Assembly (NCBI GenBank): GCA_021791995.1 | Contig: JAJYVN010000002.1 | Span: forward strand, 1-47,644 | Reading direction: 5' to 3' | DNA: 47,644 bases | Origin: Bacillota bacterium | GTDB lineage: Bacteria > Bacillota > Sulfobacillia > RBS10-35 > JAJYVN01 | Shown here: in pieces, positions 1 through 47,644 of the stretch | Numbering within the stretch: the stretch's first letter is position 1 | Layout: the number at the start of each line of letters is the position of its first letter | Notes under the pieces: model-generated | What the model was told of the DNA's origin: nothing | Seen by the model: the letters and a program-made list of their open reading frames with translations, nothing else | Databases searched by the model: none | Program-made: the position numbers and the translations under genes

Positions 1-770
1 GGCTACCGTCACCTCCATCAACTTGGCGTCCAGACAGACCACCTCCAAGCGGCAACTATGGTGAAAAACAAAATCGCCCCCGCGCACTTGCACGAGGCAC
101 GAGCCCAAACCTGGCTGGGAGCCCGCCGCTCTCCCAGCCCCCCGGTGTTGCCACGCGCCGAAGCGCGTGCCGGGTCCCCAGGAACCCTCATCGAGTAGTT
201 TCACCGAGCGGCTCATGGCCTCGGCGATTACTTCGCGCCCGTTCATCGGGTCAGGTGCAGGCCTGCGCTATCCATCGTCCATCGTGGATTTCACCCGGGC
301 GTGACATCCCGTTGACCGGCGGTCACCACGATCTGGACGGATAGCGGGCCCGCTCGCCTCCAGGCGCGCGCAGTTCTCGCATCGTCCCGTCTGCCACTCG
401 GTTCAGCCCGAAGGCTGGCTCCGCGGGGGTTACCCCCCGGCTCATAGCCCCCCGCCGAAGCGGGCCCGATGTGTCGCGTCCGTCTCGTCGACGCCTCACG
501 CGCACGTTCTGTGTCGTGCTCCGACCGGTTAGCGTCCCCGGGCGGATGGCCGGCCCCCCGCATTACGGGTTTTCCTGATCCGGCATTGTTGGCAACTGTC
601 CACCTATCCGATTCCGCCGCCCCAGCGGACCCTTTTCGAGTAGGCGTTCTCCGGCGTGATGCCCCGCCGGCGCCCCTCTCGGTACCAGGCATACGGCTTT
701 CTCGCTAGGCACAGTCCCTATGGGGTTGGTCCCTCACCGCGTCACCGCGTTGGCAAGGTTCGCCATCCCC

Positions 771-799
771 ACTTTAACCCGAGTCAATAACCCAGTCAA
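771..799 (-). promoter_or_regulatory. Candidate leftward promoter: TTGACT (799-794), 17-bp spacer, TAAAGT (776-771)
   Basis: Read on the minus strand. The -35 box lies inside one AGTCAATA repeat. It would transcribe into the ORF-poor, hairpin-rich region 1-770. This is a motif match only. Confidence 0.3.
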
Positions 800-801
800 T
801 A
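782..801. promoter_or_regulatory. Direct repeat AGTCAATA x2 (782-789, 794-801), candidate operator between divergent promoters
   Basis: Two identical octamers 12 bp apart, immediately upstream of the XRE gene. On the reverse strand they read TATTGACT. Confidence 0.3.
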
Positions 802-809
802 GGGCGGCG

Positions 810-818
810 TGCTACAAT
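810..818 (+). promoter_or_regulatory. Extended -10 promoter TGcTACAAT, 6 nt before the ATG at 825 (leaderless geometry)
   Basis: TGN+TACAAT at 810-818. There is no Shine-Dalgarno between it and ATG 825. The hipA-like gene at 22940 has the same hexamer+6 nt+ATG geometry. Confidence 0.4.
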
Positions 819-824
819 CCCCAC

Positions 825-1205
825 ATGAACGAAGACCTGGACGAGAAGCGATACGAGTCCCGGATCCGCGACAAGCGGCTCTGGGAAGCCATCGGCAAGC
901 GCCTCAGGCGAGCGCGCGGCAAAATGGGGCTGTCAGTGGAGGACCTGGCCCCGATGGTCGACCTCGCCCCGCAGACCATCTACCGACTGGAGATCGGCCT
1001 CACCGGCACGACCATCAGCCGGCTCCTCGAATTCTGTAAGGTTCTCGGCCTGGACATCGCCGAGCTCCTCGGCGTCGCAGAGGACGATACCACCAGACTT
1101 CGCCTTGCCTTCCGAGGGCGTCACCTGACAGAGGAGCAACTGCGACAGATAGTCGCGTACGCCGACGACTTGACACGACAGGGCCCGACAACTACAACGG
1201 AATAA
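825..1205 (+). CDS. XRE-family helix-turn-helix transcriptional regulator (126 aa)
   Basis: Frame of track ORF 720..1205. I set the start at ATG 825 (MNEDLDEKRY) because the -10 element lies inside the longer ORF. HTH signature: MGLSVEDLAPMVDLAPQTIYRLEIGLTGTTISRLLEFCKVLGLDIAELLG. Confidence 0.85.
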   Translation: MNEDLDEKRYESRIRDKRLWEAIGKRLRRARGKMGLSVEDLAPMVDLAPQTIYRLEIGLTGTTISRLLEFCKVLGLDIAELLGVAEDDTTRLRLAFRGRHLTEEQLRQIVAYADDLTRQGPTTTTE

Positions 1206-1224
1206 CCGAACCATTAGGGGTGAA

Positions 1225-1839
1225 TTGTCTGTGCCTGAACTCAGCTGGTACAGACGCGACGCCTACAAACACTCTATCGAGTACATGACGTTCGTCGCCG
1301 ACCACGATAGCAACCTCGTCCAGGTGCCGCGTCCGATTTATGCAATCGCAAGATTTCAAGGGTTTCTTCCAACAGATGCCCGCCTCCCGGATTGCACTAC
1401 GGGCGTGCTGTACCAACGAAGAATATTGGTCGAGCGAAGTACGGGCCCAGAGCGTGCGCGATTTACACTCGCGCATGAACTGGGCCACGACGCTTTGCAC
1501 CTTGAGTGCAATCCCGCCGACCTTGAACAGACCGACCTCGAGGAGCACGAGGCAGACTCCTGGGCGGCAGGCCTTCTCATGCCGCACCACTCCGTCGCGC
1601 AGGCCCTGCAGACTGCCAACATCGAACAAACGATTGCGCGTTGGGCCGCATGGGAGCACCACGCGCACCTCATCACACGACTGCGCCGGGACTTCCGAGT
1701 CAGCCTGGCAACGACGCTGCAAACACTCGTGGACATGGGCTTGGTCCAAGGCTACGAGCCGTGGTACCTGATGTTTGGCGTCCTCGACGACTACGAGCGC
1801 GCCTTGCGGCGCCTCCGGGGCGAGGGCCTCCCGAGCTAA
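1225..1839 (+). CDS. ImmA/IrrE-family zinc metallopeptidase (anti-repressor protease type)
   Basis: TTG 1225 (GTG 1231 is an alternative), 20 nt after the XRE stop. HExxH motif in FTLAHELGHDALH. An XRE gene directly followed by ImmA/IrrE is the classic ICE/prophage induction module. Confidence 0.8.
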   Translation: MSVPELSWYRRDAYKHSIEYMTFVADHDSNLVQVPRPIYAIARFQGFLPTDARLPDCTTGVLYQRRILVERSTGPERARFTLAHELGHDALHLECNPADLEQTDLEEHEADSWAAGLLMPHHSVAQALQTANIEQTIARWAAWEHHAHLITRLRRDFRVSLATTLQTLVDMGLVQGYEPWYLMFGVLDDYERALRRLRGEGLPS

Positions 1840-1849
1840 GGGCCGCCTG

Positions 1850-2068
1850 CTACGGCGGCCGGGCGTCGGTTCCCCGTACGAGGGCGTCTCCGCATTCAGT
1901 GAGGACGTACCGCCCTCCCGGCCCCTCCTCGACCTTGATCCATCCTGCCTCGATACAGGCGTCCAGGTGCCGGCGGCCGACGTTTCGCACCCGAAATGGG
2001 TTCGTCCGCCCTCCGTACTTCTTGATGTGCGCGAGGAGCTTTGCCTCCAGCGGGGTCGGTGAGCGCAT
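1850..2068 (-). CDS. Small basic protein, possible winged-helix (72 aa), family not recognised
   Basis: ATG 2068 is preceded by GGGAGGAG. The longer track ORF (to 2284) would overlap the helicase 3' end. Sequence: MRSPTPLEAKLLAHIKKYGG...GWIKVEEGPGGRYVLTECG. Confidence 0.6.
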   Translation of the reverse strand: MRSPTPLEAKLLAHIKKYGGRTNPFRVRNVGRRHLDACIEAGWIKVEEGPGGRYVLTECGDALVRGTDARPP

Positions 2069-2102
2069 GACTTCACTCCTCCCACGTAACCATCCCGGGT
2101 AG

Positions 2103-4889
2103 TCAGAACAGCGCTTGCTGTCCAGACGCCCGCTTGGCCCTTCTGGGCTTCCGAAGCGCGAGCGTCGTGAGAGCCGACGGCATGACCGAGCCCTGAGCCG
2201 GCGCCGTCCCAACCAATGCGCCAACCAAACTGCTGGGTTGGTACGTATCCGCGTCGGTCGCAGGCTCGCTTGGCAGCACCTCAAGCGGGTTTACCACAGG
2301 ACCCGCCTCGACGAGCTGACCGGCCTTCCAGACCTCGGTGACTTCCTTGAGGCCCTCGAGTCCGTAGACGAGCGCGTTCGCCAGCTGCAGCGCCGCGTTG
2401 CGCCCGCTCGAGAGCGCCTGAAGGCCCTCGGCTGAGAACCTGCCCTCCACCGCCTGGGCGGCCAGGAGCTTGTCCCCGAGAATCTGAAGGCACGTCTCCT
2501 GCGCCGTCTCCTCGTAGGCGAAAAAGACGACCTTAACCGGCTCCGACTGTCCCAGGCGCCACGACCGCCGAGAAGCCTGTCGCACCTCGAACAGGCTATA
2601 GCCCGTCTGCGCCCACAGGATGGTCGGGAACTCCACGAGGTCGAGGCCGGTGGCCACGAGGCGTGGGTGGCAGATGAGCACGTCCACGCCCTCGCGCACG
2701 CGCTGGGCGATCCAGGCCTCCCGCTCCTCTGTCGGCACGTCCGTAGTGAGAATCGCCGTCTTGAGCCCTACGTCCTCGAACTGGCGAAGCAGGCGCCGGC
2801 TGACGTCGTACTTGCCCGTGAACTGGCAGTAGACCAGCGAACGCCGGCCGCGCGCCTTCTCCCGGAGGGCGTACGCGACAATCTGGGCCTCCTTGGGAAG
2901 CACCCGGCTAGCATCCCATTCACCGCGGGCCTCGGCAAGCACGTTCCCCTGGGCATCGACGATGGCCTGGTTCGCCCATACGTGGTCGGGATACGCGAGC
3001 GCCGCCTGGATGTAGGTGCCGAGTCTGCCCTTGGATCCGGAGTGCATGGCGGCGCCCGCCAGACTACGCAGGCTGTCCGTGACTCCTTGCACCATGCGTT
3101 CCTGCTGTTCGTCCATGGGGACCATGACGACCTCTTCCTGGTAGTCCGGCAGGTCTGCCATGAGGTCCTCGAGGCCGAGGAAGAGCGCGCTACCCATGAG
3201 CCAGTCGCCGTAGACGGCCGGGTGTACACCGGGCTGCTCCGCCAGATTGCTGGTCGTCGCGCCGAGCTTGCTTGTGCGTTCCCGCCTTTCCGTGACGCCG
3301 TACGTCCGGACGAAAGGCGCCGGATTGCGGTACTCGAACCCGGCGGCACGCATCTTCCCGGCCTTGGTGCGCGCAAGGTGGTAGTAGAGGTCGCTGCTCT
3401 TGCCGCCGAGGAGCGTGCCGGTAAGAAAGACAGCCTTCTTCGAGATCGCGTAGAGCCGCCCGAGCGACTGCCCTTGCCCCGTGTCCCCCTTCTCTTCGTG
3501 GATCTCGTCTGCCAGAAGCACATCGAAGGTTCCGGGAGACACACGGCGGCGGAGGATGCGCGACGGGGACTCCCGCCTGGGCCCCGAGCGATCGGCCTCC
3601 CAGAGCGACTCCTTGCACCGTGGACACTTGGCGTTCGACGGACCTCGACTGCGAAACACGTGCTCCTGAAAGGGTTCCGGCGGCCGGTCCTTCTTCTTGA
3701 AGGTCCGATCGAGCGGGGAACCGCATGCAGGGCAAGACCAGTGGCTGAAGCGCCCTTGATTCGGACCCGAGCGAGAGACGTGGCGGACGGCCACCGGCCG
3801 CCACAGGTAGCCGAGCTTGGCGCTGTCGCGCGGGAGAATCCATACCTCCGTCCCGCGCGGCCGCCCCCTCAAGTCGGGCAACGCGGCCAGGGCGTCCTTG
3901 TAGGTACGGACGGTTCGCACGGTCACGCTGCCGAGCACGGCCCGCGCCTCGCGCGCCCACTTAGGCACGAGGTGGTTGGGTGCGTGAATCAGCACCCGCC
4001 CACGCTCGCCGATCTGGAGCCGGGCCGCAGCCAGACCGATGGTCGTCTTCCCTACACCTTGCTCGCCGACGACCCAGGCCGTCTTGTCAGACTCCAGCGT
4101 CTTCACGGCCGCCGCGGCGGCGTCGGCCTGAGCCTGATAGAGCTGACGCAGGACACCAGCCGGCTGCACAGCATCTCCAGGAGTATGACGGGCGGGCGAT
4201 TGGGTCAGCACCCGCTCACCCAGGGTCTTGCCGAACGTGAGCATGTAGGCGTCAAGGGTGTGCAGGCTTGAAAGGTCGACGTCCGGAGCGCTCATCCCGC
4301 TTGGGATCGAGATGAGGCCGTAGCGAAGGCGATCACGAACCACCTCGAGGAGCTTTGCGGTGTTGGCAAGCACGTCGTAGCCACGTACATCACCGTAGGT
4401 CACGAACGGACGGACGAGGTCCTGTGCCCGAAGCTCCGCCAGTACCTCTTGCGCCCACTCCGGCAGCATCGGCACGCCACGGGCATGGCTCACGCGCCGG
4501 AAGAACGCACCGGCCTCGTCGCCATCCGGCACGAGCACCGTTAGAGCCTTGTCCTCCTCCTGGCCATACGCGGTTTCGGCTACCCCGACGATATGCACGA
4601 GGTTCTGCTCAAGCGGCTTCACCCGGACCCGCATCGGGCTCTCGGAGACGTTGCCCACGAAGGAAAACGGCCCCTGCGGGTCCAGGCGCCGGGCCAGGAG
4701 CTCCACATCCACGGGCGTCTTGAGAACCCTCGCGAGGAAGGGCGCATCCACCTTCGGGACCACCGCCGAGACGACCCGGATGGTCTGAAACCCGCGCTTG
4801 CTTCGCCCCACGGCGGGATCTTCAACGACGGCGAAGCGGTCGGCGAAGGCTTCCACCAGCCGCTGGCCACGGCCAGCCAGGAGTCTCAC
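2103..4889 (-). CDS. SNF2/DEAD-like superfamily-2 helicase with an inserted zinc ribbon (928 aa)
   Basis: The GTG start overlaps the upstream stop (GTGA). Motif I is VVGEQGVGKTT and motif II is LLADEIHEEKG. The C-terminal lobe reads DVLICHPRLVATGLDLVEFPTILWAQTGYSLFEVRQASRRSWRLGQ. A CxxC...CxxC ribbon (WSCPACGSPLD...KCPRCKESLWE) lies between motifs I and II. Confidence 0.85.
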   Translation of the reverse strand: MRLLAGRGQRLVEAFADRFAVVEDPAVGRSKRGFQTIRVVSAVVPKVDAPFLARVLKTPVDVELLARRLDPQGPFSFVGNVSESPMRVRVKPLEQNLVHIVGVAETAYGQEEDKALTVLVPDGDEAGAFFRRVSHARGVPMLPEWAQEVLAELRAQDLVRPFVTYGDVRGYDVLANTAKLLEVVRDRLRYGLISIPSGMSAPDVDLSSLHTLDAYMLTFGKTLGERVLTQSPARHTPGDAVQPAGVLRQLYQAQADAAAAAVKTLESDKTAWVVGEQGVGKTTIGLAAARLQIGERGRVLIHAPNHLVPKWAREARAVLGSVTVRTVRTYKDALAALPDLRGRPRGTEVWILPRDSAKLGYLWRPVAVRHVSRSGPNQGRFSHWSCPACGSPLDRTFKKKDRPPEPFQEHVFRSRGPSNAKCPRCKESLWEADRSGPRRESPSRILRRRVSPGTFDVLLADEIHEEKGDTGQGQSLGRLYAISKKAVFLTGTLLGGKSSDLYYHLARTKAGKMRAAGFEYRNPAPFVRTYGVTERRERTSKLGATTSNLAEQPGVHPAVYGDWLMGSALFLGLEDLMADLPDYQEEVVMVPMDEQQERMVQGVTDSLRSLAGAAMHSGSKGRLGTYIQAALAYPDHVWANQAIVDAQGNVLAEARGEWDASRVLPKEAQIVAYALREKARGRRSLVYCQFTGKYDVSRRLLRQFEDVGLKTAILTTDVPTEEREAWIAQRVREGVDVLICHPRLVATGLDLVEFPTILWAQTGYSLFEVRQASRRSWRLGQSEPVKVVFFAYEETAQETCLQILGDKLLAAQAVEGRFSAEGLQALSSGRNAALQLANALVYGLEGLKEVTEVWKAGQLVEAGPVVNPLEVLPSEPATDADTYQPSSLVGALVGTAPAQGSVMPSALTTLALRKPRRAKRASGQQALF

Positions 4890-5920
4890 GCGCCTTCGCC
4901 TCCTTCCCCGCTCGCAAAAGCGAACACCTCGCCGCCCTCTCCCAACGCCGTGATCTCCACACCGAGGACGTCGTGGGTCACCGTGACTTCCCCGTCCTCG
5001 GTCTTCTCGGTCTCACTGACAGCGCGCCGTACAACCCGCCCCTTGACCACGTGTCGGTGAGCCCCGTCGCCCACGACGCCGTCGAGACGGCCTGTCGCAA
5101 GTTGCAGCGCCACGTGGCCAAGGCGGAGCGGCAAGGGAGGCGTGTCCGTGCCGCCTGGCCGCCCGGCTTCGTTGGCGACCTCGTTGAAGAGCGTCGACGC
5201 CCTTGCCGCGGCCAGGGCCGCGTCGGGGTTCACCCGTGTGGACTCGAACGGCTCGACGTCGAGCGACGCCGCTGCAGGTAGGACTACGGTCTGCCGGGTG
5301 AACGCCGGAAGCCCGGGATCGGACAGAAGTAGAGTGAGCGCCTTTGCCTCGTGAGCCTTCACACTCGCCGTGCGGGGCCGCGCCCGAAGCACCAGGGCCA
5401 TGGGGACGGTAGGGTAGTGCTTGTCCATGTCCAGGCGGCCCATGTGGAGGACCTCGAAGCGTGCCAAGATCGACCGCACGAGCGACGTACCGGCCTCCTC
5501 CAGGGCGTCCAGAGGAAGGACCAGAAGGCCCATGCCCCCCGGCATGAGCTTCCTGAACAGATAGTTCGCGACGCCCTGGTACGGTGAGAGGACCGAGTGG
5601 AAGCGATCCGGCTGTACGTATGCCGGGCAGACGGCGGCGGCCGAAAAAGCCTGATCGGCCACGTGAACCTCCAGATCACCCCCGGCGACCGCCCGGTACT
5701 CGATGCGAGCATTGCTGGCAGCGTTCGCCCACTTTGCCTGTTCCCAGTCCCGAGCCATGAGGTAGACCCGAAAGTTCGAGTACGCACGGGTGCTGGCCGG
5801 CAGGGCTTCGCGCGGCCAGCCGTTCACGCCCAGAAAGGTGGTCGCACGGTTGGCGCCCGTATCGAACTCGAGCAAGCCCGCCAGCTTCCGTGCGTTGGCC
5901 ATCCAGTCGAACTGAGCCAC
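4886..5920 (-). CDS. Hypothetical protein, possibly a degenerate methyltransferase-fold (DUF6094-like) partner of the helicase (344 aa)
   Basis: GTG 5920 follows GGGAGGTGGAGG, and the stop overlaps the helicase start. From memory it resembles methyltransferase-fold proteins that precede SNF2 helicases on conjugative elements. I saw no GxGxG SAM loop. The position expected for NPPY/DPPY reads SPYQ (FHSVLSPYQG). Confidence 0.5.
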   Translation of the reverse strand: MAQFDWMANARKLAGLLEFDTGANRATTFLGVNGWPREALPASTRAYSNFRVYLMARDWEQAKWANAASNARIEYRAVAGGDLEVHVADQAFSAAAVCPAYVQPDRFHSVLSPYQGVANYLFRKLMPGGMGLLVLPLDALEEAGTSLVRSILARFEVLHMGRLDMDKHYPTVPMALVLRARPRTASVKAHEAKALTLLLSDPGLPAFTRQTVVLPAAASLDVEPFESTRVNPDAALAAARASTLFNEVANEAGRPGGTDTPPLPLRLGHVALQLATGRLDGVVGDGAHRHVVKGRVVRRAVSETEKTEDGEVTVTHDVLGVEITALGEGGEVFAFASGEGGEGA

Positions 5921-5973
5921 GCCTCCACCTCCCGGACCTTAACCAACACGAACACGCCCCGCCGGCCAGCGCG

Positions 5974-6012
5974 CCCGCAACGGCGCGAAGCGGCGGAGCG
6001 AACCGTTGCGGG
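5974..6012. other. Stem-loop: CCCGCAACGG [CGCGAAGCGGCGGAGCGAA] CCGTTGCGGG
   Basis: A perfect 10-bp stem in the intergenic gap between the 308-aa gene and the DUF6094-like gene. The 19-nt loop is identical to the one at 7044-7062. Confidence 0.7.
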
Positions 6013-6060
6013 TGCGAAGGACGGCGGGGCCCGATTCGGTCACCGCTTGCTCCCCGCTGC

Positions 6061-6987
6061 CTACACCATCTCCAGAAGACTGCGAGCCTGAGCCTGAGCG
6101 GCCTCGAGCGCGGCCCGGGCGCCGTCGATCCGCGTCTGAAGCAGCCCCTCATATCGCTCCGTGAGTTCAGCGAGGCCACGAAGTGACCGAAGCGATGCTT
6201 CCGTCGCCACCTCGCTCGCCCGCCCGGACGCCAAGAGCTCTCGCAGACTTTCGATCACGCGGCTGGCTTCGGTCTCGACCTGTGCCTCGAGGGAGTCCCC
6301 GATCATGGTCCGGGAGTCCGAGTCGTCGAGCACCGGCACGCTGTACAGCCGGCTCTCGCCGCCGAAGGAGCACACGAACAGCGCGGCGGCCTGAACGGTG
6401 GTCGCGTGCTCGCGGCCGATGAAGAACACGCCACCGGACGGACGCACCGTGACCGGGTCCGCCGTCTGGAGCGCCTTCCCAACGATGTCGCGCACCATCT
6501 GGGAGTTGTAGTGCTCCCGGTTGAAGTCGAAGGTCGAGGAGGCCCGATCAAGCACGCGCCGCTCCTCGGCGTCCGTGATGCCGCCGTAGGCCGCCACGCT
6601 CAGGCTAGCCGTCGGCTTGTGGAGGTGGAGTTCTCCCACCTCCTCGTAATGGAGCTCGACCCGCGCCTTGTCCCCCGTCTCACGGATGAGGTGGTAACTG
6701 AGGCGCTCCCGGTCGGTTTGGGGCGCCTCTCGCAGGAGGAGCCGGATTATATGACCCGCATCATCCGTGCGTTCGGGCAAGGTGCCGAGGTCGCGCACGG
6801 TACGCCGCAGCGCGTCGCTGGAGGCGATCGGCTTGGGAACGACGACACCCGGAAGCCTCGTCGCGGCCACGGCGCGTGCGATCTCATCTCGGGTGGGGCG
6901 CGTGATGTCTCGCACGGTGTACCAGACCAAGGCCCCAAGGCGATCGGTATCGACGTCCGTTGGAACCGCAAGCATGCCCACGGCCAT
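6061..6987 (-). CDS. Hypothetical protein (308 aa)
   Basis: ATG 6987 directly follows GAGGAGGG. The upstream 69 codons of the track ORF are Arg-rich and overlap a hairpin region. C-terminal coiled-coil-like tail (LRSLRGLAELTERYEGLLQTRIDGARAALEAAQAQARSLLEMV). The central motif TVRPSGGVFFIGREH matches no family I can name with confidence. Confidence 0.7.
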   Translation of the reverse strand: MAVGMLAVPTDVDTDRLGALVWYTVRDITRPTRDEIARAVAATRLPGVVVPKPIASSDALRRTVRDLGTLPERTDDAGHIIRLLLREAPQTDRERLSYHLIRETGDKARVELHYEEVGELHLHKPTASLSVAAYGGITDAEERRVLDRASSTFDFNREHYNSQMVRDIVGKALQTADPVTVRPSGGVFFIGREHATTVQAAALFVCSFGGESRLYSVPVLDDSDSRTMIGDSLEAQVETEASRVIESLRELLASGRASEVATEASLRSLRGLAELTERYEGLLQTRIDGARAALEAAQAQARSLLEMV

Positions 6988-7033
6988 CCCTCCTCGCTCT
7001 GAGCAGGCCTGACGGCGCCTTCCGGTGAGGCGA

Positions 7034-7072
7034 GGCGCCGGGGCGCGAAGCGGCGGAGCGAACCCTGGCGCT
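7034..7072. other. Stem-loop: GGCGCCGGGG [CGCGAAGCGGCGGAGCGAA] CCCTGGCGCT, nested in outer stem 7017-7025/7081-7089
   Basis: Same 19-nt loop as 5984-6002 with an unrelated stem that still pairs (two G-T pairs on the plus strand). The outer stem is GCCTTCCGG / CCGGAAGGC. Confidence 0.65.
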
Positions 7073-7112
7073 TCGCCACGCCGGAAGGCACAACACGAGT
7101 TGCGTTGGAGGA

Positions 7113-7586
7113 CTAAGGCGACACGGCGGCTTCGCCTTCCAGCAGGGCGAGCTGCAGTTCGTAGCCGGCGGCCACGTTGGGGTCGTCTGGCCACCGCCCC
7201 TCCGGGTCCGGGAAGAGAGCGCGGAGCACCGTACGCCCCCCCTCAGGGCGCTCCACGAAGCGCAGGGGCACGTTGAACACGCCGCGTACTTCGTCGCCCG
7301 CCCCAAACCGGCGCCCTCTGGTTACTGCCACCGCGATCGGCGCGAGGAGCGCCTGAATGGTTTCCGGCGTTGCCGGCAACACAACCTGAACATCCAGGTG
7401 CTCGAACCGCTCCATGAGCCCGTGCGTATGCGCGGAGGGCACCTGCCCGTCAACGATGTGGTGCGCGGTCCATCCGAACTGCGCGATGGCCTGCCGGTCA
7501 TGCTCAGCCACAGTGGCAAGCGTGGCGCCCTCGCTAAGACCCGCCGCCCGTAGACGGCACGCCTCGCAGTCGTGCTCCTTGCGCAC
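7113..7586 (-). CDS. DUF4262-like protein (157 aa)
   Basis: Pattern IAQFGWTAHHIV....PSAHTHGLMERFEHLDVQVVLP matches my memory of DUF4262 (GW..v..../.YT.GL....HPEl). Not searched. Confidence 0.55.
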   Translation of the reverse strand: MRKEHDCEACRLRAAGLSEGATLATVAEHDRQAIAQFGWTAHHIVDGQVPSAHTHGLMERFEHLDVQVVLPATPETIQALLAPIAVAVTRGRRFGAGDEVRGVFNVPLRFVERPEGGRTVLRALFPDPEGRWPDDPNVAAGYELQLALLEGEAAVSP

Positions 7587-7756
7587 GCCTCTCTCCCCTC
7601 CCCCGGGCCGAAGTTCCAGACTGCCTTTCCCACCAGCGACCGCTCACCTCAGGCGCCGCGCCGGGCACGGTTCAAGGCAGGAAGAGGTCAGGAGGTGCCG
7701 AGCACCCCTCCCCCTGCCCTGAACGGCGCCCGGCGCTAGCGCCGGGCAGTCTGCTT

Positions 7757-9187
7757 TCACAGGTCCGCAAACACCTCGGTAGCCGCCTGGTCGTCCGGCC
7801 CCACGATCGCCCATACGCGATCGGACCAGCGGTCAAGCTCGGCCGGGGTCCCGTCCAGCAGGATCGACATGATCCGGATCGCCTTAGCGGCCTTGGCGGC
7901 CATCAGACGCTGGTAGAACTCGTCGGAGACGGCGCACTCCCCGTCTGTCACCATCACGATGTCGGCGGACTTGAACGCGGCCTCGGCCTGTACGTCGAGA
8001 GCCCAGCCGAGTGGCTGCTCGAAGTCCGTGCCACCGTCCGCGCCTACGGTCGCAAACGCCAGGATGTCGCGCGGGTCATAGGGCTCCTTGTGCAGGAACC
8101 GGAAGGTCTGAAGCTCGGATCCCGGCCCCCGGAAGTACGCCGCCGCGAAGTCGCGCTTCTGGCTTCGGGCGATGTCGAGGAGTGCCAGGCCGACGGCCGC
8201 GGCCCAGTCGATCTTCTCCCCGCCCATAGACCCGGACGCGTCGATGAGACAGATGATTGGCCCCTTGGCGTTCTTCGGCCGCGGCCGGAGTTCGTACTCG
8301 AGCAGCCCACGTTCGAGGTAGCGCCGCCCGAAGTCGAGGCGGCGGAGCGGGTGCCCCAGCGCCGCGAGTTCCGTAGGCAGAACGTGCTCCAGGTCACTCC
8401 CCATGGTGACCGAGTGGAGTTCGTCCGCATGCCGGCGCAGCTTCTGGCGTTGCTGGGCCCGCCCAAGGTTTCGCATCCGGCCGATGAGCTCCGCCATCCT
8501 GCGGAACCGCTCGGTCGAGAGCTGCGCGGCGAACTGCAGGCGATCGCCGACCGGGATCCGGTGCATCTGCCCTGGGTCAAGGCCCCACGACGCCATCGCC
8601 TGCTGAGCCTGCTCGGCCGCCTGCGTGGCTTGTTGAGCCGCTTGGCGCGCCGCCTTGTTGACGACGCTCTGACCTTGCTGCATGGCCTGCCGTAGCTTCT
8701 GGGCCGCCTCCAGGGCCTGCTGGCGATACTCGGGGCTGCCGGGCGGCGCACCGTTCTGTACGGCGTCGCTGAAGTCCCGCATGGCCTGGTTGAGGCGCTG
8801 GTCCTTCTGGATGACCTCGACCATCTTCTTGGCGGCTTCAAGTGCCGCCAAGGCGGAGATCGTCTCGTCCAGCATCGTGTAGGAACGGGTCTGCTCTGTG
8901 GCCGGCTCCTCGAGGAGTTGCTGCACGAGTTCACGGTTAGCGAGGTGCGCAGGTTCCACGTCCGCCTCGTCACGCATGGTCGGCTGGGGCTTGTAGAAGG
9001 TGTTGAACACGTCCTGCATGAGGGGAGGCCACGTCGGCGTCCTCTCGGTGCCCTCCTGGTTCAGGGCCTGGATCGCTTCCGAGTTTTCGGCCATGTCCCC
9101 CCACAGGAGGCGGTCGGCGGCCGAGGTCTCGACGTTCTGCGTAGCAAGGGAGTCCTGGCCGATGGCTTCCTGTAGCCATCCGATCAC
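7757..9187 (-). CDS. von Willebrand factor A (VWA) domain protein (476 aa)
   Basis: GTG 9187 follows GGGGAGGGG. MIDAS motif DxSxS in PIICLIDASGSMGGEK, with the later block DIVMVTDGE. The Gln/Ala-rich helical N-terminal half resembles CobT/CoxE-type partners of MoxR ATPases. Confidence 0.85.
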   Translation of the reverse strand: MIGWLQEAIGQDSLATQNVETSAADRLLWGDMAENSEAIQALNQEGTERTPTWPPLMQDVFNTFYKPQPTMRDEADVEPAHLANRELVQQLLEEPATEQTRSYTMLDETISALAALEAAKKMVEVIQKDQRLNQAMRDFSDAVQNGAPPGSPEYRQQALEAAQKLRQAMQQGQSVVNKAARQAAQQATQAAEQAQQAMASWGLDPGQMHRIPVGDRLQFAAQLSTERFRRMAELIGRMRNLGRAQQRQKLRRHADELHSVTMGSDLEHVLPTELAALGHPLRRLDFGRRYLERGLLEYELRPRPKNAKGPIICLIDASGSMGGEKIDWAAAVGLALLDIARSQKRDFAAAYFRGPGSELQTFRFLHKEPYDPRDILAFATVGADGGTDFEQPLGWALDVQAEAAFKSADIVMVTDGECAVSDEFYQRLMAAKAAKAIRIMSILLDGTPAELDRWSDRVWAIVGPDDQAATEVFADL

Positions 9188-9200
9188 GTGAACCCCTCCC

Positions 9201-10331
9201 CTACGCGACCTTGAGGCAGACCTTGAGTACCTCGGCGTTCATCGCCTGCACCTGGGATAGCGCGTCCTCCAGGGACTGCGTGCTCTTGGCGTCGGTCTTG
9301 GCCTCCTGGATCGCCGCCTCGAGCTTGCGCATGACGCTCTTGAACGCCTTGGTCGCCTCGACGCCGGCGCTCGTCTGCTGGTCCTCGGGCGCCGCCAGAG
9401 CCCCGCGGTGGACCTCCACGGCCTGGTCGAGCAGGTCCTCGGCCTGGCTGTCGTAGGGCGACACCAAGGAGTACACCGTCTTGCGCACGGTCGGGTACTG
9501 CACGGGCTCGGACCACAGGACGGGCACCAGCACCCGGAGATCGCTGACGTCCGCCTGGATGCGACCGTTCATCCACGCCTCGGCGCGCACGACGTCCATG
9601 GCGCCGTACCAGCGCCGGTCGGATACCATGACCCCGAGCTCGCGCATCTTGGCACGAAGGTCGAGGACCTGGGGGATCACCGGGTCGATGGACACCTGGG
9701 CGACTTCGCTCTGGGCCGTGTGCAGGTCTGTCAGCGCGATCGTCGTCGGCTGGATCTGCCCCGCCCCCGCGAGGAGCTTCGAGAAGTTCGAGGCGTCCCG
9801 GATGTAGTCCACCATGAACCGGAGCATGAACCGGTCCCACAGAGCACCGAGTTCCTCCCGGTCCTCGGGGAGCTCGTTGGAGGCGCCGACCACCATCTCG
9901 AGGGGCACCTGCATGGGCTGGCCGTCGTTGTGGAAGACCCGCTCGTTGAGGATCGCCAGCAGGCTGTTCAGGATGGCCGACGACCCCTTGAACACCTCAT
10001 CGAGGAACCCGATCTGCGCCTCGGGCAGCTTGTTTGTCGTGATGCGACGGTAGGAGTCCTGCTCGAGGCCCTTGAGGCTGATCGGGCCGAAGAGCTCCTC
10101 GAGGGTGCTCATGCGCGTGAGCAGCCACTCGAAGTAGGTCCCGCCGATGCGGCTGGTGAGATCCCGGCTGAGGCCGGACTTGTCGGCTCCGGGCGGGCCG
10201 AGCAGTACGACGTGAAGCCTGGTCAGAAGGGCCAGAATCATGCCGCGGATGACGTCGCGGCGCTCGAAGTGGCGGGCACCGAGCTCGCGTTCGATGGCCA
10301 GAATGGAGTCGCGGATCGCCAACGGGGACAC
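9201..10331 (-). CDS. MoxR-family AAA+ ATPase (376 aa)
   Basis: Walker A is VVLLGPPGADKSG and Walker B is IGFLDEVFKGSSAILNSLLAILNERVF. It lies immediately upstream of the VWA gene. Start is uncertain: GTG 10331 abuts AAGGAG, and TTG 10322 has better spacing. Confidence 0.85.
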   Translation of the reverse strand: MSPLAIRDSILAIERELGARHFERRDVIRGMILALLTRLHVVLLGPPGADKSGLSRDLTSRIGGTYFEWLLTRMSTLEELFGPISLKGLEQDSYRRITTNKLPEAQIGFLDEVFKGSSAILNSLLAILNERVFHNDGQPMQVPLEMVVGASNELPEDREELGALWDRFMLRFMVDYIRDASNFSKLLAGAGQIQPTTIALTDLHTAQSEVAQVSIDPVIPQVLDLRAKMRELGVMVSDRRWYGAMDVVRAEAWMNGRIQADVSDLRVLVPVLWSEPVQYPTVRKTVYSLVSPYDSQAEDLLDQAVEVHRGALAAPEDQQTSAGVEATKAFKSVMRKLEAAIQEAKTDAKSTQSLEDALSQVQAMNAEVLKVCLKVA

Positions 10332-10388
10332 CTCCTTGGAATGAAACAGGGCGCCCGAAGGCGCCTGCTACCCGATCGCGGACACTCG

Positions 10389-10445
10389 GCCTCGCGCCTT
10401 GGCCACAGGCAAGGTCTCCCCTTGCCGAAGGCCGAGGCGCGAGGC
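10389..10445. other. 57-nt compound hairpin (16-bp outer stem with one G-T pair, inner GGCAAGG-tctcc-CCTTGCC)
   Basis: GCCTCGCGCCTTGGCC (10389-10404) pairs with GGCCGAGGCGCGAGGC (10430-10445). The inner stem is 10408-10414/10420-10426. It fills the gap between the 269-aa gene stop and the MoxR start. Confidence 0.75.
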
Positions 10446-10448
10446 ACC

Positions 10449-11258
10449 TTACTGGATCCGGTTCAATCCCTCACCCTGCTCTGCCGCAGCGGCCTCGCTC
10501 TCCTCCAATGCCCCGGCCAGACCGAGGCAGCTGCCTTGGTCGAAGACATGGGCCAACGGCGGGAACGGGTGCGGCAGATTCAGGCCGTCGTGTCCCACAC
10601 GCGCCAGGATGGCCAGGCTGCTGATCGCCCGCCCCGACGTGTCACGGGTCACGATTGCGAACTCCGGCGACAGGAACGCAGCCGCCGCGTTTGGTAGCCC
10701 CTTTGCGTAGGTGTACGCCCGATCGGAAGCGAGATCGCCCTCAAAGACAACGACCGCCGATCCGTCGATGAACGATGTCGTGTCGTCGCCGGGGTGCCCC
10801 GCCAGGACGCGCGCGATGTTAAGCGCGGCCGTCTCACGAACCACCTCGAGTGACACCCCAAGCCTCTCCAGGTCTCGGGGAAGTACGAATCGCAGGAAGT
10901 CCTGGCCGTCCACGGCGGCTACGATCCGCAACACGGGAGACAGGTGGTGAAGACTGAGGTACGAGGTATTTGCGCCGGCGACCACGTGCGGTACGATCCG
11001 CTCCCTGATGGCCTCCCATTCCAGAGGCTCTGCGTTGCGGCCCGCGTTCCAGAACCGCGCGAGTTTGCGGGCGATGGCCGCAAGCTCCAGCCCCTGCTCG
11101 TGCATGATCTTGAAGTTTCCCAGATGGACGCTGGCCCGTTCCGTTGCGCCCTTCTCGCCGAGCCAGAGGTCCCCGCTGTCGTGGACGAACTCCACGGGCA
11201 CTCCGAGTTCTCGGTTCACCGCCTCGGCTAGGGCTAGGCCGAACTCGTTATCGTTCAT
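10449..11258 (-). CDS. Hypothetical protein (269 aa)
   Basis: The ATG shares one base with the upstream stop (TGATG), and AGGGAGG lies 6 nt upstream. High third-position G/C. No motif recognised. Confidence 0.7.
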   Translation of the reverse strand: MNDNEFGLALAEAVNRELGVPVEFVHDSGDLWLGEKGATERASVHLGNFKIMHEQGLELAAIARKLARFWNAGRNAEPLEWEAIRERIVPHVVAGANTSYLSLHHLSPVLRIVAAVDGQDFLRFVLPRDLERLGVSLEVVRETAALNIARVLAGHPGDDTTSFIDGSAVVVFEGDLASDRAYTYAKGLPNAAAAFLSPEFAIVTRDTSGRAISSLAILARVGHDGLNLPHPFPPLAHVFDQGSCLGLAGALEESEAAAAEQGEGLNRIQ

Positions 11259-11641
11259 CAGGCGCCTCCCTGGACACAGGAAAGCCGCGCCTCGTTACGC
11301 GGCTCGGCCGTCACGCGATGCTGGGCCCTCATCCACCTGGGGAGTTTGCTGTACTCGTCAGCCTCCAAGAGACGGGCGATGCGCACGGCCCAGGACCAGT
11401 CCACGCACCGCAGGAGCGAGCGTACCCCGACCACGATCTCCACGGTGCCGTCGCCTGCCTCGAAGCACTGCACGGAGGGCAGGCCGTCCGGCCGGCTCGG
11501 CAGTCGCGTCTCGTCGGCCTCGATGAGTCGGCACACACGTTCGGCTGTGTCGCGGTCGTCAGTGTGAGCGATGGTGGCGGTGTCGGCCACAAGGTCCCAC
11601 CCACCACCTTCGGCCGGGAGGATGAGGAGCGTATCGCTCAC
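11258..11641 (-). CDS. Hypothetical protein (127 aa)
   Basis: The GTG start overlaps the clamp gene stop (GTGA at 11638-11641). Acidic protein with no motif recognised. Confidence 0.6.
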   Translation of the reverse strand: MSDTLLILPAEGGGWDLVADTATIAHTDDRDTAERVCRLIEADETRLPSRPDGLPSVQCFEAGDGTVEIVVGVRSLLRCVDWSWAVRIARLLEADEYSKLPRWMRAQHRVTAEPRNEARLSCVQGGA

Positions 11642-12750
11642 GACGCTACGGCCTCCTCACCCGGATCGACTCGCCGGATGGCGGCGGGCATGATCGGCAT
11701 GACCACCGCCGAGCCCTGCTCGTCGCTCGAAAGCCGTCCGGCGTGTTCCGCGTCGATCATCTCGAACGTCACGTTCTCCCCGTCGAGGTGCGACAGCGCC
11801 GCGGTCAGAAAGGCCGGGTTGAAGTGAATCGTCCCTTCGCCCGACACCTCGGCCGCCAGTACCTCACGCGTCGCCCCCGCCGGTCCAAACGACTCCAGCG
11901 TGATCCCTTCGGACGACAGCCGCAGGGTCACGTACTCCTCGGCCGTCAGGCCGACACGCACCAGCGCGGTGCGCAGATCCGAGGACCGGCAGACAGCCCT
12001 GGAGGCATACTCGGCCGGCAGGCGGGATTCGACGTCCGGGTACGCGCCGGCCGGTACACGGCTGTAAAGGCGGGTGCTCTTCCAGACCGCGGTTACCCCG
12101 TGCTCATCCCAGCCCAGGCGCACCCGCTCAGCGTCACACAGGCGAGCGATCATCCCCAGCGCATCGGTAGGCACGACAATGCCTGCCTCAGCCACGCCCT
12201 GAGCGTCCGCGGTGTAGCTGGCCACGCGATGCCGGTCGGTGGCGAGGAACCGAACCTCGCCTCCCGACACCGCTACCCGCACACCCGAGGTCGCGGAGGC
12301 GAGGTCCGCCCGGTCCGCGGCGTAGGCGACGCGCTCGAAGCCGTGCCGCAGGGTCTCGCCCGCTATCTCGATGCTCGTCCTGGCGAATGGCGGCTTCGGA
12401 AAGTCCACGTCCGGCACCGTACCCAGGCGAGCTTCACCCCCGACGTACCGCACGAGTGCACCGCCATCCTCGCCCTCGAGCGTCACGTCGCCTGACACGC
12501 TCTTGACAAGCTCGTGCAGCAACTCCGCGCCGATGACGCAGGCACCCGGCTCATACGGTCCATCGCCTGTGCGCTGCAGGGTGATTTCGAGGCCCTGGAT
12601 CATGTTGAAGGCGGTGAAACGAATGGCGTCTGGCTTCACCTGTGTGAGCACGCCCGATAGCACCGGCAGGGCACTACTCGCCCGGTGGGCCACCTGAGCC
12701 AGGGCGGCAAGCGCTGGAGCCAAGACCGAACTGGGCATGGTAAATCGCAC
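11638..12750 (-). CDS. dnaN: DNA polymerase III beta sliding-clamp paralog (about 370 aa)
   Basis: The three-domain clamp-like sequence begins VRFTMPSSVLAPALAALAQVAHRASSALPVLSGVLTQVKPDAIRFTAFNMIQGLEITLQ. I set the start at GTG 12750, 5 nt after GAGGAGGG (ATG 12738 is an alternative). The longer track ORF is an Arg/Ser-rich extension. Confidence 0.8.
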   Translation of the reverse strand: MRFTMPSSVLAPALAALAQVAHRASSALPVLSGVLTQVKPDAIRFTAFNMIQGLEITLQRTGDGPYEPGACVIGAELLHELVKSVSGDVTLEGEDGGALVRYVGGEARLGTVPDVDFPKPPFARTSIEIAGETLRHGFERVAYAADRADLASATSGVRVAVSGGEVRFLATDRHRVASYTADAQGVAEAGIVVPTDALGMIARLCDAERVRLGWDEHGVTAVWKSTRLYSRVPAGAYPDVESRLPAEYASRAVCRSSDLRTALVRVGLTAEEYVTLRLSSEGITLESFGPAGATREVLAAEVSGEGTIHFNPAFLTAALSHLDGENVTFEMIDAEHAGRLSSDEQGSAVVMPIMPAAIRRVDPGEEAVAS

Positions 12751-12764
12751 AAGAGCCCTCCTCT

Positions 12765-12798
12765 CGAAAGCAAAATGGGCTGCCTTCACAGGCAGCCC
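12765..12798 (-). terminator. Rho-independent terminator or attenuator upstream of the clamp gene
   Basis: The minus strand reads GGGCTGCC-tgtgaa-GGCAGCCC followed by ATTTTGCTTT. It lies 50 nt after the zinc-ribbon gene stop. Confidence 0.6.
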
Positions 12799-12847
12799 GC
12801 GTATGGTAGGCGATGGCCTACGGAGCTCAGCCACCCTGGACCGGCGT

Positions 12848-13105
12848 TCAGTCTTCCACGTCGACGACCTCGAACGCACGGAACTCGTGGTGGCACCCGA
12901 GGCAGACGAACGTCCGGGGTCGTCTCGGCCGTTGGCTGTCCCAGTTGACCAACGTCTGCTCACTCCACTCGATCTCGACCTTGCCTCGCGCATTCACGGT
13001 CGGGGTGAGAAGTGCGAGACCTTCGATCACGTCGATCTCCCCGAAGCCCTCATGGTTCTGGTGACAGCTTGGGCAGACCGCATCCTTGCCCATCCGCTGG
13101 CACAT
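12848..13105 (-). CDS. Small zinc-ribbon protein (about 85 aa)
   Basis: Two CxxC pairs (CPSCH ... CLGCH). I prefer ATG 13105, preceded by GGGGGAAGG. ATG 13162 and 13138 are alternatives without an RBS. Confidence 0.55.
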   Translation of the reverse strand: MCQRMGKDAVCPSCHQNHEGFGEIDVIEGLALLTPTVNARGKVEIEWSEQTLVNWDSQRPRRPRTFVCLGCHHEFRAFEVVDVED

Positions 13106-13324
13106 CCTTCCCCCGTGGGTGTCAGTCCGCAGCACCATAGGATCCTGGGTACACCAGGGCATGCACCGGACGCGCGGGCCACAGGCAAGGCGCCAAGCGA
13201 AGCGAGCCTTGCCTAAAGGACCGCGTGTCCGGTATGCAGAGAACCACGCCAACTAACCGGGGCGCCCACCTGGCAGCAGAGCAGCCTGGTGCGCCTCGGC
13301 GCCGTTATAACGCGGACCCTGCCT

Positions 13325-13560
13325 GTTACCCCGACCGTTGTTGAGCCTCGATGATCGCCTCCACGTCTGGAGGCTGCCAACCCGGGGGCTTCAGCACCTT
13401 ACCATCCTCGCGTACGCCACCACCGACCTTGGCCATGTTCGCCGCATGCACCGCCTCGAACACCGGCCGGACGTCGATGTCAAGGGACACTGCCGTGCCG
13501 TCGGTCGGATCACGCCGCCGCGATCGACGCCCACCGCGTCCGCTACATGTTCGACACTAC
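13325..13560 (-). pseudogene. Frameshifted or truncated MazG-like NTP pyrophosphohydrolase remnant
   Basis: One frame ends ...LDIDVRPVFEAVHAANMAKVGGGVREDGKVLKPPGWQPPDVEAIIEAQQRSG*, which is a MazG-type C-terminus (NMxK...DGKVLKP.GW.PPD). The preceding helix (VEHVADAVGVDRGG) is in a different frame. No intact N-terminus is present. Confidence 0.45.
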
Positions 13561-13597
13561 CGCTAATGTCAGGTGCCAGACGCGGCACGGTCGACGA

Positions 13598-13798
13598 TCA
13601 CGAATTAGCTCCTGAGCCCAAGTGTGATGGTTCCGTCTCGGAGCTCTTAACCGGCCTGGTGCGCATAACCCGCAGGACGAGTCGGTCCAGTCTATGAGAT
13701 ACCTCGAGGACCTCGGAATCGGTCAGCGAGCCACACTGCGCGTAACGCTGCTGAAGGAGACTGCGCAGGCGCTCCAACAGACAACGCCTGGGCGCCAT
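13598..13798 (-). CDS. Spo0E-family aspartyl-phosphate phosphatase-like protein (66 aa)
   Basis: ATG 13798 is 4 nt after AAGGAGGGG. Sequence LLERLRSLLQQRYAQCGSLTDSEVLEVSHRLDRLVLRVM matches the Spo0E pattern (l.d.evl.lSqeLDrLi). Confidence 0.65.
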   Translation of the reverse strand: MAPRRCLLERLRSLLQQRYAQCGSLTDSEVLEVSHRLDRLVLRVMRTRPVKSSETEPSHLGSGANS

Positions 13799-13970
13799 GT
13801 GACCCCTCCTTGGGTCAAGATAGGGCCCGTCGACCACGGACGTAGTGTGTACTTTCACAAAGTCGGTTCTTGTCGAGGCCCGTCGGGCTCTACGGCCGCG
13901 TAACCTACCCCGGCTGTCCATGGCGGCCCGGAGCCCCCGTCCGGCCGTAATGGGGCCACCGCCCGGATGG

Positions 13971-14711
13971 TCACTGCCAGAGCCCGAGGTGCCTGGCCCC
14001 GACTAGGACCCACAGAGCGGCCCTCGTGAGAGCCGCGTCAGCCCGGCCGACCATCGTCGAGAGGACCATCACGGCACTCGAGGTATCCCCAGTGCCCCAC
14101 GCCAGCCGGTGAAGCGCGTCGCCGAGTGAGTAGAGAACGACGAGGTCGCGGCCGTTGCTGGCGGCCCTCGGCCCCCCCACAACGACGGACTCGTACTTCC
14201 GCTGCTGGTCCAAGAGCCTGGGCATGAGCCCGAGCGCCCGACGCCGGCTACCGACCCCCGCCGGGTCGACCAGGGCCATCGCCCAGGTACCGAGGATCTC
14301 CTGGCGCAGGTAGCGATCCCACCGCTGAGGAGGCATGGGGTGCGTCTCCGCGTACTGGAGCGCGCTGAACACAGCCGGCCCGTACGCTTCTACGCGGTCC
14401 AGCAAGACTGCGCACCCTGCTAGCGTCGCGGCATCAAGCACACGCCCCGCCGCGTTTGGATGCCGGCTTGCCGTAAGAGCATCCGCGAAGCTGCTCACGG
14501 CCTCGCCCTCGGTGGGGAGATTCAGTGCGCCATGGCCGATCAGCCAGGCCATGACGTTGGTTTCTTCTACTGCGGCCGCCGAGAGCCGACCGAGACGGTC
14601 CTGGTGCTGGTCCCCCGCCGAGCAGTCGCTCACCGTGGCCCCTTCTTTCTCGTAGAGCGTCCTGCGGTGCTGAGCGCGCCAGTGCTCCGCGGTCGGGACG
14701 AGTGCGGACAT
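13971..14711 (-). CDS. Hypothetical protein (246 aa)
   Basis: Third positions are strongly G/C from ATG 14711 (MSALVPTAEHW) to the stop. The upstream 171 codons of the track ORF lack this bias. The RBS is weak. Confidence 0.6.
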   Translation of the reverse strand: MSALVPTAEHWRAQHRRTLYEKEGATVSDCSAGDQHQDRLGRLSAAAVEETNVMAWLIGHGALNLPTEGEAVSSFADALTASRHPNAAGRVLDAATLAGCAVLLDRVEAYGPAVFSALQYAETHPMPPQRWDRYLRQEILGTWAMALVDPAGVGSRRRALGLMPRLLDQQRKYESVVVGGPRAASNGRDLVVLYSLGDALHRLAWGTGDTSSAVMVLSTMVGRADAALTRAALWVLVGARHLGLWQ

Positions 14712-14947
14712 CCCGGGACCACCGACCAGCGCCGGATCCTGGACTTCGCCTTGCCAAACAGGACCCCGATGGTTCCCCACAGTTGGTGGACGCGACGGCG
14801 AACTGCCCCCCCCCTGCCCCCAGTTCCGACAGCAACGCGGCCGGCGCTTGGGACACGACCCCAGTACCGGCCAGGCGTGGAGGGACGCCGCTCGGGATTC
14901 GGGGCGATACCGACCAATGCAGTGCGTGGAAGAGCGGTGCCGGCTCT

Positions 14948-15139
14948 TCAGTGGTCGTCTACCGGCAGGAGTCCGGCCACAGGCGCCGTCAGCAGGCGGA
15001 CCGTCAGCAGGGCCTCTCGAACCGTGAGGCTCCCTCGCTCCAGGACCAAGTCCGGGACATCGTGCCCTCCGACCACCGCGCCCGAGCGGATCACACGGAC
15101 CTCGGTCGTGCCGATCGACACTCCCAAGAGCAGGCTCAC
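14948..15139 (-). CDS. Small ORF (63 aa) resembling the phosphate-1 loop of an actin/Hsp70-fold ATPase; possibly the head of a disrupted gene
   Basis: GTG 15139 follows GAAGGGAGA. Third positions are G/C-rich. It starts MSLLLGVSIGTTEVRVI. It stops after 63 codons, and the following 235 bp has an ambiguous frame and a G9 run. Confidence 0.4.
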   Translation of the reverse strand: MSLLLGVSIGTTEVRVIRSGAVVGGHDVPDLVLERGSLTVREALLTVRLLTAPVAGLLPVDDH

Positions 15140-15172
15140 GAAGAGTTCTCCCTTCGAGGATTGGTGGTAAGG

Positions 15173-15403
15173 CTAGACCACCTCGCGGTGGCCGAGTTCC
15201 TCCGCCACCGCGTCGAAGTCCCACGTCCGGACGTCCAGGTTCTTGTTGCCGGAGACGGCAAACACCGCGTGCGCCGAGGTCAGCGAGAGGTCAAACCGGC
15301 GGTTGAACGCCGCCTCCGCCTCCCGCAAGAGGTCCGGACCGTCCTTGATCAGCACCGACATCACGGTGCCTTGGTAAAAGACGCCGAAGACCCGCACCTT
15401 CAC
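15173..15403 (-). CDS. Hypothetical protein (76 aa)
   Basis: GTG 15403 is 5 nt after GGGAGGAG. No motif recognised. Confidence 0.6.
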   Translation of the reverse strand: MKVRVFGVFYQGTVMSVLIKDGPDLLREAEAAFNRRFDLSLTSAHAVFAVSGNKNLDVRTWDFDAVAEELGHREVV

Positions 15404-15430
15404 CGGTACTCCTCCCTATGAGCCTGGGCT

Positions 15431-15471
15431 CCGCTCAAGGCAGATACACCCTGCCCAGAGCGCAACCCAGG
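15431..15471. repeat. 41-nt hairpin repeat, copy 1 (CCGCTCAAGGCAG-N7-CTGCCCAGAGCGC-NN-CCCAGG)
   Basis: It shares both 13-nt arms and the 6-nt tail with copy 2. The 7-nt loop and the 2 nt before the tail differ. Confidence 0.8.
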
Positions 15472-15603
15472 AGGGCTGCGCACCATGCAGTGCCGAGGGC
15501 TCGCACCTCTCAGCGCCCGGGCATCCCCAGCTCTTCGCTGCACGGTAGGGCGGGTTCGGGACCTCCGTGGAAACCCCGAACCCGCAAGGGATCAACCTGG
15601 ACC

Positions 15604-15644
15604 CCGCTCAAGGCAGGGATCACCTGCCCAGAGCGCGGCCCAGG
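15604..15644. repeat. 41-nt hairpin repeat, copy 2
   Basis: CCGCTCAAGGCAGggatcacCTGCCCAGAGCGCggCCCAGG. A further hairpin GGGTTCGGG-N14-CCCGAACCC (about 15552-15583) lies between the two copies. Confidence 0.8.
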
Positions 15645-15735
15645 TTGGGTCCGCGCGCGCGTAGCCTCGCCTCCGACTACGCGCTGACAGCGAGGGGGCT
15701 CATCCTCCGCCTCCCTCGCCCTGGCCGCGCTGTTC

Positions 15736-16146
15736 CTAGAACGGAACCTCCTCGGCCTCCTGCTCGGCCGGCGGAGCCTCCGCGTCCGACGGGGGCGCGC
15801 CGTCCGCGACCTCGCCGTTGCCCTTCTTCGGGCTGTCGAGGAAGCGAACGTTGTCCGCCACGACCTCGGCGGCCTTGCGCCGCTGGCCGTCCTGGGTCTC
15901 GTAGTTGCGGATCTGCAGTCGGCCGGTGACGGCGACCAGACGCCCCTTCTGGAGGTGACCGGAGACCGTCTCCGCAAGCTTGCGCCACGTGACGATCTCG
16001 ATGAAGTCGACGTCACGCTCACCCTGCTGATTGGAGAACGGGCGGTCGACCGCGAGGGCGAAGTTGGCCACCGCCACGCCCGACGGCGTGTACCTCAGCT
16101 CCGGATCGCGCGTAAGACGCCCGATCAGGATGATCTCGTTCAGCAT
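15736..16146 (-). CDS. ssb: Single-stranded DNA-binding protein (136 aa)
   Basis: OB-fold N-terminus MLNEIILIGRLTRDPELRYTPSGVAVANFALAV...FIEIVTWRKLAE and an acidic tail ending EEVPF. ATG 16146 is 12 nt after AGGAGGTG. Confidence 0.9.
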   Translation of the reverse strand: MLNEIILIGRLTRDPELRYTPSGVAVANFALAVDRPFSNQQGERDVDFIEIVTWRKLAETVSGHLQKGRLVAVTGRLQIRNYETQDGQRRKAAEVVADNVRFLDSPKKGNGEVADGAPPSDAEAPPAEQEAEEVPF

Positions 16147-16336
16147 CTCGGGGATGCACCTCCTGAAAAGTGTGGGGCTCCCACGCTGCCGACGTCCCGA
16201 GTCGGGAGCGCAGGCGGCGCGGGAGCCCGGAAGCAAACCCGTCGATTCTGCGTCGGGCCGGGAGGGTCAAGGGCAGAGCGAAGCGACCCTTGACCCGATG
16301 GCCCGTGCGCGGCCTGAAAGGCTCGAGCGACGCGCC

Positions 16337-16519
16337 TTACGACGCAAGGAGCCCGCGTACATGGGCGGAGCTCAGGATCTCGCGAGCCAGGGACTGGAGT
16401 CGCCCGTTGTCGCTGCCCTTGGCCACGTCGGTAGCGGCGTCGAGCAGCGCGCGCAGGCGATCACCGCGAAGCTGGTCCAGGCAGCCGGCGGCGAGCGTGG
16501 GGAGGAGAACGGACTTCAT
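16337..16519 (-). CDS. Hypothetical protein (60 aa)
   Basis: ATG 16519 follows AAAGGGGTGA. The track ORF start (16573) would run through the 16566-16592 hairpin. Confidence 0.5.
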   Translation of the reverse strand: MKSVLLPTLAAGCLDQLRGDRLRALLDAATDVAKGSDNGRLQSLAREILSSAHVRGLLAS

Positions 16520-16614
16520 TACGTGGTCACCCCTTTCGGGGCGTCCGTGGCCGCGCGCCGGCCGCGGCGTCAAGGCCAGCGGCCTTGACGCCCGAGGGCG
16601 GCACGTGGCTTAGC

Positions 16615-16833
16615 TCACAGCTCCAGACGGTGCTGTACGGAACGCAGCCCTGCGTCCTCGAGTGCCCGAAGGGCGATCCCTTCGGGTTCCTCCTTCCCCG
16701 ACGCGATCTGGGCGAGGGCCCTGACGAGCCTGTCCGCCCAGCCGGCGTCCACCGCTTCCGCCAGGGTGGCCTCCGCCTCCCGCAACCGGATCCGCAGCGA
16801 CCGGACGGACCGCAGGTCCCGGCGGCCAGTCAC
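16615..16833 (-). CDS. Hypothetical protein (72 aa)
   Basis: The GTG start overlaps the macro-domain gene stop (GTGA at 16830-16833). The protein is helical and Arg/Ala-rich. Confidence 0.5.
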   Translation of the reverse strand: MTGRRDLRSVRSLRIRLREAEATLAEAVDAGWADRLVRALAQIASGKEEPEGIALRALEDAGLRSVQHRLEL

Positions 16834-17315
16834 CGGCTCTCACCCGCGAGCCTGAGGCTTCGGGCCACCTCGGCTCCAGAAAGGACCAGCGTTACGTTCG
16901 GTAGGCTCCCGAGCGCTCTCTGGATCAGGTCCCGGACGTCCTTGGCCGGAAGGCGCCCAAGACCCGCCCCGATCATCGGCAGCCGTACCTCCTGGCCCCG
17001 ACGGACCAGTGCGAACGTGCGCAAGGCAAGAAGGCCCTTGGAAACGATCGCCGGGTTCGCGCCTTCACGCCAGTGCATCTTGGTGGGCAGGCAGACGATC
17101 CGAAACTCGTCGTCACGGAAGAGTCCTGGCGTCCGAGCCTCGAGGAACCGGCCGTAGCGGGCGGGAAGCTCAGGGAACCGCCCGGCCGCCTGAAGAGCCA
17201 CGCCCGCGCCCATCACGGCGGTACCGTCCCGCCTCGTCACCAAGTTGGTAGGCACCACCCGCCAAGCGTCCTCGGGCCCGGTCCAGAGGTCCCCAGCCTC
17301 GACCTGCAAGAGCAT
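16830..17315 (-). CDS. Macro-domain-like (ADP-ribose binding/processing) protein (161 aa)
   Basis: ATG 17315 abuts GAGGAGGTGG. Sequence GDLWTGPEDAWRVVPTNLVTRRDGTAVMGAGVALQAAGRFPELPARYG resembles the phage/plasmid macro family (TN....G.aVMGaGvAlq). Not searched. Confidence 0.55.
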   Translation of the reverse strand: MLLQVEAGDLWTGPEDAWRVVPTNLVTRRDGTAVMGAGVALQAAGRFPELPARYGRFLEARTPGLFRDDEFRIVCLPTKMHWREGANPAIVSKGLLALRTFALVRRGQEVRLPMIGAGLGRLPAKDVRDLIQRALGSLPNVTLVLSGAEVARSLRLAGESR

Positions 17316-17323
17316 CCACCTCC

Positions 17324-17704
17324 TCAGGAAGCAAAGGCTCGGTGTACACGCCAGCCGTCCGTGTGTGGTAGGGGCAGGAGGTTCAGCGCCAGGCTCAGGC
17401 CCGGCCACAGGCTCGCGTAGAGGGCCTCGCGCCACGTGAGGAGGCCGACAGAGCCGAGGGCGAAGACCAGGGCCGCCAGTGTGAGATCGGCCGCTGGCCC
17501 TGCGAGAGCAATCGGCACGGTCGCGCCCCGCATGACCGCGGTCTGGTCGATGCGCACGGCCAGGAACGGTGCCCGGAACACGAGACCCGCGAACCGGCCG
17601 CCGTAGCGCAAGGCAACCAGCACGTGGGCGCACTCGTGCCACGACACCGCCACCAGCGCCGCTACGACGGTGATTACGAGCACACGAATCGCCTCCGCGT
17701 CCAT
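17324..17704 (-). CDS. Small membrane HExxH protein (site-2-protease/M50-like, 126 aa)
   Basis: WHECAHVLVALRYGG sits inside a hydrophobic helix, with several further hydrophobic segments. The start at ATG 17704 is uncertain because no close RBS is present. Confidence 0.5.
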   Translation of the reverse strand: MDAEAIRVLVITVVAALVAVSWHECAHVLVALRYGGRFAGLVFRAPFLAVRIDQTAVMRGATVPIALAGPAADLTLAALVFALGSVGLLTWREALYASLWPGLSLALNLLPLPHTDGWRVHRAFAS

Positions 17705-17810
17705 CAATCCGTCGAACGCCTCCGGCAGACGCCGGAGCCGGGCGTGAGGCAAGGGCACGTTTCGTGACCCTTGCCGATCGCTCGGCGAGGACGTACCGAC
17801 ATGCACCCAA

Positions 17811-18293
17811 TCAGGCTGTGGCGGTAACGAGCACCGCCTGCCGCCATCCGGCAGGACCCGTGGCTCCGCATACCCGGCACCGAAGCGTGCCATCCGACTG
17901 GCGAACGCCACGATGGGTACCCGGCGAGCAGGGGCTGGGATGCACCATCGGCTCACGGTAGATCCGCACGGGGATGCCGGCCTTGCGGCACAGTCGGATC
18001 ATCCCGTCCGTGCCTGGGCTCGGCCCGTCGCTCCGGAACGCAATACACGTGTTCGCTCCCATTCGGACCATCTCGGCGTTGCGGCGGGGCCCCGCGCTCT
18101 TGCCGAAGCGAGCCCAGTCTGCCGGATGCGGCTCACATTGGAAGCCCAAGGCCTCCGCCGCCCGGGCGGCCAGGGAGTCGGCTCCCCGGCCGGCACCGTG
18201 GACGATAACGCTCCCCGGTGGAAGGCTTCGCAGCGTCTGAAGGACGACCGGATAGTTGGCCCAGCTGCGGCTGCCGCAGACGATCACGCGCAT
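17811..18293 (-). CDS. DUF2493 / SLOG-family protein with a C-terminal CHCC zinc-knuckle-like extension (160 aa)
   Basis: ATG 18293 follows GAGGAGG. Sequence RVIVCGSRSW...VIVHGAGRGADSLAARAAEALG...PADWARFGKSAGPRRNAEMV matches the DUF2493 pattern. The tail is PCSPGTHRGVRQSDGTLRCRVCG. Confidence 0.75.
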   Translation of the reverse strand: MRVIVCGSRSWANYPVVLQTLRSLPPGSVIVHGAGRGADSLAARAAEALGFQCEPHPADWARFGKSAGPRRNAEMVRMGANTCIAFRSDGPSPGTDGMIRLCRKAGIPVRIYREPMVHPSPCSPGTHRGVRQSDGTLRCRVCGATGPAGWRQAVLVTATA

Positions 18294-18305
18294 GTGGTCG
18301 CCTCC

Positions 18306-18776
18306 TCAGGAAGCCCGCCTTTTGCTTGGACTGCACGCGCCGTAGTGCACGGGATGGGCGCGGATGTGCCGCCGGAGCGCCGCCAGTTCGCCTGGATAGA
18401 GACGGCAGGCGCACAGGTACATGAGTCGCTTGACACGCCTCGTGTCCACGCTGTCTGTCCACACCTCGTCCCCGTCAGGCAGACCCGTGAGGACGAAGGT
18501 CCGCACCATCTCGTCCATCGTGATCTCGCCGGCGACATCGTAGAGTCGTCCGTCGGGCGCCTTCCCGTAGACGTGCACGAGGCAGTCGTCATCGTCCTCG
18601 GCCGACGGGTCCAGCTCGAAGATGGCCTCCATCGCGTACCCAAGTTCCAGGTGAAGCGCATAGGCAAACGTCGGGCAGCCACCGTTTCGGTACTCGTGGA
18701 CCAGGTCGCCCATGGTGGTGATCGCCCGGCCGTGGCCCGGCACCGGTTCGCGTAACAGAACGTCGGCACTGCGCAT
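18306..18776 (-). CDS. Hypothetical protein (156 aa)
   Basis: ATG 18776 is 8 nt after GGAGG. Acidic patch SAEDDDD. No family recognised. Confidence 0.6.
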   Translation of the reverse strand: MRSADVLLREPVPGHGRAITTMGDLVHEYRNGGCPTFAYALHLELGYAMEAIFELDPSAEDDDDCLVHVYGKAPDGRLYDVAGEITMDEMVRTFVLTGLPDGDEVWTDSVDTRRVKRLMYLCACRLYPGELAALRRHIRAHPVHYGACSPSKRRAS

Positions 18777-18796
18777 GCGTCTCGCCTCCAAAACGC

Positions 18797-18888
18797 GGCT
18801 CTCCCGTCCTCCAGGTCGGCCTGCCTGGAGGTCCGGCGCCTGGCAGGAGGCGCGACAGACGTCCAACGGCCCGGAGGACGGGAGAGCC
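18797..18888. other. 92-nt multi-branched inverted repeat (perfect 16-bp outer arms)
   Basis: GGCTCTCCCGTCCTCC (18797-18812) pairs with GGAGGACGGGAGAGCC (18873-18888). The inner 60 nt holds GCGCCT-ggcagg-AGGCGC and an alternative pairing CCTCCAGG/CCTGGAGG. Confidence 0.75.
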
Positions 18889-18990
18889 CGTCAGGATCGT
18901 AAGGAGCAGATCATCGACGCCCTTCACGCCGCGAGCGAGTCCCCGGGCGGGCAAGGCCCTCCTTGCCGGACCGGAGACGAGGTCGGACGA

Positions 18991-19389
18991 TCACACGGCG
19001 GATCTCCGCTCGCCGCATACACGGCAGACCAGAGAACCGTCGCGTTGCCGTACGCCGCGGTGCATACCCGGCGGGCAGTGGTAGCCCATGAGGCGGCCAA
19101 GACTGCGGGCGAACCGCCGGCGTGGCCGGGACACCACGATGATGCCCTTGTGCAGACGGATCTTGAAGCTGACCGTGGCCATCGGGATGTAGGCGGTGAG
19201 CGTCACGCGTTTGCAGCACTGGCACTCGCAGCACCAGCCGATGCCCCCGTCCATGGAGGTCGGCATCATGTCGCTGTAGCCGATGTGGAGCACCTTCGGG
19301 CGCCAGCACCGGCAGCAGGTGCCGAGCCTACGTTCGTTGACCGACATCAGCTCGGCGCGGGTGACGAATCCAGGCTGGAACCTCCTCAT
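18991..19389 (-). CDS. Cysteine-rich protein with a C-terminal CHCC module (132 aa)
   Basis: Contains CCRCW...WCCECQCC clusters. The tail is HCPPGMHRGVRQRDGSLVCRVCG. ATG 19389 lies 28 nt after the upstream stop, and the RBS is weak. Confidence 0.55.
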   Translation of the reverse strand: MRRFQPGFVTRAELMSVNERRLGTCCRCWRPKVLHIGYSDMMPTSMDGGIGWCCECQCCKRVTLTAYIPMATVSFKIRLHKGIIVVSRPRRRFARSLGRLMGYHCPPGMHRGVRQRDGSLVCRVCGERRSAV

Positions 19390-19417
19390 CCCGGCTGGAA
19401 CACCGCGGTCACCTCCC

Positions 19418-20134
19418 TCAGGCGGGCTTGCGTTCGTGGCAGAGCTTGCATTCCACGTGGCCATCGGGCAGCCGAACTCCCCGGTGCTGACCGGGCCGGC
19501 ACAGCCGGAAGCGGCGGACCGGCGACCACTGCCGCTCAGGCCGGCTGGCTTCGGCCAGGAGCTCGGCACCGAGCCGGTAGAACCGCGCCTTGCGGACCAC
19601 CGTGGCCTCGCCACCGTCCTGCCGACGCACGTACATGTCCGAGATCGCGTCCACCCAGGCGTCCAGGTCACCGCTGTACCCGACACCCGAGACGTGGGTC
19701 GCCTCGTGGAGAGCGCTGCACTCCCCGCAGAACGAGCTGCCGTCGAAGGTCCGCCGGCCGCAGCTCCGGCAGAGCGACTGGAGCGCGTTGGTGAAGCGCT
19801 CCCGCCGGCTACCGGCCTCGTCGACGTCGGGCACCAGGTGGCCGACGACATCTTCGCCGTCGCTCGGGCGCGGCCCGAAGTCCGCGTAGGCGGTACGGGC
19901 CACGGCGGCGTGTGCCTTTGCGTGCCCAGCGGCCTCATCGCGTGTCGGGAAGGTCCGCCCGCACGCGCACGGCCGCCCCACCGGCACCGACCCCTGCTCG
20001 GCGCGAACGGCGAGCGGGTCCTCTCCGCTCACGACCGCGACCCCATGGACCTCGACGACTGGACGCTCTGGGCCAAGAGACAGGTACCAAGTGGCCCGCC
20101 GCGTCATCGTCCGGCGCGCGTACTGCTGAGGCAT
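19418..20134 (-). CDS. Multi-zinc-finger protein with a C-terminal CHCC module (238 aa)
   Basis: ATG 20134 is 5 nt after GGGAGGTG. Third positions are very G/C-rich from there on, unlike the upstream extension. It has a C2H2-like site (CACGRTFPTRDEAAGHAKAH) and a ribbon (CRSCG...CGEC). The tail is LCRPGQHRGVRLPDGHVECKLCH. Confidence 0.7.
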   Translation of the reverse strand: MPQQYARRTMTRRATWYLSLGPERPVVEVHGVAVVSGEDPLAVRAEQGSVPVGRPCACGRTFPTRDEAAGHAKAHAAVARTAYADFGPRPSDGEDVVGHLVPDVDEAGSRRERFTNALQSLCRSCGRRTFDGSSFCGECSALHEATHVSGVGYSGDLDAWVDAISDMYVRRQDGGEATVVRKARFYRLGAELLAEASRPERQWSPVRRFRLCRPGQHRGVRLPDGHVECKLCHERKPA

Positions 20135-20361
20135 GGAGGCACCTCCCGGATGGGCTCGACAACCTGCGTGATCGAGCCATCCCTCGCCGACGGCCGCGAC
20201 GCGCCGTCCAGGCCAACGCCGCCGAAGGCGACGTTGCGGCGAAGCCGCCTGGCCTGGACCAGCAAGTGGCCGTCGGCATGACCCCGCGCCGTCCGACAAG
20301 TTGTCCCGAACACGACAAAGCGCCCACCATCCGGCGGGCGCCAACGTGTTCGGCATCCCGG

Positions 20362-20577
20362 TCAGCCTCTGGCTTGCACTCCTGGTGCCACTCCGCGCGG
20401 TACGTCGTCGATCGCCTGGTGGAAAGCCAAGGCCTCCTTGAACGAAGCCAGCGTCTCCTCCGGGGTGTCGCCGGTAGCCACACAGCCTGGAACGTCGTCG
20501 CTGTACGCGGACCAGTTCCCGCCTGCGGGTTCGATCACGATGGTCACGCGCGGCCAGGCCGCCGTCGCCTTGCTCAT
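20362..20577 (-). CDS. hicB: HicB-family antitoxin (71 aa)
   Basis: RVTIVIEPAGGNWSAYSDDVPGCVATGDTPEETLASFKEALAFH matches the HicB/UPF0150 fold. Its start overlaps the hicA stop (ATGA). Confidence 0.8.
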   Translation of the reverse strand: MSKATAAWPRVTIVIEPAGGNWSAYSDDVPGCVATGDTPEETLASFKEALAFHQAIDDVPRGVAPGVQARG

Positions 20578-20789
20578 CGGCCATTCCCCCGCAGCCCGGC
20601 TTGGCGCCGGATGCTCGCCACCGTGCCCTTGGCGATCTCGTGACCAGGGTTCCCCGGCACCGTGACCTCGCCCGGATTCGTCGGGTGCTTGAAGTGCCGG
20701 TGGTCACCATGCTGAGCCACGGAAACCCATCCGTCGGCCTGAAGCTCCGCGATCATCTCGCGCACACGCGCAGGCCACACCTGCAGCAT
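20574..20789 (-). CDS. hicA: HicA-family mRNA-interferase toxin (71 aa)
   Basis: MIAELQADGWVSVAQHGDHRHFKHPTNPGEVTVPGNPGHEIAKGTVASIRRQAGL matches the HicA pattern (GW...GSH..f.hp....tvP.H...i..gt...I.kqaGl). Confidence 0.8.
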   Translation of the reverse strand: MLQVWPARVREMIAELQADGWVSVAQHGDHRHFKHPTNPGEVTVPGNPGHEIAKGTVASIRRQAGLRGNGR

Positions 20790-20828
20790 GCGCCCCCAAC
20801 CACAGCCGGCTCTGGCGTCCAGGTCCCA

Positions 20829-21158
20829 TCATCGAACCTGGCCCCCGTCAGACTGTCCGGGACCCAGAACCCGGTCGAGGACCGCGCGGCCTTGCGCGTC
20901 GGGCAGGAGGTTCTTCACCGGGAGGCGCTCGCGCGCCAGTCGCGCAAGCTCGGCCTCGTCGCACCACTCCAGGATCTCCTCGCGCATCTGGCGGAACTGC
21001 GCGTAGGAGAAGACGACATACCGTCTCCGCGATCCCCTTGCCAGGATGACTGGTCCCGTCGAGGGCACCGCGAGTTCGCCCAGCAGCGCCAGTACTGTGT
21101 CGTCCGCCTGACGCACGCACATGTCCCCGCGTTTGATGAGGTCCATGACGGTCGGCAA
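20829..21158 (-). CDS. Phd/YefM-like antitoxin-fold protein (about 109 aa)
   Basis: I chose TTG 21158, 5 nt after GGGAGGAG. ATG 21191 has no RBS. Sequence LPTVMDLIKRG...TGPVILARGSRRRYVVFSYAQFRQMREEI resembles Phd/YefM. Confidence 0.45.
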   Translation of the reverse strand: MPTVMDLIKRGDMCVRQADDTVLALLGELAVPSTGPVILARGSRRRYVVFSYAQFRQMREEILEWCDEAELARLARERLPVKNLLPDAQGRAVLDRVLGPGQSDGGQVR

Positions 21159-21350
21159 CCCGACTCCTCCCTCGCCAGTCAGTCGCCTCATCGGGATCAG
21201 CGCTAGCGCGTTGCCGTCGGCTTGGGGCCACCGTCTTCTGGCACTCACGGTCAACCCGCACAGACAAGCGCTCCGGGCGACCCATCCCACAAGCAAGCAT
21301 CGATTTACAGAACGGGCGAAGTCAAATACCCGAACGAGGACGTGACTACG

Positions 21351-22100
21351 CTAGGCCGAGACGACCTCACCGTATTCGTACAGACGCAACGGCACGTACC
21401 GAACGAGTTGATCGCCTAGTAGGTCGCCCTGATCACCGTCAAGATCGACAATGACGCCGACGCCGGGATCGTCCGCGGCTCCGAGGCTAGCCACGGTGGC
21501 GCGATAGCTCCCGCGGCGAACGCTTTGGGTCAGGCACCAGCTGTACACTGCCGGTACAAAGCCGATGTGAACGCCCGATGGTGACAGTACCCGGATTGCG
21601 TTGGGGTCGTGTGGGTTGGTTTCATCGAGTTGCAGTCCCAAGACGGCCCCGGGCACCAGTTCCTCCATCACCTGTTCGCCATCGTAGTAACGCCAGCCAG
21701 CCACAGGAAATCGGAGGTAGTACGTGTCCGCCGCGCTAATCGGCTCAAGGAACTCAAGTGTATCGGTGGGCAGACGACCCCCGGTGAGACGCAAGAACTC
21801 TATCCCGTCGCCGGGCTCCACTCCGAGGCGCCCGTAATCCTCGGCGGCCCACGTCTGCGGCACCCGCCGGAGGAACGTTGCGAACAGTTCGGGCTGCCGC
21901 CATTCGCCTTCGGGGGCAGGGAACTCGTCGAATAGTCGGAAGCCAACGGCCTGCGCTTCGCTCAGTGCTCCAGGGGTAGTTGTTTCGTACCTAAACACGT
22001 GCCCGCGCGAGTCACGCGATAGGTGCCCGATGAGGTAGCGGCGCCGCGACAAGGCATGCTGCCAAACAACAAGCACAGAACTGTCTGGTCGCCCAGCCAT
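21351..22100 (-). CDS. HipA-N-terminal-like (HipS-like) domain fused to a HIRAN domain (249 aa)
   Basis: ATG 22100 directly abuts the kinase gene stop (TAGATG). N-terminal blocks VLVVWQHALSRRRYLIGHLSRDSRGHVFRYE, ELFATFLRRVPQ and GIEFLRLTGGRLPTDTLEFLEP parallel E. coli HipA blocks LVTWMNNQRVGEL...HTFKYA, VFNFFDNLLPD and FDLLSEIGRDSVGA. The C-terminal block GAVLGLQLDETNPHDPNAIRVLSPSGVHIGFVP is a HIRAN signature. Confidence 0.7.
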   Translation of the reverse strand: MAGRPDSSVLVVWQHALSRRRYLIGHLSRDSRGHVFRYETTTPGALSEAQAVGFRLFDEFPAPEGEWRQPELFATFLRRVPQTWAAEDYGRLGVEPGDGIEFLRLTGGRLPTDTLEFLEPISAADTYYLRFPVAGWRYYDGEQVMEELVPGAVLGLQLDETNPHDPNAIRVLSPSGVHIGFVPAVYSWCLTQSVRRGSYRATVASLGAADDPGVGVIVDLDGDQGDLLGDQLVRYVPLRLYEYGEVVSA

Positions 22101-22940
22101 CTACCCATCCCCCCTTGCAACGAGGATGTCCCTCCTACTGCGTAGGACCACGCGAGCGAAGGACCAGCGTTCAGGCTCCATGATACTCTCTGGCTCATCT
22201 ATGGAGGCCAAAATTTGGTCGATGGCATCATCTGTTAGATTACCCACAAGTTCCTTGAATCCCGCCATGTCTGGGTCCAGTTGCCGGACCGTGGCCAGTA
22301 GCTCAGGGATCCCGGGCTTCCGGGCGTCCTCCCGGAGGAGAATCTCGTAGCGGAACTGACGATCGAACCGGCCTAAGCCTTTCCGGAGGTGCAGTTCGAT
22401 GCGCAGTGGATCGAGGGCACTTCCGAATGCAGCAGCGTTGTCGTAGTAGGGCGCCATTTCGGCTGAGCCACCGTTACCCAGCGTCACGCCCCAATTGGCC
22501 TGATGGCGGTCCGCGTTTCCGGTAAGAATGTCAAAACACACCATGCGAATGAAGCCTCGTACGGCCAAATGTCGGTCCGTGTAGTGACCCAGGCACTCCA
22601 GGACGCGGGCGACAGTGAGCCGGTCCTTGGACATCGAACCTGCAAGATCAATTCCTTCGCGAAGCTCTTGACCCGGTCCGAGGAACGACCGAACCAATGC
22701 TCCTACCCGACGGTTCATGATGGCAGGTTCGACAATTGGGACGGGCAGGCCAAGCCACCGTCCAACGTGGGAGGCCAAAACCTCAGCTCCGACCTCCCCG
22801 GTAACAAACAGGCCCTCCTGTGTCGCCTGCTCTTTGGGGAACTTCAGGAGGTACCATCGTGATTCTCGATCTTGAACCCAGTAGCCGGGCCGGCTCCCCG
22901 TGCCCTTTCTCACCTTGGTCCAATCCGACACATCTAACAT
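22101..22940 (-). CDS. HipA-family Ser/Thr kinase, core domain only (279 aa)
   Basis: Catalytic block CFDILTGNADRHQANWGV, and later APYYDNAAAFG. ATG 22940 (the track uses TTG 22946). The G+C content is visibly lower than in the flanks. Confidence 0.8.
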   Translation of the reverse strand: MLDVSDWTKVRKGTGSRPGYWVQDRESRWYLLKFPKEQATQEGLFVTGEVGAEVLASHVGRWLGLPVPIVEPAIMNRRVGALVRSFLGPGQELREGIDLAGSMSKDRLTVARVLECLGHYTDRHLAVRGFIRMVCFDILTGNADRHQANWGVTLGNGGSAEMAPYYDNAAAFGSALDPLRIELHLRKGLGRFDRQFRYEILLREDARKPGIPELLATVRQLDPDMAGFKELVGNLTDDAIDQILASIDEPESIMEPERWSFARVVLRSRRDILVARGDG

Positions 22941-22946
22941 GGCCAA

Positions 22947-22952
22947 ATATTA
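22947..22952 (-). promoter_or_regulatory. -10 hexamer TAATAT, 6 nt upstream of ATG 22940 (leaderless geometry)
   Basis: The minus strand reads tggcgtggTAATATttggccATG with no SD. The XRE promoter has the same spacing. Confidence 0.3.
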
Positions 22953-23625
22953 CCACGCCAGTCATCTAGGTGTTCGACCCGCCCCGGAAGCCTCGCGTTT
23001 GCCCGAACGCCCGGATGGGAGCCGGGTGTCCAGGTCCGCAGGGCCTGGATGCCGGGCAACCCACCCGGGCATGTCGAACGCAACACGTGTCACGTTCCCA
23101 CCAGATCATCGCCAGAGGCAGCCGGGCCAAGGAGATGCCCCTTCGGCTCTTCCTCCAGAACAAGACCCGGTGGCGCCCCGGGACTGTGCGCGCTGCCTTG
23201 GCACGCACGGGCCGACAGTCCGGGGGACTGTCGGCGGGCGCACCAGACCTCACGCACTCTGTATCAAGCCAAGGCTACGACTCCGGTTCTCCTTCCTCCG
23301 CACGCACGGCCAGCACGCCCCGACCGCGACGGGAGACCGAGAGGGAAACCGGCGCGTGCTCCCAGACGTCTCGGTCCGCCGCCATCGCTCACCCCGGGGG
23401 CCCTCTCCCTATGCACCCCGACCGCGCCGGGAACTCGCGAGAGAGACCGGCGCGTCCTCATGCCCTCGCTGGTCCGCCTCCATCCTCTAAGCACAATCTT
23501 CGGCTCGATGGTCAGGCCCGCTGTGAGCCGACGCCGGGCCGCCTGTGACTTCAACCACGGCCCAAGCGCTTACCGGGCCCTCACCCACGGAAGCCGCACC
23601 GTACCCGACGACGCCGGCCCCTTGG

Positions 23626-23874
23626 TCACCACCAGGAGACTGTGCTCCCCCACGTACCCGATCTCAACATCCATGCCTCGAGACTCAGTCGCCTCGTTAG
23701 ATGTTCCTTGGCTCTCCACAGAGCCGTCTCGCCCGGAATAGCCACGACCGCACCTTCCCCGGCTCTTGCCCTTGCCAACACCGCCTTGACCTCGTCCGCC
23801 ATCACAGACCATTGCCCCCTACGTCCGGTCCTGATCTTGACTCTGTTCACGGAAACCAACGCCACCCGCTCCAT
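23626..23874 (-). CDS. Hypothetical protein (82 aa)
   Basis: ATG 23874 is 5 nt after AAGGGGGTG. Third-position G/C is moderate. A second frame (MDVEIGYVGEHSLLVVTKG...) continues past its stop, so a frameshift is possible. Confidence 0.4.
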   Translation of the reverse strand: MERVALVSVNRVKIRTGRRGQWSVMADEVKAVLARARAGEGAVVAIPGETALWRAKEHLTRRLSLEAWMLRSGTWGSTVSWW

Positions 23875-24181
23875 ACTCGCACCCCCTTGCAAATGCTTCA
23901 GACCAACAGATCCACCAGACTTCATCACACCCTGATGCCAACTCCAACTCGCTTGCCCTGAGACACGAACCATTCGCCTGCCCTAGCCTCAGCCAGCCAT
24001 CAGCTAGCCTTCGCCTACAGCCCTTGCCCTTGGGAATCCTCTGGAGGTTCAGCCACCCCCGCCCCCCACAAACTGCTCCCCCTCCCTTTAGGCGGTCGAG
24101 GAAGTGTTGGTACGGAAGGGTTCAAACCCGCGAAGGCGCACCAGCAGTGGCTTTGGCCGCCCTCTCGGATGGTTGCGATGC

Positions 24182-24226
24182 GCTATGTCACGATCCGCTA
24201 TGTCACGGTGCGCTATGTCGCGATGC
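24182..24226. repeat. Three tandem 15-bp iterons (GCTATGTCACGATCC / GCTATGTCACGGTGC / GCTATGTCGCGATGC)
   Basis: Head-to-tail copies with a conserved GCTATGTC(A/G)CG core, 85 bp beyond the replication-relaxation gene stop. Confidence 0.8.
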
Positions 24227-24310
24227 GCCACAGTAGAGTGCGCGGGAGTAACGGTACGCGGCAGTACGATGCGCAACGGCCACCCGACCCCTGGCGTCGG
24301 CGATCACTCG

Positions 24311-25240
24311 TCAGCCACCCGTCGTCGGTCGGCGCGTGAGCGCCAGCCCGACAGCCTGGAGCAGATCCACGCTGCGGTTCCCAGCCACGGCCTCCACCGT
24401 CAGCTTGTCCACCCGCCACACGTCCTCCCGAATGAACATCGCCGGGAACAAGAGCAGGCTGGCCGCGGCTTCCTTCGCCAGGTTGTAGACGCTCTCCGAG
24501 TAGCCCTGGGTGTTCCCGAGCACATCGACGGAGAACAACACCTTGGGCTCTCGGGCGAAGCTCGCCTCCCAGACCCGCCCGTCGAAGTAGCGCTTGTACT
24601 TCGTCATCCGGTCATGGACGTCGCCGGGCCGCAGTGACCGCTCATGCTCCACCAACACAGCCGTGCCATTCCCGAACAGGAGCGCGGCATCCGGGCTGAC
24701 CTCAAGCCTCTGGCCGCCCACAGCCATCGGGTGAACTCGCTGCACCAGCCGCTTAGAGCCCCGCCAATCCACCGGCACTCCCGCACGCGCAGCGTGCCGG
24801 ATCACGGTCGTTGCCAGGTCGGCAATCGCCAACTGGTGAACGACGTTGTTCCGCGTACCAAACGCGGCATACGGAGGGTCCCAGTCCGGTTCTGCCGCCA
24901 ACGCGACCACGTTGCCATTCAGCACCAGCACCTCGAACCCGAGGCGAGTCAGGCCGTACACCCACGCGCTGGCCCGCCCCTCTGCAACGTCTTCTCGACA
25001 CCGGGCCAGCAGGCCGTGCATGTACAGCCGCAACAGCCTCTTGTTGGCCACGGCAATGCTCTGCTCAAACGGCAAGTGCCGCCGACCCAGGAAGGAGTGC
25101 TCAAGGAGCATGGCTAGCCCCTCAAGATCCCGCTCGGTAACCCAAAACTCCCCGGTCCCTCGGATCAACTCCCCGGCCTGGTGGGTTACGTCGGCGGTCT
25201 CCCACATCGGCCACACCCGCTGCCCCTTGCGCACCAGCAC
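24311..25240 (-). CDS. Replication-relaxation family protein (about 309 aa)
   Basis: wHTH-like N-terminus (VTERDLEGLAMLLEHSFLGRRHL...ANKRLLRLYMHGLLAR...VYGLTRLGFEVL), then NNVVHQLAIADL and PDAALLF blocks as I remember for PF13814. I chose GTG 25240, 4 nt after GGAGGAGG. ATG 25354 would translate the TGGCGCCA array (repeated KVLAPD). Confidence 0.7.
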   Translation of the reverse strand: MLVRKGQRVWPMWETADVTHQAGELIRGTGEFWVTERDLEGLAMLLEHSFLGRRHLPFEQSIAVANKRLLRLYMHGLLARCREDVAEGRASAWVYGLTRLGFEVLVLNGNVVALAAEPDWDPPYAAFGTRNNVVHQLAIADLATTVIRHAARAGVPVDWRGSKRLVQRVHPMAVGGQRLEVSPDAALLFGNGTAVLVEHERSLRPGDVHDRMTKYKRYFDGRVWEASFAREPKVLFSVDVLGNTQGYSESVYNLAKEAAASLLLFPAMFIREDVWRVDKLTVEAVAGNRSVDLLQAVGLALTRRPTTGG

Positions 25241-25279
25241 TTTTCCTCCTCCACACCAGACGCAGCTTCGGTAGACGTC

Positions 25280-25429
25280 TGGCGCCAGCACTTTTCCGCG
25301 TCCTGACGCGGAGAACGCAGCCTTCAACCGGCGATCTGGCGCCAAAACGGTCATGGCGCCAGGGCCTATGCGCCTCGTGAAGCGGAAAATCGCTGACGCC
25401 AAACCCCAACCGGCGCCAAATTGGCGTCT
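25280..25429. repeat. TGGCGCCA palindrome array A (3 perfect and 3 degenerate copies, one 24-bp composite unit)
   Basis: Perfect copies at 25280, 25337 and 25354. Degenerate copies at 25394, 25411 and 25422. The composite unit TGGCGCCAgcacTTTTCCGCGTCC is at 25280-25303. Confidence 0.85.
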
Positions 25430-25495
25430 GGTTCGCCGCGCCCTCATATCGCCAACCAACGGCGAGGGGGCGGCCCCTGCGACCGCCCCCTCGTA

Positions 25496-28400
25496 CTACC
25501 TTGCAGCCTTGACCGGCTCCGCCATGAGCGCCACCAGCTCGTCGACGCTGGCCACCTCCGGATGCTCCTGGTAGGTGTCCGCCGCATCCGACACGTCGAC
25601 CTTACGCGCGACGAGCTCCTGCCGGAGTTCGTTTACGCCCTTATGCAGCTTCGTTGCCAAAGGCCGAAGGATCCGGTCCTCCCGCTTCAAGCCGGCGACA
25701 CGTCGTACCCGAGTCAGCGCCTGATTGGCCAGCATGTTGTTCGTGTTCAAGGCCCACTGACAGGCACCGATCAAGTCCTCGTCGCTCGCCCCGACCTGCG
25801 CCGCCGCCTGCACCAACCGTGCGGGCGTCATCGCGAACCGCAGGCAGAACATCTTACGGGGATCGTGCTCCCTCCAGGAGTCTGGCCCCGTCGACGTCTT
25901 CTGCCCCGTGCTCGCCTTGGCGGTACTGTCGGCGATCGGCGAAGCCGCGAGGGCCGCCGCCCGCGGCGCGTCACCCGAGGCGGACGGCGCGTCACTCAAC
26001 ATAGCCACGTCGGGGCGCCGCCCCTTCTTCGTCGGCTTCACCCGGTACATTTCCGCGTCTGCACGGCCGACCGTGTCAGCAAGGAGTTCGCCGGGCTTCT
26101 GAAGCGCCACGCCAACACTGGCAGGGACAAGCGACTCGTCCAACTCGCGACGGATGCGCTCCAGCCACGAGTCAAGACCCTCCTCCGGCATTCCCCGAGC
26201 CAGGATGGCGAACTCGTCGCCGCCGATCCGCGCCGCGATGTCCCGCTGCCGTGTAACCCGGCCGATCGCCTCGCCCGCCCGGCGAATGAGCCTATCGCCC
26301 GCCGCATGACCACCGTGGTTGTTGACCCCCGTGAGGTCGTTCAGGTCGATAAAAGCCACTGCGTTCTGCCCGTCGGGCGCAGTCTCCACCGCGCGCTCCC
26401 ACACACGGCGGTTGAACAGCCCCGTCAGTTCGTCCCGCCCTTGGTCCAGCAGCCGCTGCACAACGTCCTCTCCCAAAACCAGAGACGCCAGATCGGGGCC
26501 CACCTCTGCGCTCCGCTTGGTGGAACCGACGCCTGCCGGGAGTTCGGCAGAGGGCTTGGGCGCGTCAATCTCCAGCGCGCCCGCCTGGGTGTTGGGGGCG
26601 GCCAACTGCTCAGGAGCAAGGTCGATGATCAGTTCCACTTCCTCGTCCGCCACGGTCATCACTTCCTCCTCCGCGTCGCCTCGACGCGCAAGCAGTGTCT
26701 GCGTCTCAAGGTGCGCCTGGCGCCAGTCCTCCCGGTAGAACCTCTCCCAGTTGATCGTCTTGGCGTAGAAAGCCGGCTGGATGGCACCGTTCACCATCCA
26801 CTGGCAGATCGACGTGAACTTCGGCAGGCGGATGATATCGTCCACTCCCAGGTTGATCGCGTCCTGGCTCTCCGCATTCACCTGGACGGCGTTCGCCCAC
26901 GTGCGCATGAAGCGCTGCATGAAGTCCTTGGCCTCATCAAGAAGCTGGAACTGGTGGACGATCACGTTCTGGATGAGCTGGCGAAGCCCGGCGACGACCC
27001 TCTCGCTCTCGATCTCCGCCAGGAACCGAATGGCCAAGGTCACCTGCAGGCCGTACGCTCGGCCCTCGGCGAGCATGTTGAGGAACCCTTCCGACAGGTA
27101 GTTCTGGGCTTCGTCCAGGATCAAGCTCACGCGGACGCGCTCACGCTCCTCGATCTCGTTCTGGGCCTGCATGGCGTACCACAGCAGGGTCACCACGAAG
27201 ATGCCCAGGAGACGCACTCCGGCGTCCCCCAGGCGTGACTTGTCCAAGTTGACGATGAGCACGTCCCGGTCCTTGATGATCTTTCGGAAGTCGAGTTGGC
27301 GCCGGCCGTTACCGGCCTCAAGCGCCTGCCGCACGAGCCGGTTCCGCAAGAGCTCGTCCAGCTTGTTGCGTGGCGCTGCCAACCCCTCTTCAAGGAACCG
27401 TTGGTTGCCCTGCATGGCCTGTATGAACGTCCGCTGCCAGTAGTCCTTGAGGTGGTCGTCCCTCACGTGTTGGATCACCCGGTTGCGAAACTCCCCATCC
27501 GTGAGGATCTCGTACACCTTGGTGAAATCGGCGTCTGGGCCCAGCACTTCCTTGACCGCACCGATGGCGTTGCCAAGGAACTCACGGCTCCGAAACTGGA
27601 TGGCCTGGTCGCCGAAGACCTCCTGCATGGCGTTCAGCACGTTCTCCTGCATCACGTCATCGTTGATCGACGCTTGCAGCGGATTGATCGTCCACGGGCA
27701 GTCCGGCATGCCGGGTGCGAAGTAGACCACGCTTCGGTCCGGCGGCACCATGCCCAGCGCTCGCTTCGAGGTGTCCTTGCCGATGTCGATGAGCACGACG
27801 CACTTCGGCTGGCCCTGCGCATCCCGGTAGTACACGTCCGAGCGGAACAAGGAGAGCTCGTCCGTCGTCTTGCCAGAGCCCTGGGCTCCCACGAGTAGGA
27901 CGCCTGCCTCACGGTCTCCCTCGGGCACCACGAGTCGGTCGTCGCTCTCCTGGTCCAGCACCATCGCCCTGGCGTCCTCCGCAACCCGCGGAATGGAGCG
28001 CGGCGCCGGCGCCCGGCGCACGTAGTACCGGACGAGCGTATTCACCCGCAGCCGGTTGGTCGGCAGGTGGATGATGGTCGCCAGCGGGAACGAAAACATG
28101 ATCGACGGCCGGAAGGCGATGAGGCTCGGAAGCCTTGAGTAGAACCACTCCACCCAGGCCGAGCGAAACGCCCACACCGTCGTAGCCCGGAACGTGTTTT
28201 CGCCATCGGCCTCACACAGAGCGCCGTAGACCCTCTGGACCGTCTCCCAGTTCTCAGCGCCGAGCCGGATCTCCACGCGAAACGCCTTCTTGCCGTACAG
28301 TTGCAGGCTGTCCTTGACCGCCTGCGACTCCGCGTACCCCACGCCAGGAGCGGCCGGATCGACCTGCTGCACAGCCTTTGCCGAGTGCTCCATGCCCCTG

Positions 28401-29161
28401 ATCTCGTTGCGGAGCCGGGTGTGCAACTGCTCCGACGGCAACGGGGTCAGGTGGAACTGCAAGTGGGCGGCCCCATCCGCACGGTCCAGGCTCTGCACCA
28501 CCGTCTCCACGACGCTGTTCTGATAGTCCTTCACGGTCTCCGTAGCGTGGCGCCAGTGCTTGGACAACACGATTTGCTGAGTAACCGGCCACCGAACGAA
28601 CTCGTCGGTCCACGGCCGAAACCTGATATTCGTGTACTTGGAACGGAACGTGTCCTCGAGCACCCTCAGCCAGTCCTGCTGGTAGCTGGGGGCGGACAGC
28701 AGGAAGTGGATCATGTGGTCCTGCGTGCGCACGATCTCGAAGGTGAAGAAGTCCTGGCCCACTCCGCTACGCACGTAGCGCGTCAGCATCTGGCCATGGA
28801 TGGCGTCCAAGGCCGACATGATCTCGTACGGCTCCGCTGTGTCGTTCGGACCCAGGATGATCTCGTCCACCCTGACCGACCGTGCTCGCATACGTCGCCG
28901 CATGAGGCGTATCACCAAGGCCGACGCCAACGCCAGAGCCACAACCGCGCCAAGAGCCAATCCAAGCAAGAGCGCGAGATGCCCGACGTCTACTTGCACG
29001 CGCGCCGCCACGTGGGCTGTCGGCGTGCGTACCAGCCGTGGGCTCTTCACGCGCGCGGTGACGTGTCGCCAGAGCCAAACGACGCCCGCCACCAGGCCGG
29101 CAACCCAGATCAGAACCGTGGCCTCGCTGCCCGACGACCCCCTTCGGTCCGAACCGTCCAC
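25496..29161 (-). CDS. Type IV coupling-protein-like membrane ATPase fused to a GGDEF diguanylate cyclase domain (1221 aa)
   Basis: GTG 29161 follows TAAGGGGGT. There are two N-terminal hydrophobic helices. Walker A is VGAQGSGKTT (aa 424-433) and Walker B is SLILDEAQ (aa 679-686). The GGDEF domain spans aa ~905-1045 (DNA ~26027-26449), with RIGGDEFAIL and RQRD (RxxD) five residues upstream. The last ~175 aa are unassigned. Confidence 0.8.
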   Translation of the reverse strand: MDGSDRRGSSGSEATVLIWVAGLVAGVVWLWRHVTARVKSPRLVRTPTAHVAARVQVDVGHLALLLGLALGAVVALALASALVIRLMRRRMRARSVRVDEIILGPNDTAEPYEIMSALDAIHGQMLTRYVRSGVGQDFFTFEIVRTQDHMIHFLLSAPSYQQDWLRVLEDTFRSKYTNIRFRPWTDEFVRWPVTQQIVLSKHWRHATETVKDYQNSVVETVVQSLDRADGAAHLQFHLTPLPSEQLHTRLRNEIRGMEHSAKAVQQVDPAAPGVGYAESQAVKDSLQLYGKKAFRVEIRLGAENWETVQRVYGALCEADGENTFRATTVWAFRSAWVEWFYSRLPSLIAFRPSIMFSFPLATIIHLPTNRLRVNTLVRYYVRRAPAPRSIPRVAEDARAMVLDQESDDRLVVPEGDREAGVLLVGAQGSGKTTDELSLFRSDVYYRDAQGQPKCVVLIDIGKDTSKRALGMVPPDRSVVYFAPGMPDCPWTINPLQASINDDVMQENVLNAMQEVFGDQAIQFRSREFLGNAIGAVKEVLGPDADFTKVYEILTDGEFRNRVIQHVRDDHLKDYWQRTFIQAMQGNQRFLEEGLAAPRNKLDELLRNRLVRQALEAGNGRRQLDFRKIIKDRDVLIVNLDKSRLGDAGVRLLGIFVVTLLWYAMQAQNEIEERERVRVSLILDEAQNYLSEGFLNMLAEGRAYGLQVTLAIRFLAEIESERVVAGLRQLIQNVIVHQFQLLDEAKDFMQRFMRTWANAVQVNAESQDAINLGVDDIIRLPKFTSICQWMVNGAIQPAFYAKTINWERFYREDWRQAHLETQTLLARRGDAEEEVMTVADEEVELIIDLAPEQLAAPNTQAGALEIDAPKPSAELPAGVGSTKRSAEVGPDLASLVLGEDVVQRLLDQGRDELTGLFNRRVWERAVETAPDGQNAVAFIDLNDLTGVNNHGGHAAGDRLIRRAGEAIGRVTRQRDIAARIGGDEFAILARGMPEEGLDSWLERIRRELDESLVPASVGVALQKPGELLADTVGRADAEMYRVKPTKKGRRPDVAMLSDAPSASGDAPRAAALAASPIADSTAKASTGQKTSTGPDSWREHDPRKMFCLRFAMTPARLVQAAAQVGASDEDLIGACQWALNTNNMLANQALTRVRRVAGLKREDRILRPLATKLHKGVNELRQELVARKVDVSDAADTYQEHPEVASVDELVALMAEPVKAAR

Positions 29162-29173
29162 AAGTAGACCCCC

Positions 29174-29677
29174 TTAGGCGCCAGGAACATCGATCTCCAG
29201 GCGGTCTCCCTCCACGAGTTGGACCAAGGGTGCAAGCGGTCGTCCCTGGCCAGGCCGTCGCGCCAGGTCTTCAGCCTTTACACCTATCGCAGCCGGGAAC
29301 GCCTCGTTGGCGACTGAGGAAGACCCGTGCGAGGCAGGCGGCTGATCTGGCCCCTCGTCCAGACTCGCACCCACTGGCGCTGTGTCGTCAGGAACCACCG
29401 GTGCACGCTCCTCAAGCGCGGCCCAGACGTGGTCGATCCGACCCGACAGCTCGTCCGTCCGGTGGTCGATCTCTGCCCTGAGCACCGCTTCGAGGGCTGA
29501 AATGCGCGAGTTGTAGTCCATCCACCTCGCGGCCTCGATACCGGCACGCCTCAACGCCTCAGCCCTGCCCACGCGCCAGCGGGCGCAGAGCAGATCCACG
29601 GCCTCAAGCTCCTCACCTTCGAGTCGCACGTTGACACGTGTGGTCGTCCCCGTCCCAGTTTCAGTCTCCGGCGTCAT
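29174..29677 (-). CDS. Ribbon-helix-helix DNA-binding protein (167 aa)
   Basis: ATG 29677 follows GGAGGGAAGG. The RHH core is TRVNVRLEGEELEAVDLLCARWRVGRAEALRRAGIEAA. The gene is directly upstream of the coupling-protein gene. Confidence 0.7.
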   Translation of the reverse strand: MTPETETGTGTTTRVNVRLEGEELEAVDLLCARWRVGRAEALRRAGIEAARWMDYNSRISALEAVLRAEIDHRTDELSGRIDHVWAALEERAPVVPDDTAPVGASLDEGPDQPPASHGSSSVANEAFPAAIGVKAEDLARRPGQGRPLAPLVQLVEGDRLEIDVPGA

Positions 29678-29704
29678 GCCTTCCCTCCGATCCAAGCGAA
29701 GCCT

Positions 29705-30081
29705 TGGCGCCACGGGTTTGGCCCGTAACCGCACGGAAAACAGGTCACCAGACGAGGGACTGGGCGCCAACCAAGCCGTGGCGCCAGGAGTTTTCCGCGC
29801 CACTACGCGGAAAATCGGTGGCGCCAAAGCCAGTCTGGCGCCAATTCGGCGCCTGGCGTCTCGACCGGATGTTGCGCAGCCCTTCGGGATGCCTCTGGTA
29901 CACGCACCCGGCTCAAGCGCTCACGACGCCGTGGCGCCAGGCGTTTTGCGCGTCACGGCGCTGAAATCCGGCACTCGGAGGAGCATCCTGGCGCCAGTTC
30001 ACCCCTGGCGCCACGAGTTTTCCGCGCCATGAAGCCAAAAACTCTAGGCGCCAGACTTCTTTTGGCGCCAGATTGGCGCCT
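29705..30081. repeat. TGGCGCCA palindrome array B (8 perfect and 5 one-mismatch copies; three 24-bp composite units)
   Basis: Perfect copies at 29705, 29779, 29819, 29836, 29932, 29989, 30006 and 30063. Variants at 29762, 29847, 29853, 30046 and 30074. Composite units at 29779-29802, 29932-29955 and 30006-30029. An inverted repeat TTTTCCGCG-N6-CGCGGAAAA is at 29791-29814. Confidence 0.9.
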
Positions 30082-30086
30082 CCGCC

Positions 30087-30443
30087 TCAGTCCTCGTCCG
30101 CTCCGCCGAAAGCCCCCAAAAGCCCGCCAGCCACCTGTGTCATGTCGACTCCTAGTGTAGACGGCGTACCCCGGTCTCCGACCTGCCCCTCGAACCGTCG
30201 CTGTTGGGCCAGGGCAATGACCAGCGTCTCCAAATGGTCAAGGCGGTCAAGCACCAGCCCCTGCCCGTCGAGAGCCAGCAAAGCTGCCTCCACCACACGG
30301 GTCCGGGTACCCAGCCGCCTCGCCAGCCGATCCAGAATGGCCATCGCCCGCACATCCAGGCGAATGGACACGTGAGTCCGCACACCATCAGAAGCCTGGC
30401 GCGACAAGCCTTTCACCCCCGCCAAGAGGTTCTCTCGTAACAC
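30087..30443 (-). CDS. Ribbon-helix-helix protein, ParR-like by position (up to 118 aa)
   Basis: RHH core HVSIRLDVRAMAILDRLARRLGTRTRVVEAALLAL, immediately downstream of parM. The start is uncertain because several in-frame GTGs lack a good RBS. Confidence 0.55.
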   Translation of the reverse strand: MLRENLLAGVKGLSRQASDGVRTHVSIRLDVRAMAILDRLARRLGTRTRVVEAALLALDGQGLVLDRLDHLETLVIALAQQRRFEGQVGDRGTPSTLGVDMTQVAGGLLGAFGGADED

Positions 30444-30543
30444 GCAACGGTCTGCCTGAAGTGTGTGGCACGGATGGACCGTGCCGCACGGCGAACAGCG
30501 ACTACTCGCATGGCTTCACGCTGTGCCACAAGCACAGCGGAGG

Positions 30544-31560
30544 CTACGCGGGTGCCGTCGACCTGGAAGCCGCGAGCATCGCCGCGTACCCCCGGGCGTT
30601 GGCGCCCGCGGCCTCCTCCAGCAACTCAGCGCTCTCAAACGCCCCGGCGAGGTGTGGGTACAGCAACACGCCGCCCCCACCGACGACAAGGACCGTGGAC
30701 ACCTGATTGAAGGCGGAGCCCCACGCCTCCTTGAGCCTGCCGGCGATTTCCGCGGCCAGATCGCCGCTCGTAGAGCGAACGCGCTCGTCCACATCTACCT
30801 TTCGGCCGCGTACGGACAGCGGCCGCGAGTCCAGCACCGCCTGCTCCACCTCGCTTGGGTCGAGCATCGTAGAGGTCTCGTGCGAAATCTCCTGAGCCAC
30901 CGTCGCGTAGACACGCTCGACGCCGATGTCGAGGCTCCCGCTCACGCGCTCGTCCGGTCTCGCCAGGCGCTCGCCGGGAGCGAGACGGAGAAGCATGTGG
31001 TCCGTCGTGCGATAGCCGACGTCCACAACGGCGCACGGCTCAAGCGCCAAGTCCGGCCTACGGCTCACCGCGGCAAAGTACGCCGCTGCCGACTGGGGAA
31101 ACACCCGCACGGTGCCAATCCGGATAGGAACGAGAGGGCCGTCGTCCACGCTCACCATCATCTGCGCGCCAGCAAGACGCCCCCGCAGCTCTCGCCGCTC
31201 GGCCACGGCGGTGTACAGGCTCAGCGGCAGACCCACGGCCAAGGAGACGTCACCGGAGACGTCCAGGAGACGCAGCGCGGTAAAGACCAACTGAACGTAG
31301 TCCTGCCGCCTGGCGGCTTGCGCGTCCCACGTACGGGCGCCTCCGGCAAAGAGCGCGGCACTGCCCACGAGGGCTGTGTCCGCTTGCGCCAAGGCGCCAT
31401 CGCTCAGAACCAGTCGGTGCGGTAGCGACCGGCCGCCCAACGCGGCAGTCAGCTCGCCACCGGTCCGCCCGCGTACCACGACGCTAGGGAAGGAGACCCG
31501 GAGGCCGTCTTCCCGAGCCGCCTTCGTGTACCCGTACCCCACATCTACCCCAACAATCAC
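30544..31560 (-). CDS. parM: ParM/StbA-family actin-like segregation ATPase (338 aa)
   Basis: Starts MIVGVDVGYGYTKAA (phosphate-1 loop), with a later VVDVGYRTTD block. The GTG start overlaps the EAL gene stop (GTGA). Confidence 0.8.
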   Translation of the reverse strand: MIVGVDVGYGYTKAAREDGLRVSFPSVVVRGRTGGELTAALGGRSLPHRLVLSDGALAQADTALVGSAALFAGGARTWDAQAARRQDYVQLVFTALRLLDVSGDVSLAVGLPLSLYTAVAERRELRGRLAGAQMMVSVDDGPLVPIRIGTVRVFPQSAAAYFAAVSRRPDLALEPCAVVDVGYRTTDHMLLRLAPGERLARPDERVSGSLDIGVERVYATVAQEISHETSTMLDPSEVEQAVLDSRPLSVRGRKVDVDERVRSTSGDLAAEIAGRLKEAWGSAFNQVSTVLVVGGGGVLLYPHLAGAFESAELLEEAAGANARGYAAMLAASRSTAPA

Positions 31561-32255
31561 GCGCGCCGCCTCCCCTTACCAATCACCGGCTTACCGAACA
31601 GATACCCCTGGCCGAAGGGAACGCCGATCCGCCGGAGGGTGGCCGCCTCCCCGGCGACTTCCACGCCTTCCGCGATCAGGTGCGCGCCAATGTCCGAAGC
31701 GTATTGCGCAAGCACCCCGAGCATCGCGGCCTTCTGCGGATCACGGTGACACCCGTCGACGATGGACCGATCTACCTTGATGTAGGCAGGGTGCATCCTC
31801 ACAAGCGCCCCCAAGTTGGCCTGACCGGAACCTACATCGTCCACCGCGTAGGAAATCCCCGCCTCTTCGAGACCGTGCACAAGGCTGTCCGGAATCCGGG
31901 CGGCTTCGCTCAATTCGACCACGACCCGTTCGTGGTGCCTCCACCGGTCCACGACGCCAGCCGAGCGTGGATCGGCGTTCACGAACAACAGCCCATCGGT
32001 CCTGGGCAGGTCGGCGCACAGCTGCGCCACCAAGTCCTCCAGCGACTCGAGAACCCCAGTTCGCGTCGCTTCGCTCCACAGATCCGTCGGGTCCAACTCC
32101 GGGTGGCGCTCGATCCGGAACAGAGCCTCGTGACCGATGACGACCTTCGAGTCGAGGTTGATGATCGGCTGAAGAGCCATGCGCGATCGGAGCCTGCCGT
32201 TGAGAACGGCGTACAACATACCGGCAATCTCCAAAGAAGCCATCCTAGACGCCAT
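31557..32255 (-). CDS. EAL-domain c-di-GMP phosphodiesterase, stand-alone (232 aa)
   Basis: Signature blocks are intact: GHEALFRI, LFVNADP, VVELSEA, YAVDDVGSG, IKVDRS, IAEGVE, GQGYLFGKP. I prefer ATG 32255, 5 nt after AGGGGGAAG (the track start is 32294). Confidence 0.85.
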   Translation of the reverse strand: MASRMASLEIAGMLYAVLNGRLRSRMALQPIINLDSKVVIGHEALFRIERHPELDPTDLWSEATRTGVLESLEDLVAQLCADLPRTDGLLFVNADPRSAGVVDRWRHHERVVVELSEAARIPDSLVHGLEEAGISYAVDDVGSGQANLGALVRMHPAYIKVDRSIVDGCHRDPQKAAMLGVLAQYASDIGAHLIAEGVEVAGEAATLRRIGVPFGQGYLFGKPVIGKGRRRA

Positions 32256-32499
32256 CGTCGCTTCCCCCTGCCGTGGCGAACTCCCAACGTACAACCCCGA
32301 ACCGGATCACCCGGAACCAAGCCGAGAGGCGCACCGGCTGCTGGTCGGCCCAGCGCGGTGTCGAAGTGCCATGCACGATCACCCGGCCAGACGTCATGCC
32401 ACGCGCAACGGCGACCCGTCGTGCCGCGACTTGCGGATCCTCGGTCCCAACACGGATCTCTACGTCTCCCTCGGACTCGCTCAGCGTCGCGGCCCTCAT
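32245..32499 (-). CDS. Hypothetical protein (84 aa)
   Basis: ATG 32499 is 8 nt after TGGAGG. The gene overlaps the EAL start by 11 nt. No motif recognised. Confidence 0.45.
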   Translation of the reverse strand: MRAATLSESEGDVEIRVGTEDPQVAARRVAVARGMTSGRVIVHGTSTPRWADQQPVRLSAWFRVIRFGVVRWEFATAGGSDDGV

Positions 32500-32732
32500 T
32501 GCTACCGCCTCCAGTTCATGCGCACAAAAAGGGGCGCGGCTCTTCACCACGCCCGAGACGTCAGATCGTACCGCACAACCACGCTTCGGCCGGCTAGCAA
32601 ACGCGGGACCCCGGTTGGCCGGCCTCAAGAATTGCGCTCAGGACGCCGCTTCGGGCCTGCGCGTGCATTGTGGGTGGCTATGGGCAGCTCTGGTTTCCAA
32701 GGCCGTCCGAGCAGCGACGGTGCGGCCGGTGT

Positions 32733-33998
32733 CTAGGTACTCGCTGTATTTCGCACAGACCGGTGTGCGCGCAGTGAGATGGTCACGACCAAACTTGACC
32801 CAAGGAGGACCGCAGCCAGGATGAAGAAAGCGCCGCGCGGTGCAAGCACAGCCGATGCCCAGCCCACGGCGAGCCCTCCTAGGGCGTAGCCGCCGTCGCG
32901 CCACATTCGGTAGACCCCGAGTGCCGTAGCACGCCACGCCGGCTCAGTCGCATCGCTAACCGCGGCTAGGAGAACCGGATAGACCAGAGATGTGCCAAGC
33001 CCCATAGCCATGGCGGCGGCGAGCCAGGCGGCCGTGCTGTGTGCGAACCCGGCACCGGCGAGTCCCGCCGCGTTGAGTACCAGTCCCCCGACGATGGGGT
33101 GCTTCCGCCCGATGTGATCGCTCAAGACTCCAGTGCCCAGTTGCGCGACCCCCCAGGTCGCGGCATACAACCCGGCGACAAGCCCGATCGCTGCGGATCC
33201 AAATCCCTGGCGAGCCATAACCAGTGGCACGAGAGCCCACATGGCGGTATCGCTAAACTTGTTCAACATGCCTGCCTGATTGCAGGCAAACAACCTGCGA
33301 TCCGCCCACGTGACCCTCCAGAAGATGTGGCCAAGCGTTGGTACGGCTAGCGCTCCAGTGATTCCAGTTTCCCTTCCCTCCAATCGCGCGAACGGCAGAG
33401 TCTCCCGGATGAATATCAGGGGAATGAGCAGGCCCGCCACCGTGTATGCGGCAGCCAATAGGAGTGGTGTAGGCCGAAGTCCGAAGCGGGCGGCAAGAAG
33501 GCCGCTGACCGCCGTGGCCATCGCCACCCCCAAGTAGCCGGTAAACTCGTTGATACCCAGGGCCAAGCCGCGGTGGTTGGGACCGACGAGATCGATCTTG
33601 CTGGTAACCGTCATCGACCATGCGAGGCCCTGGTTGGCGCCGAGGAGCAAATTGGCCACCACCACAAGCCACCAACCGGACGCGAAGATGAGCAGCCAGG
33701 GAACCGGAAGGCCCAGGATCCAGCCCGCGATGAGCACCGGCCGCCGGCCGAATCGATCAGCCAGACGGCCGGCCACCAGATTGAGTGGGCCCTTGACCGC
33801 TCCGAAGGCAACGATGAACGACAGGAGCACGACCAGAGAGCTGACGTGGAAGACCTGCCTACCGAGCAGCGGTACCAGCGTACGCTCGCTGCCGATGAGC
33901 ATACCCACGAAGGCGTTATCGACCGCAAGCAAGACGAATTGCCCGAAGTTCTCTCGCAGCCCGAGTCGTGGCGCCCTGATCGGGCGTGCCAAGGACAC
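32733..33998 (-). CDS. MFS transporter (about 421 aa)
   Basis: About 12 hydrophobic segments and the MFS loop motif GRLADRFGRRPVL. I prefer GTG 33998, 5 nt after GGAGGTGA (the track uses TTG 34013). Confidence 0.85.
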   Translation of the reverse strand: MSLARPIRAPRLGLRENFGQFVLLAVDNAFVGMLIGSERTLVPLLGRQVFHVSSLVVLLSFIVAFGAVKGPLNLVAGRLADRFGRRPVLIAGWILGLPVPWLLIFASGWWLVVVANLLLGANQGLAWSMTVTSKIDLVGPNHRGLALGINEFTGYLGVAMATAVSGLLAARFGLRPTPLLLAAAYTVAGLLIPLIFIRETLPFARLEGRETGITGALAVPTLGHIFWRVTWADRRLFACNQAGMLNKFSDTAMWALVPLVMARQGFGSAAIGLVAGLYAATWGVAQLGTGVLSDHIGRKHPIVGGLVLNAAGLAGAGFAHSTAAWLAAAMAMGLGTSLVYPVLLAAVSDATEPAWRATALGVYRMWRDGGYALGGLAVGWASAVLAPRGAFFILAAVLLGSSLVVTISLRAHRSVRNTAST

Positions 33999-34094
33999 CT
34001 CGCTCACCTCCAAATGGCAGCAGGCCGACTCCCCCTACGCCCCCTGGCGGGGAGAGCGGCCCGCAGCATCTTTCCCCCGGTTGGCGACGCGGTG

Positions 34095-34544
34095 TTAGCC
34101 CCTGCTGGTCAACGCCAACTCGGAGAAGTAGGCAGTGAAGGCACATACGAAGCCCACGGCCATGACAAGCGACGCGCCGTTTTGCTGCCCACCCATGAGG
34201 AAGGAGACGCCGCCGTACCCGGCGACCAGGACGAACACGAGGCCCGTTGCTGCCAGCGGCAAGGCCACCGCCCGCATCGGGGACGACGAAGCCGCGACGA
34301 CCTGGACGATGCCAAGAGGTACCAGCGCCATGCCCAGAAGCATGTGGACCCAGAGCGCCGGATCGAAGGCAACCGCCATCATGCCCCCCATCCCGGGCAT
34401 CATGCCAGCCGAGCCGCCACCGAAGTTGAGCTTTGGCACCGTCACGTACAGGTTGATGTACATGCCTAGTACAAACTGGGTGAGCAGCGCACTGATCATT
34501 ACCACGGCCGTCAGTCTCGCCGGAACGGCTGCCGCCACAGGCAC
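34095..34544 (-). CDS. Small integral membrane protein (about 149 aa)
   Basis: Four hydrophobic helices and a Gly/Met-rich loop (GGGSAGMMPGMGGMM). The long track ORF overlaps the SQR-like gene. The start is near GTG 34544 or ATG 34499. Confidence 0.55.
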   Translation of the reverse strand: MPVAAAVPARLTAVVMISALLTQFVLGMYINLYVTVPKLNFGGGSAGMMPGMGGMMAVAFDPALWVHMLLGMALVPLGIVQVVAASSSPMRAVALPLAATGLVFVLVAGYGGVSFLMGGQQNGASLVMAVGFVCAFTAYFSELALTSRG

Positions 34545-34650
34545 TACCGGTCCCCCCCAACCCTTACCGTTCCCGATGTCCCTCCTGGTGAACGTGCCGG
34601 CGTTGGGCAATAACTCGTGCCTGCGTGCTACCCAACCACCTTGGCGATGG

Positions 34651-35805
34651 TCAGAAGTACCGTTGCCACCAGGCACGTTCGAACGCGACCTTGGCCGCGT
34701 GCCAGTGGCGTCCAGGCCGGTACAAGCGCACATCGGGCCTCGGCTCCGCGTAGAAATTCCCTCGCGCAAAGGCGGCCACCCCACCGCCGAGTTCGAGGAA
34801 ACACTCGCCGTGCCCGGTAAAGGTTCGCTCCGCACCCTGGCCCAACAAGCGGGCGGCAACAGTATGCGCGACGGCTTCGGCCTGCGCGTGGGCAAACACG
34901 CCCGCCTTGGGCAAGGGCTTACCCATCACGAGCGGGATGCCCGTGGCGTCGCCGATAGCGAACACGTTCGAGTGGGGCGTTTCGCAGGTTGCGCGATCGA
35001 CCGTCACCCATCCTCCCTCTGGCGCCAACCCAGCCTCTTGTAGCACGGTCGGCACCCGGTGGGGCGGAACCGCCGCCAGTAGGCTGTAGTCGGCCTCCTC
35101 GCCCGACTCGAATCGCAACCGCTGACTGGCAGGATCCACCGACAGCACGCGCTCGTTCGGACGGTAGGCAATCTCGCGGGCGGCCATCAGGTCCACGACG
35201 GCACCGGACACCGTCGGACCTGCTACCGCCATCGGAGCGGCCTCCGCCGCGTAGACAGCAACCTCGACCGACTGGCGCAGGTGGTGCTTGCGCAAATAGT
35301 GATCGATCAGAAACGCTGCTTCATAGGGCGCCGCAGGGCACTTGAACGGGGTCTGGGCGATCAACACGACGATGCGACCTCCCCGGACGCCCTGCAAGGC
35401 AGCGTAGAGGCGCTCGGCTCCGTCGGTGGTGAAGAAGTTGAAGCCCGACTCGGCGAGCCCTGATACGTGTTCTGGGACCAGCTCCGCTCCCAAGGCGATG
35501 ACCACGGCGTCTGCGCAGATGGTACGATCACCGACCACGACGGCCCTCTCACTCGGGTCGATGGCCGCAATCGTCCCCTGAACCACCTCGATGCCCCGCC
35601 GTTCAAGGGGCGCGAAGTCGCGTGCCACGTCCTTGGCCTTGCGGGTTCCGGTCATGAGCCACAGGAGCGAAGGCCAAAAGACGTGGTGACCTGAGCGCTC
35701 TATCAAGATCACGCGGTGCTCGGCGGGCAGGAGCTTTCGAAGCTCCGTGGCCGCCACCACGCCGCCGATACCGCCCCCCAGCACCAAGACCGTGCGCACT
35801 GCCAT
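34651..35805 (-). CDS. FAD-dependent pyridine nucleotide-disulfide oxidoreductase, sulfide:quinone oxidoreductase-like (384 aa)
   Basis: Rossmann N-terminus VLVLGGGIGGVVAATEL. ATG follows GGGAAGGGAG. Context is DsrE-like and ArsR-rhodanese genes. Confidence 0.75.
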   Translation of the reverse strand: MAVRTVLVLGGGIGGVVAATELRKLLPAEHRVILIERSGHHVFWPSLLWLMTGTRKAKDVARDFAPLERRGIEVVQGTIAAIDPSERAVVVGDRTICADAVVIALGAELVPEHVSGLAESGFNFFTTDGAERLYAALQGVRGGRIVVLIAQTPFKCPAAPYEAAFLIDHYLRKHHLRQSVEVAVYAAEAAPMAVAGPTVSGAVVDLMAAREIAYRPNERVLSVDPASQRLRFESGEEADYSLLAAVPPHRVPTVLQEAGLAPEGGWVTVDRATCETPHSNVFAIGDATGIPLVMGKPLPKAGVFAHAQAEAVAHTVAARLLGQGAERTFTGHGECFLELGGGVAAFARGNFYAEPRPDVRLYRPGRHWHAAKVAFERAWWQRYF

Positions 35806-35837
35806 CGCTTACGCTCCCTTCCCAGTAGCCCAACGGG

Positions 35838-36188
35838 TCAGTACACGACGACTCGGTCGGCCCAAAGGGTCCAGTCGGTCAGCTCCTCCATGGAGCTGCG
35901 ATGTACGCCATCTGCAAGCTCCGACTCGGCTAGGCCACGGGCGTCCATGCAACTCCCGCAAGCCCCGACGGTGCTTCCGCGGCGGACCGCCACCTGGAGC
36001 ATGCGTTCCAGGTTGTAGTAACCGTTCGGGGTCTTCTGGCCCTCCTTGGCACACAGGGTCGCATCCGCCATGAGGAAGATCCGCACCGTCACGCCCTCTC
36101 TCTCAGCCAAGGCGTTGGCATGGCGCAAGCCGTTGTAGGAGCGCTCTGTGCCGTACGGCGGATCGTTCAGGATGACGAGAACATTCAT
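35838..36188 (-). CDS. DsrE/DsrF/TusD-like sulfur-relay protein (116 aa)
   Basis: Starts MNVLVILNDPPYGTERSYNGLRHANAL, with ...VGACGSCMDARG later. ATG follows AGGAGGGG. Confidence 0.7.
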   Translation of the reverse strand: MNVLVILNDPPYGTERSYNGLRHANALAEREGVTVRIFLMADATLCAKEGQKTPNGYYNLERMLQVAVRRGSTVGACGSCMDARGLAESELADGVHRSSMEELTDWTLWADRVVVY

Positions 36189-36223
36189 GGTCGCCCCTCC
36201 TGTCGAGTGGTATCTGCTGACGG

Positions 36224-36853
36224 CTAGGCTCCCCCTTCGGTCCCGGCGGCCACGGGAAGCCCAAGAACCCGCCAGTCGGTGATTCCATCCTCCAAACGCG
36301 TGGCACGCAACCCCCGTGCCCTGAGCCGCTCCACCGCCTCGATGGCAAGGACGCAGTAAGGGCCTCGGCAGTATGCCACGATCTCGCCGCCGGAAGAGAG
36401 CTCCGTCAAACGCTGCTCCAACTCAGGCAGAGGTACCGAACGCGCACCAGGGATGTGCCCCGCTAGGTACTCATCGTGGGGTCGGACGTCGATAACAGTG
36501 ACCGCGCCGTCCAGCACCTGTCGCCGGAGAGCGTCCCGATCCACCGGCACCATCCCCTCGCGGCCGGAGAGAAATCGCTGCGTGATGCGCTCCAGGTCCG
36601 GAAGGTAGTGCTCGGCGCACAAGCGCAGCCCGCGGAGAAAGTCTGGGACGGCTTCGTCCGCCACCTCATAGACGACGTAGGTGCCTTCCTTGTGGGACAT
36701 GACGAGCTTTGCCTCTCTAAGCGCCTTCAGGTGCTGAGAAGCGTTGGTCACGCTGAGGCCGGCCTCGGTGGCCAGTCGCTCGACGGTCTTGGGCGCTTGG
36801 CACAGGAGGTCCAGAAGTTCAAGTCGGTGCGGGTTCGAGAGCGCCTGGCCCAT
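36224..36853 (-). CDS. ArsR/SmtB-family regulator fused to a rhodanese domain (209 aa or slightly longer)
   Basis: HTH block LSNPHRLELLDLLCQAPKTVERLATEAGLSVTNASQHLKALREAKLV. Rhodanese block VIDVRPHDEYLAGHIPGARSVP...IVAYCRGPYC. The frame stays open upstream to a strong SD (GGGAGGGG, 36909-36916) with only ATT/ATA codons in frame, so the N-terminus may be longer. Confidence 0.8.
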   Translation of the reverse strand: MGQALSNPHRLELLDLLCQAPKTVERLATEAGLSVTNASQHLKALREAKLVMSHKEGTYVVYEVADEAVPDFLRGLRLCAEHYLPDLERITQRFLSGREGMVPVDRDALRRQVLDGAVTVIDVRPHDEYLAGHIPGARSVPLPELEQRLTELSSGGEIVAYCRGPYCVLAIEAVERLRARGLRATRLEDGITDWRVLGLPVAAGTEGGA

Positions 36854-36918
36854 TCGGCTGATCTGACCGTATACCTCGTTCTTAAACCGGCGGTGCGGTG
36901 TTATACGAATCCCCTCCC

Positions 36919-36960
36919 TTCTGTCTAATTCTATATACTTCCGTTCTGTCTTATTCTATA
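36919..36960. promoter_or_regulatory. AT-rich 17-bp direct repeat TTCTGTCT(A/T)ATTCTATA x2 (36919-36935, 36944-36960), candidate operator/promoter
   Basis: 16 of 17 positions are identical and the period is 25 bp. Each copy reads TATAGAAT on the coding strand (-10-like). It lies 66-107 bp upstream of the ArsR-rhodanese ATG. Confidence 0.5.
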
Positions 36961-37004
36961 AACTTTTGAACCCTCCTGCGCGGTCAAGGCATCACCGGGG
37001 GTTG

Positions 37005-37043
37005 ACAAATAAAGGGGCCGGGCTGCGCGCCGCACAGCCCGGC
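37005..37043 (-). terminator. Rho-independent terminator after the Met-rich lipoprotein gene
   Basis: The minus strand reads GCCGGGCTG-tgcggcgcg-CAGCCCGGC followed by CCCTTTATTTG. Confidence 0.65.
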
Positions 37044-37071
37044 GTGGCCCGTGGCCCGTGGCCCGTGGCCC
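37044..37071. repeat. Tandem heptamer (GTGGCCC)x4
   Basis: Four perfect head-to-tail copies between the lipoprotein stop and its terminator hairpin. Confidence 0.9.
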
Positions 37072-37087
37072 TCCTCGGTGTAAGCGC

Positions 37088-37651
37088 TTAGCCGCCCGAC
37101 GTTCCGGTCCTATTCCCTGCGGTGCCGGCCCCGGTCCCGGTCGGCGGGGTCCACGTTCCTTGTATAAACTGATCGATCTGCTTGCTCGCCTGCGCGATGA
37201 GCGCGGCCTTCAGCCCACTCACCGACTTGCCGTTCGCCTGCGCAATCTGCGCTAGGCTCCGCCCATTGCGCATGTCGGTCATGAGCTGCGTGGTGGAGAT
37301 GCCCAGGTAGCTGGCCGCAGCGCTCAGCATCGGCCGCATGGCTCCGCGCGCGCCCATGCCCATCCCCGTGCCGCCGCCCATGCCCATGTTGCTACCCATG
37401 GTCGTGCCACCGCCCATACCCGTGCCGTTTCCCATCGCCGTGCGGTTCCTCATGCCCATGCCGTTCCTCATGCCTTGGCCCATTCTCCCTGCCGCACCTT
37501 CGCCGCTCGGCCGACCCTGGGTACCGGGCATGCCTTGACCAGGGTTCTTCATTGGTGTGCCTGCGCCGCCGACCCCGCAACCAGCCACCCCAAAGACAAC
37601 AAGGGTGGATACCAATGCCGGAAGGAACCACCGACGCGTGCATATCGCCAT
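37088..37651 (-). CDS. Met/Gly-rich lipoprotein, possible Cu(I)-binding (187 aa)
   Basis: Signal peptide with a lipobox (LVVFGVAGC). About 90 aa of MG-rich repeats (GMRNGMGMRNRTAMGNGTGMGGGTTMGSNMGMGGGTGMGMG). ATG follows AGGGGAGGA. Confidence 0.75.
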   Translation of the reverse strand: MAICTRRWFLPALVSTLVVFGVAGCGVGGAGTPMKNPGQGMPGTQGRPSGEGAAGRMGQGMRNGMGMRNRTAMGNGTGMGGGTTMGSNMGMGGGTGMGMGARGAMRPMLSAAASYLGISTTQLMTDMRNGRSLAQIAQANGKSVSGLKAALIAQASKQIDQFIQGTWTPPTGTGAGTAGNRTGTSGG

Positions 37652-37777
37652 GATCGCGTCCTCCCCTGTTGAAGATCGGGCGTAGTTTCCCCGGATCCCT
37701 TAGGGTACGAACGCGAAGGCGGTTGCCAAATAGAGGCACCATCAAGTAAGGGTCGGTCCCCACCGGCAGGCTGACGC

Positions 37778-38125
37778 TCAACCGGCCAATTCGAAGCCCA
37801 CTTCGTTGCCAGCCGCCCGTGGTATGAACACCCAAGTCTCCGATGCCACAGCGCCCGAGGTAGCCACGAGCGGCCACACGAGAACCCGGCCACAGACGCT
37901 CGCCGCCAGCCGACCGCGGTTGCTGCGCCCATGGCGACCAAGAGCAGGACCTCTAGCGGGCCCACGGCGTTGGTAAAGAACGACTCGGTGACCATCATCT
38001 CCTGGCCCAGGAAGTCGCGGCAGATGACCGGGTTGAAGGCGCCCTAGAGGACGGAACATGCGGTGGTCAAGCACGTTGTTGAGACGAAGGGCTAATTCCT
38101 TGGACAAGTGAGGGCCGTACTGGAC
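37778..38125 (-). pseudogene. Internal fragment of a ccmF paralog with frameshifts
   Basis: FNPVICRDFLGQEMMVTESFFTNAVGPLEVLLLVAMGAATAVGWRRA aligns by eye with FPIVSRDFLGQEMTVTESFFTSAVGPFATLILVTMGMSTAIGWRRT of the ccmF gene at 45617+. The flanking pieces (SKELALRLNN; RVLVWPLVA) are in another frame. No N- or C-terminal parts are present. Confidence 0.7.
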
Positions 38126-38138
38126 ACCAGACTTGCAT

Positions 38139-39323
38139 TCACACGATACCCTTGCTACGTCGACCCTTGCGCAGGCCCTCCTCGCGTGTATGCGCCAGAG
38201 CGTTTGCCAGCAACGACTTGACCGACAAAACGCCGGCGTACTCCCAGAGAATCCGGCCCTGGGGCGAGACAAGGGCCATGGTCGGCAGTTCGGTCACCCC
38301 AAAACGATCGAACACGGCACCGGTGTTGTCGAGGGCCACCGGGTAGTTGATCTTGTGAGATATGAGATAGGAGCGGACGGCCGACGTGGACGGCTCCGTC
38401 AGTCTGAGGTCGACGGCAACCAGGGGCGGCAAGCTAGGATAGGAATGCTGGCGTCGGACGTAGGCCTGTAGTGTTGAAATCTCCGTCTGGCACGCGTGGC
38501 ACCAGGTGGCGAAGAAGTCGACCAGTGTGGCCTTTCCCTCGGGAACCGCCACCTGCGCGGGACGCCCACCCACGAGCCCGCTCAGGCGGAAGGCCACGTT
38601 TTGGGGCACCGGACCCGGATGAGCGTTGACCAGACGGGTGCCAGGATTGGGCAGTTTCGCCGGCTCGTCCAGAGAGCGCGACACATACTCCGCGAGGACG
38701 TACGCCTGGTCAGGGATGTTGCGTCGGGCACCAGTCGTCAGGAACACCCGGACCCCGCGCCCGTGCGGGTCGATCACGAAGATGCCCGGCGTATGGGTCA
38801 CCTGTCCCCGGATCACATCCGCCTGGATGCCATACGCCTGCCAAATCGGTCGTAGCTGCGACACAGGGCCTGTCAGAAAGAGCCAGCGGTGCAGCATGCC
38901 GTGCTGAATCGACCATCGGCGAACATCCGTGACGGAAGTCGCGGCCGGGTTCGAGTTGACGGCCACCAACTGAACCCGATCAGCAGCGGGTCCCAGAAGG
39001 CGTATCGCATCGACCAGGGTCTGAGCGGTGAGGGGACAGACGGTCGTGCAGCGGCTGTCGATGAATGCGAGGACCACGGTCTTGCCTCGCAGGCCGCTGA
39101 GGGTGATCAGGCGGCCGAACTGATCCCACAACCGGAAGTTCGCCGCAGGGCGGTTTCCCAAAGATGCGCCCGGGTCGACCCCGTACCGCGCTCCCGGTAC
39201 CGTGATCGGCCCTTGGCCAAGACTGTCCGTGCTGTGCCAAAGACCGATGCCGGCTGTTACGGTGAGTGTCACGGCAACGGCCCCAAGGACCCACCGGAGA
39301 TCACGCCTTGGCCTTGGGTCCAC
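38139..39323 (-). CDS. SCO1/SenC-like domain fused to a TlpA/ResA-like thioredoxin domain, membrane-anchored (394 aa)
   Basis: The SCO motif is FIDSRCTTVCP with a downstream VTHTPGIFVIDPHG. The second domain has ATLVDFFATWCHACQ (WCxxC). There is an N-terminal TM helix. GTG follows GGGGGGAG. Confidence 0.8.
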   Translation of the reverse strand: MDPRPRRDLRWVLGAVAVTLTVTAGIGLWHSTDSLGQGPITVPGARYGVDPGASLGNRPAANFRLWDQFGRLITLSGLRGKTVVLAFIDSRCTTVCPLTAQTLVDAIRLLGPAADRVQLVAVNSNPAATSVTDVRRWSIQHGMLHRWLFLTGPVSQLRPIWQAYGIQADVIRGQVTHTPGIFVIDPHGRGVRVFLTTGARRNIPDQAYVLAEYVSRSLDEPAKLPNPGTRLVNAHPGPVPQNVAFRLSGLVGGRPAQVAVPEGKATLVDFFATWCHACQTEISTLQAYVRRQHSYPSLPPLVAVDLRLTEPSTSAVRSYLISHKINYPVALDNTGAVFDRFGVTELPTMALVSPQGRILWEYAGVLSVKSLLANALAHTREEGLRKGRRSKGIV

Positions 39324-39534
39324 GAGGCTCCCCCCAGTCCTGGTGTGGGCTTACCAAGTCGAGACTTTCAGCCATCCGGATCCCCGTACGATACTTGGCC
39401 GCCCCCGTTCTGACGCCGTCTATGACCAAAGTGGGGCAAGCGGCGCCGATGCACTCTATCGAGCCGCATCCGACGAGACGGCTCTCTCACAGCCTTCCCG
39501 CAGCGGACGAGTGCCCGCCTCCGGCCATGGTCAC

Positions 39535-41139
39535 CTACCACCGCACTGACGGGCGCCCGCCCTTGGTCACGATCAAGGTGGCCCACATGCCGGACGCCTC
39601 ATGGCCAGGGACAAGGGACGTGATGCGATACGTCCCCACCGCGGTCGGAACGAATGTGAACGACCTGACTGCACCCTTACGCAGACCATACTTCAGATCC
39701 TTGAGCGGTGTGCCGGCGCCGGGGAAGGCCACGGTGCTGGAACCCGGACGGACGACGGCAAGAGAATTCGGCAGGGTCGAACGATTCTCCAAGGTTATCT
39801 GGACGAGCCAGTGTAGAGGCACGCGCACTGATAGGAAGCCATGGGCGGTACCATCCAAGTCGAAACCGCCGTTTTTCAAACCGGCGATCATGGTCAATCG
39901 CATCAGGTGCTGCGCCGCGTCGACATGGAAGTAAGATGCTACGGACCCGGCGACGCTAGTTGACGCACTAGTAGGACGCGTGGCACCAGAGCGTTTATTC
40001 AAGACCCGGCGTACCTGAATGGCGAGTTCCGTAGGCGTAAGCCAACCGTCGTGTGAACCGACGACCTTCCCGTTGGCCGATACCACCGCAAACCATGGCA
40101 GATCCTGTACGCCATAGCCGTCCGCCACTCGTCCGGCGGTATCCAAGGCGATGGGGTACATAGGAGCCGGTAGCGAACGGGCATATGAGCGTACGGCTTG
40201 ACTGCTGACCTCTGTGGGAAGCTCGTCCACGGCCACGAGCGGTGGCAAGCCATCCCGCTTGGCCAGTGAGACGTAGTCATTGAGCCCGGCCAATTGGCTC
40301 CTGAGATTTGATGTCTGCGAGAGCCAAGTCGCAAAAAACAAGACAACGCGTGGTCTGCCCGGTTGGAGGCGTACTGGCAGAGAGTTTACGGCCGCAAGTG
40401 ATGCCGCACGGTTCGGCTCAATACCGGGCACGGTGGTATAGGAGAGATCGCTGTGGACCTTGGGATGCGAGGGGAGCAGGCGGGATGCCTCCTCCGCGAG
40501 GATTTGGGCCTGCTGATTGATCGCAGCATAGGCCATCTGCGTCATGTAAATGCGCCGTTCACGGCCACGTGTGTCGAGGACATATAACGCCGGCGTGTGG
40601 TCGATGAGTCCGTGGACAACCTGCACGTAGATGCCGTATGCCCTCCACACCGCTGCCAACTGGCGGGGTGTGCCGGTGAGAAACGTCCAGTCGTGCATAA
40701 GGCCATGGGACTCCGAATACGCCCGCACGTCCGCTACAGAGGTCGCCTGCGGGTTGGCGTCCACCCCCACCAACGCCACGCGCCGTCCTGCAGCTCCCAG
40801 CATGCGGCGGGCCAAGGACATGCTGGCGGTGGTCAGCGGGCAGATAGTTGTGCACTGGGAGTCTACAAAGGCCATGATGACCACGCGCCCGCGGAACGCC
40901 GATAACGACACCTTACGACCAAACTGATCCACAAGGGTGAAGCTGGGCGCTACCTTGTGAGGAAGTGAGCTACCGGGATCCAGATCAGGGTTGGACGCCA
41001 AGGCCGAGGGTGTCGCTGACGTGACGGCGACATTTGTTAACCGGCTTCGAAGGGCGATCGTGAAGATGCCCCCGGCGACGAATACCACGGCCACAACCAC
41101 CCAGAGCATCCAAAGTAAGCGCCTCAGGTGCAAACCCAT
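39535..41139 (-). CDS. SCO1/SenC-like domain, a degenerate thioredoxin-like domain and a cupredoxin-like domain (534 aa)
   Basis: The SCO motif is FVDSQCTTICP with LIDHTPALYVLDTRG. The second domain reads VVLFFATWLSQTS (no Cys). The C-terminal beta-rich domain ends GTYRITSLVPGHEASGMWATLIV, cupredoxin-like but with Ser where the Cys ligand is expected. Confidence 0.7.
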   Translation of the reverse strand: MGLHLRRLLWMLWVVVAVVFVAGGIFTIALRSRLTNVAVTSATPSALASNPDLDPGSSLPHKVAPSFTLVDQFGRKVSLSAFRGRVVIMAFVDSQCTTICPLTTASMSLARRMLGAAGRRVALVGVDANPQATSVADVRAYSESHGLMHDWTFLTGTPRQLAAVWRAYGIYVQVVHGLIDHTPALYVLDTRGRERRIYMTQMAYAAINQQAQILAEEASRLLPSHPKVHSDLSYTTVPGIEPNRAASLAAVNSLPVRLQPGRPRVVLFFATWLSQTSNLRSQLAGLNDYVSLAKRDGLPPLVAVDELPTEVSSQAVRSYARSLPAPMYPIALDTAGRVADGYGVQDLPWFAVVSANGKVVGSHDGWLTPTELAIQVRRVLNKRSGATRPTSASTSVAGSVASYFHVDAAQHLMRLTMIAGLKNGGFDLDGTAHGFLSVRVPLHWLVQITLENRSTLPNSLAVVRPGSSTVAFPGAGTPLKDLKYGLRKGAVRSFTFVPTAVGTYRITSLVPGHEASGMWATLIVTKGGRPSVRW

Positions 41140-41449
41140 CCCTTTCCGCGATACGGGGGGCCCGGTGAATCACCGTCTGAGATCTACGTGACGAGTCGTC
41201 GTCATCGAGAGCGACCCTTCGCCTTTGGCGCCGCGGCTCATCAGGGCATCACGGTTCGAGTGTAGGATCCTTGCGTGAATCTCCGATGTTGCTCGGATGA
41301 AGTTTCGGTAAAGGGTGTCAACGCCGGTTTTGAACTGACCCACTGGAGTCGGTTGGGAATTGACCCGCCCCTGGATCACGGTAGCGAGTGACTCTATGGG
41401 GCAAGGGGCCGTGGGGGGCCCGGGCCCCCCACGGCCGGCACGGCGCCGG

Positions 41450-42229
41450 TCATCGGTTGTCCCCCTCTCGCGGCGGCGGGCCAAGGGTGCCTGCCCGCCG
41501 CTTCTCCCGCAGTCGGTAGCTCTCGCCCCGGATGTTCACCACGTGGCTGTGGTGCAGTAACCGGTCCAAGATCGCCGTGGCCACCACCGAGTCCCCCAGC
41601 ACCTCGCCCCACTCGGCGAAGCCCTTGTTGGACGTCAGGACAATGCTCCCACGCTCGTACCGGGCGCTCACCAAGGTGAACAAGGCCGTCGCCGCCACAC
41701 GGTCGCATGGCCACACCCCGAACTCGTCAATCACAAGTACCTTGGGCGCCAGGTACACCCGCATCCGCCGCTCCAGTCGGTGCTCCACCTGCGCCCGCGA
41801 CAGGTCCTCCAACAGATCGTGGGCCCGCACGAAGTACACTCCATGGCCTTGCTCGATCGCCCGCAGCCCCAGAGCCGTCGCTAGGTGGGTCTTGCCCACT
41901 CCCGGCGGCCCCAGGAACAGCACGTTGGATGCCTCCGTCACAAACGCTAGGCTGGTCAGTTCCCGGATCTGCCGCTCGTCGATCGACGGCTGGAACGCGA
42001 AGTCGAAGTCCTCTAACGTGCGCCGATAGGGCAAGTGGGCAAGCCGGGTGCGGGTCCGCAGGTATCTCTCCCGTCGGGCGGTCATCTCCACCTGCAGAAG
42101 CTCCGCCAGAAACTCGGGGTAGACCATCTCTTTGCGGGCCGCAGTCTCCACCAAGCCGTCCAGCGCCATGGCCGCCTGGGTCAGACCCAAGTGCTCGAGC
42201 GATACCCGGCAGCGCTCAAGGTCGATCAC
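41450..42229 (-). CDS. istB: IS21-family helper ATPase IstB (259 aa)
   Basis: Walker A is LFLGPPGVGKTHLATALG and Walker B is LVIDEFG. The GTG start overlaps the istA stop (GTGA). Confidence 0.9.
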   Translation of the reverse strand: MIDLERCRVSLEHLGLTQAAMALDGLVETAARKEMVYPEFLAELLQVEMTARRERYLRTRTRLAHLPYRRTLEDFDFAFQPSIDERQIRELTSLAFVTEASNVLFLGPPGVGKTHLATALGLRAIEQGHGVYFVRAHDLLEDLSRAQVEHRLERRMRVYLAPKVLVIDEFGVWPCDRVAATALFTLVSARYERGSIVLTSNKGFAEWGEVLGDSVVATAILDRLLHHSHVVNIRGESYRLREKRRAGTLGPPPREGDNR

Positions 42230-43440
42230 GACACCACCCCCGCCAAGGCCTCGTACACAGCAAGCGGGCGCCTCTCCACGGTCACGTCGGCGACCTGTAC
42301 GGCCAGGGCCTCTCGCCGTGGTCGGCCATCGCCTTGCCTAAGACCCGTCCACTGGCCGGGAACCCTAAGCCGTTGCCCTGGGCGGCTGGCGTGGGGGTGT
42401 ACCGCTATCCGCTCGCCCTCGGCCCAGATCGTGATCACGTCAGCCTTGGGCTCCAGCTGCACCGATGTGCCGGCCCACCGCCAAGGCACGCCGTACCACG
42501 CCCTCTGCCACTGCACAAAGCCGTCGCGTCCCACCTGGCGGTCTTCGCGCACCAAGTCCGCCACGCGACTCGCCGGCGGGACGGCACCCAACATCGCCCG
42601 TTCCCTCAGAAGCTGGTCCCCGGGTCGCTCCAAGGTGGTGCCGTGGACCCGCATATCGGCGACCGAGATACACCACTCCATGGCCTGGCGATTGAGTTCC
42701 CCGAGGTCTGTGAACCGGGCACTGGGCCAGAAGTTGTTTCGGACGTACTTGACCCCGCTCTCCACCCGTCCCTTGGTCTGGGCCCGGTAGGGACGGCACA
42801 GCCGGATCTCCATGCCCACCCGACGGGCGAAGTCCAGGAACTTGGGGTTGAGCACCACCTCGCCGGCGTCGTCGCGGCCTAGGACCACGACCTTGGCGTT
42901 GTCATAGAGGCCGACCTTGGGGACACCGCCGAAGTGGGCAAACGCGTTCAGGTGGCAGCGGATGAACGATGCCGAGTCGGCCTTCTCGATGAACTCGACG
43001 TAGATGGCGCGCGACCAGCTCAGCACCATGACGAAGGCCCAGATGGACCGGGTGCGGCCATCCGGGGTCTGGTAGCGGAAGAACCCGAAATCGACCTGGG
43101 CCTGTTCGCCGGGCTGGGTCTCGAAGCGGCGTGTTGCCTTGGGCTCGAGCGGCCGGCGCAGGGGCTGCACGAACTCCTTGAGGATCGTACGTCCGCCGGC
43201 ATAGCCCATGGCCCGGATCTCCCGCAGCAGCACCTCGCAATTCTCAAGCCCCTCGGCCAGGCGGCCCTCGATGTAGGGCTTGTAGGGGTCGATCTGCGAC
43301 GGCCGCCGTGGCCGGGACTTCGGCTTGGGCACGCCATCGGCTCGCAGGTAGCGGCGTACGGTGTTTCTGGCAACGCTCAGTTCCCTTGCGATGGCTCGGA
43401 TCGACCTTCCCTGGCCGTGCATCTCGTACAATCGACGCAT
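42226..43440 (-). CDS. istA: IS21-family transposase IstA (about 404 aa)
   Basis: The N-terminal HTH is GRSIRAIARELSVARNTVRRYL. The DDE region includes QVDFGFFRY, YDNAKVVV and KGRVESGVKYV. ATG 43440 follows AGGAGGTGG. Confidence 0.9.
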   Translation of the reverse strand: MRRLYEMHGQGRSIRAIARELSVARNTVRRYLRADGVPKPKSRPRRPSQIDPYKPYIEGRLAEGLENCEVLLREIRAMGYAGGRTILKEFVQPLRRPLEPKATRRFETQPGEQAQVDFGFFRYQTPDGRTRSIWAFVMVLSWSRAIYVEFIEKADSASFIRCHLNAFAHFGGVPKVGLYDNAKVVVLGRDDAGEVVLNPKFLDFARRVGMEIRLCRPYRAQTKGRVESGVKYVRNNFWPSARFTDLGELNRQAMEWCISVADMRVHGTTLERPGDQLLRERAMLGAVPPASRVADLVREDRQVGRDGFVQWQRAWYGVPWRWAGTSVQLEPKADVITIWAEGERIAVHPHASRPGQRLRVPGQWTGLRQGDGRPRREALAVQVADVTVERRPLAVYEALAGVVS

Positions 43441-43980
43441 TGGCCCACCTCCTAGCAAGTGCACACCTCCCGAATCCTGGCAGGGATCCGGAGGGGTACT
43501 TCGTCGGGGGTGGGTCAATTCATACCCGGCGCACGTGGGTCAGTTTACCGGTGGCGGTAACAAGGGCACCTCGAAACGAAGGCGACGCCTCCACGGGACT
43601 TCTTCCGCTCCACCGGTTCAACCATGCGTAGCCTGCCTGTATGGCGTGGACCACAGCCCGTCAACCAGGTTATACGCTGCTGGCCCGGGGCCCCTGTTGT
43701 CCGTCCTGATGGGGCGTAAGCGGTAACGGTTCTCTTGGGCGCAGTACCCAAACCTCTGTAGCAAGCCACGTGATAAGGGCCAAGGGGACGGCCCCGCCCG
43801 GATCGGTGCGAGGATGAAGTTCGTGTGAAGCCGACCGAGGGACACGTCCAAATACGGCAGCACTCTCCAGCGCCCTGCCTTCCCTGGAAACTCTGCCAGC
43901 TTCTCTCGTAGGGAGCTGTTCACCACACGGCACGCCCGTCCCACCGCCGCCAAGGTCAAGGCGAAACGCTGCCGCTCGCT

Positions 43981-44691
43981 CTACGTCCATCCACGACCAG
44001 CGAGCAATCCGCCTGGCCCGGATAGCCAGTACCACACTACATACATCCCCGAGGCCAGAACAAACACGCCGCCAACGCGTTCGATGTACGGTAGGATCTG
44101 GCGAATGCGTACCGTCATCATCTGGCGAGCACTGACGGTGAGCACGCTGACAGCATTCACCACCGCGCCAAGCCCCGCACCATACGTGAGCAGTACGAAC
44201 AGCGTACCGACGGGCGAGTGCGCCATGACCGTCTGCAGTACCAATGAGAGAAATAGTGGTAAGCTGCAACTTAGGCACGCGATGCCGTAGACAACTCCAT
44301 AGCCGTACACGCCGAGTTGGCGCCCGTCGCTCATGTGCCCAACAAGCGGGATGCCCCGTAGTTCGATGCCCCCAAGCCTTCCCCTCACGACGCCGATCGC
44401 TCCCCAGGTTGCCATGAGCAGCCCGACGGCCACCGCCGCCCACGGGATGACAGCGATGAAAGTGGTCGCCAGGATATTAATGAGAACCGCAGCTATGCCA
44501 AAGAGCGCCATAAAGCCCGCCGTGATCCGGATTCCCGTGCCGAGGCTTTTGAATGCGGTCGATCCACCGGTTCCGGCGTCGGTATCCAATACCATGCCGA
44601 TATAGGATGGCAACATGCCGATGCCGCATGGGCTGAGCCCAGCCAGCGTCCCGGTACCAAAGGCAAGGCCGTAGAGGGGCCACAGAGTCAA
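43981..44691 (-). CDS. ccdA: Cytochrome c biogenesis thiol-disulfide transporter CcdA/DsbD-family (236 aa)
   Basis: Six hydrophobic helices with the two conserved Cys helices (LAGLSPCGIGMLPSY; GIACLSCSLPLF). TTG start follows GAAGGAGGAGGAAGG. Confidence 0.85.
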   Translation of the reverse strand: MTLWPLYGLAFGTGTLAGLSPCGIGMLPSYIGMVLDTDAGTGGSTAFKSLGTGIRITAGFMALFGIAAVLINILATTFIAVIPWAAVAVGLLMATWGAIGVVRGRLGGIELRGIPLVGHMSDGRQLGVYGYGVVYGIACLSCSLPLFLSLVLQTVMAHSPVGTLFVLLTYGAGLGAVVNAVSVLTVSARQMMTVRIRQILPYIERVGGVFVLASGMYVVWYWLSGPGGLLAGRGWT

Positions 44692-44706
44692 GACCTTCCT
44701 CCTCCT

Positions 44707-45360
44707 TCAGACGCGCAAGCCACCGAATCGACGCAGCGTCCACCAGGCCGCACCCAGGAGGTCCACTCCCCCAAGGGCTCCGAGGGCTACGGCCACCACC
44801 GCCCGATCCACGGAAATGGAACTCGAAAGCGCGATGGGAATGAATAGCTGCGTGCCCTGGGCCACGTTTTCAGCGGCAAACACGCGAAGTACCCGACCAG
44901 CAAGTCGTGTGCGGCCTGCATAGGTGAAGGGTCCGAGGGCATTCCCTGACGGGTATGCGCCCCCACCCACGAAGAGAGTAACCCTCTCGATCGCAGCCGA
45001 TGCCGTTTCCTGCAGCAGATACGGCGTGCTGGCCCGCGAGATCACATTCAGCACCAAGGAAACCGGCCGGCCGTCGACCCATACGCCATCCTGGGTCATG
45101 CTCACCGGTACTCGGGGGTGCAAGACCTGCACCGAGGTAAACCCTTGCGGGAGGGCGACGAATTCACGCTGTCCCGGCGGAAGCCTCGTCCACGTGAGGT
45201 CCACGAGCGTATGCACCGAACGTCCAGCCGGCACTATCACAATGGTCTCCGACCCGATGACTCCCGCGGCATCGGTGGCCGCCCAGGCCTCCCCCGGCAC
45301 AAGCAGCGCCAACCCGGCCAGCAAACCAGCAACGAGAGCGCAGAGCCCGCGTAGGCTCAT
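44707..45360 (-). CDS. Secreted or membrane-anchored hypothetical protein (217 aa)
   Basis: Signal peptide (LLAGLALLVPGEAWA) and a C-terminal hydrophobic anchor. The ATG overlaps the upstream stop (ATGA). Confidence 0.65.
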   Translation of the reverse strand: MSLRGLCALVAGLLAGLALLVPGEAWAATDAAGVIGSETIVIVPAGRSVHTLVDLTWTRLPPGQREFVALPQGFTSVQVLHPRVPVSMTQDGVWVDGRPVSLVLNVISRASTPYLLQETASAAIERVTLFVGGGAYPSGNALGPFTYAGRTRLAGRVLRVFAAENVAQGTQLFIPIALSSSISVDRAVVAVALGALGGVDLLGAAWWTLRRFGGLRV

Positions 45361-45620
45361 GCCTGTTCCTCCGGAGTATGATCGCCTTCGAGCAAGAGCC
45401 CGTAGTCTCGGGCGTCGAGTTTCCCGGTCCGCAGATCCTCGCCTGAGTCAAGACGTAGGCTCGGTGAGGCCACGTTCGACGGCTGGATGGGTTCGCGTCC
45501 GAACCACACGCGGGCCTCCGCCACAAGCCAGGCGTCCGGCACCGGACGAACCAGCGGCAAGACCACGAGGGCCACAGCGGACACGCCGAGCACGAACGCC
45601 AACAACGCCACAGCGATCAC
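45357..45620 (-). CDS. Small single-pass membrane protein coupled to ccmF (87 aa)
   Basis: GTG 45620 follows GAGGAGG and overlaps the ccmF stop (GTGA). It begins VIAVALLAFVLGVSAVALVVLPLV. No CcmH LRCxxC motif is present. Confidence 0.55.
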   Translation of the reverse strand: MIAVALLAFVLGVSAVALVVLPLVRPVPDAWLVAEARVWFGREPIQPSNVASPSLRLDSGEDLRTGKLDARDYGLLLEGDHTPEEQA

Positions 45621-47644
45621 GAAGGTACCTCCTCGCCTGCGATCAAGGGTCGACTGGCCGACGGCGCCGCTACACCTGAGGGTAGGACTGGCGGCCGTAT
45701 ACGAGGGCTCAGAACGAGGAGAAGGGCCATCGACACCACGAGCAGGAGCGCGCCGCCCCAAAACCACGTGATCAGCGGGTTCACAAAAACTTCAAGGATC
45801 GCTCGCTGCCCCTGTACTTCGTCCAGTACCACGTATAGATCGCCTGTGACGCTGTGCATGATGCCAACCCTAGCAAGGGGCGCGCTATCCCCCGGATAGA
45901 TGATGTCCTGAGGAGTGAGGGTACCCCCGGTGGCCTCGTTGATCAGATCCGCCTGCACGACGGTGTCGACGCCCACCATGCTCCGGGTCAGACCGGTATA
46001 CGTGAGCCGGTAGCCGCCCACATTCACCGCCTGACCCGCAGTTACGGCGAGCGTCGTGCGCTGCTGAAACAGCCATGACCCGGTAATGCCGATGAACATG
46101 AGGGCGAAGGCTACGTGCGCCGCGTAGCCCAGGTAGCGGTGGGCGTGCCGGACCAACATGTCTTGCGCGACTTCGCGCCCCGGGGAGCCCGCACCTCGAC
46201 GGGCCCGGATCGCGCGCACGTACTCCCCGATGTGGGCCGCAATGGCGAAGGTCGCTGCACCGAACGCGGCGACGGCGCGCCAGTCCTCGTGGCCGACGAG
46301 CCTCGGCAAGAGGCCAAGGGTCGCCAGCGCCGTCAGGAGGCCGAATGCCACCGGCCAAGCCAAGAGCCTGGGCATCTTCCCGCCGGTCGTACGGCGCCAG
46401 CCGATAGCGGTCGACATGCCCATGGTGACAAGGATCAGAGTGGCGAAAGGGCCCACGGCCGAGGTGAAGAACGATTCGGTCACCGTCATCTCCTGGCCAA
46501 GGAAGTCACGGGAGACAATGGGAAAGAGCGTCCCCCAGAGTACGGCCGCAAGCGCACCCAGGACGAATAGGTTATTGAGCAAAAAGGCGTATTCCTTGGA
46601 CACGAAGCTTTCCAGCTCGTGCTCGTCGACGAGGAGGTCCCGGTGTCGGATGATGGTAAGGAGCGTGAACGCGAGCACAGCGCCGAAGTAGATCCCGAGC
46701 GGTAAGCTCACGGGCGATTCACTGAACGTGTGGATGGACGGAAGAAAACCGCTTCGCGTGAGAAACGTCCCGAACACGGCAAGGCCGAACGCGACCCCAA
46801 CGAGCGCCATGTTCCAGAGGCGAAACGTACCTGGCCGCCGCTCCTCCACCATGCCGGAGTGGATGAGCGCGACCGACGCAAGCCACGGCATGAAGGCAGC
46901 ATTCTCCACCGGATCCCACGCCCAGTAACCGCCCCAGCCAAGCTCGGTATAGGACCAGTAGCCGCCCAGAACGAGAGCGGCACTAAGGAACGTGAAGGCC
47001 ACCAGCATCCACCGGCGGCTGAGGCGCACCCACAGGTCGTCCCGCCGCCGCGCCCACAGCGAGCCCGTGGCCCAAGCGAAGGGCACCGTGAGGCCGATGA
47101 ACCCGATGTACATGGCAGGTGGATGCACGGCCATCCACACGTTCTGGAGGAGCGGCTCAAGCCCGCTCCCGTCGTAGGGCGGGAAGGGTGTCGTGACGAA
47201 GGGCGAGACGAACACCGTCACCATGAGGAGGTAGACCGCCGTAACGCCGCTCAGGATCATCAGGGCGTACGGCACGACCGGCGCCTCGTCTGCCGGCTCA
47301 CGGGCGACGACGTAGGCGGCGTAGAGGGACAGGATCCATACCCAAAACAAGAGCGAGCCGGCGCTTCCCGACCATAGGGCGGTCAGCTTGAGGAACAGGG
47401 GCAGGTTGCGGCTTGTGTTGTCCGCCACGTCGACGAAGGAGAAGTTGCTCGTCACGAGCGCGTACTCCAAGACGCCGATGCTACCGGTAATCAGCATGGC
47501 GACGCCGAGGACAGCGCCTCTCGCCGCCCACCATGCCCGCACCGAGCGGGCGGAAATGGCGCACACCGAAAGGGCGATCGCCGCTACCGTCAAGCCGAGC
47601 GCGGCCAGAAGCAAGAGCCTTCCGATCTCAGCCGTCGCCGCCGC
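45617..47644 (-). CDS. ccmF: Cytochrome c heme lyase CcmF/NrfE-family, 5' end beyond the window
   Basis: WWD motif GWGGYWAWDPVENAAFMPWL with many TM helices. The frame is open to the window edge (AAATAEIGRLLLLAALG resembles the CcmF N-terminus), so only a few codons are missing. Confidence 0.85.
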   Translation of the reverse strand, partial: AAATAEIGRLLLLAALGLTVAAIALSVCAISARSVRAWWAARGAVLGVAMLITGSIGVLEYALVTSNFSFVDVADNTSRNLPLFLKLTALWSGSAGSLLFWVWILSLYAAYVVAREPADEAPVVPYALMILSGVTAVYLLMVTVFVSPFVTTPFPPYDGSGLEPLLQNVWMAVHPPAMYIGFIGLTVPFAWATGSLWARRRDDLWVRLSRRWMLVAFTFLSAALVLGGYWSYTELGWGGYWAWDPVENAAFMPWLASVALIHSGMVEERRPGTFRLWNMALVGVAFGLAVFGTFLTRSGFLPSIHTFSESPVSLPLGIYFGAVLAFTLLTIIRHRDLLVDEHELESFVSKEYAFLLNNLFVLGALAAVLWGTLFPIVSRDFLGQEMTVTESFFTSAVGPFATLILVTMGMSTAIGWRRTTGGKMPRLLAWPVAFGLLTALATLGLLPRLVGHEDWRAVAAFGAATFAIAAHIGEYVRAIRARRGAGSPGREVAQDMLVRHAHRYLGYAAHVAFALMFIGITGSWLFQQRTTLAVTAGQAVNVGGYRLTYTGLTRSMVGVDTVVQADLINEATGGTLTPQDIIYPGDSAPLARVGIMHSVTGDLYVVLDEVQGQRAILEVFVNPLITWFWGGALLLVVSMALLLVLSPRIRPPVLPSGVAAPSASRPLIAGEEVPS

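Follow-up and report, generated by a model that had tools for sequence, protein, structure and literature searches.

The locus analysed here raises the question of why neighbouring genes with otherwise unrelated products carry the same small Cys- and His-containing module, and what this module might do for the element that encodes it. A sequence-only reading of the 47,644 bp contig (hereafter the window) had noted three copies of the motif C-x-PG-x-HRGVR-xx-DG-x3-C-x2-C, and we recovered the same spans with both a six-frame regular expression and a degenerate DNA pattern. The window holds exactly three copies, all on the minus strand, at 17868-17930, 19015-19077, and 19439-19501 from Cys to Cys, or 17865-17933, 19012-19080, and 19436-19504 when extended by one residue at either end (the surrounding features are listed in Table 1). 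No match to the motif arose in any of 100 dinucleotide-preserving shuffles of the window, for a chance expectation of 0. With a local HMM, true module copies scored 39-54 bits versus at most 8 bits for the rest of the window, and there is thus no degenerate fourth copy. The best non-member among all sequences compared, L002, reached 21.8 bits.

Table 1. Positions of the module copies, their carriers, and neighbouring genes in the window.
Feature	Position	Strand	Sequence	Evidence
SSB, acidic C-terminal tip ...EAEEVPF	15736..16236	-		PF00436 E 1e-34; translation
Standalone DarG-like macrodomain (DNA ADP-ribosyl glycohydrolase type)	16830..17315	-		NCBIfam NF048014 E 1e-16 (macrodomain part only); PADLOC DarG E 2e-15; phrog_335
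125-aa M50-like HExxH membrane protein	17324..17701	-		PF02163 E 5.5e-6, 26.3 bits, just under the 27.2-bit cutoff
Carrier 1, 160-aa YAcAr (DUF2493) SLOG protein	17811..18293	-		PF10686 E 1e-14, residues 1-63; phrog_289
Module copy 1	17850..17930	-	CSPGTHRGVRQSDGTLRCRVC + GATGPA	Local HMM 50.9 bits
Intervening 157-aa gene without module	18306..18779	-		Weak YunG-like match
Carrier 2, 132-aa Cys-rich protein	18991..19389	-		No family match
Module copy 2	18997..19077	-	CPPGMHRGVRQRDGSLVCRVC + GERRSA	Local HMM 51.5 bits
Carrier 3, 238-aa multi-zinc-finger protein	19418..20134	-		Family profile vs PDB; alignment
Module copy 3	19421..19501	-	CRPGQHRGVRLPDGHVECKLC + HERKPA	Local HMM 50.3 bits
HicB/HicA toxin-antitoxin pair, directly upstream of carrier 3	20362..20789	-		
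Replication-relaxation family protein, upstream of the co-directional island	24311..25459	-		PF13814 E 8e-13

The consensus of the module spans about 27 residues, C-x-P-G-x-H-[RKL]-G-x-R-x2-[DN]-G-x-[LVI]-x-C-x2-C-[GH], followed by a short strand. Among 25 distinct variants, C1, G4, H6, G8, G14, C18, and C21 are invariant, and the ligand knuckles C1-x4-H6 and C18-x2-C21 show zero variation. Other positions are nearly as constant (P3 in 24 of the 25, R10 in 23, R7 in 21), and position 13 is either Asp or Asn. In SLOG, Cys-rich, and DUF4326 carriers alike, the last Cys is followed by Gly, apart from the Arg of Cys-rich paralogue A. A variable tail of 5-18 residues follows those copies that are neither N-terminal nor internal, and Ala is frequent as its final residue. 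The mean net charge is +3.9 per 27 residues, a value to be read with the caveat that basic proteins are common in high-GC proteomes.

The carriers had been described as three adjacent proteins. They are indeed neighbours, but a 157-aa gene that lacks the motif separates the SLOG gene from the Cys-rich one; this slot is variable, and related loci do not have the gene. Carrier 1 passes the PF10686 gathering threshold (54.4 against a 28.2-bit cutoff) and begins with the SLOG core (about 115 aa), which a Pro-rich linker joins to the module; 17 further residues follow as a tail. In carrier 2, an invariant C-x2-C-x6-H ... CC-x-C-x2-C cluster and an RRRF motif precede the module and a 6-aa tail. No family in Pfam, PHROGs, NCBIfam, or PADLOC matched this protein, and a word index over 5.8 billion clusters returned only two homologues. 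In carrier 3, a classical C2H2-type finger is followed by a C4 ribbon and then a helical region, and the module comes last, 5 residues before the stop; the family profile of this protein matches PRDM9/Zif268-type C2H2 fingers in the PDB, and its relatives have weak Pfam matches to zf-C2H2 and DZR. The occurrence of a carrier with a classical C2H2 finger was counted in favour of nucleic-acid tethering (discussed below). We also considered whether the module was derived from the internal C4 ribbon of carrier 3 (CRSCGRRTFDGSSFCGEC), with which it has R-x2-DG-x3-C-x2-C in common, but the score was just 2.5 bits and this origin is unsupported. The peptide strings and tail lengths of the earlier reading agreed when re-checked, as did the claim that the carriers are otherwise unrelated: with the module removed, the cores match each other only at BLASTP E values of 0.26 or above.

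The sequence-only reading had proposed a profile HMM search as a check, and would have given way to a match with a characterised domain, or to a motif absent outside this locus and free of purifying selection in relatives; neither is the case. In 1.84 billion representative proteins, such a search found only about 10 true clusters, each of them metagenomic and derived from a relative of this element, and these place the module beyond the locus and on another type of core, DUF4326. It is C-terminal in the YAcAr-SLOG, Cys-rich, and C2H2 multi-finger proteins of the window and its relatives, N-terminal in two tandem DUF4326 genes of locus L011 (with the Cys at residue 2 or 4), and internal in one protein, P0008; the C-terminal placement noted earlier therefore holds for the three window carriers and not for all relatives. 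Only the closest 8 SLOG homologues carry the module (at least 56% identity, 155-160 aa). The next closest, P0045 (125 aa) and P0046 (118 aa), and hundreds more consist of SLOG only. Because the cores are unrelated without the module, its position varies, and SLOG homologues just beyond the clade do without it, the module is an autonomous mini-domain, found on at least four unrelated cores (YAcAr-SLOG, DUF4326, Cys-rich, and C2H2/ribbon multi-finger). Judging from these sequence searches, it is confined to a small and rare clade of uncultivated plasmid-like elements.

Searches elsewhere gave the same picture. In IMG/VR, the strict pattern had 0 matches and the relaxed pattern 4, all unrelated Cys-rich frames, while a tblastn search with the module consensus, covering 50,697 phage and 72,556 plasmid records, returned nothing below E 0.3, the best phage matches being antisense to a helicase gene. 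Across 185,579 species genomes the strict DNA pattern matched once, in L002 from a Pygmaiobacter MAG; this match lies in a 69-codon stop-to-stop frame, and we treated it as chance. False positives of the profile search were a LIM protein, a membrane protein with CPPGQHRD repeats, and ORFs made up of FNPRTHRGVR repeats, which stem from translation of repeat DNA.

The three module copies in the window have 60-68% nucleotide identity, their synonymous differences are saturated (pS 0.61-0.72), and just 6-7 codons are identical among 12-16 identical residues, which means that the copies are old and conserved at the protein level; the sequence-only reading had already concluded the latter. Pooled pN is 0.18 in the module versus 0.32 in the rest of the carriers, with pS saturated, so purifying selection is stronger on the module than on the proteins that carry it. 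Module copies group by carrier and not by element: similarity is 0.49 for the same carrier, 0.33 for the same element, and 0.35 for the background. Recent DNA duplication or gene conversion among the copies was rejected on the basis of pS values of 0.6-0.7 and the lack of a within-element similarity excess. We also looked for a mobile DNA cassette, an RNA element, or a terminator at the 3' ends, and found no Rfam match and no excess of terminator-like sites.

As for what the module is, the sequence-only reading had not recognised it as a named domain, and our searches bear this out. There was no significant match in Pfam, NCBIfam, PHROGs, PADLOC, PDB sequences, Foldseek, sequenced phages, plasmids, or IMG/VR, and the motif itself had no Pfam match even at E ≤ 10. 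A profile search of the PDB reached a best E of 0.24, and Foldseek with the module model reached 2.4 in the PDB and 0.4 in BFVD, none of which is significant. The structure prediction that the sequence-only reading had suggested gave, for the module alone, a ribbon-like AlphaFold model (pLDDT 78) with three short strands, located at G-V-R, at x-L-x-C, and after C-x2-C-G, and its confidence is only moderate because the alignment held just 5 sequences. In a model of full-length carrier 3 the same strands appear in the module, with the locally highest pLDDT, although as a whole this model (pLDDT 46) was unusable for a fold search. Together with the invariance of C1, H6, C18, and C21, the module model supports a discrete Cys/His metal knuckle, in line with the small zinc-knuckle of the earlier reading. 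Most likely, the module folds as a CHCC zinc ribbon in which one Zn would be held by the C-x4-H and C-x2-C knuckles, with a basic beta-hairpin between them. As the Foldseek, Pfam, and PDB matches are not significant, the term zinc ribbon rests on the ligand pattern and the moderate-confidence model, and zinc binding is likewise inferred. In our judgment, the module is very probably a new autonomous domain of the zinc-ribbon type.

The top Foldseek matches, none of them significant, were zinc ribbons from proteins that bind nucleic acid, among them eL43, RPA70, PriA, and small actinophage proteins, and module proteins had weak Pfam matches to the ribbons Cas12f1-like_TNB (E 0.012), Trm112p, and Zn_ribbon_3. 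Generic zinc ribbons (clan Zn_Beta_Ribbon; eL43/L37a, RPA70, PriA, TFIIB, Cas12f TNB) resemble the module in having two knuckles that flank a beta-hairpin within about 25-30 residues, a basic surface, and promiscuity among nucleic-acid-handling proteins. Their first knuckle, however, is C-x2-C, whereas that of the module is C-x-P-G-x-H, a Cys and a His at 4-residue spacing, and the signature H-R-G-x-R plus [DN]-G has no counterpart in any model. We regard the module as previously undescribed and unnamed.

The genes around the carriers may indicate the setting in which the module acts. The order multi-finger, Cys-rich, SLOG, M50-like, DarG-like macrodomain, SSB is kept in the window and in loci L009 and L003. 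Gene by gene, the M50-like protein is syntenic in L009 (tblastn 57%), the macrodomain in L009 and L003, and the SSB in L003, L008, and L009. The co-directional SSB, HicAB, DarG-like macrodomain, and SLOG genes all lie downstream of the replication-relaxation gene, and the element encodes its own DnaN. A 60-aa helical protein at 16337-16519 is a further member of the island. Two studies describe DUF4326 and viral SLOG as recurrent fusion partners of Macro and NADAR in predicted ADP-ribose-processing counter-defence (PMC9503650, PMC7824862); the YAcAr-SLOG and DUF4326 carrier cores and the neighbouring macrodomain belong to this network, whose members occur there as fusions with one another or with HTH, HNH, or helicase domains. 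The portions of the SLOG/DUF4326 counter-defence literature covered by our text search do not mention a shared CHCC ribbon as a common accessory. Plasmid leading regions are known to hold co-directional clusters of SSBs, toxin-antitoxin systems, and anti-defence genes, and a leading-region island is defined by its position next to oriT, on the first-transferred side (PMC11541004). By analogy, we interpret the present cluster, beside which no oriT was identified, as a candidate establishment or anti-defence island. Because every known member belongs to a single element lineage, the co-occurrence with SSB and macrodomain genes is weakly discriminating.

Taken together, the best overall explanation that we can offer, and a tentative one, is that an autonomous CHCC zinc ribbon tethers its carriers, encoded in a putative anti-defence island, to nucleic acid. 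The basic ribbon, with a mean net charge of about +4, would serve as a generic tether, perhaps to DNA of the element itself as it enters or replicates, or to ADP-ribosylated DNA, and would bring the ADP-ribose-processing enzymes (SLOG, DUF4326) and the zinc-finger proteins to the same substrate. Both the nucleic-acid ligand and the anti-defence role are presumed here, and tethering as the job of the module is a possibility that we put forward with some reserve. A more specific variant, which we consider quite improbable, is that the module is an address tag for a chemical mark, namely ADP-ribosylated (DarT-type) or otherwise damaged ssDNA, or ADP-ribose itself. The SLOG, DUF4326, and zinc-finger proteins might then be recruited to incoming plasmid DNA and undo host DNA-ADP-ribosylation defence beside the neighbouring DarG-like macrodomain, so that the module would be the functional counterpart in bacteria of the PBZ and PARP zinc fingers of eukaryotes.

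Other explanations for a shared module should be weighed against nucleic-acid tethering. As the sequence-only reading had proposed, the tag could dock to one shared protein partner, here one of the element or the host (e.g., the acidic SSB tip, the DnaN clamp, or the relaxation protein), gathering the effectors on a single hub. Such docking would account for the same small domain on several co-encoded, co-directional proteins; the module is basic and position-independent, as adaptor domains often are, and candidate partners are encoded by the element itself, both the SSB with its canonical acidic ...EAEEVPF tip and the DnaN. However, the exposed conserved positions are Arg and Gly and form no hydrophobic patch, and similarity is no higher within than between elements (0.33 versus 0.35), so nothing points to a partner specific to each element with which the module would co-evolve. 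These two features fit a co-evolving protein less well than they fit a generic anionic ligand, for instance nucleic acid, and grouping by carrier is what would be expected if the ligand were invariant and generic; we regard docking as doubtful. The module might also lack a common target and be a cap, structural or regulatory, that stabilises termini, responds to zinc or redox state, or serves as a degron, and that spread by local exon-like shuffling. Its very narrow distribution (about 10 clusters in 1.84 billion representatives) could suggest a lineage-specific accident of this kind, recombination breakpoints were found at the module edge, an M50-like protease is syntenic, and the Ala-ending tails loosely recall C-terminal degradation tags. 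Still, a cap is unlikely, as the non-ligand surface residues P3, R7, R10, and D/N13 are conserved in all carriers and the constraint exceeds that on the carrier cores, which is more than a fold-only role needs, and the fact that four cores have kept it independently, in either orientation, points to a function that can be transferred.

The sequence-only reading had also considered that the module recruits its carriers to a transfer apparatus, and such a signal might lead to their export into recipient cells. Shared targeting domains on unrelated co-encoded effectors, such as XVIPCD (Xanthomonas T4SS), BID (Bartonella Beps), and MIX/FIX (T6SS), offer a functional analogy, as one small module likewise sits on many unrelated proteins here; the context is plasmid-like with a replication-relaxation gene, and most copies are Arg-rich and near the C-terminus, as are many type IV secretion substrates. 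Those domains, however, are larger, none of them is a metal knuckle, their terminal position is fixed, and each is tied to an identified secretion machine. The module stands at the N-terminus of both DUF4326 carriers and inside P0008, so an extreme C-terminal position is not obligatory, and 5-18 variable residues follow it elsewhere. A tightly folded zinc domain is moreover a poor secretion substrate, and we recognised no VirB4, VirD4, TraB-type, or other type IV secretion or coupling-protein family in the 47.6-kb contig, which is not a closed element. We consider a translocation signal very improbable. Finally, the module could be a degenerate remnant of an HNH/beta-beta-alpha-Me nuclease finger or of a DnaG-type CHC2 primase finger, which we consider the most remote reading. 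The multi-finger subfamily does end in N-G-x-I-E-C-K-x-C-H-E-R-K, resembling the C-terminal half of HNH (N-x4-C-x2-C-H-x2-K), and P0006 has a weak Pfam HNH match (E 0.09, 13.4 bits against a 21.4-bit cutoff), but this sub-threshold match is limited to P0006 and to profile positions 29-44, and the last His is replaced by Gly in SLOG, Cys-rich, and DUF4326 carriers (Arg in Cys-rich paralogue A). The catalytic spacing is also absent, since the HNH His-to-Asn/Asp distance is typically 14 or more and is 7 residues here, and the first His of the module is needed as a metal ligand. With zf-CHC2 (PF01807), which binds ssDNA and occurs in DNA-replication proteins of mobile elements, the module shares the ligand order Cys-His-Cys-Cys, but zf-CHC2 has the spacing C-x2-H-x17-C-x2-C inside a domain of about 90 aa, whereas the module has C-x4-H-x11-C-x2-C, and no zf-CHC2 match was found even at E ≤ 10.

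If nucleic-acid tethering is true, the module would be a compact and portable "address label" that co-localises unrelated counter-defence proteins of a mobile element. It would also tie uncharacterised viral and plasmid SLOG (YAcAr) and DUF4326 proteins to a physical substrate, offering a handle on the targets of these enzymes. General impact is limited by the extreme rarity of the module (about 10 protein clusters in one metagenomic lineage), and the catalogue of zinc ribbons would gain an undescribed signature, C-x-PG-x-HRG-x-R-x2-DG-x3-C-x2-C. Regarding the element itself, the contig ends have no terminal overlap, the contig has no DNA match to plasmids, and its IS21 transposase reaches no more than 51% identity to Deinococcus plasmids. 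The island also holds a candidate defence pair, and a HicB/HicA pair like that beside carrier 3 adjoins the module protein P0008 in locus L010.

The CHCC module (C-x-PG-x-HRGVR-xx-DG-x3-C-x2-C) is a real, unnamed and lineage-restricted predicted variant of the zinc ribbon, and shuffling has placed it on at least four protein cores encoded by a mobile-element island. In the window, which has a G+C content of 65.8%, a degenerate DNA pattern for the module matches only the sites in its three carriers, and 0 of 100 shuffles match. The sequence-only reading had placed these copies correctly, with the right peptide strings and with tails of 17, 6 and 5 residues, and the carriers are, as it held, otherwise unrelated, since their cores show no mutual similarity without the module (E >= 0.26). 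They had also been called adjacent, which is not strictly so, as a motif-free gene lies between two of them. The DNA of the three copies is only 60-68% identical and their synonymous divergence is saturated, so that they are old and conserved at the protein level, as had been claimed.

Features of the window and of related metagenomic loci (L numbers)
Feature	Position	Strand	Remarks
bpMoxR AAA+ ATPase, VWA protein, DUF6744, 928-aa SNF2/DpdE-like helicase	2103-10331	minus	same strand as island
~60-aa helical protein	16337-16519	minus	motif LRGDRLRALLDAA.DVA.GSD
~60-aa helical protein, relatives	L003 4772-4996; L008 610-720; L009 4444-4683; L010 2883-3155		
DarG-like macrodomain	16830-17701	minus	macrodomain standalone, 161 aa, without DarG's C-terminal part; interval also holds the M50-like membrane protein gene
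160-aa carrier (SLOG)	17811-18293	minus	module 17868-17930; tail 17814-17864
157-aa gene	18306-18779		no motif; between SLOG and Cys-rich genes
132-aa Cys-rich carrier	18991-19389	minus	module 19015-19077; tail 18994-19011
238-aa multi-finger carrier	19418-20134	minus	module 19439-19501; tail 19421-19435
HIRAN-domain gene	21351-22100	minus	abuts HipA_C-like kinase gene
HipA_C-like kinase gene	22101-22946	minus	abuts HIRAN-domain gene
1221-aa protein	25496-29161	minus	weak P-loop region (similar to mad8/HerA) and GGDEF domain; adjoins replication-relaxation gene
EAL protein; actin-like (ALP/ParM-type) partition protein	30544-32294	minus	near 1221-aa protein
IS21-family insertion sequence	41450-43518	minus	istA 42226-43518; istB 41450-42229
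Cys-rich paralogue B, module	L001 1724-1786; L003 1630-1692		

Genuine members have four core types: YAcAr-SLOG, the Cys-rich protein (with two paralogues in some elements) and the C2H2/ribbon multi-finger protein, each followed by the module, and the module followed by DUF4326. The last is found in two tandem genes on contig L011, which place the first ligand Cys at residue 2 or 4. In a multi-finger relative (P0008, L010 36-662) the module is internal, with DR replacing DG; behind it lies a second, degenerate copy (CRAGFHPRAVAAGRGQRFCPEC) that escaped the module HMM. The module had been described as C-terminal, which does not hold for every carrier. Among SLOG homologues only the top eight (>= 56% identity, 155-160 aa) carry it; the next in line (58-59% core identity, 118-125 aa), hundreds more and a mycobacteriophage "DprA-like" homologue do not have it. 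This sharp boundary and the varied architectures mark the module as a portable, position-independent domain gained within one lineage.

Residues C1, G4, H6, G8, G14, C18 and C21 are invariant in all 25 distinct variants; conservation is almost as strict for P3, R7, R10, D/N13 and a hydrophobic residue at position 16. In ortholog comparisons pN is 0.18 in the module versus 0.32 in the rest of the carriers (0.15-0.19 versus 0.44-0.46 in the Cys-rich family), with pS saturated. Copies group with those on the same carrier type, not with those of the same element: at variable positions, copies on one carrier type from different elements share an identity of 0.49, those on different carriers of one element 0.33, and the background is 0.35, so there is neither concerted evolution nor element-specific co-variation. 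One pair of Cys-rich paralogue B genes (L001 and L003), 95% identical in protein and with a body pS of 0.11, has 10 synonymous differences across 21 module codons and unalignable post-stop DNA, and there is apparently a recombination breakpoint immediately upstream of the module. The tails after the module are short and variable in all loci and mostly end in Ala (KPA, KSA, SAA, KAA, ATA, LPA, MPA, YAA; near-Ala SAV, KAS), which faintly recalls C-terminal degradation tags, although it may be no more than an effect of high G+C and shared ancestry.

The module had been thought not to be a named domain, and none of the libraries has an entry that matches it. Within the carriers, Pfam, NCBIfam, PHROGs and PADLOC identified only the SLOG core of the 160-aa protein (PF10686 YAcAr), isolated modules had no Pfam match at E <= 10, and the best E value of the module profile against all PDB sequences was only 0.24. 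AlphaFold, given a five-sequence alignment, predicted three short strands (pLDDT 78) in the order knuckle, hairpin, knuckle, strand; these elements also stand out as the most reliably predicted stretch in an otherwise poor model of the full-length multi-finger protein. Foldseek found no significant neighbour in PDB or BFVD, and its non-significant top matches were zinc ribbons (eL43, RPA70, PriA and small actinophage proteins). Together, these results support a predicted zinc-ribbon-type fold with an unusual C-x4-H first knuckle, outside any described family.

The module is very rare. Only two homologues of the Cys-rich carrier were found by word-index search of 5.8 billion clusters, and the DNA pattern had one chance-like match in 185,579 species genomes, none in IMG/VR and matches to five metagenomic contigs, all syntenic relatives with four copies each. 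The HMM gave 17 matches at E <= 1e-3 among 1.84 billion representative proteins, about 10 of them genuine. All members are metagenomic (ENA, Logan, JGI), the sole NCBI record being this entire 47,644-bp contig, and sequenced phages and plasmids held nothing comparable. Six matches (P0004, P0012, P0013, P0016-P0018) consist of FNPRTHRGVR, FQSTHPSWGAT and ISIHAPIVGCD repeats sharing HRGVR with the module; they resemble repeat DNA that has been translated, and such matches recur as false positives for the motif.

The carriers lie in a conserved order, kept in the window, L009 and L003: multi-finger, Cys-rich, a variable slot, SLOG, M50-like membrane protein, DarG-like macrodomain, small helical protein and SSB. 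Upstream are HicAB, a HipA_C and HIRAN pair matching both components (A, B) of the PADLOC candidate defence system PDC-M03 (E 7e-43, 1e-47) and a replication-relaxation gene; downstream are DnaN, a MoxR-VWA block and an SNF2-type helicase, with nearly all genes on one strand. Plasmid leading regions hold co-directional clusters of SSB, toxin-antitoxin and anti-defence genes (PMC11541004), and PMC9503650 and PMC7824862 describe viral SLOG and DUF4326, with Macro and NADAR, as predicted ADP-ribose-processing counter-defence. By analogy, this is probably an establishment or anti-defence island, and the module offers a practical way into the uncharacterised counter-defence proteins with SLOG and DUF4326 domains. 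The macrodomain matches DarG in its glycohydrolase part; a 125-aa M50-like HExxH membrane protein is encoded 8 nt upstream, both are syntenic in L009, and the pair may provide an element-borne anti-DarT (DNA de-ADP-ribosylation) function. The helical protein has no family match and is present in every related locus with enough flanking sequence, possibly as a conserved partner or regulator of the island.

As for function, which we infer, the best-supported reading is that the module is a small basic zinc ribbon (mean net charge +3.9 over 27 residues) predicted to tether its carriers to a shared anionic ligand. The ligand would most plausibly be nucleic acid. Four observations favour this reading: the exposed positions that are conserved hold Arg and Gly; a classical C2H2 finger is present in one carrier; the carriers, like their neighbours, act on DNA and ADP-ribose or close to them; and within-element co-variation is absent. 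The sequence-only reading had proposed a common docking or targeting tag; its observation stands, and this interpretation is supported in part. The leading rival is docking onto one shared protein, for which the SSB, with its acidic ...EAEEVPF tip, would be an obvious candidate. The N-terminal and internal positions of the module in some carriers speak against a C-terminal secretion signal, and a relationship to HNH or CHC2 failed the defining tests of both.

With an actin-like partition gene, an RHH protein and an IS21 copy, the source element looks like a large plasmid or an integrative element; no phage structural or type IV secretion genes were recognised in the window. The 2103-10331 block looks like a MoxR-VWA ternary-type conflict system, and the cyclic-di-GMP enzymes on this mobile element recall 'polyvalent protein' components (PMC5512222). 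The IS21 copy has redox/copper genes (SCO1, SoxE-like, thioredoxin-like) on one side and a CcmF gene on the other, and the best plasmid relatives of its IstA, merely 51% identical, are in Deinococcus.

Follow-up and report, generated by a model that had tools for sequence, protein, structure and literature searches.

At its positions 21,351 to 22,940, the window (the whole stretch of 47,644 nt that was analysed) carries two abutting genes on the reverse strand, here called hipI and hipN (Table 1). The stop codon of hipI (TAG, 22103-22101) is directly followed by the ATG of hipN. A preliminary description of this DNA had already pointed out this junction, and the 0 intergenic bases suggest that translation of the two genes may be coupled. 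When read from a TTG start, the ORF of hipI extends over 22101..22946 and would code for 281 aa; from the ATG at 22940 it codes for 279 aa, which is also the length of hipI in public assemblies (P0036). The hipN product has 249 aa. The motifs which had been quoted for both proteins in the preliminary description are all present in the translations.

Table 1. Features of the two-gene cassette and of two genes in its neighbourhood (positions refer to the window).
Feature	Coordinates	Strand	Basis
Extended -10-like element TGgTAATAT	22947..22955	(-)	direct sequence reading
hipI, short HipA-family Ser/Thr kinase, core only, without N-subdomain 1	22101..22940	(-)	Pfam, PADLOC, fold matches
hipN, complete gene	21351..22100	(-)	ORF list of the window
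hipN, predicted N-terminal HipS-like domain (about aa 1-122; W84 in 'PQTW')	21735..22100	(-)	Foldseek and profile
hipN, C-terminal HIRAN domain (about aa 126-223)	21432..21725	(-)	Pfam, profile, Foldseek
hipN, C-terminal tail (aa 224-249) and stop codon	21351..21431	(-)	pLDDT, alignment
Replic_Relax gene	24311-25459		
Type IV coupling-protein-like ATPase (1221 aa) with C-terminal GGDEF	25496-29161		

The hipI product matches the Pfam domain HipA_C (E 2.6e-10; 40.7 bits with a cut-off of 30.5), and no match to Couple_hipA or the N-subdomain was obtained for this gene. The domain match, and the length counted from the ATG at 22940, bear out the earlier reading of the gene as a HipA kinase core only. 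The PADLOC model PDC-M03A (PDLC04340) matches HipI with an E-value of 7e-43 and covers residues 1-276 of 281. By sequence, the closest solved relative is the HipA-like kinase CtkA (E 7e-7), to which HipI is closer than to HipT (E 0.26). At the level of the fold, the kinase half of the end-to-end HipI+HipN model resembles CtkA (3akl, TM up to 0.78), and it also matches HipA and HipT, each of the three with a probability of 1.00.

The residues G15, K33, E53, D144, H146, N149, and D167 are invariant across 36 homologues from related loci, and all of them are present in HipI. Among these are the ATP-binding Lys (K33), the catalytic residues D144-R-H146-x-x-N149, and the Mg-binding Asp (D167). The catalytic residues align with the 292-338 stretch of HipA, which holds the catalytic loop and the Mg-binding Asp. 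The Gly-rich segment KGTGSRPG (residues 12-19) is located near the N terminus, and S16, beside the Gly-rich loop, is kept in at least 80% of the 36-homologue alignment. As none of the invariant catalytic residues is missing, HipI looks catalytically competent.

For the N-terminal half of HipN, a similarity to HipS and the N-terminal subdomain of HipA had been proposed. HMM searches had been suggested as a check, and these gave a divided result: HipA_C on HipI and HIRAN on HipN exceed their cut-offs, but Couple_hipA on HipN does not (E 0.18; 12.8 bits with a cut-off of 22.5). When a profile built from 22 N-domains was run against PDB, only HipS proteins were matched, with HI_0666 from H. influenzae (7czo) at E 4.5e-4 and HipS from E. 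coli O127 (7ab3/7ab4) at E 0.02. The AF2 model of HipN (pLDDT 85.8) resembles HipS 7ab3_B with a probability of 1.00, a TM of 0.77, and an rmsd of 3.1 (Foldseek). The preliminary description had stated in advance that a lack of structural similarity to HipS would speak against its proposal. As this similarity was found, the assignment of the N-terminal half as a predicted HipS-like domain stands, with a similarity that is weak at the sequence level.

In the profile alignment, the 'PEGW' of HipS (E63, W65) is placed upon the 'PQTW' of HipN, and W84 is thus the equivalent of W65. The latter is described as the inhibitory, essential Trp of the antitoxin; in the only split system that has been tested, HipS is the antitoxin and acts via W65 (PMC10627512). 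A Trp at the position of W84 is found in only about two-thirds of the HipN family. In HipS, likewise, the Trp at position 65 is not universal.

The C-terminal half of HipN was correctly recognized as a HIRAN domain. Pfam assigns HIRAN (PF08797) to residues 128-202 (E 1.7e-13; 50.7 bits with a cut-off of 24.7). A profile run against PDB retrieved lp_0118 (E 7e-6) and the HIRAN domain of HLTF (E 6e-5), and the HipN model matches the latter in Foldseek (E 1e-5, probability 1.00). The PADLOC model PDC-M03B (PDLC04352) covers residues 7-223 of 249 with an E-value of 9.7e-48. The fold is the same as that of HIRAN domains of the HLTF/Rad5 type, but the domain described here is bacterial, and its fusion partner is a HipS-like domain instead of an SNF2 helicase or RING. 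In HLTF, D94 touches the 3'-OH, and the last two bases are pinched by Y72 and Y93 (PMC5773155). These residues align with D165, Y138, and H164 of HipN, respectively. D165 is invariant in the family, and the position of H164 is always aromatic. With all three equivalents aligned, the 3'-end-binding pocket of the HIRAN domain therefore appears to be retained, as far as can be judged from the alignment. The tail which follows (aa 224-249) is predicted to be disordered or to form a single helix (pLDDT <50 for residues 232-249), and its motif 'R.VP..L..Y' is only moderately conserved.

A leaderless-type -10 element had been proposed for hipI. The hexamer TAATAT (22952-22947) is indeed separated from the ATG by a 6-nt spacer, is preceded by TGg as in the extended -10 form, and occurs at only 2 sites in the whole 47.6-kb window; the sequence upstream of the ATG is devoid of a Shine-Dalgarno motif. 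A strict scan for sigma-70 promoters with two hexamers (-35/-10) returned 0 sites. Because of this empty scan, a leaderless hipI transcript is something that we infer rather than observe, and we consider it plausible. A 22-bp palindrome is located about 130 nt upstream of hipI. Terminator-like sites are no commoner than expected by chance, and neither Rfam families nor tRNAs were detected when the complete window was scanned for them.

The cassette is less GC-rich than its surroundings, as had been noticed before. hipI has a GC content of 0.587 and hipN one of 0.625, and GC3 is 0.65 and 0.69, respectively, compared to 0.74-0.93 for 15 other genes from the window. The surrounding genes form a conjugative, plasmid-like module which encloses the cassette. 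Apart from the Replic_Relax and ATPase genes listed in Table 1, this module contains genes for ParM/ALP, EAL, SSB, a DnaN-like clamp, and bpMoxR-VWA, with IS21 further on. A second TA pair, hicA/hicB, is located about 560 nt downstream of hipN. Pfam did not detect an HTH gene among the flanking ORFs (the closest HTH_3 gene is at 720-1205), which agrees with the statement that a HipB-type gene is lacking. Neither other PADLOC systems among the neighbouring genes nor exonuclease-family Pfam matches in the flanking ORFs were found. The flanks of the cassette were searched for direct repeats as possible traces of its insertion, and only short matches of chance quality were obtained. A megablast comparison of positions 20300-25500 against plasmids gave 0 matches. 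The same element with the same cassette is carried by other assemblies, and several independent assemblies code for proteins which are identical or almost identical to both HipI and HipN. We identify the cassette as a module of the hipIN type (PADLOC PDC-M03), which is lower-GC cargo of a conjugative element.

When 1.84 billion cluster representatives were searched with a profile, 6419 of them were matched with E <=1e-3, including 1169 with E <=1e-10; among the 150 matches listed, nearly all span both domains of HipN. The relatives are mainly from MAGs of Bacillota, Symbiobacterium, and Thermomicrobia, and they speak for high-GC MAGs of a Bacillota-like kind and not for Actinobacteria. Most are chromosomal and found in varied contexts. 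A tblastn search of HipN against plasmids gave only 1 distant match, which is the single relative on a PLSDB plasmid. One copy of the pair is on an IMG/VR viral contig, where the genes on its two sides code for a helicase and an HNH endonuclease.

We examined 57 genome loci in addition to metagenome loci, among which 50 HipN genes are intact and assessable. In this survey of co-occurrence, which had been proposed before, a full kinase gene is directly upstream on the same strand in 34 of these 50. The junction between the two genes is most often a 4-nt overlap (n=15) or, as in the window, a direct abutment (n=10). The remaining 16 intact HipN genes have a kinase that is either frameshifted or truncated (9) or absent (7). 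The closest relative (L001, 84% identical) belongs to this group, with only a C-terminal remnant of the last 45 or so kinase codons being left. That hipN is intact beside a decayed or lost kinase suggests that the kinase may be costly to carry, a pattern which may in part be an artefact of MAG assembly. A third gene that is conserved beside the pair was not found at the 57 related loci. Some HipN relatives have an extra MqsA-type HTH (P0017), and four proteins (P0043 with 553 aa, P0090, P0119, and P0162) have the kinase, the HipS-like domain, and the HIRAN domain in a single chain. P0043 is collinear with the pair, with 33% identity over the HipI part followed by 44% identity over the HipN part.

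The preliminary description considered this architecture to be undescribed. This proved incorrect. The system was named hipIN by Gerdes, Baerentsen and Brodersen in 2021 (mBio) on the basis of sequence analysis (PMC8262856), is catalogued by PADLOC as PDC-M03, and has also been noted in PMC11706625. [quoted passage not shown] The architecture of the pair from the window is identical: its kinase of 279 aa is within that length range, a hipB gene is lacking, and, as in hipIN, the Gly-rich loop is close to the N terminus and has a Ser beside it. PDC-M03 is a candidate phage defence system from PADLOC-DB v2 with HipA-like and HIRAN proteins. Its two models, PDC-M03A and PDC-M03B, are both matched over their full length by adjacent genes. 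It is described as HipA + HIRAN proteins with 2/2 genes in PMC13245101, and PDC systems are not covered by the paper on the PADLOC web server. By sequence, the cassette is a further member of this known, bioinformatically defined hipIN/PDC-M03 family. The copy in the window is set apart by its location on a high-GC conjugative element and by having its nearest relatives in Bacillota-type MAGs. The actinobacterial HipN proteins lack most of the end-binding motifs (PMC8262856), whereas HipN from the window keeps the end-binding residues. It is outside the actinobacterial group. In the literature searched, no experiments on hipIN, hipL, or PDC-M03 were found; there is only the phylogeny from 2021, with passing mentions in PMC11706625 and PMC13245101.

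Three related systems were considered and rejected as the identity of the cassette. HipL has the same three domains in the same order but in one polypeptide, whereas the pair described here codes for two polypeptides that are separated by TAG/ATG, the in-frame TAG being at 22103-22101. Given the collinearity of P0043, the difference between the pair and the HipL type is essentially a stop and a restart at the junction. HipBST (E. coli O127, Legionella, Haemophilus) is also a split HipA, with a kinase devoid of N-subdomain 1 and a partner with the HipS fold. It consists of three genes, hipB (HTH), hipS, and hipT, and its antitoxin genes precede that of the kinase, whereas in the window the kinase gene comes first, an HTH gene is absent in and beside the cassette, and the HipS-like domain carries HIRAN. 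The diDNase-HipA-HIRAN cluster, in which a gene for a DEDD-family deoxydinucleotide nuclease is beside the pair, occurs in some Actinomycetes and Clostridia (PMC11706625). It does not apply here, as Pfam gave no exonuclease-family match in the flanking ORFs and the 57 loci do not share a third conserved gene.

HipA and HipT phosphorylate aminoacyl-tRNA synthetases, the target of HipT being TrpS. As to the function of the cassette, we lean towards a toxic kinase that is restrained in the manner of HipS and has the HIRAN domain as its end-binding input. Taking HipBST as the analogue, one would expect the HipS-like domain to dock on the kinase at the site taken by N-subdomain 1 in HipA, and to hold the Gly-rich loop in an inactive state. 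The HIRAN domain, judged by its conserved residues of the HLTF type, would bind a free 3' nucleic-acid end. End binding, or the loss of HipN, would free the kinase. HipI, once free, might phosphorylate a host protein that is essential, with an aminoacyl-tRNA synthetase as one possibility, and growth arrest would follow. The outcome could be abortive infection, stabilization of the mobile element, or both. The decay of the kinase beside an intact HipN in 16 of the 50 loci may be taken as an indirect sign of toxicity. The fused AF2 model of HipI and HipN (from an 18-row alignment) has a pLDDT of 80.5 and a pTM of only 0.59. The N-subdomain of HipA, which is homologous to HipS, is part of the active toxin. 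As this subdomain resides within active HipA, and as its counterpart is covalently attached in HipL, the HipS-like domain need not be a simple inhibitor.

A more specific version of the restrained-kinase model, which we put forward only tentatively, is that HipN is a direct sensor of 3'-OH ends: an end bound in the HIRAN pocket (D165, Y138, H164) would alter the hold of the HipS-like domain on HipI. Phage replication or packaging intermediates, or the T-strand of incoming conjugative DNA, might be the source of such ends. The idea of DNA-end sensing is already published: HIRAN was proposed to recognize phage DNA ends, upon which the kinase becomes active and causes abortive infection (PMC8262856). 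If direct sensing were true, this would be the first protein kinase toxin that is gated by DNA ends, and, on this element, it might additionally offer protection from rival mobile DNA. What makes the system interesting is the question of whether HIRAN, upon encountering DNA ends, is able to turn a kinase of the HipA type on or off. With respect to this question, the copy in the window is one more intact, mobile-element-borne member of a widespread and catalogued family. It is suited as a test construct, with compact genes, intact key residues, and clear point mutants (W84, D165, D144).

Other explanations were weighed against the restrained kinase with an end-binding input. The cassette might be a plain addiction module (post-segregational killing) in which HipN is a labile antitoxin and HIRAN replaces HipB for autoregulation, without any sensing of foreign DNA. 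Its position among conjugation and partition genes and near the second TA pair hicAB would fit, and as the cassette is devoid of an HTH regulator, a DNA-binding function would be needed for autoregulation. The palindrome upstream of hipI could be seen in the same light, and the MqsA-type HTH in P0017 suggests a built-in DNA-binding regulation. However, HIRAN domains bind DNA ends and not specific operators (PMC8262856, PMC5773155), and it is the end-binding residues which are conserved, with the D94 equivalent being invariant and two aromatic positions being kept. Moreover, the relatives are mostly chromosomal and in varied contexts, with only a single PLSDB plasmid among them, and the fused HipL forms are incompatible with a differential decay of the antitoxin. 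We thus consider a mere addiction module to be rather unlikely.

Even less probable, in our view, is that the pair is not a TA system at all and that HipN is a positive targeting subunit, the HipS-like domain completing the HipA fold and HIRAN recruiting the kinase to 3' ends of DNA. These might be at replication forks, on the conjugative T-strand, or in phage intermediates, and the proteins bound to DNA would be phosphorylated. The equivalent N-subdomain 1 of HipA belongs to the active enzyme, proteins with kinase, HipS, and HIRAN parts in one chain occur naturally, coupled genes would result in a synthesis of about 1:1, and the cassette adjoins conjugative DNA-processing genes. On the other hand, the only tested split system has HipS as an antitoxin, via the Trp that is aligned with W84. 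The frequent loss of the kinase with an intact hipN also suggests a costly kinase and not an obligate two-subunit enzyme.

Finally, the cassette could be a decaying, non-functional remnant of a horizontal acquisition. Its GC3 is atypical for the window and many relatives have degraded kinases, but we regard this explanation as highly improbable: both ORFs are of full length and match their family models from end to end, none of the invariant residues for catalysis or binding has been lost, and the presence of identical or near-identical proteins in several independent assemblies argues against decay.

The hipIN pair is also found on a 34.8-kb viral contig (IMG/VR UViG_2791355492; locus L064, 4150-5756), where the two genes overlap by 4 nt and are flanked by genes for an SNF2-type helicase and a small sigma-like protein on one side and an HNH endonuclease on the other. 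Phages or prophages are therefore also vehicles of hipIN.

The pair is not always complete. The closest relative of HipN (84% identity; locus L001, 6743-7753) is an orphan, with the upstream kinase reduced to its last ~45 codons and an acetyltransferase gene adjoining this remnant. An intact kinase is missing beside 16 of the 50 intact hipN genes in the relatives' loci. Additional domain combinations around HipN are an N-terminal extension consisting of an MqsA-type zinc ribbon and an HTH (relatives P0017, P0013, P0022, and P0029) and a C-terminal nucleotidyltransferase (MNT-like) domain (P0008).

Further features of the window are listed in the table below. The bpMoxR/VWA/DUF6744 row is a predicted conflict system of the MoxR-vWA type carried by the hipIN element; PADLOC returned no matches for these genes. 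The element has its own sliding clamp and SSB genes. An IS21-family istA/istB pair stands between the mobile module and genes related to sulfur, thioredoxin, and cytochrome c maturation.

Residues 909-1047 of the coupling-protein/FtsK-like ATPase form a C-terminal diguanylate cyclase domain of the GGDEF type. With the EAL phosphodiesterase, this places c-di-GMP enzymes beside conjugation machinery, which is an uncommon combination.

The 1.36 kb at 22953-24310 lack a convincing gene, and no Rfam or tRNA matches were found there. The plus strand is strongly C-rich, with a GC skew reaching -0.4 at 23600-24000. This repeat-bearing stretch may represent a putative oriT or iteron region.

A second toxin-antitoxin pair (20362-20789, minus strand) is located ~560 nt downstream of hipN.

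Features in the window
Feature	Position	Strand	Remarks
bpMoxR AAA+, VWA, DUF6744 genes	6061-10331	-	tandem; bpMoxR E 1e-51
DnaN-like sliding clamp	11638-12993	-	
SSB	15736-16236	-	
HicB-like gene	20362-20577	-	weak; overlaps hicA
hicA	20574-20789	-	Pfam HicA_toxin, E 3e-19
Unannotated ORF	20829-21296		120-155 aa; between hicA/HicB-like pair and hipN
Palindrome	23076-23097		22 bp, CACGTG core
Direct repeats	23193-23490		~98 nt, imperfect
15-bp unit	24176-24228		3.5 copies
Type IV coupling-protein/FtsK-like ATPase	25496-29161	-	1221 aa
EAL phosphodiesterase	31557-32294	-	stand-alone; near the ATPase gene
istA/istB (IS21 family)	41450-43518	-	IstB E 2e-89
DsrE, rhodanese-ArsR, SCO1/AhpC, CcmF			beyond IS21 from the mobile module

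What the first reader, a model, noticed from the sequence alone, without database searches (positions are those of the whole stretch)
25496..29161. Coupling-protein-like conjugation ATPase fused in one ORF to an intact GGDEF diguanylate cyclase
Seen: a single uninterrupted 1221-codon minus-strand ORF with G/C-rich third positions throughout. It has two N-terminal hydrophobic helices, Walker A VGAQGSGKTT (aa 424-433), Walker B SLILDEAQ (aa 679-686) and a following RAYGLQVTLAIRF segment. That is the layout of VirD4/TraG/TraD-type coupling proteins. Residues ~905-1045 read as a canonical GGDEF domain (LTGLFNRR, AFIDLNDLTGVNN, RIGGDEFAIL) with an RxxD site (RQRD) exactly 5 residues before GGDEF. 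The last ~175 aa have no motif I recognise. The gene lies between an RHH gene and a replication-relaxation family gene. Established: T4CPs deliver the relaxosome to the mating channel, GGDEF domains make c-di-GMP, and RxxD sites bind it. Inference: DNA-transfer ATPase activity and c-di-GMP synthesis or sensing are physically coupled on this element. I am not aware of a described T4CP-GGDEF fusion, but I cannot search.
Basis: partly seen in the sequence, partly recalled or inferred. Interest (0 to 1): 0.85.

Follow-up and report, generated by a model that had tools for sequence, protein, structure and literature searches.

The report
Conjugation coupling ATPase carrying a diguanylate cyclase
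A mobile-element gene from a heat- and acid-loving Bacillota lineage encodes one protein that joins a DNA-transfer (coupling-protein-type) motor to an intact-looking c-di-GMP synthase, an undescribed but evolutionarily conserved fusion that could tie plasmid transfer directly to second-messenger signalling.

Summary
Window 25496-29161 (-) is one 1221-codon ORF with every motif at the stated position. The identical protein occurs on four contigs from three independent assemblies, so it is not a mis-join.

The GGDEF domain (aa 909-1047, Pfam E 2.5e-23) keeps its catalytic residues and an RxxD I-site.

The ATPase half misses every coupling-protein (T4CP) HMM at threshold. Four lines of evidence still place it in the TrwB/TraD clade rather than VirB4:
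- its AlphaFold model;
- Pfam hits of distant relatives (TrwB_AAD_bind in 46 of 54);
- profile alignment to a neighbouring canonical T4CP;
- gene order on a complete plasmid (VirB4-like, SLT, this ATPase, MOB_C relaxase).

It differs from canonical T4CPs by an extra ~300-aa domain between the membrane anchor and the motor.

About 21 homologue clusters (45-65% identity, Sulfobacillus-related Bacillota) keep the fusion. Deeper branches lack it. A c-di-GMP phosphodiesterase gene (EAL here, HD-GYP elsewhere) sits in all seven loci with enough flanking sequence.

I found no described T4CP-GGDEF fusion in six literature searches or in PLSDB. I rate it a new variant of a known kind. The mechanism (motor assembly gates c-di-GMP synthesis) is inferred, not shown.

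The parts
25496..29161 (-). Whole 1221-aa ORF: T4CP-family ATPase with an inserted GGDEF domain and a C-terminal helical domain
   Evidence: The identical protein is on 4 contigs of 3 independent assemblies.
28904..29119 (-). N-terminal membrane anchor: two hydrophobic helices (aa ~15-33 and ~61-86) followed by an RRRMRAR stretch
   Evidence: Kyte-Doolittle peaks above 1.6 at window starts aa 10-16 and 55-70. Sequence.
27962..28879 (-). Extra alpha/beta N-terminal domain (aa 95-400), conserved across the family and absent from canonical TrwB/VirD4
   Evidence: AlphaFold model m43b972b8a1f1, mostly pLDDT 80-90. Many invariant residues. It aligns with pDESACI.01 WP_014825129.1 from aa 101. The long VirB4 alignments in Foldseek probably involve it.
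26702..27961 (-). RecA-like nucleotide-binding domain. Walker A at 27863-27889, NPL motif at 27677-27688, all-helical insert aa ~501-630 (27272-27661), Walker B at 27104-27127, EGRAYGLQ at 27044-27067.
   Evidence: (TrwB TM 0.60-0.67 normalised to target). G425, G428, G430, K431, D683, E684, Q686, E699, G700 and R701 are invariant.
26450..26701 (-). Disordered linker 1 (aa ~821-904)
   Evidence: pLDDT below 50 for model residues 1-56 of m6fa6be3bfb21. Poorly conserved.
26015..26449 (-). GGDEF diguanylate-cyclase domain (aa 905-1049). I-site RQRD at 26240-26251; GGDEF motif at 26210-26224.
   Evidence: PF00990 E 2.5e-23. PDB sequence and fold matches to SadC, SiaD, WspR and DgcB. pLDDT above 90. 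Residue conservation.
25499..25894 (-). Conserved all-helical C-terminal domain (aa ~1090-1216) of unknown function. It is also present in homologues that lack GGDEF.
   Evidence: pLDDT above 90. A tail HMM hits GGDEF-less P0015, P0017, P0026-30, P0033, P0083 and P0084. No PDB sequence match. No Pfam or PHROG match.
24311..25240 (-). Replic_Relax (MOB_C-class relaxase-like) gene, conserved immediately downstream in homologous loci
   Evidence: PF13814 E 8e-13. A 309-aa gene call. Synteny. PF13814 = MobC class per PMC5357655.
25241..25495 (.). Intergenic region holding a perfect 11-bp hairpin (25463-25493) and three TGGCGCCA palindromes (25280-25361). Candidate operator or oriT.
29174..29677 (-). 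RHH-type small protein directly upstream (12-nt gap). Probable relaxosome accessory protein or regulator.
   Evidence: RHH_1 E 0.0013. The equivalent protein in L003 hits RHH_1 (7e-5) and NikA-like (8e-4). ATG with a GGAGGG site at 29677.
29690..30086 (.). Array of eight TGGCGCCA palindromes plus CGCGGAAAAC repeats. Candidate centromere or operator.
   Evidence: 14 copies in the window against 1.7 expected, with 8 clustered here.
30087..30443 (-). Second RHH-type small protein (ParR-like candidate)
   Evidence: RHH_1 E 0.0027.
30544..31560 (-). Actin-like (ALP/ParM-type) segregation ATPase, conserved in the module
   Evidence: ALP_N 2e-20 and MreB-like_C 4e-22. Found in 10 other loci representing 7 distinct gene arrangements.
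31557..32294 (-). Stand-alone EAL c-di-GMP phosphodiesterase with intact catalytic motifs. Its stop overlaps the ALP start by 4 nt.
   Evidence: PF00563 E 5e-34. Motifs EAL, N, E, DD, K, EGVE and QG are visible. Orthologues in L004 and pDESACI.01.

Best explanation
**What is shown.** The gene encodes a membrane-anchored ATPase of the type IV coupling protein (TrwB/TraD/VirD4) clade, in an atypical subfamily with an extra ~300-aa N-terminal domain. It sits in a DNA-processing module ordered RHH accessory protein, T4CP, MOB_C (Replic_Relax) relaxase. The module belongs to a plasmid- or ICE-like element of Sulfobacillus-related Bacillota.

A GGDEF domain lies between the motor and a conserved C-terminal helical domain, flanked by two disordered linkers. 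It keeps all the residues needed for c-di-GMP synthesis and the RxxD product-inhibition site. The element also carries a dedicated c-di-GMP phosphodiesterase: EAL here, HD-GYP in sister elements.

**What is inferred.**
1. GGDEF domains are active only as dimers, and coupling proteins work as hexamers assembled at the membrane on substrate.
2. The motor would therefore act as the input domain of the cyclase. Assembly or relaxosome docking would bring GGDEF domains together and produce a local c-di-GMP pulse.
3. The I-site would cap the pulse and the element's phosphodiesterase would reset it.
4. The signal would be read by element-encoded or host receptors. Candidates are a PilZ protein in one sister locus, and Tad-like pilus or adhesion functions on related elements.
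5. The outcome would be to favour the cell contact needed for transfer.
For: **GGDEF is intact.**
- Domain identity rests.
- The Mg-binding D, the N and D that bind guanine, the R before GGDEF and the GG(D/E)E(F/L/Y) motif are kept in 21 clusters. RxxD is kept in 20 of those 21.
- The D in the GHxxGD position argues for c-di-GMP rather than a Hypr-type product (plus my own knowledge of Hypr GGDEFs).

**The motor is a T4CP.**
- Foldseek to TrwB: E 3e-11 to 1e-9, TM 0.60-0.67 normalised to target. Cag-beta and DotL also match.
- The model has a helical insert between Walker A and Walker B.
- hhalign to the canonical T4CP of locus L004: 301 columns, E 7e-5, including the NPL, DEAQN and EGRAYG motifs.
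- Of 54 distant relatives, 46 carry TrwB_AAD_bind, 38 TraG-D_C and 20 T4SS-DNA_transf.
- PLSDB tblastn hits are annotated as T4SS conjugative DNA transfer or TraG/TraD family proteins.
- On pDESACI.01 the gene order is VirB4-like (P-loop_TraG 29.5 bits, above the 25.8 cut-off), a small ORF, SLT, the homologue (TrwB_AAD_bind 31.6 bits, above the 20.5 cut-off), then Replic_Relax.

**Relaxase linkage.** It is conserved.

**Phosphodiesterase linkage.** A PDE gene is present in all seven loci with enough flanking sequence:
- EAL in the window, L004 and pDESACI.01;
- HD-GYP (HHExxDGxGYP) in L001, L003 and L005;
- weaker HD_5-type tblastn matches in L011, and at the edge of L007.

A PilZ gene lies inside the module in L003.

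**Evolution.** GGDEF was gained once and then retained over divergence down to ~45% identity.

**Background.** c-di-GMP genes are enriched on plasmids, and GGDEF genes there raise conjugation rates (PMC10333796). c-di-GMP modules sit next to conjugation genes in acidophile ICEs (PMC6416229).
Against: - The window protein does not reach any curated T4CP HMM threshold.
- The best Foldseek E-values go to VirB4/TrwK (1e-15), not TrwB.
- The window holds no VirB4, pilus or other mating-pair-formation gene, so a conjugative role is not shown for this element.
- In Sulfobacillus locus L004 the GGDEF-less homologue sits beside a canonical T4CP. This shows the family need not be the only, or the main, coupling protein.
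- Several lineages lost or degraded the GGDEF (P0015, P0017, P0024-P0030), so it is dispensable for the core function.
- No long coiled-coil stalk precedes the GGDEF, so how its dimerisation would be controlled is unknown.
- No enzymatic, binding or transfer data exist.
Confidence: 0.6

Rival explanations
1. The GGDEF domain acts mainly as a c-di-GMP sensor. Host c-di-GMP binds the RxxD I-site (or the active site) and switches the coupling ATPase on or off, so transfer follows the host's biofilm or motility state. Synthesis by this domain is minor or absent.
For: RxxD is kept in 20 of 21 clusters. Two members have a degraded GGDEF signature but keep the domain region (P0024, P0025). c-di-GMP is known to control T4SS activity in Agrobacterium (PMC6771610) and Legionella (bioRxiv 10.1101/754762). 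Several secretion ATPases bind c-di-GMP (table in PMC10333796).
Against: The full catalytic set (Mg-binding D, N, D, the R before the motif, GGDEF) is conserved over deep divergence. A pure receptor would be expected to lose it. A dedicated phosphodiesterase gene is co-conserved, which makes most sense if the element also makes the messenger.
Confidence: 0.2
2. The ATPase is not a conjugative coupling protein. It is an FtsK/HerA-like DNA translocase used in plasmid maintenance (segregation, dimer resolution or replication) together with the ParM-like actin, the RHH proteins and a Replic_Relax replication protein. The cyclase would then link plasmid partition to the cell state.
For: The gene lies in one same-strand cluster with an ALP/ParM gene, two RHH genes and a centromere-like repeat array. 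The pDESACI.01 homologue carries an FtsK-gamma domain and is annotated as DNA translocase FtsK. The window has no mating-pair genes. DUF87/HerA hits are common among relatives.
Against: Relatives match T4CP-specific families far more often than FtsK_SpoIIIE (46, 38 and 20 of 54 against 3). The pDESACI.01 homologue follows a VirB4-like ATPase and an SLT transglycosylase. The upstream RHH protein in L003 resembles the mobilisation protein NikA. PF13814 proteins are classed as MOB_C relaxases (PMC5357655).
Confidence: 0.1
3. The ATPase is a VirB3-VirB4-type fusion: two membrane helices, an N-terminal domain and a C-terminal ATPase. It would be the core energiser of a type IV secretion system rather than the substrate receptor.
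For: The best Foldseek hits are TrwK/VirB4 of R388 (E 1e-15 to 1e-11), aligned over ~850 columns that span both domains. The conserved part (~820 aa) and the Walker A position (~aa 425) resemble VirB4.
Against: TM-scores for those hits are only ~0.3, with rmsd ~15 A. hhalign to TrwK gives a probability of 6.5%. No relative is reported with CagE_TrbE_VirB, and only 3 of 54 hit AAA_10. pDESACI.01 and L004 each have a separate VirB4-like ATPase next to the homologue.
Confidence: 0.05
4. The protein belongs to an anti-phage or anti-plasmid defence system, as a HerA/mad8-like ATPase with a signalling cyclase.
For: PADLOC mad8 E 1e-9 over aa 421-750 and a weak HerA hit. A candidate defence pair (PDC-M03A/B: HipA_C plus HIRAN) lies 2.5 kb downstream. 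A MoxR-VWA system lies further along.
Against: No other MADS component is present. Synteny is with relaxase, ParM and phosphodiesterase genes, not with defence genes. The mad8 match covers only the generic P-loop core.
Confidence: 0.03

Closest known systems
TrwB (R388), TraD (F, SXT) and VirD4-type type IV coupling proteins
   Same: An N-terminal two-helix membrane anchor. A RecA-like domain with Walker A and B and an all-helical insert. The NPL, DExx and GRxxG motifs. Adjacency to a relaxase gene. Fold match to TrwB with TM 0.60-0.67 normalised to target.
   Different: An extra ~300-aa domain lies between the anchor and the motor. No curated T4CP HMM reaches its threshold. The C-terminal extension carries a GGDEF domain and a novel helical domain in place of a TraM-binding tail. 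The partner relaxase is MOB_C-type.
WP_014825129.1 ('DNA translocase FtsK') of Desulfosporosinus acidiphilus plasmid pDESACI.01 (NC_018066.1)
   Same: Same subfamily: 28% identity over aa 101-818, E 3e-69. It is followed by Replic_Relax, and the plasmid carries an EAL gene that is 33% identical to the window's EAL.
   Different: It carries an FtsK-gamma winged-helix domain (aa 869-926) where the window protein carries GGDEF. Its plasmid also encodes a VirB4-like ATPase, an SLT transglycosylase and Tad-like pilus genes, none of which is seen in the window.
P0027, the GGDEF-less homologue in Sulfobacillus thermosulfidooxidans (GCA_000294425.1, JH806612.1), named by NCBI 'type IV secretory system conjugative DNA transfer family protein'
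   Same: 48% identity over the N-terminal 72%, the same C-terminal helical domain, and an EAL gene in the locus.
   Different: No GGDEF domain is detectable. It lies beside a canonical 622-aa T4CP and a VirB4-like protein.
Stand-alone diguanylate cyclases carried by conjugative elements (SXT/R391 DgcK and DgcL; plasmid GGDEF genes surveyed by Madsen et al. 2018)
   Same: The mobile element brings its own c-di-GMP synthesis, which has been linked to biofilm formation and higher transfer rates (cited in PMC10333796 and PMC6416229).
   Different: Those are separate genes with ordinary sensor domains. Here the cyclase is part of the transfer ATPase polypeptide and is paired with a conserved phosphodiesterase gene.
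PleD, WspR, SadC and SiaD-type GGDEF cyclases with an I-site
   Same: The GGDEF fold, the catalytic residues and an RxxD site five residues before GGDEF.
   Different: The input module is an ~800-aa membrane ATPase, not a receiver, PAS, GAF or transmembrane sensor. No long coiled-coil stalk is present.

Membership tests
Type IV coupling protein (TrwB/TraD/VirD4) | N-terminal transmembrane anchor (usually two helices) | tested here: met
   Hydropathy peaks at aa ~12-34 and ~57-88, followed by a basic stretch.
Type IV coupling protein (TrwB/TraD/VirD4) | RecA-like nucleotide-binding domain with Walker A and B and an all-alpha domain inserted between them | tested here: met
   The model has helices at aa ~501-630 between Walker A (424-433) and Walker B (679-686). 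Foldseek to TrwB gives TM 0.60-0.67 normalised to target.
Type IV coupling protein (TrwB/TraD/VirD4) | Match to a curated T4CP profile (PF02534, PF10412, PF12696, TIGR03743 or TIGR03754) above its threshold | tested here: not met
   Only TIGR03743 at 26.6 bits (cut-off 366) and TIGR03754 at E 0.069; no Pfam T4CP hit for the window protein. The feature is met indirectly: 2 of 35 family members hit TrwB_AAD_bind, 46 of 54 distant relatives do, and the pDESACI.01 homologue scores above the cut-off.
Type IV coupling protein (TrwB/TraD/VirD4) | Genetic linkage to a relaxase and its accessory protein | tested here: met
   Replic_Relax (MOB_C class) is immediately downstream in the window and in every homologous locus with enough downstream sequence, except the two short P0002 contigs where no Replic_Relax is recorded. 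An RHH or NikA-like gene lies upstream.
Type IV coupling protein (TrwB/TraD/VirD4) | Presence of a cognate mating-pair-formation system (VirB4 and others) on the same element | tested here: inconclusive
   None in the 47.6-kb window. One is present next to the homologues on pDESACI.01 and in L004. The full extent of the window's element is unknown.
Type IV coupling protein (TrwB/TraD/VirD4) | Requirement for DNA transfer, and hexameric DNA-dependent ATPase activity | not testable with these tools
   Needs genetics and biochemistry.
VirB4 conjugation ATPase | VirB4-type N-terminal domain and profile match (PF03135, AAA_10 or TraC) | tested here: not met
   No such Pfam hit in 35 family members. 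AAA_10 appears in only 3 of 54 relatives. hhalign to TrwK gives a probability of 6.5%. Foldseek hits to TrwK are significant but have TM ~0.3. Separate VirB4-like genes accompany the homologues.
GGDEF diguanylate cyclase (PF00990) | Profile match above threshold, and the GGDEF fold | tested here: met
   83 bits against a cut-off of 23.8. Foldseek to SadC, the T. maritima GGDEF and DgcB gives TM ~0.7 normalised to target. pLDDT above 90.
GGDEF diguanylate cyclase (PF00990) | Catalytic residues: GG(D/E)EF, the Mg-binding Asp, the guanine-binding Asn and Asp, and the Arg preceding the motif | tested here: met
   IDLND, GVNN, GHAAGD and ARIGGDEF are present in the window protein and conserved in 21 clusters.
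GGDEF diguanylate cyclase (PF00990) | Allosteric I-site RxxD five residues upstream of GGDEF | tested here: met
   RQRD at aa 971-974 and GGDEF at aa 980-984. RxxD is present in 20 of 21 clusters.
GGDEF diguanylate cyclase (PF00990) | c-di-GMP synthesis from GTP | not testable with these tools
   Needs an enzyme assay.
MADS defence system (mad8) | mad8-like ATPase together with the other mad genes | tested here: not met
   A mad8 hit at E 1e-9 over the P-loop core only. None of the nine neighbouring proteins scanned matched a mad model.

The most novel reading that the evidence does not exclude
The conjugative coupling motor serves as the sensory input of a diguanylate cyclase. Hexamer assembly or relaxosome docking at the membrane triggers a local c-di-GMP pulse. 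The element's own EAL or HD-GYP enzyme resets the pulse. PilZ or Tad-pilus components read it and drive donor-recipient contact. In short, a DNA-transfer machine would report its own activity to the cell through a second messenger.
Probability: 0.25. Interest if true: 0.8.

Novelty: new variant of a known kind. Interest (0 to 1): 0.62.

Why it matters
c-di-GMP genes are known to ride on plasmids and ICEs and to raise transfer rates. How the messenger connects to the transfer machinery is an open question.

A cyclase built into the coupling ATPase, co-inherited with its own phosphodiesterase, gives a concrete, testable link. One protein offers separable mutations (Walker A, GGAAF, RxxD) that could show whether DNA transfer controls c-di-GMP, the reverse, or both.

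The work also defines a large, poorly annotated T4CP subfamily. About 11,000 representative clusters match the profile, and many escape curated HMMs. Its flexible C-terminal region accepts different accessory domains: GGDEF here, FtsK-gamma on pDESACI.01. In a few relatives a Replic_Relax domain is fused to the ATPase, although its position in the protein was not determined.

Public annotation calls the fusion proteins only "diguanylate cyclase", so their link to conjugation is currently invisible.

Tried and rejected
**Searches that found nothing useful**
- Sequence search of the full protein and of a profile of GGDEF-less homologues against PDB. Only GGDEF hits, or nothing significant; the best non-GGDEF hit was the DptH Walker B region at E 0.26.
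- hhalign of the family profile against R388 TrwK and TrwB as single sequences. Both were uninformative, at 6.5% and 15% probability.
- hhalign against the 1061-aa neighbour in L004: no relation.
- Identification of the C-terminal helical domain. There was no Pfam, PHROG or PDB sequence hit. Foldseek lists were filled by GGDEF matches. One unnamed 97-aa viral protein (A0A6M3A323, E 2e-3) could not be followed up.
- PHROGs on unannotated window ORFs: only a phosphatase-like hit, so no sign of a phage.
- Phage genomes: nine weak Bacillus-phage hits to the ATPase part.
- tblastn of pDESACI.01 and L004 transfer proteins against the window: no VirB4-like, SLT or Tad genes.
- Six literature searches for a T4CP, VirB4 or VirD4 fusion to GGDEF, for Sulfobacillus plasmid conjugation with c-di-GMP, and for Tad-pilus conjugation: none found.

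**Readings rejected**
- Assembly chimera.
- VirB4 identity.
- Defence system.
- A degenerate GGDEF remnant in the Sulfobacillus GGDEF-less group. The apparent alignment is not supported by the HMM search.

Full report

Yes. Window 25496-29161 (-) is a single 1221-codon ORF with a GTG start and no internal stop. An AAGGGGG ribosome-binding site lies 7-13 nt upstream. GC3 is 0.845, with 0.88 in the ATPase part and 0.79 in the GGDEF part, so composition gives no hint of a chimera.

- two hydrophobic helices (aa ~12-34 and ~57-88);
- Walker A at aa 424-433;
- Walker B at aa 679-686;
- EGRAYGLQ at aa 699-706;
- RQRD at aa 971-974, followed by five residues and then GGDEF at aa 980-984.

The mis-join worry is settled. 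The identical 1221-aa protein is called on contigs from three independent assemblies: ENA ERZ27237285, Logan SRR22746116 and NCBI GCA_021791105.1. All three show the same neighbours. Homologues at 44-65% identity from other samples cover 91-99% of its length.

**2. The C-terminal part**

Pfam GGDEF matches aa 909-1047 (E 2.5e-23, 83 bits against a cut-off of 23.8). NCBIfam and PDB sequence searches agree.

An AlphaFold model of aa 831-1221 (mean pLDDT 80.4) shows four segments:
- a disordered linker, aa 831-~890;
- a confident GGDEF fold, aa ~891-1045, pLDDT above 90;
- a second disordered linker, aa ~1046-1082;
- a confident all-helical domain, aa ~1090-1216.

Foldseek returns SadC, SiaD, WspR, the T. 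maritima GGDEF and DgcB, with TM ~0.7 normalised to the target.

The catalytic set is present in the window protein and conserved in 21 homologue clusters. It comprises the Mg-binding Asp of IDLND, the Asn of GVNN, the Asp of GHAAGD, the Arg of ARIGGDEF and the GGDEF motif. The RxxD I-site is kept in 20 of the 21. The Asp in the GHxxGD position is the one typical of c-di-GMP-forming rather than Hypr enzymes; that comparison rests on my own knowledge.

The last ~130 aa have no match in Pfam, PHROGs or PDB. An HMM of this tail finds it in homologues that lack GGDEF. The GGDEF domain is therefore an insertion into the flexible region between the motor and a conserved terminal domain.

**3. The ATPase part: coupling protein, VirB4 or something else?**

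No T4CP profile reaches its threshold. The only hits are AAA_22 (E 0.0019) and TIGR03743 SXT_TraD (E 2e-6, 26.6 bits against 366). A profile of GGDEF-less homologues finds nothing significant in PDB by sequence.

An AlphaFold model of aa 95-830 is good (pLDDT 83.7, pTM 0.67). It shows an alpha/beta N-terminal domain (aa 95-~400) and a RecA-like domain with a ~130-residue helical insert between Walker A and Walker B.

Foldseek gave a split answer:

| Target | E-value | Aligned columns | TM | rmsd |
|---|---|---|---|---|
| TrwK/VirB4 (R388) | 1e-15 to 1e-11 | ~850 | ~0.3 | ~15 A |
| TrwB (T4CP, R388) | 3e-11 to 1e-9 | ~450 | 0.60-0.67 (target-normalised) | ~7 A |

HerA, DndH, Cag-beta and DotL follow in the list.

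Four further tests favour the coupling-protein clade.

- **(i) Distant relatives.** A HMMER profile search of 1.84 billion representative proteins shows a very large superfamily: 11,189 hits at E ≤ 1e-3 and 1,283 at E ≤ 1e-30. Of 54 distant members scanned with Pfam:

  | Pfam family | Members hit (of 54) |
  |---|---|
  | TrwB_AAD_bind | 46 |
  | DUF87 | 40 |
  | TraG-D_C | 38 |
  | T4SS-DNA_transf | 20 |
  | AAA_10 | 3 |
  | FtsK_SpoIIIE | 3 |

  The VirB4 N-terminal family is not reported for any of them.
- **(ii) A neighbouring canonical T4CP.** hhalign of the family profile with the canonical 622-aa T4CP in the Sulfobacillus locus aligns 301 columns, from Walker A through NPL, the helical insert, DEAQN and EGRAYG (E 7e-5).
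- **(iii) Plasmid annotation.** tblastn against PLSDB hits genes annotated as T4SS conjugative DNA transfer or TraG/TraD family.
- **(iv) Gene order on a complete plasmid.** On pDESACI.01 of Desulfosporosinus acidiphilus, the homologue (28% identity over aa 101-818, E 3e-69) scores TrwB_AAD_bind above its cut-off. The gene order there is a separate VirB4-like ATPase (P-loop_TraG above its cut-off), a small ORF, an SLT transglycosylase, the homologue, then Replic_Relax.

I conclude that the motor is a T4CP-clade ATPase of an atypical subfamily. Its extra N-terminal domain probably explains the long VirB4 alignments. Membership by curated HMM is not met, and I say so in the membership table.

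**4. Surroundings**

All genes of the module lie on the minus strand. In order of transcription:

| Window coordinates | Feature |
|---|---|
| 31557-32294 | Stand-alone EAL gene with intact catalytic motifs; its stop overlaps the next start by 4 nt |
| 30544-31560 | ALP/ParM-type actin |
| 30087-30443 | Small RHH protein |
| 29690-30086 | Array of TGGCGCCA palindromes |
| 29174-29677 | Second RHH protein |
| 25496-29161 | The fusion gene |
| 25241-25495 | 255-nt spacer with a hairpin and three more TGGCGCCA copies |
| 24311-25240 | Replic_Relax gene |

PF13814 proteins are classed as MOB_C relaxases (PMC5357655).

The window contains no VirB4, pilus or hydrolase gene. It does hold an IS21 element, sulfur- and copper-related genes, a DnaN homologue, a MoxR-VWA system and a HipA_C/HIRAN pair.

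**5. Relatives and evolution**

The family is found in Bacillota metagenome-assembled genomes and Sulfobacillus from hot springs and acid mine drainage. One bin labelled Actinomycetes also carries it.

A neighbour-joining tree of the ATPase region places the GGDEF-less members P0031-P0035 at the base. It suggests one gain of GGDEF in the crown group, followed by losses or decay in P0015, P0017, P0024-P0025 and P0026-P0030. None of the 139 more distant representatives has GGDEF.

Synteny is conserved: ALP, an RHH protein, the ATPase and Replic_Relax.

A c-di-GMP phosphodiesterase gene is present in all seven loci with enough flanking sequence:
- EAL in the window, L004 and pDESACI.01;
- HD-GYP, with the HHExxDGxGYP signature, in L001, L003 and L005;
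- weaker HD_5-type tblastn matches in L011, and at the edge of L007.

One locus (L003) also has a PilZ gene inside the module. Several sister elements carry T2SSE, CpaB-like and prepilin-peptidase genes, that is, Tad-like pilus genes.

**6. How it most likely works**

Shown:
- a T4CP-clade motor and an intact-looking, I-site-bearing cyclase in one chain, joined by flexible linkers;
- a co-inherited phosphodiesterase;
- a relaxase partner.

Inferred:
1. GGDEF domains must dimerise to condense two GTP molecules, and coupling proteins act as membrane hexamers. Both points are established knowledge about those families. Motor assembly or relaxosome docking would therefore raise cyclase activity.
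2. The I-site limits that activity.
3. The EAL or HD-GYP enzyme resets it.
4. Outputs could be PilZ proteins, Tad-like pili, adhesion, or the host network, each favouring mating contact.

The literature shows the general link but not this fusion:
- plasmid GGDEF genes raise conjugation rates, and acidophile mobile elements are rich in c-di-GMP modules (PMC10333796; PMC6416229);
- c-di-GMP modulates T4SS activity in Agrobacterium and Legionella.

Rivals, in order of my confidence:
- the domain is mainly a c-di-GMP receptor that gates the motor (0.2);
- the ATPase serves plasmid maintenance rather than transfer (0.1);
- it is VirB4-like (0.05);
- it is part of a defence system (0.03; the PADLOC mad8 hit at E 1e-9 covers only the P-loop core).

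**7. Novelty and verdict**

No PLSDB plasmid encodes a protein covering at least 80% of the query. NCBI names the fusion proteins only "diguanylate cyclase" or "GGDEF domain-containing protein". The six literature searches that bear on it found no such fusion.

I rate it a new variant of a known kind: a coupling protein with a built-in second-messenger synthase. Interest is 0.62. The architecture is solid, conserved and unreported, and it makes the conjugation-c-di-GMP link directly testable. Function is unproven, the lineage is hard to cultivate, and GGDEF domains are fused to very many partners.

Noticed in passing
window 29690-30086 and 25241-25495: The palindrome TGGCGCCA occurs 14 times in the window against 1.7 expected. 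Eight copies cluster between the two RHH genes and three lie in the spacer before the relaxase gene, together with CGCGGAAAAC repeats and a perfect 11-bp hairpin at 25463-25493. It could be a ParR-type centromere, a shared operator or an oriT.
   Followed up: partly
window 21351-22946 (-): The adjacent HipA_C (281 aa) and HIRAN (249 aa) genes match both components of the PADLOC candidate defence system PDC-M03 (E 7e-43 and 1e-47). The pair is also present on the other contigs that carry the identical fusion protein.
   Followed up: partly
window 30544-32294 (-): The stand-alone EAL phosphodiesterase gene overlaps the start of the ParM-like actin gene by 4 nt, which suggests translational coupling of c-di-GMP degradation with a plasmid-segregation operon.
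   Followed up: no
L003 1-9989; L005 1162-2124; pDESACI.01 (L025 831-6883, L024 20957-22782): Sister elements combine the T4CP-relaxase module with Tad-like pilus genes: a T2SSE ATPase, a CpaB/RcpC-like SAF protein, DUF192, an A24 prepilin peptidase and CpaE-like ParA. L003 also has a PilZ gene. This hints at plasmids of acidophilic Bacillota that use a Tad-type pilus in transfer. I found no literature on this.
   Followed up: partly
L024 14668-17808 (pDESACI.01 WP_014825129.1): The closest homologue on a finished plasmid carries an FtsK-gamma DNA-binding domain (aa 869-926, E 1e-17) at the position where the window protein has GGDEF. The C-terminal linker of this T4CP subfamily therefore appears to accept different accessory domains. 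In 3 of 54 distant relatives a Replic_Relax domain is fused to the ATPase (position not determined).
   Followed up: partly
L004 (Sulfobacillus thermosulfidooxidans JH806612.1) 206-13441: The GGDEF-less homologue sits in a cluster with an EAL gene, an 897-aa VirB4-like protein, a canonical 622-aa T4CP and an unannotated 1061-aa protein. Two coupling-type ATPases therefore lie in one locus.
   Followed up: partly
window 2103-10331 (-): A cluster of an SNF2/ResIII-like helicase (928 aa), DUF6744, a VWA protein and a bpMoxR-type AAA ATPase. The last of these belongs to the family of MoxR-vWA ternary conflict systems.
   Followed up: no
window 11638-12993 (-) and 16830-18293 (-): The element carries its own DNA polymerase III beta-clamp homologue, a YAcAr/SLOG-family protein and a phage-phosphatase-like protein (phrog_335, E 3e-20).
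   Followed up: no
window 34651-47614: Cargo-like genes for sulfur and copper or redox metabolism: a sulfide:quinone-oxidoreductase-like flavoprotein, ArsR-rhodanese, two SCO1/thioredoxin-like proteins (one with a sulfocyanin domain) and CcmF. An IS21 element (istA/istB, 41450-43518) interrupts them. This fits a thermoacidophilic sulfur-oxidising host.
   Followed up: no
model m6fa6be3bfb21, BFVD hit A0A6M3A323: An unnamed 97-aa viral protein matches part of the C-terminal model (E 2e-3, TM 0.66 normalised to target, 32% identity over 92 columns). It might correspond to the unknown helical tail domain.
   Followed up: no

Follow-up and report, generated by a model that had tools for sequence, protein, structure and literature searches.

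A predicted EAL phosphodiesterase gene adjoining a ParM-family actin gene in a conjugation-related mobile element of Bacillota

The window, that is the whole 47,644-nt stretch of DNA that was analysed, carries the genes of a small protein (orf84), an EAL protein, a ParM-like protein and a ribbon-helix-helix (RHH) protein, all read from the minus strand (Table 1). The coordinates of the original prediction are the plus-strand positions of these minus-strand genes. Judged from the sequence, orf84, the EAL phosphodiesterase, the ParM-like actin and the small RHH protein form a conserved gene unit: the four genes are closely packed, overlap at two junctions and keep their order in diverged relatives, and because the arrangement is seen again in those relatives it goes beyond chance. 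At the first junction, orf84 and the EAL gene counted from its ATG share 11 nt. At the second, the TGA of the EAL gene and the GTG of the ParM gene overlap as GTGA (31557-31560), with AAGGGGAGG immediately 5'. Both overlaps are as originally predicted, and the putative translational coupling of the EAL gene to the ParM-family gene is supported.

Upstream of the unit, GGAGG stands 9 nt 5' of the orf84 ATG. The terminator-like hairpin between the MFS gene and orf84 may be the upstream operon boundary; it is a weak marker because the window holds four such sites against 2.6 expected from shuffled sequence, i.e. no excess. A sigma-70 promoter scan predicted none. The ends of the 47.6-kb contig showed no overlap in a circularity test. 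A DNA search of the plasmid collection found no close relative of the window, and the protein search of the same collection returned generic EALs with at most 36% identity. The element that carries the unit is mobile, is related to conjugation and belongs to thermophilic Bacillota of high GC content. Relative loci, taken as the best 80 per collection, are referred to by L-numbers.

Table 1. Genes and sequence features of the partition and transfer region
Feature	Coordinates	Strand	Remarks
orf84, small conserved protein	32245..32499	-	84 aa; first gene of the unit
Stand-alone EAL protein, predicted c-di-GMP phosphodiesterase	31557..32255	-	232 aa from ATG
ParM-family actin-like protein	30544..31560	-	338 aa, GTG start; Pfam ALP_N and MreB-like_C
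Candidate ParR-like RHH protein	30087..30443	-	118 aa as called; relatives 86-111 aa
Array A	29678..30086		8 exact TGGCGCCA palindromes and near copies within 55-nt repeats
Second RHH protein (RHH2)	29174..29677	-	167 aa, directly 5' of the T4CP-like gene
Membrane-anchored P-loop ATPase resembling a conjugative coupling protein (T4CP-like)	25496..29161	-	1221 aa; GGDEF inserted before the C-terminal tail
GGDEF domain of the T4CP-like protein	26021..26437	-	aa 909-1047
Array B	25241..25495		3 exact TGGCGCCA and near copies, GC hairpin past the T4CP stop; 5' of the relaxase gene
Replic_Relax family relaxase-like protein	24311..25240	-	PF13814, E = 4.4e-13
Terminator-like hairpin and T-run	32532..32554	-	between the MFS gene and orf84

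The ORF lister extends the EAL ORF to a TTG at 32294 (245 aa); we used the 232-aa form, which is entry P0001 of the public protein collection. It matched Pfam EAL (PF00563) with E = 4.8e-34 (118.2 bits against a cut-off of 31.3) and contains EALFR (E43, R47), N93, ELSE (E114, E117), DDVGSG (D139, D140), KVD (K160), EGVE (E196) and QGY (Q216). Across a 50-sequence family alignment and all ParM-linked EALs, the ten metal-binding or catalytic residues are invariant or nearly so. The AF2 model (pLDDT 93) has the TIM-barrel-like EAL fold, and its best Foldseek matches, to solved EAL phosphodiesterases, were Bd1971, PA0575, TBD1265, MucR, MorA and YahA (TM 0.76-0.85, E down to 7e-19). Profile, catalytic set and modelled fold all agree with the assignment first made, and the protein is predicted to be catalytically competent.

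The original prediction also held that every signature block was intact. This stands for the catalytic residues, which are all kept, and not for loop 6, which reads DDVGSGQAN in place of the canonical DDFG(T/A)GYSS. No ParM-linked EAL has the canonical loop 6 (Moorella has DDVG(A/P)DIGQ), and the activity or regulation of the window's EAL protein may therefore depart from that of model EALs. Compared with stand-alone EAL phosphodiesterases (the EAL domains of YahA/PdeL, PA3825, TBD1265 and Bd1971), it has the same fold and catalytic residue set, but it is shorter, has no sensor or DNA-binding domain, differs in loop 6 and is encoded within a partition/conjugation module.

The ParM-like protein matched ALP_N (2.4e-20) and MreB-like_C (3.8e-22), and its family profile matched pCBH ParM (6izr) with E = 1.2e-46, as well as Ta0583, Dh-cParM1, CorM and pSK41 ParM. 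Its phosphate-binding and GGG motifs (D6, G8, G10, K13, D180, G182, T185 and G294-G296) are invariant. For orf84, only four relatives were found among 1.8 billion representative proteins; copies 44-61% identical occupy the same position in L010, L001/L002 and L006. It had no Pfam or NCBIfam match, and no PilZ motifs were seen in it by eye. Its AF2 model, made with no alignment, was poor (pLDDT 64), and Foldseek found no informative fold match for it.

A gene does lie where the RHH ParR-like gene had been placed, 100 nt downstream of ParM; its RHH assignment is weak (RHH_1, E = 0.0027, 18.1 bits, below the cut-off of 20.5). A small gene also fills the ParR-like position in L009, L010, L012, L013 and L174. 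The 167-aa gene, called as in L003, likewise gave a weak RHH_1 match below cut-off (E = 8.6e-4), and its L009 orthologue scored 5.6e-6. The window contains 14 exact copies of TGGCGCCA against 1.7 expected, eight of them inside 29705-30070 (366 bp, just past the RHH gene). Array A, where these eight lie, may serve as a parC-like centromere, as the operator of the RHH2-T4CP operon downstream of it, or as both; an operator or an oriT is an equally good reading of it. L009 has a GGCGCC-rich array at the array A position. The TGGCGCCA array is not conserved in L095 (at the array A position), L010, L012 or L013, and is therefore sublineage-specific.

The fusion of GGDEF to another protein was originally noted 2.4 kb downstream, and its start does lie at that distance from the EAL stop. 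The GGDEF domain matched PF00990 with E = 2.5e-23 (83 bits against 23.8) and TIGR00254 with 76 bits against 37.4; RIGGDEF is intact in the translation and an RQRD (RxxD) site lies five residues upstream, so that the inserted domain is apparently an intact cyclase. As to the host protein of this domain, it had no match to PF02534, PF10412 or PF12696, a weak one to SXT_TraD (26.6 bits against a cut-off of 366) and weak HerA-type ATPase similarity in PADLOC. Its translation shows a hydrophobic N-terminus, GAQGSGKT and LILDEAQ. It has the context of a coupling protein, being a membrane-anchored P-loop ATPase with a Replic_Relax gene next to it in a conjugation cluster. The start of that relaxase gene was shifted to the GTG at 25240 by homologue alignment, and the relaxase position is likewise filled in L013, L174 and L175.

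L013 has a VirB4-like gene upstream. The L013 counterpart of the T4CP-like protein has no GGDEF; the window protein is 66% identical to it over aa 63-821, and the match resumes in the tail, which marks the GGDEF as an insertion. Identity to the GGDEF-bearing L014 protein is 57% over the full length. PF00990 was found in 22 of 34 database relatives (clusters), that is in at least 22 clusters, which makes GGDEF widespread among these proteins, and a GGDEF-less homologue from Sulfobacillus (48% identical) is named a T4SS conjugative DNA transfer protein. With a predicted-competent EAL and a GGDEF of intact motif and RxxD site fused to the T4CP-like ATPase, the element would carry one maker and one breaker of c-di-GMP, as had been proposed. 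The diguanylate cyclases DgcK and DgcL of SXT/R391 integrative conjugative elements (ICEs) are free cargo enzymes. They too are c-di-GMP enzymes on conjugative elements, whereas in the window the cyclase is inserted within a T4CP-like ATPase and the phosphodiesterase is fixed beside ParM.

We then compared the ParM neighbourhood across relatives. EAL lies directly 5' of ParM in every relative with a ParM identity of 56-79% (L009, 79%; L010/L011, 64%; L001/L002, 62%; L006 and L012, 56%), and the start and stop codons overlap at the pairing in the window, L006 and L133. HD-GYP, an unrelated fold, lies directly 5' of ParM in L026, L031, L036, L037, L048, L053, L119 and L133. L142/L145 carry an EAL in place of HD-GYP inside an HD-GYP clade of the ParM tree, and in five Moorella/Neomoorella loci the EAL is 3' of ParM. 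On this basis we claim three arrangements and at least two EAL lineages. A count of three independent EAL recruitments was dropped, since the Moorella and L145 EALs group together weakly in the EAL tree; all trees are neighbour-joining trees without support values.

The cyclase does not always travel with an EAL. EAL and GGDEF are seen together on one contig in the window alone; L014, L022 and L109 have GGDEF without EAL, L014 with an HD-GYP-like gene in the EAL's stead and L109 in the order HD-GYP - T4CP::GGDEF - ParM. In L174 the order is T4CP::GGDEF - HD-GYP-like. L013, the closest long backbone relative without the EAL, has no GGDEF either. A second lineage probably carries the whole layout, as judged by tiling L096, L095 and L176/L177.

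These comparisons bear on whether the EAL gene came to lie beside ParM by chance or by a recent insertion, with no functional link. L013 has a DUF2325/coiled-coil gene in the EAL slot, and L007 and L008 carry EALs of the window's own clade with no ParM after them (that of L007 adjoins an ispF-like gene, recognised by eye from the translation). Against this, relatives whose ParM is as little as 56% identical keep the pairing, overlapping codons included, and HD-GYP and a second EAL lineage have each become paired with ParM independently. The EAL is thus present in all related par operons at 56-79% identity, contrary to what a recent insertion predicts; the comparative data disfavour fortuitous adjacency, and we regard it as extremely improbable. 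L007 and L008 had been considered as chromosomal outgroups; this was dropped because both nest inside the ParM-linked EAL clade.

The same proteins might instead act as sensors, the EAL (and degenerate HD-GYPs such as that of L174) being mainly a c-di-GMP receptor or trigger that binds ParM, orf84 or the RHH protein and relays host c-di-GMP status, with hydrolysis secondary. The loop 6 shared by all ParM-linked EALs, the RD that replaces HD in the L174 HD-GYP-like protein, a translational coupling suited to a stoichiometric complex, and orf84 as an always co-encoded orphan partner would all fit. However, every ParM-linked EAL keeps all its metal-binding and catalytic residues, and 11 of the 17 HD-GYP ORFs have the full HHExxDGxGYP motif, most of them HDxGK as well. 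This conservation in both families points to selection on catalysis, and we consider a primarily sensory role quite unlikely.

To place the pairing in a wider frame, we counted phosphodiesterase genes around 151 unique related ParM loci. An EAL or HD-GYP ORF lay within 900 bp of ParM in 21 of them, always on the same strand, and the remaining 1.32 Mb of flanks held only 9 such ORFs; that is, 21 of the 30 phosphodiesterase ORFs in 1.68 Mb fall within this distance, a threshold set after the data were seen. The loci are not independent of one another phylogenetically, and some are near-duplicates (L001/L002, L142/L145 and the five Moorella loci). The HD-GYP scan was prompted by the annotation of L174, and domain-blind Pfam scans of the neighbours were run later as a check: among 117 immediate upstream neighbours, HD_5 (8) and EAL (7) were the top two of 58 families. 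Across this ParM subfamily, the gene immediately next to ParM on its strand is repeatedly that of a stand-alone c-di-GMP phosphodiesterase, with one or the other of two unrelated folds. ParMRC operons had been expected normally to be free of signalling enzymes; this ParM subfamily departs from that expectation, EAL and HD-GYP being its commonest immediate upstream neighbours. ParM can function without a phosphodiesterase beside it, since approximately 85% of the related loci have none. Common downstream neighbours of ParM were T4CP (9), topoisomerase III (4) and relaxases, MobL relaxases were common upstream, and by these annotations related ParM genes commonly lie within conjugation modules.

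The HD-GYP-ParM pairs, on conjugative elements of Peptococcaceae, Desulfotomaculum-type bacteria and Syntrophomonadaceae (L026, L031, L036, L048, L133 and others), resemble the window in having a phosphodiesterase gene directly 5' of a ParM of this subfamily, in the same orientation and within a conjugation backbone. They differ in the fold of the enzyme, in a T4CP of the VirD4 type without GGDEF and in having no orf84. Type II ParMRC systems (pCBH ParM of Clostridium botulinum and the genome-encoded cParMR; PMC12270681) share with the window the predicted ParM-fold actin-like ATPase and a small downstream putative DNA-binding gene. The window also has a palindromic repeat array after the parR-like gene, and in Cb-cParCMR parC is reported to lie after parR (PMC12270681). 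Unlike these systems, the window adds orf84 and an EAL gene, putatively translationally coupled, upstream of parM, its RHH assignment is weak, and its array is also the upstream region of the T4CP operon, with a second copy preceding the relaxase gene. No phosphodiesterase partner of ParM is mentioned in PMC12270681 or in the other literature searched, where nothing relevant turned up that connects EAL, HD-GYP or c-di-GMP with ParM or actin-like proteins, or GGDEF with a coupling protein. The pairing of EAL or HD-GYP with ParM suggests an undescribed link of c-di-GMP to DNA segregation or transfer.

Our preferred, still tentative reading, to which we give a little less than an even chance, is an element-borne c-di-GMP circuit tied to ParM and the transfer machinery. 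The element would operate its own circuit, with a cyclase tethered to the DNA-transfer ATPase and a phosphodiesterase produced in a fixed ratio to the actin-like segregation motor; the two together would make c-di-GMP an input to the element's DNA handling, be it the ParM filament, the ParR-like adaptor or the transfer apparatus. The phosphodiesterase might hold c-di-GMP low, or reset it, where ParM works, either by bulk hydrolysis or as a trigger enzyme touching ParM or orf84. One of the two RHH proteins probably binds the TGGCGCCA arrays that precede the T4CP operon and the relaxase gene, and such binding would link the output of the par operon to transfer-gene expression.

The main rival is manipulation of the host. 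The phosphodiesterase and the GGDEF of the T4CP would then shift the host c-di-GMP pool (motility, pili, aggregation, biofilm) and so aid spread or retention of the element, the par operon merely giving steady, autoregulated, copy-number-linked expression. Stand-alone enzymes with no sensor domain fit a constitutive effect on the pool, and because most phosphodiesterase-bearing loci have no nearby cyclase, their enzymes must act on host-made c-di-GMP. No c-di-GMP receptor domain was found in the window, and no c-di-GMP riboswitch either, since Rfam searches returned nothing over the whole window, nor permissively over the orf84 leader. There is also precedent: SXT/R391 ICEs carry diguanylate cyclases that affect biofilm. 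Ordinary cargo, however, is expected to be scattered, and this is at odds with the concentration of phosphodiesterase ORFs beside ParM on the same strand, with one slot taken by two unrelated folds, with the start/stop overlaps at three loci and with a cyclase that is part of the T4CP polypeptide and not a free enzyme. We regard host manipulation as possible, though on the unlikely side.

We also considered that the phosphodiesterase might serve counter-defence, destroying cyclic-dinucleotide immune signals (e.g. those of c-di-GMP-activated STING-type CBASS effectors) in recipients during establishment. The element is conjugation-related, and some HD-GYP enzymes degrade cGAMP as well. Yet the gene is fixed beside ParM and not in a leading region, and the same element would itself make c-di-GMP through its GGDEF domain. 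PADLOC matched none of the operon proteins and gave the T4CP-like protein weak ATPase similarity only, a negative that weighs little because its library covers defence systems, not counter-defence proteins. We find this role very unlikely.

Returning to the element-borne circuit, its boldest form is that c-di-GMP directly controls a ParM-type motor. Nucleotide made by the T4CP would bind to ParM, to the adaptor or to orf84, and would switch the element from segregating vertically to moving horizontally or back. The EAL or HD-GYP translated along with ParM would serve as a dedicated reset, and the local circuit would be owned by the mobile element and widespread in Bacillota. We think this unlikely as it stands, if worth stating.

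ParM systems are textbook minimal DNA-segregation machines, for which ParM, ParR and parC are thought sufficient. The recurring partnership with phosphodiesterases of two folds, together with a cyclase within the coupling protein, suggests a regulatory input not described before. Were this input to act on the machinery of the element itself, second-messenger signalling would be tied to plasmid or ICE inheritance and transfer in Gram-positive bacteria, c-di-GMP would gain a new class of target, and four small genes with a repeat array would make a simple test system. If only host behaviour is tuned, the locus would still show clearly that mobile elements build an enzyme for host manipulation firmly into a maintenance operon.

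All genes of the orf84-EAL-parM-RHH unit lie on the minus strand. The first two overlap by 11 nt (ATGGCGTCTAG), the TGA of EAL and the GTG of ParM have the GTGA at 31557-31560 in common, and parM is separated from the 118-aa ORF by 100 nt. Shine-Dalgarno-like purine-rich stretches were seen 5' of all three starts inspected (orf84, EAL and ParM), and the 232-aa form of EAL is entry P0001 of the public protein collection. Because the ORF layout, the overlaps and the Pfam matches agree, the original prediction described the EAL-ParM genes, their overlaps and the shared GTGA correctly. It also placed an RHH gene 3' of parM; an ORF is indeed present there, but its RHH assignment is weak.

Features of the window and their positions
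Feature	Position	Strand	Remarks
orf84	32499 to 32245	-	First in transcription order
EAL protein, 232 aa	32255 to 31557	-	Second; Pfam EAL, 4.8e-34
ParM-like actin protein, 338 aa, GTG start	31560 to 30544	-	Third; Pfam ALP_N, 2.4e-20, and MreB-like_C, 3.8e-22
118-aa ORF	30443 to 30087	-	Fourth; sub-threshold Pfam RHH_1, E = 0.0027
RHH2, 167-aa weak RHH protein	29677 to 29174	-	Next gene after the 409-bp array
Second TGGCGCCA cluster and GC hairpin	25241-25495		Between T4CP-like gene stop and relaxase start; 3 exact and 2 near copies
Sulfur/redox cargo	32733-41139 and 45617-47614	Same as operon	Upstream of the unit
IS21-family pair	41450-43518		istA (rve and Mu-transposase C-terminal domains) and istB; inserted in cargo region
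HipA_C kinase-like gene, then HIRAN-domain gene	21351-22946		Just downstream of relaxase region
bpMoxR AAA ATPase and VWA pair; diverged DnaN-like sliding clamp	7757-10331 and 11638-12993		Downstream of relaxase

Close relatives of the window EAL number just four in a 5.8-billion-protein collection; each is a stand-alone protein of about 230 aa, and identity is 50-67%. For orf84, 1.8 billion representatives yielded only 4 relatives, and identity within the family is 44-61% over four lineages. We compared the related loci. An orf84-like ORF (50% identical) and an EAL (57%) stand 5' of ParM in L001/L002 (ParM 62% identical to that of the window), and an 84-aa ORF followed by a 249-aa EAL does so in L010/L011 (64%). 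The C-terminus of an EAL precedes ParM in L009 (79%) and L012 (56%), and in L006, where ParM is represented by its N-terminus only, the stop codon of a 67% identical EAL overlaps the ParM ATG. Absence of EAL from related par operons would have spoken for an unrelated insertion; instead, EAL precedes ParM at 56-79% ParM identity. These results indicate that the EAL-ParM pairing is conserved and that orf84-EAL-parM-RHH is a conserved, tightly packed unit. Two members of the window EAL clade, L007 and L008, have no ParM after them; they nest within the ParM-linked group in an NJ tree lacking support values, and the L007 EAL adjoins a convergent ORF, ispF-like by eye.

The backbone of the window recurs in L013, a 22-kb contig (ParM 46% identical) that encodes VirB4-like, ParM, a small gene, a 166-aa gene, a 1042-aa ATPase and Replic_Relax. 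Its EAL slot (8783-9982) holds a 399-aa coiled-coil protein with sub-threshold DUF2325, and its ATPase has no GGDEF. Over aa 63-821, the window T4CP-like ATPase is 66% identical to this protein, and the match resumes in the tail. Because the GGDEF-less protein aligns on both sides, the GGDEF (aa about 890-1050) is an insertion. A GGDEF-bearing ATPase, 57% identical over its full length, is present in L014 (also L174; ParM 44% identical), and others lie directly upstream of ParM in L022/L175 and L109. PF00990 was detected in 22 of 34 database relatives of the ATPase (35 are listed, including the window protein itself), and a GGDEF-less relative from Sulfobacillus is named T4SS conjugative DNA transfer protein. 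GGDEF is thus inserted into a coupling-protein-like ATPase in many relatives. Directly after its T4CP::GGDEF gene, L174 encodes a 202-aa HD_5/HD protein (10794-11402) that keeps HHERWDGRGYP and has RDVGK in place of HDxGK (RD for HD); this could be a degenerate HD-GYP of the receptor type.

The complete layout is probably present in a second lineage as well, as pieced together from tiled contigs of different samples and not from one contig. L096 (orf, EAL and ParM N-terminus) and L095 share a 179-bp overlap at 100% identity; L095 contains ParM, a 93-aa gene, an RHH2-like gene and then an ATPase, whose DNA is 93% identical to the GGDEF-carrying L176/L177.

We surveyed 160 loci round ParM relatives (the best 80 of 172 and the best 80 of 210 confirmed matches) on genome and metagenome contigs, scanning six-frame ORFs with HMMs built for this analysis; HD-GYP was searched for because of L174. 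In five Moorella/Neomoorella loci, an 85-aa gene separates ParM from an EAL about 500 bp downstream, and in L142/L145 EAL lies directly upstream of ParM. An HD-GYP-like ORF lies directly upstream of ParM in L026, L031/L123, L036, L037, L048/L140, L053, L119 and L133; in L173, L066 and L106 the distance upstream is 1.0-1.4 kb. The order in L109 is HD-GYP - T4CP::GGDEF - ParM. HHExxDGxGYP was found in 11 of 17 HD-GYP ORFs, most of them also with HDxGK. Within 900 bp of ParM, a threshold picked after the data were seen, 21 of 151 unique loci from these best matches carry an EAL or HD-GYP ORF, all 21 on the ParM strand, and the remaining 1.32 Mb of flanks hold only 9. The naive binomial p of 2e-8 is indicative only, given this post hoc threshold and non-independent loci that include near-duplicates. 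Domain-blind neighbour scans of the best-match loci support the pattern. HD_5 (8) and EAL (7) are the top two of 58 Pfam families among 117 immediate same-strand upstream neighbours, followed by MobL relaxase (6), YdjM (4) and GGDEF (2); VirD4-type T4CP (9), topoisomerase III (4) and EAL (4) are commonest among 83 large downstream neighbours.

The HD-GYP loci share the conjugative backbone Ig-domain protein - HD-GYP - ParM - small gene - HTH_36 - topoisomerase III - VirD4. Moorella has this backbone with EAL after ParM, and in L145 the HD-GYP slot holds EAL. Since L142/L145 fall inside an HD-GYP clade of the ParM NJ tree, EAL looks to have replaced HD-GYP in place. The EAL tree separates the window clade from a weak grouping of the Moorella and L145 EALs; we therefore recognise three arrangements, and EAL of two or more lineages, in addition to HD-GYP. 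Taken together, ParM is recurrently paired with phosphodiesterases of two unrelated folds in Bacillota conjugation modules.

Two further observations were made at these loci. An NT5C/LNS2-type 5'-nucleotidase-like gene follows EAL in L032 (12570-13223) and other Moorella loci (2-4 of the 83 downstream neighbours); its product could act on the nucleotides released when c-di-GMP is broken down. In L142 (9070-9851) and L060 (3328-4089), the EAL next to ParM is split between two ORFs; the gene is either a frameshifted pseudogene or was broken by an assembly error.

A ParM profile built from the window protein and 11 homologues matched Clostridium botulinum pCBH ParM (6izr/6ixw) with E about 1e-46, as well as Ta0583, chromosomal Dh-cParM1, CorM and pSK41 ParM, and R1 ParM more weakly. 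The phosphate-binding and GGG motifs are invariant in the family. Among the best matches listed, the nearest genomic relatives come from hot-spring Bacillota MAGs and one Chloroflexota MAG (40-44% identity).

The EAL signature blocks had been described as intact. In a 50-sequence family alignment, the window protein has E43, L45, R47, N93, E114, E117, D139, D140, G142, G144, K160, E196, Q216 and G217, all invariant or nearly so and corresponding to the EALxR, N, ExxE, DD, KxD, EGVE and QG motifs. An AlphaFold2 model from this alignment (mean pLDDT 93) found its best Foldseek matches in the solved c-di-GMP phosphodiesterases Bd1971, PA0575, TBD1265, MucR, MorA, YahA and RocR (TM 0.73-0.85 on query). 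Loop 6, however, reads DDVGSGQAN instead of DDFG(T/A)GYSS, and is atypical in the remaining ParM-linked EALs too. This loop is important for dimerisation and activity in model EAL enzymes. The window EAL is therefore predicted to be competent, with activity likely but not assured. A role as sensor or trigger would also fit, given the unusual loop 6 and an orphan partner, orf84.

Between the 118-aa and RHH2 genes, a 409-bp interval contains 8 exact TGGCGCCA palindromes and near copies, embedded in 55-nt repeats. Over the window as a whole, 1.7 exact copies would be expected and 14 are present, a number reached in 0 of 100 shuffles. The second cluster lies 5' of the relaxase start, which was corrected to GTG at 25240. 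L009, the closest relative with the region, has a GGCGCC-rich array at the matching place, and no such array was found there in L095, L010, L012 or L013. A parC after parR has precedent (PMC12270681), and the 409-bp array is a candidate centromere (parC) or operator. Since one array precedes the RHH2-T4CP operon and the other the relaxase gene, they may equally well function as operators or form part of an oriT. With two clusters, one DNA-binding protein may act at both places, or the second cluster may be the oriT.

Elsewhere in the window, the cargo comprises an MFS transporter, a sulfide-dehydrogenase-type (FCSD/SQR-type) flavoprotein, DsrE, an ArsR-rhodanese protein, two SCO1/AhpC-type proteins (one with a sulfocyanin domain) and a CcmF-like gene, which suggests an acidophilic or sulfur-oxidising host. 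The HipA_C/HIRAN pair may be a toxin-like or DNA-damage module. A SLOG protein, DUF6744 and a large helicase also lie downstream of the relaxase. The ends of the 47.6-kb contig do not overlap, and the window contains no T4SS channel genes; nor did the searches reveal a PilZ-type or other c-di-GMP receptor domain or a c-di-GMP riboswitch.

The component parts belong to known families, and members are annotated by NCBI simply as 'ParM/StbA family protein' and 'diguanylate cyclase'; we found no description of the ParM-phosphodiesterase pairing or the T4CP::GGDEF insertion in the literature. The main rival reading, in which host-manipulation enzymes are parked in a steadily expressed operon, is still plausible but made less likely by the fixed position beside ParM, the overlapping codons and the GGDEF domain inserted in the ATPase, and a counter-defence role seems unlikely. 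In the reading we favour, c-di-GMP would feed into the segregation or transfer machinery of the element itself, its cyclase being tethered to the transfer ATPase and its phosphodiesterase co-produced with ParM.
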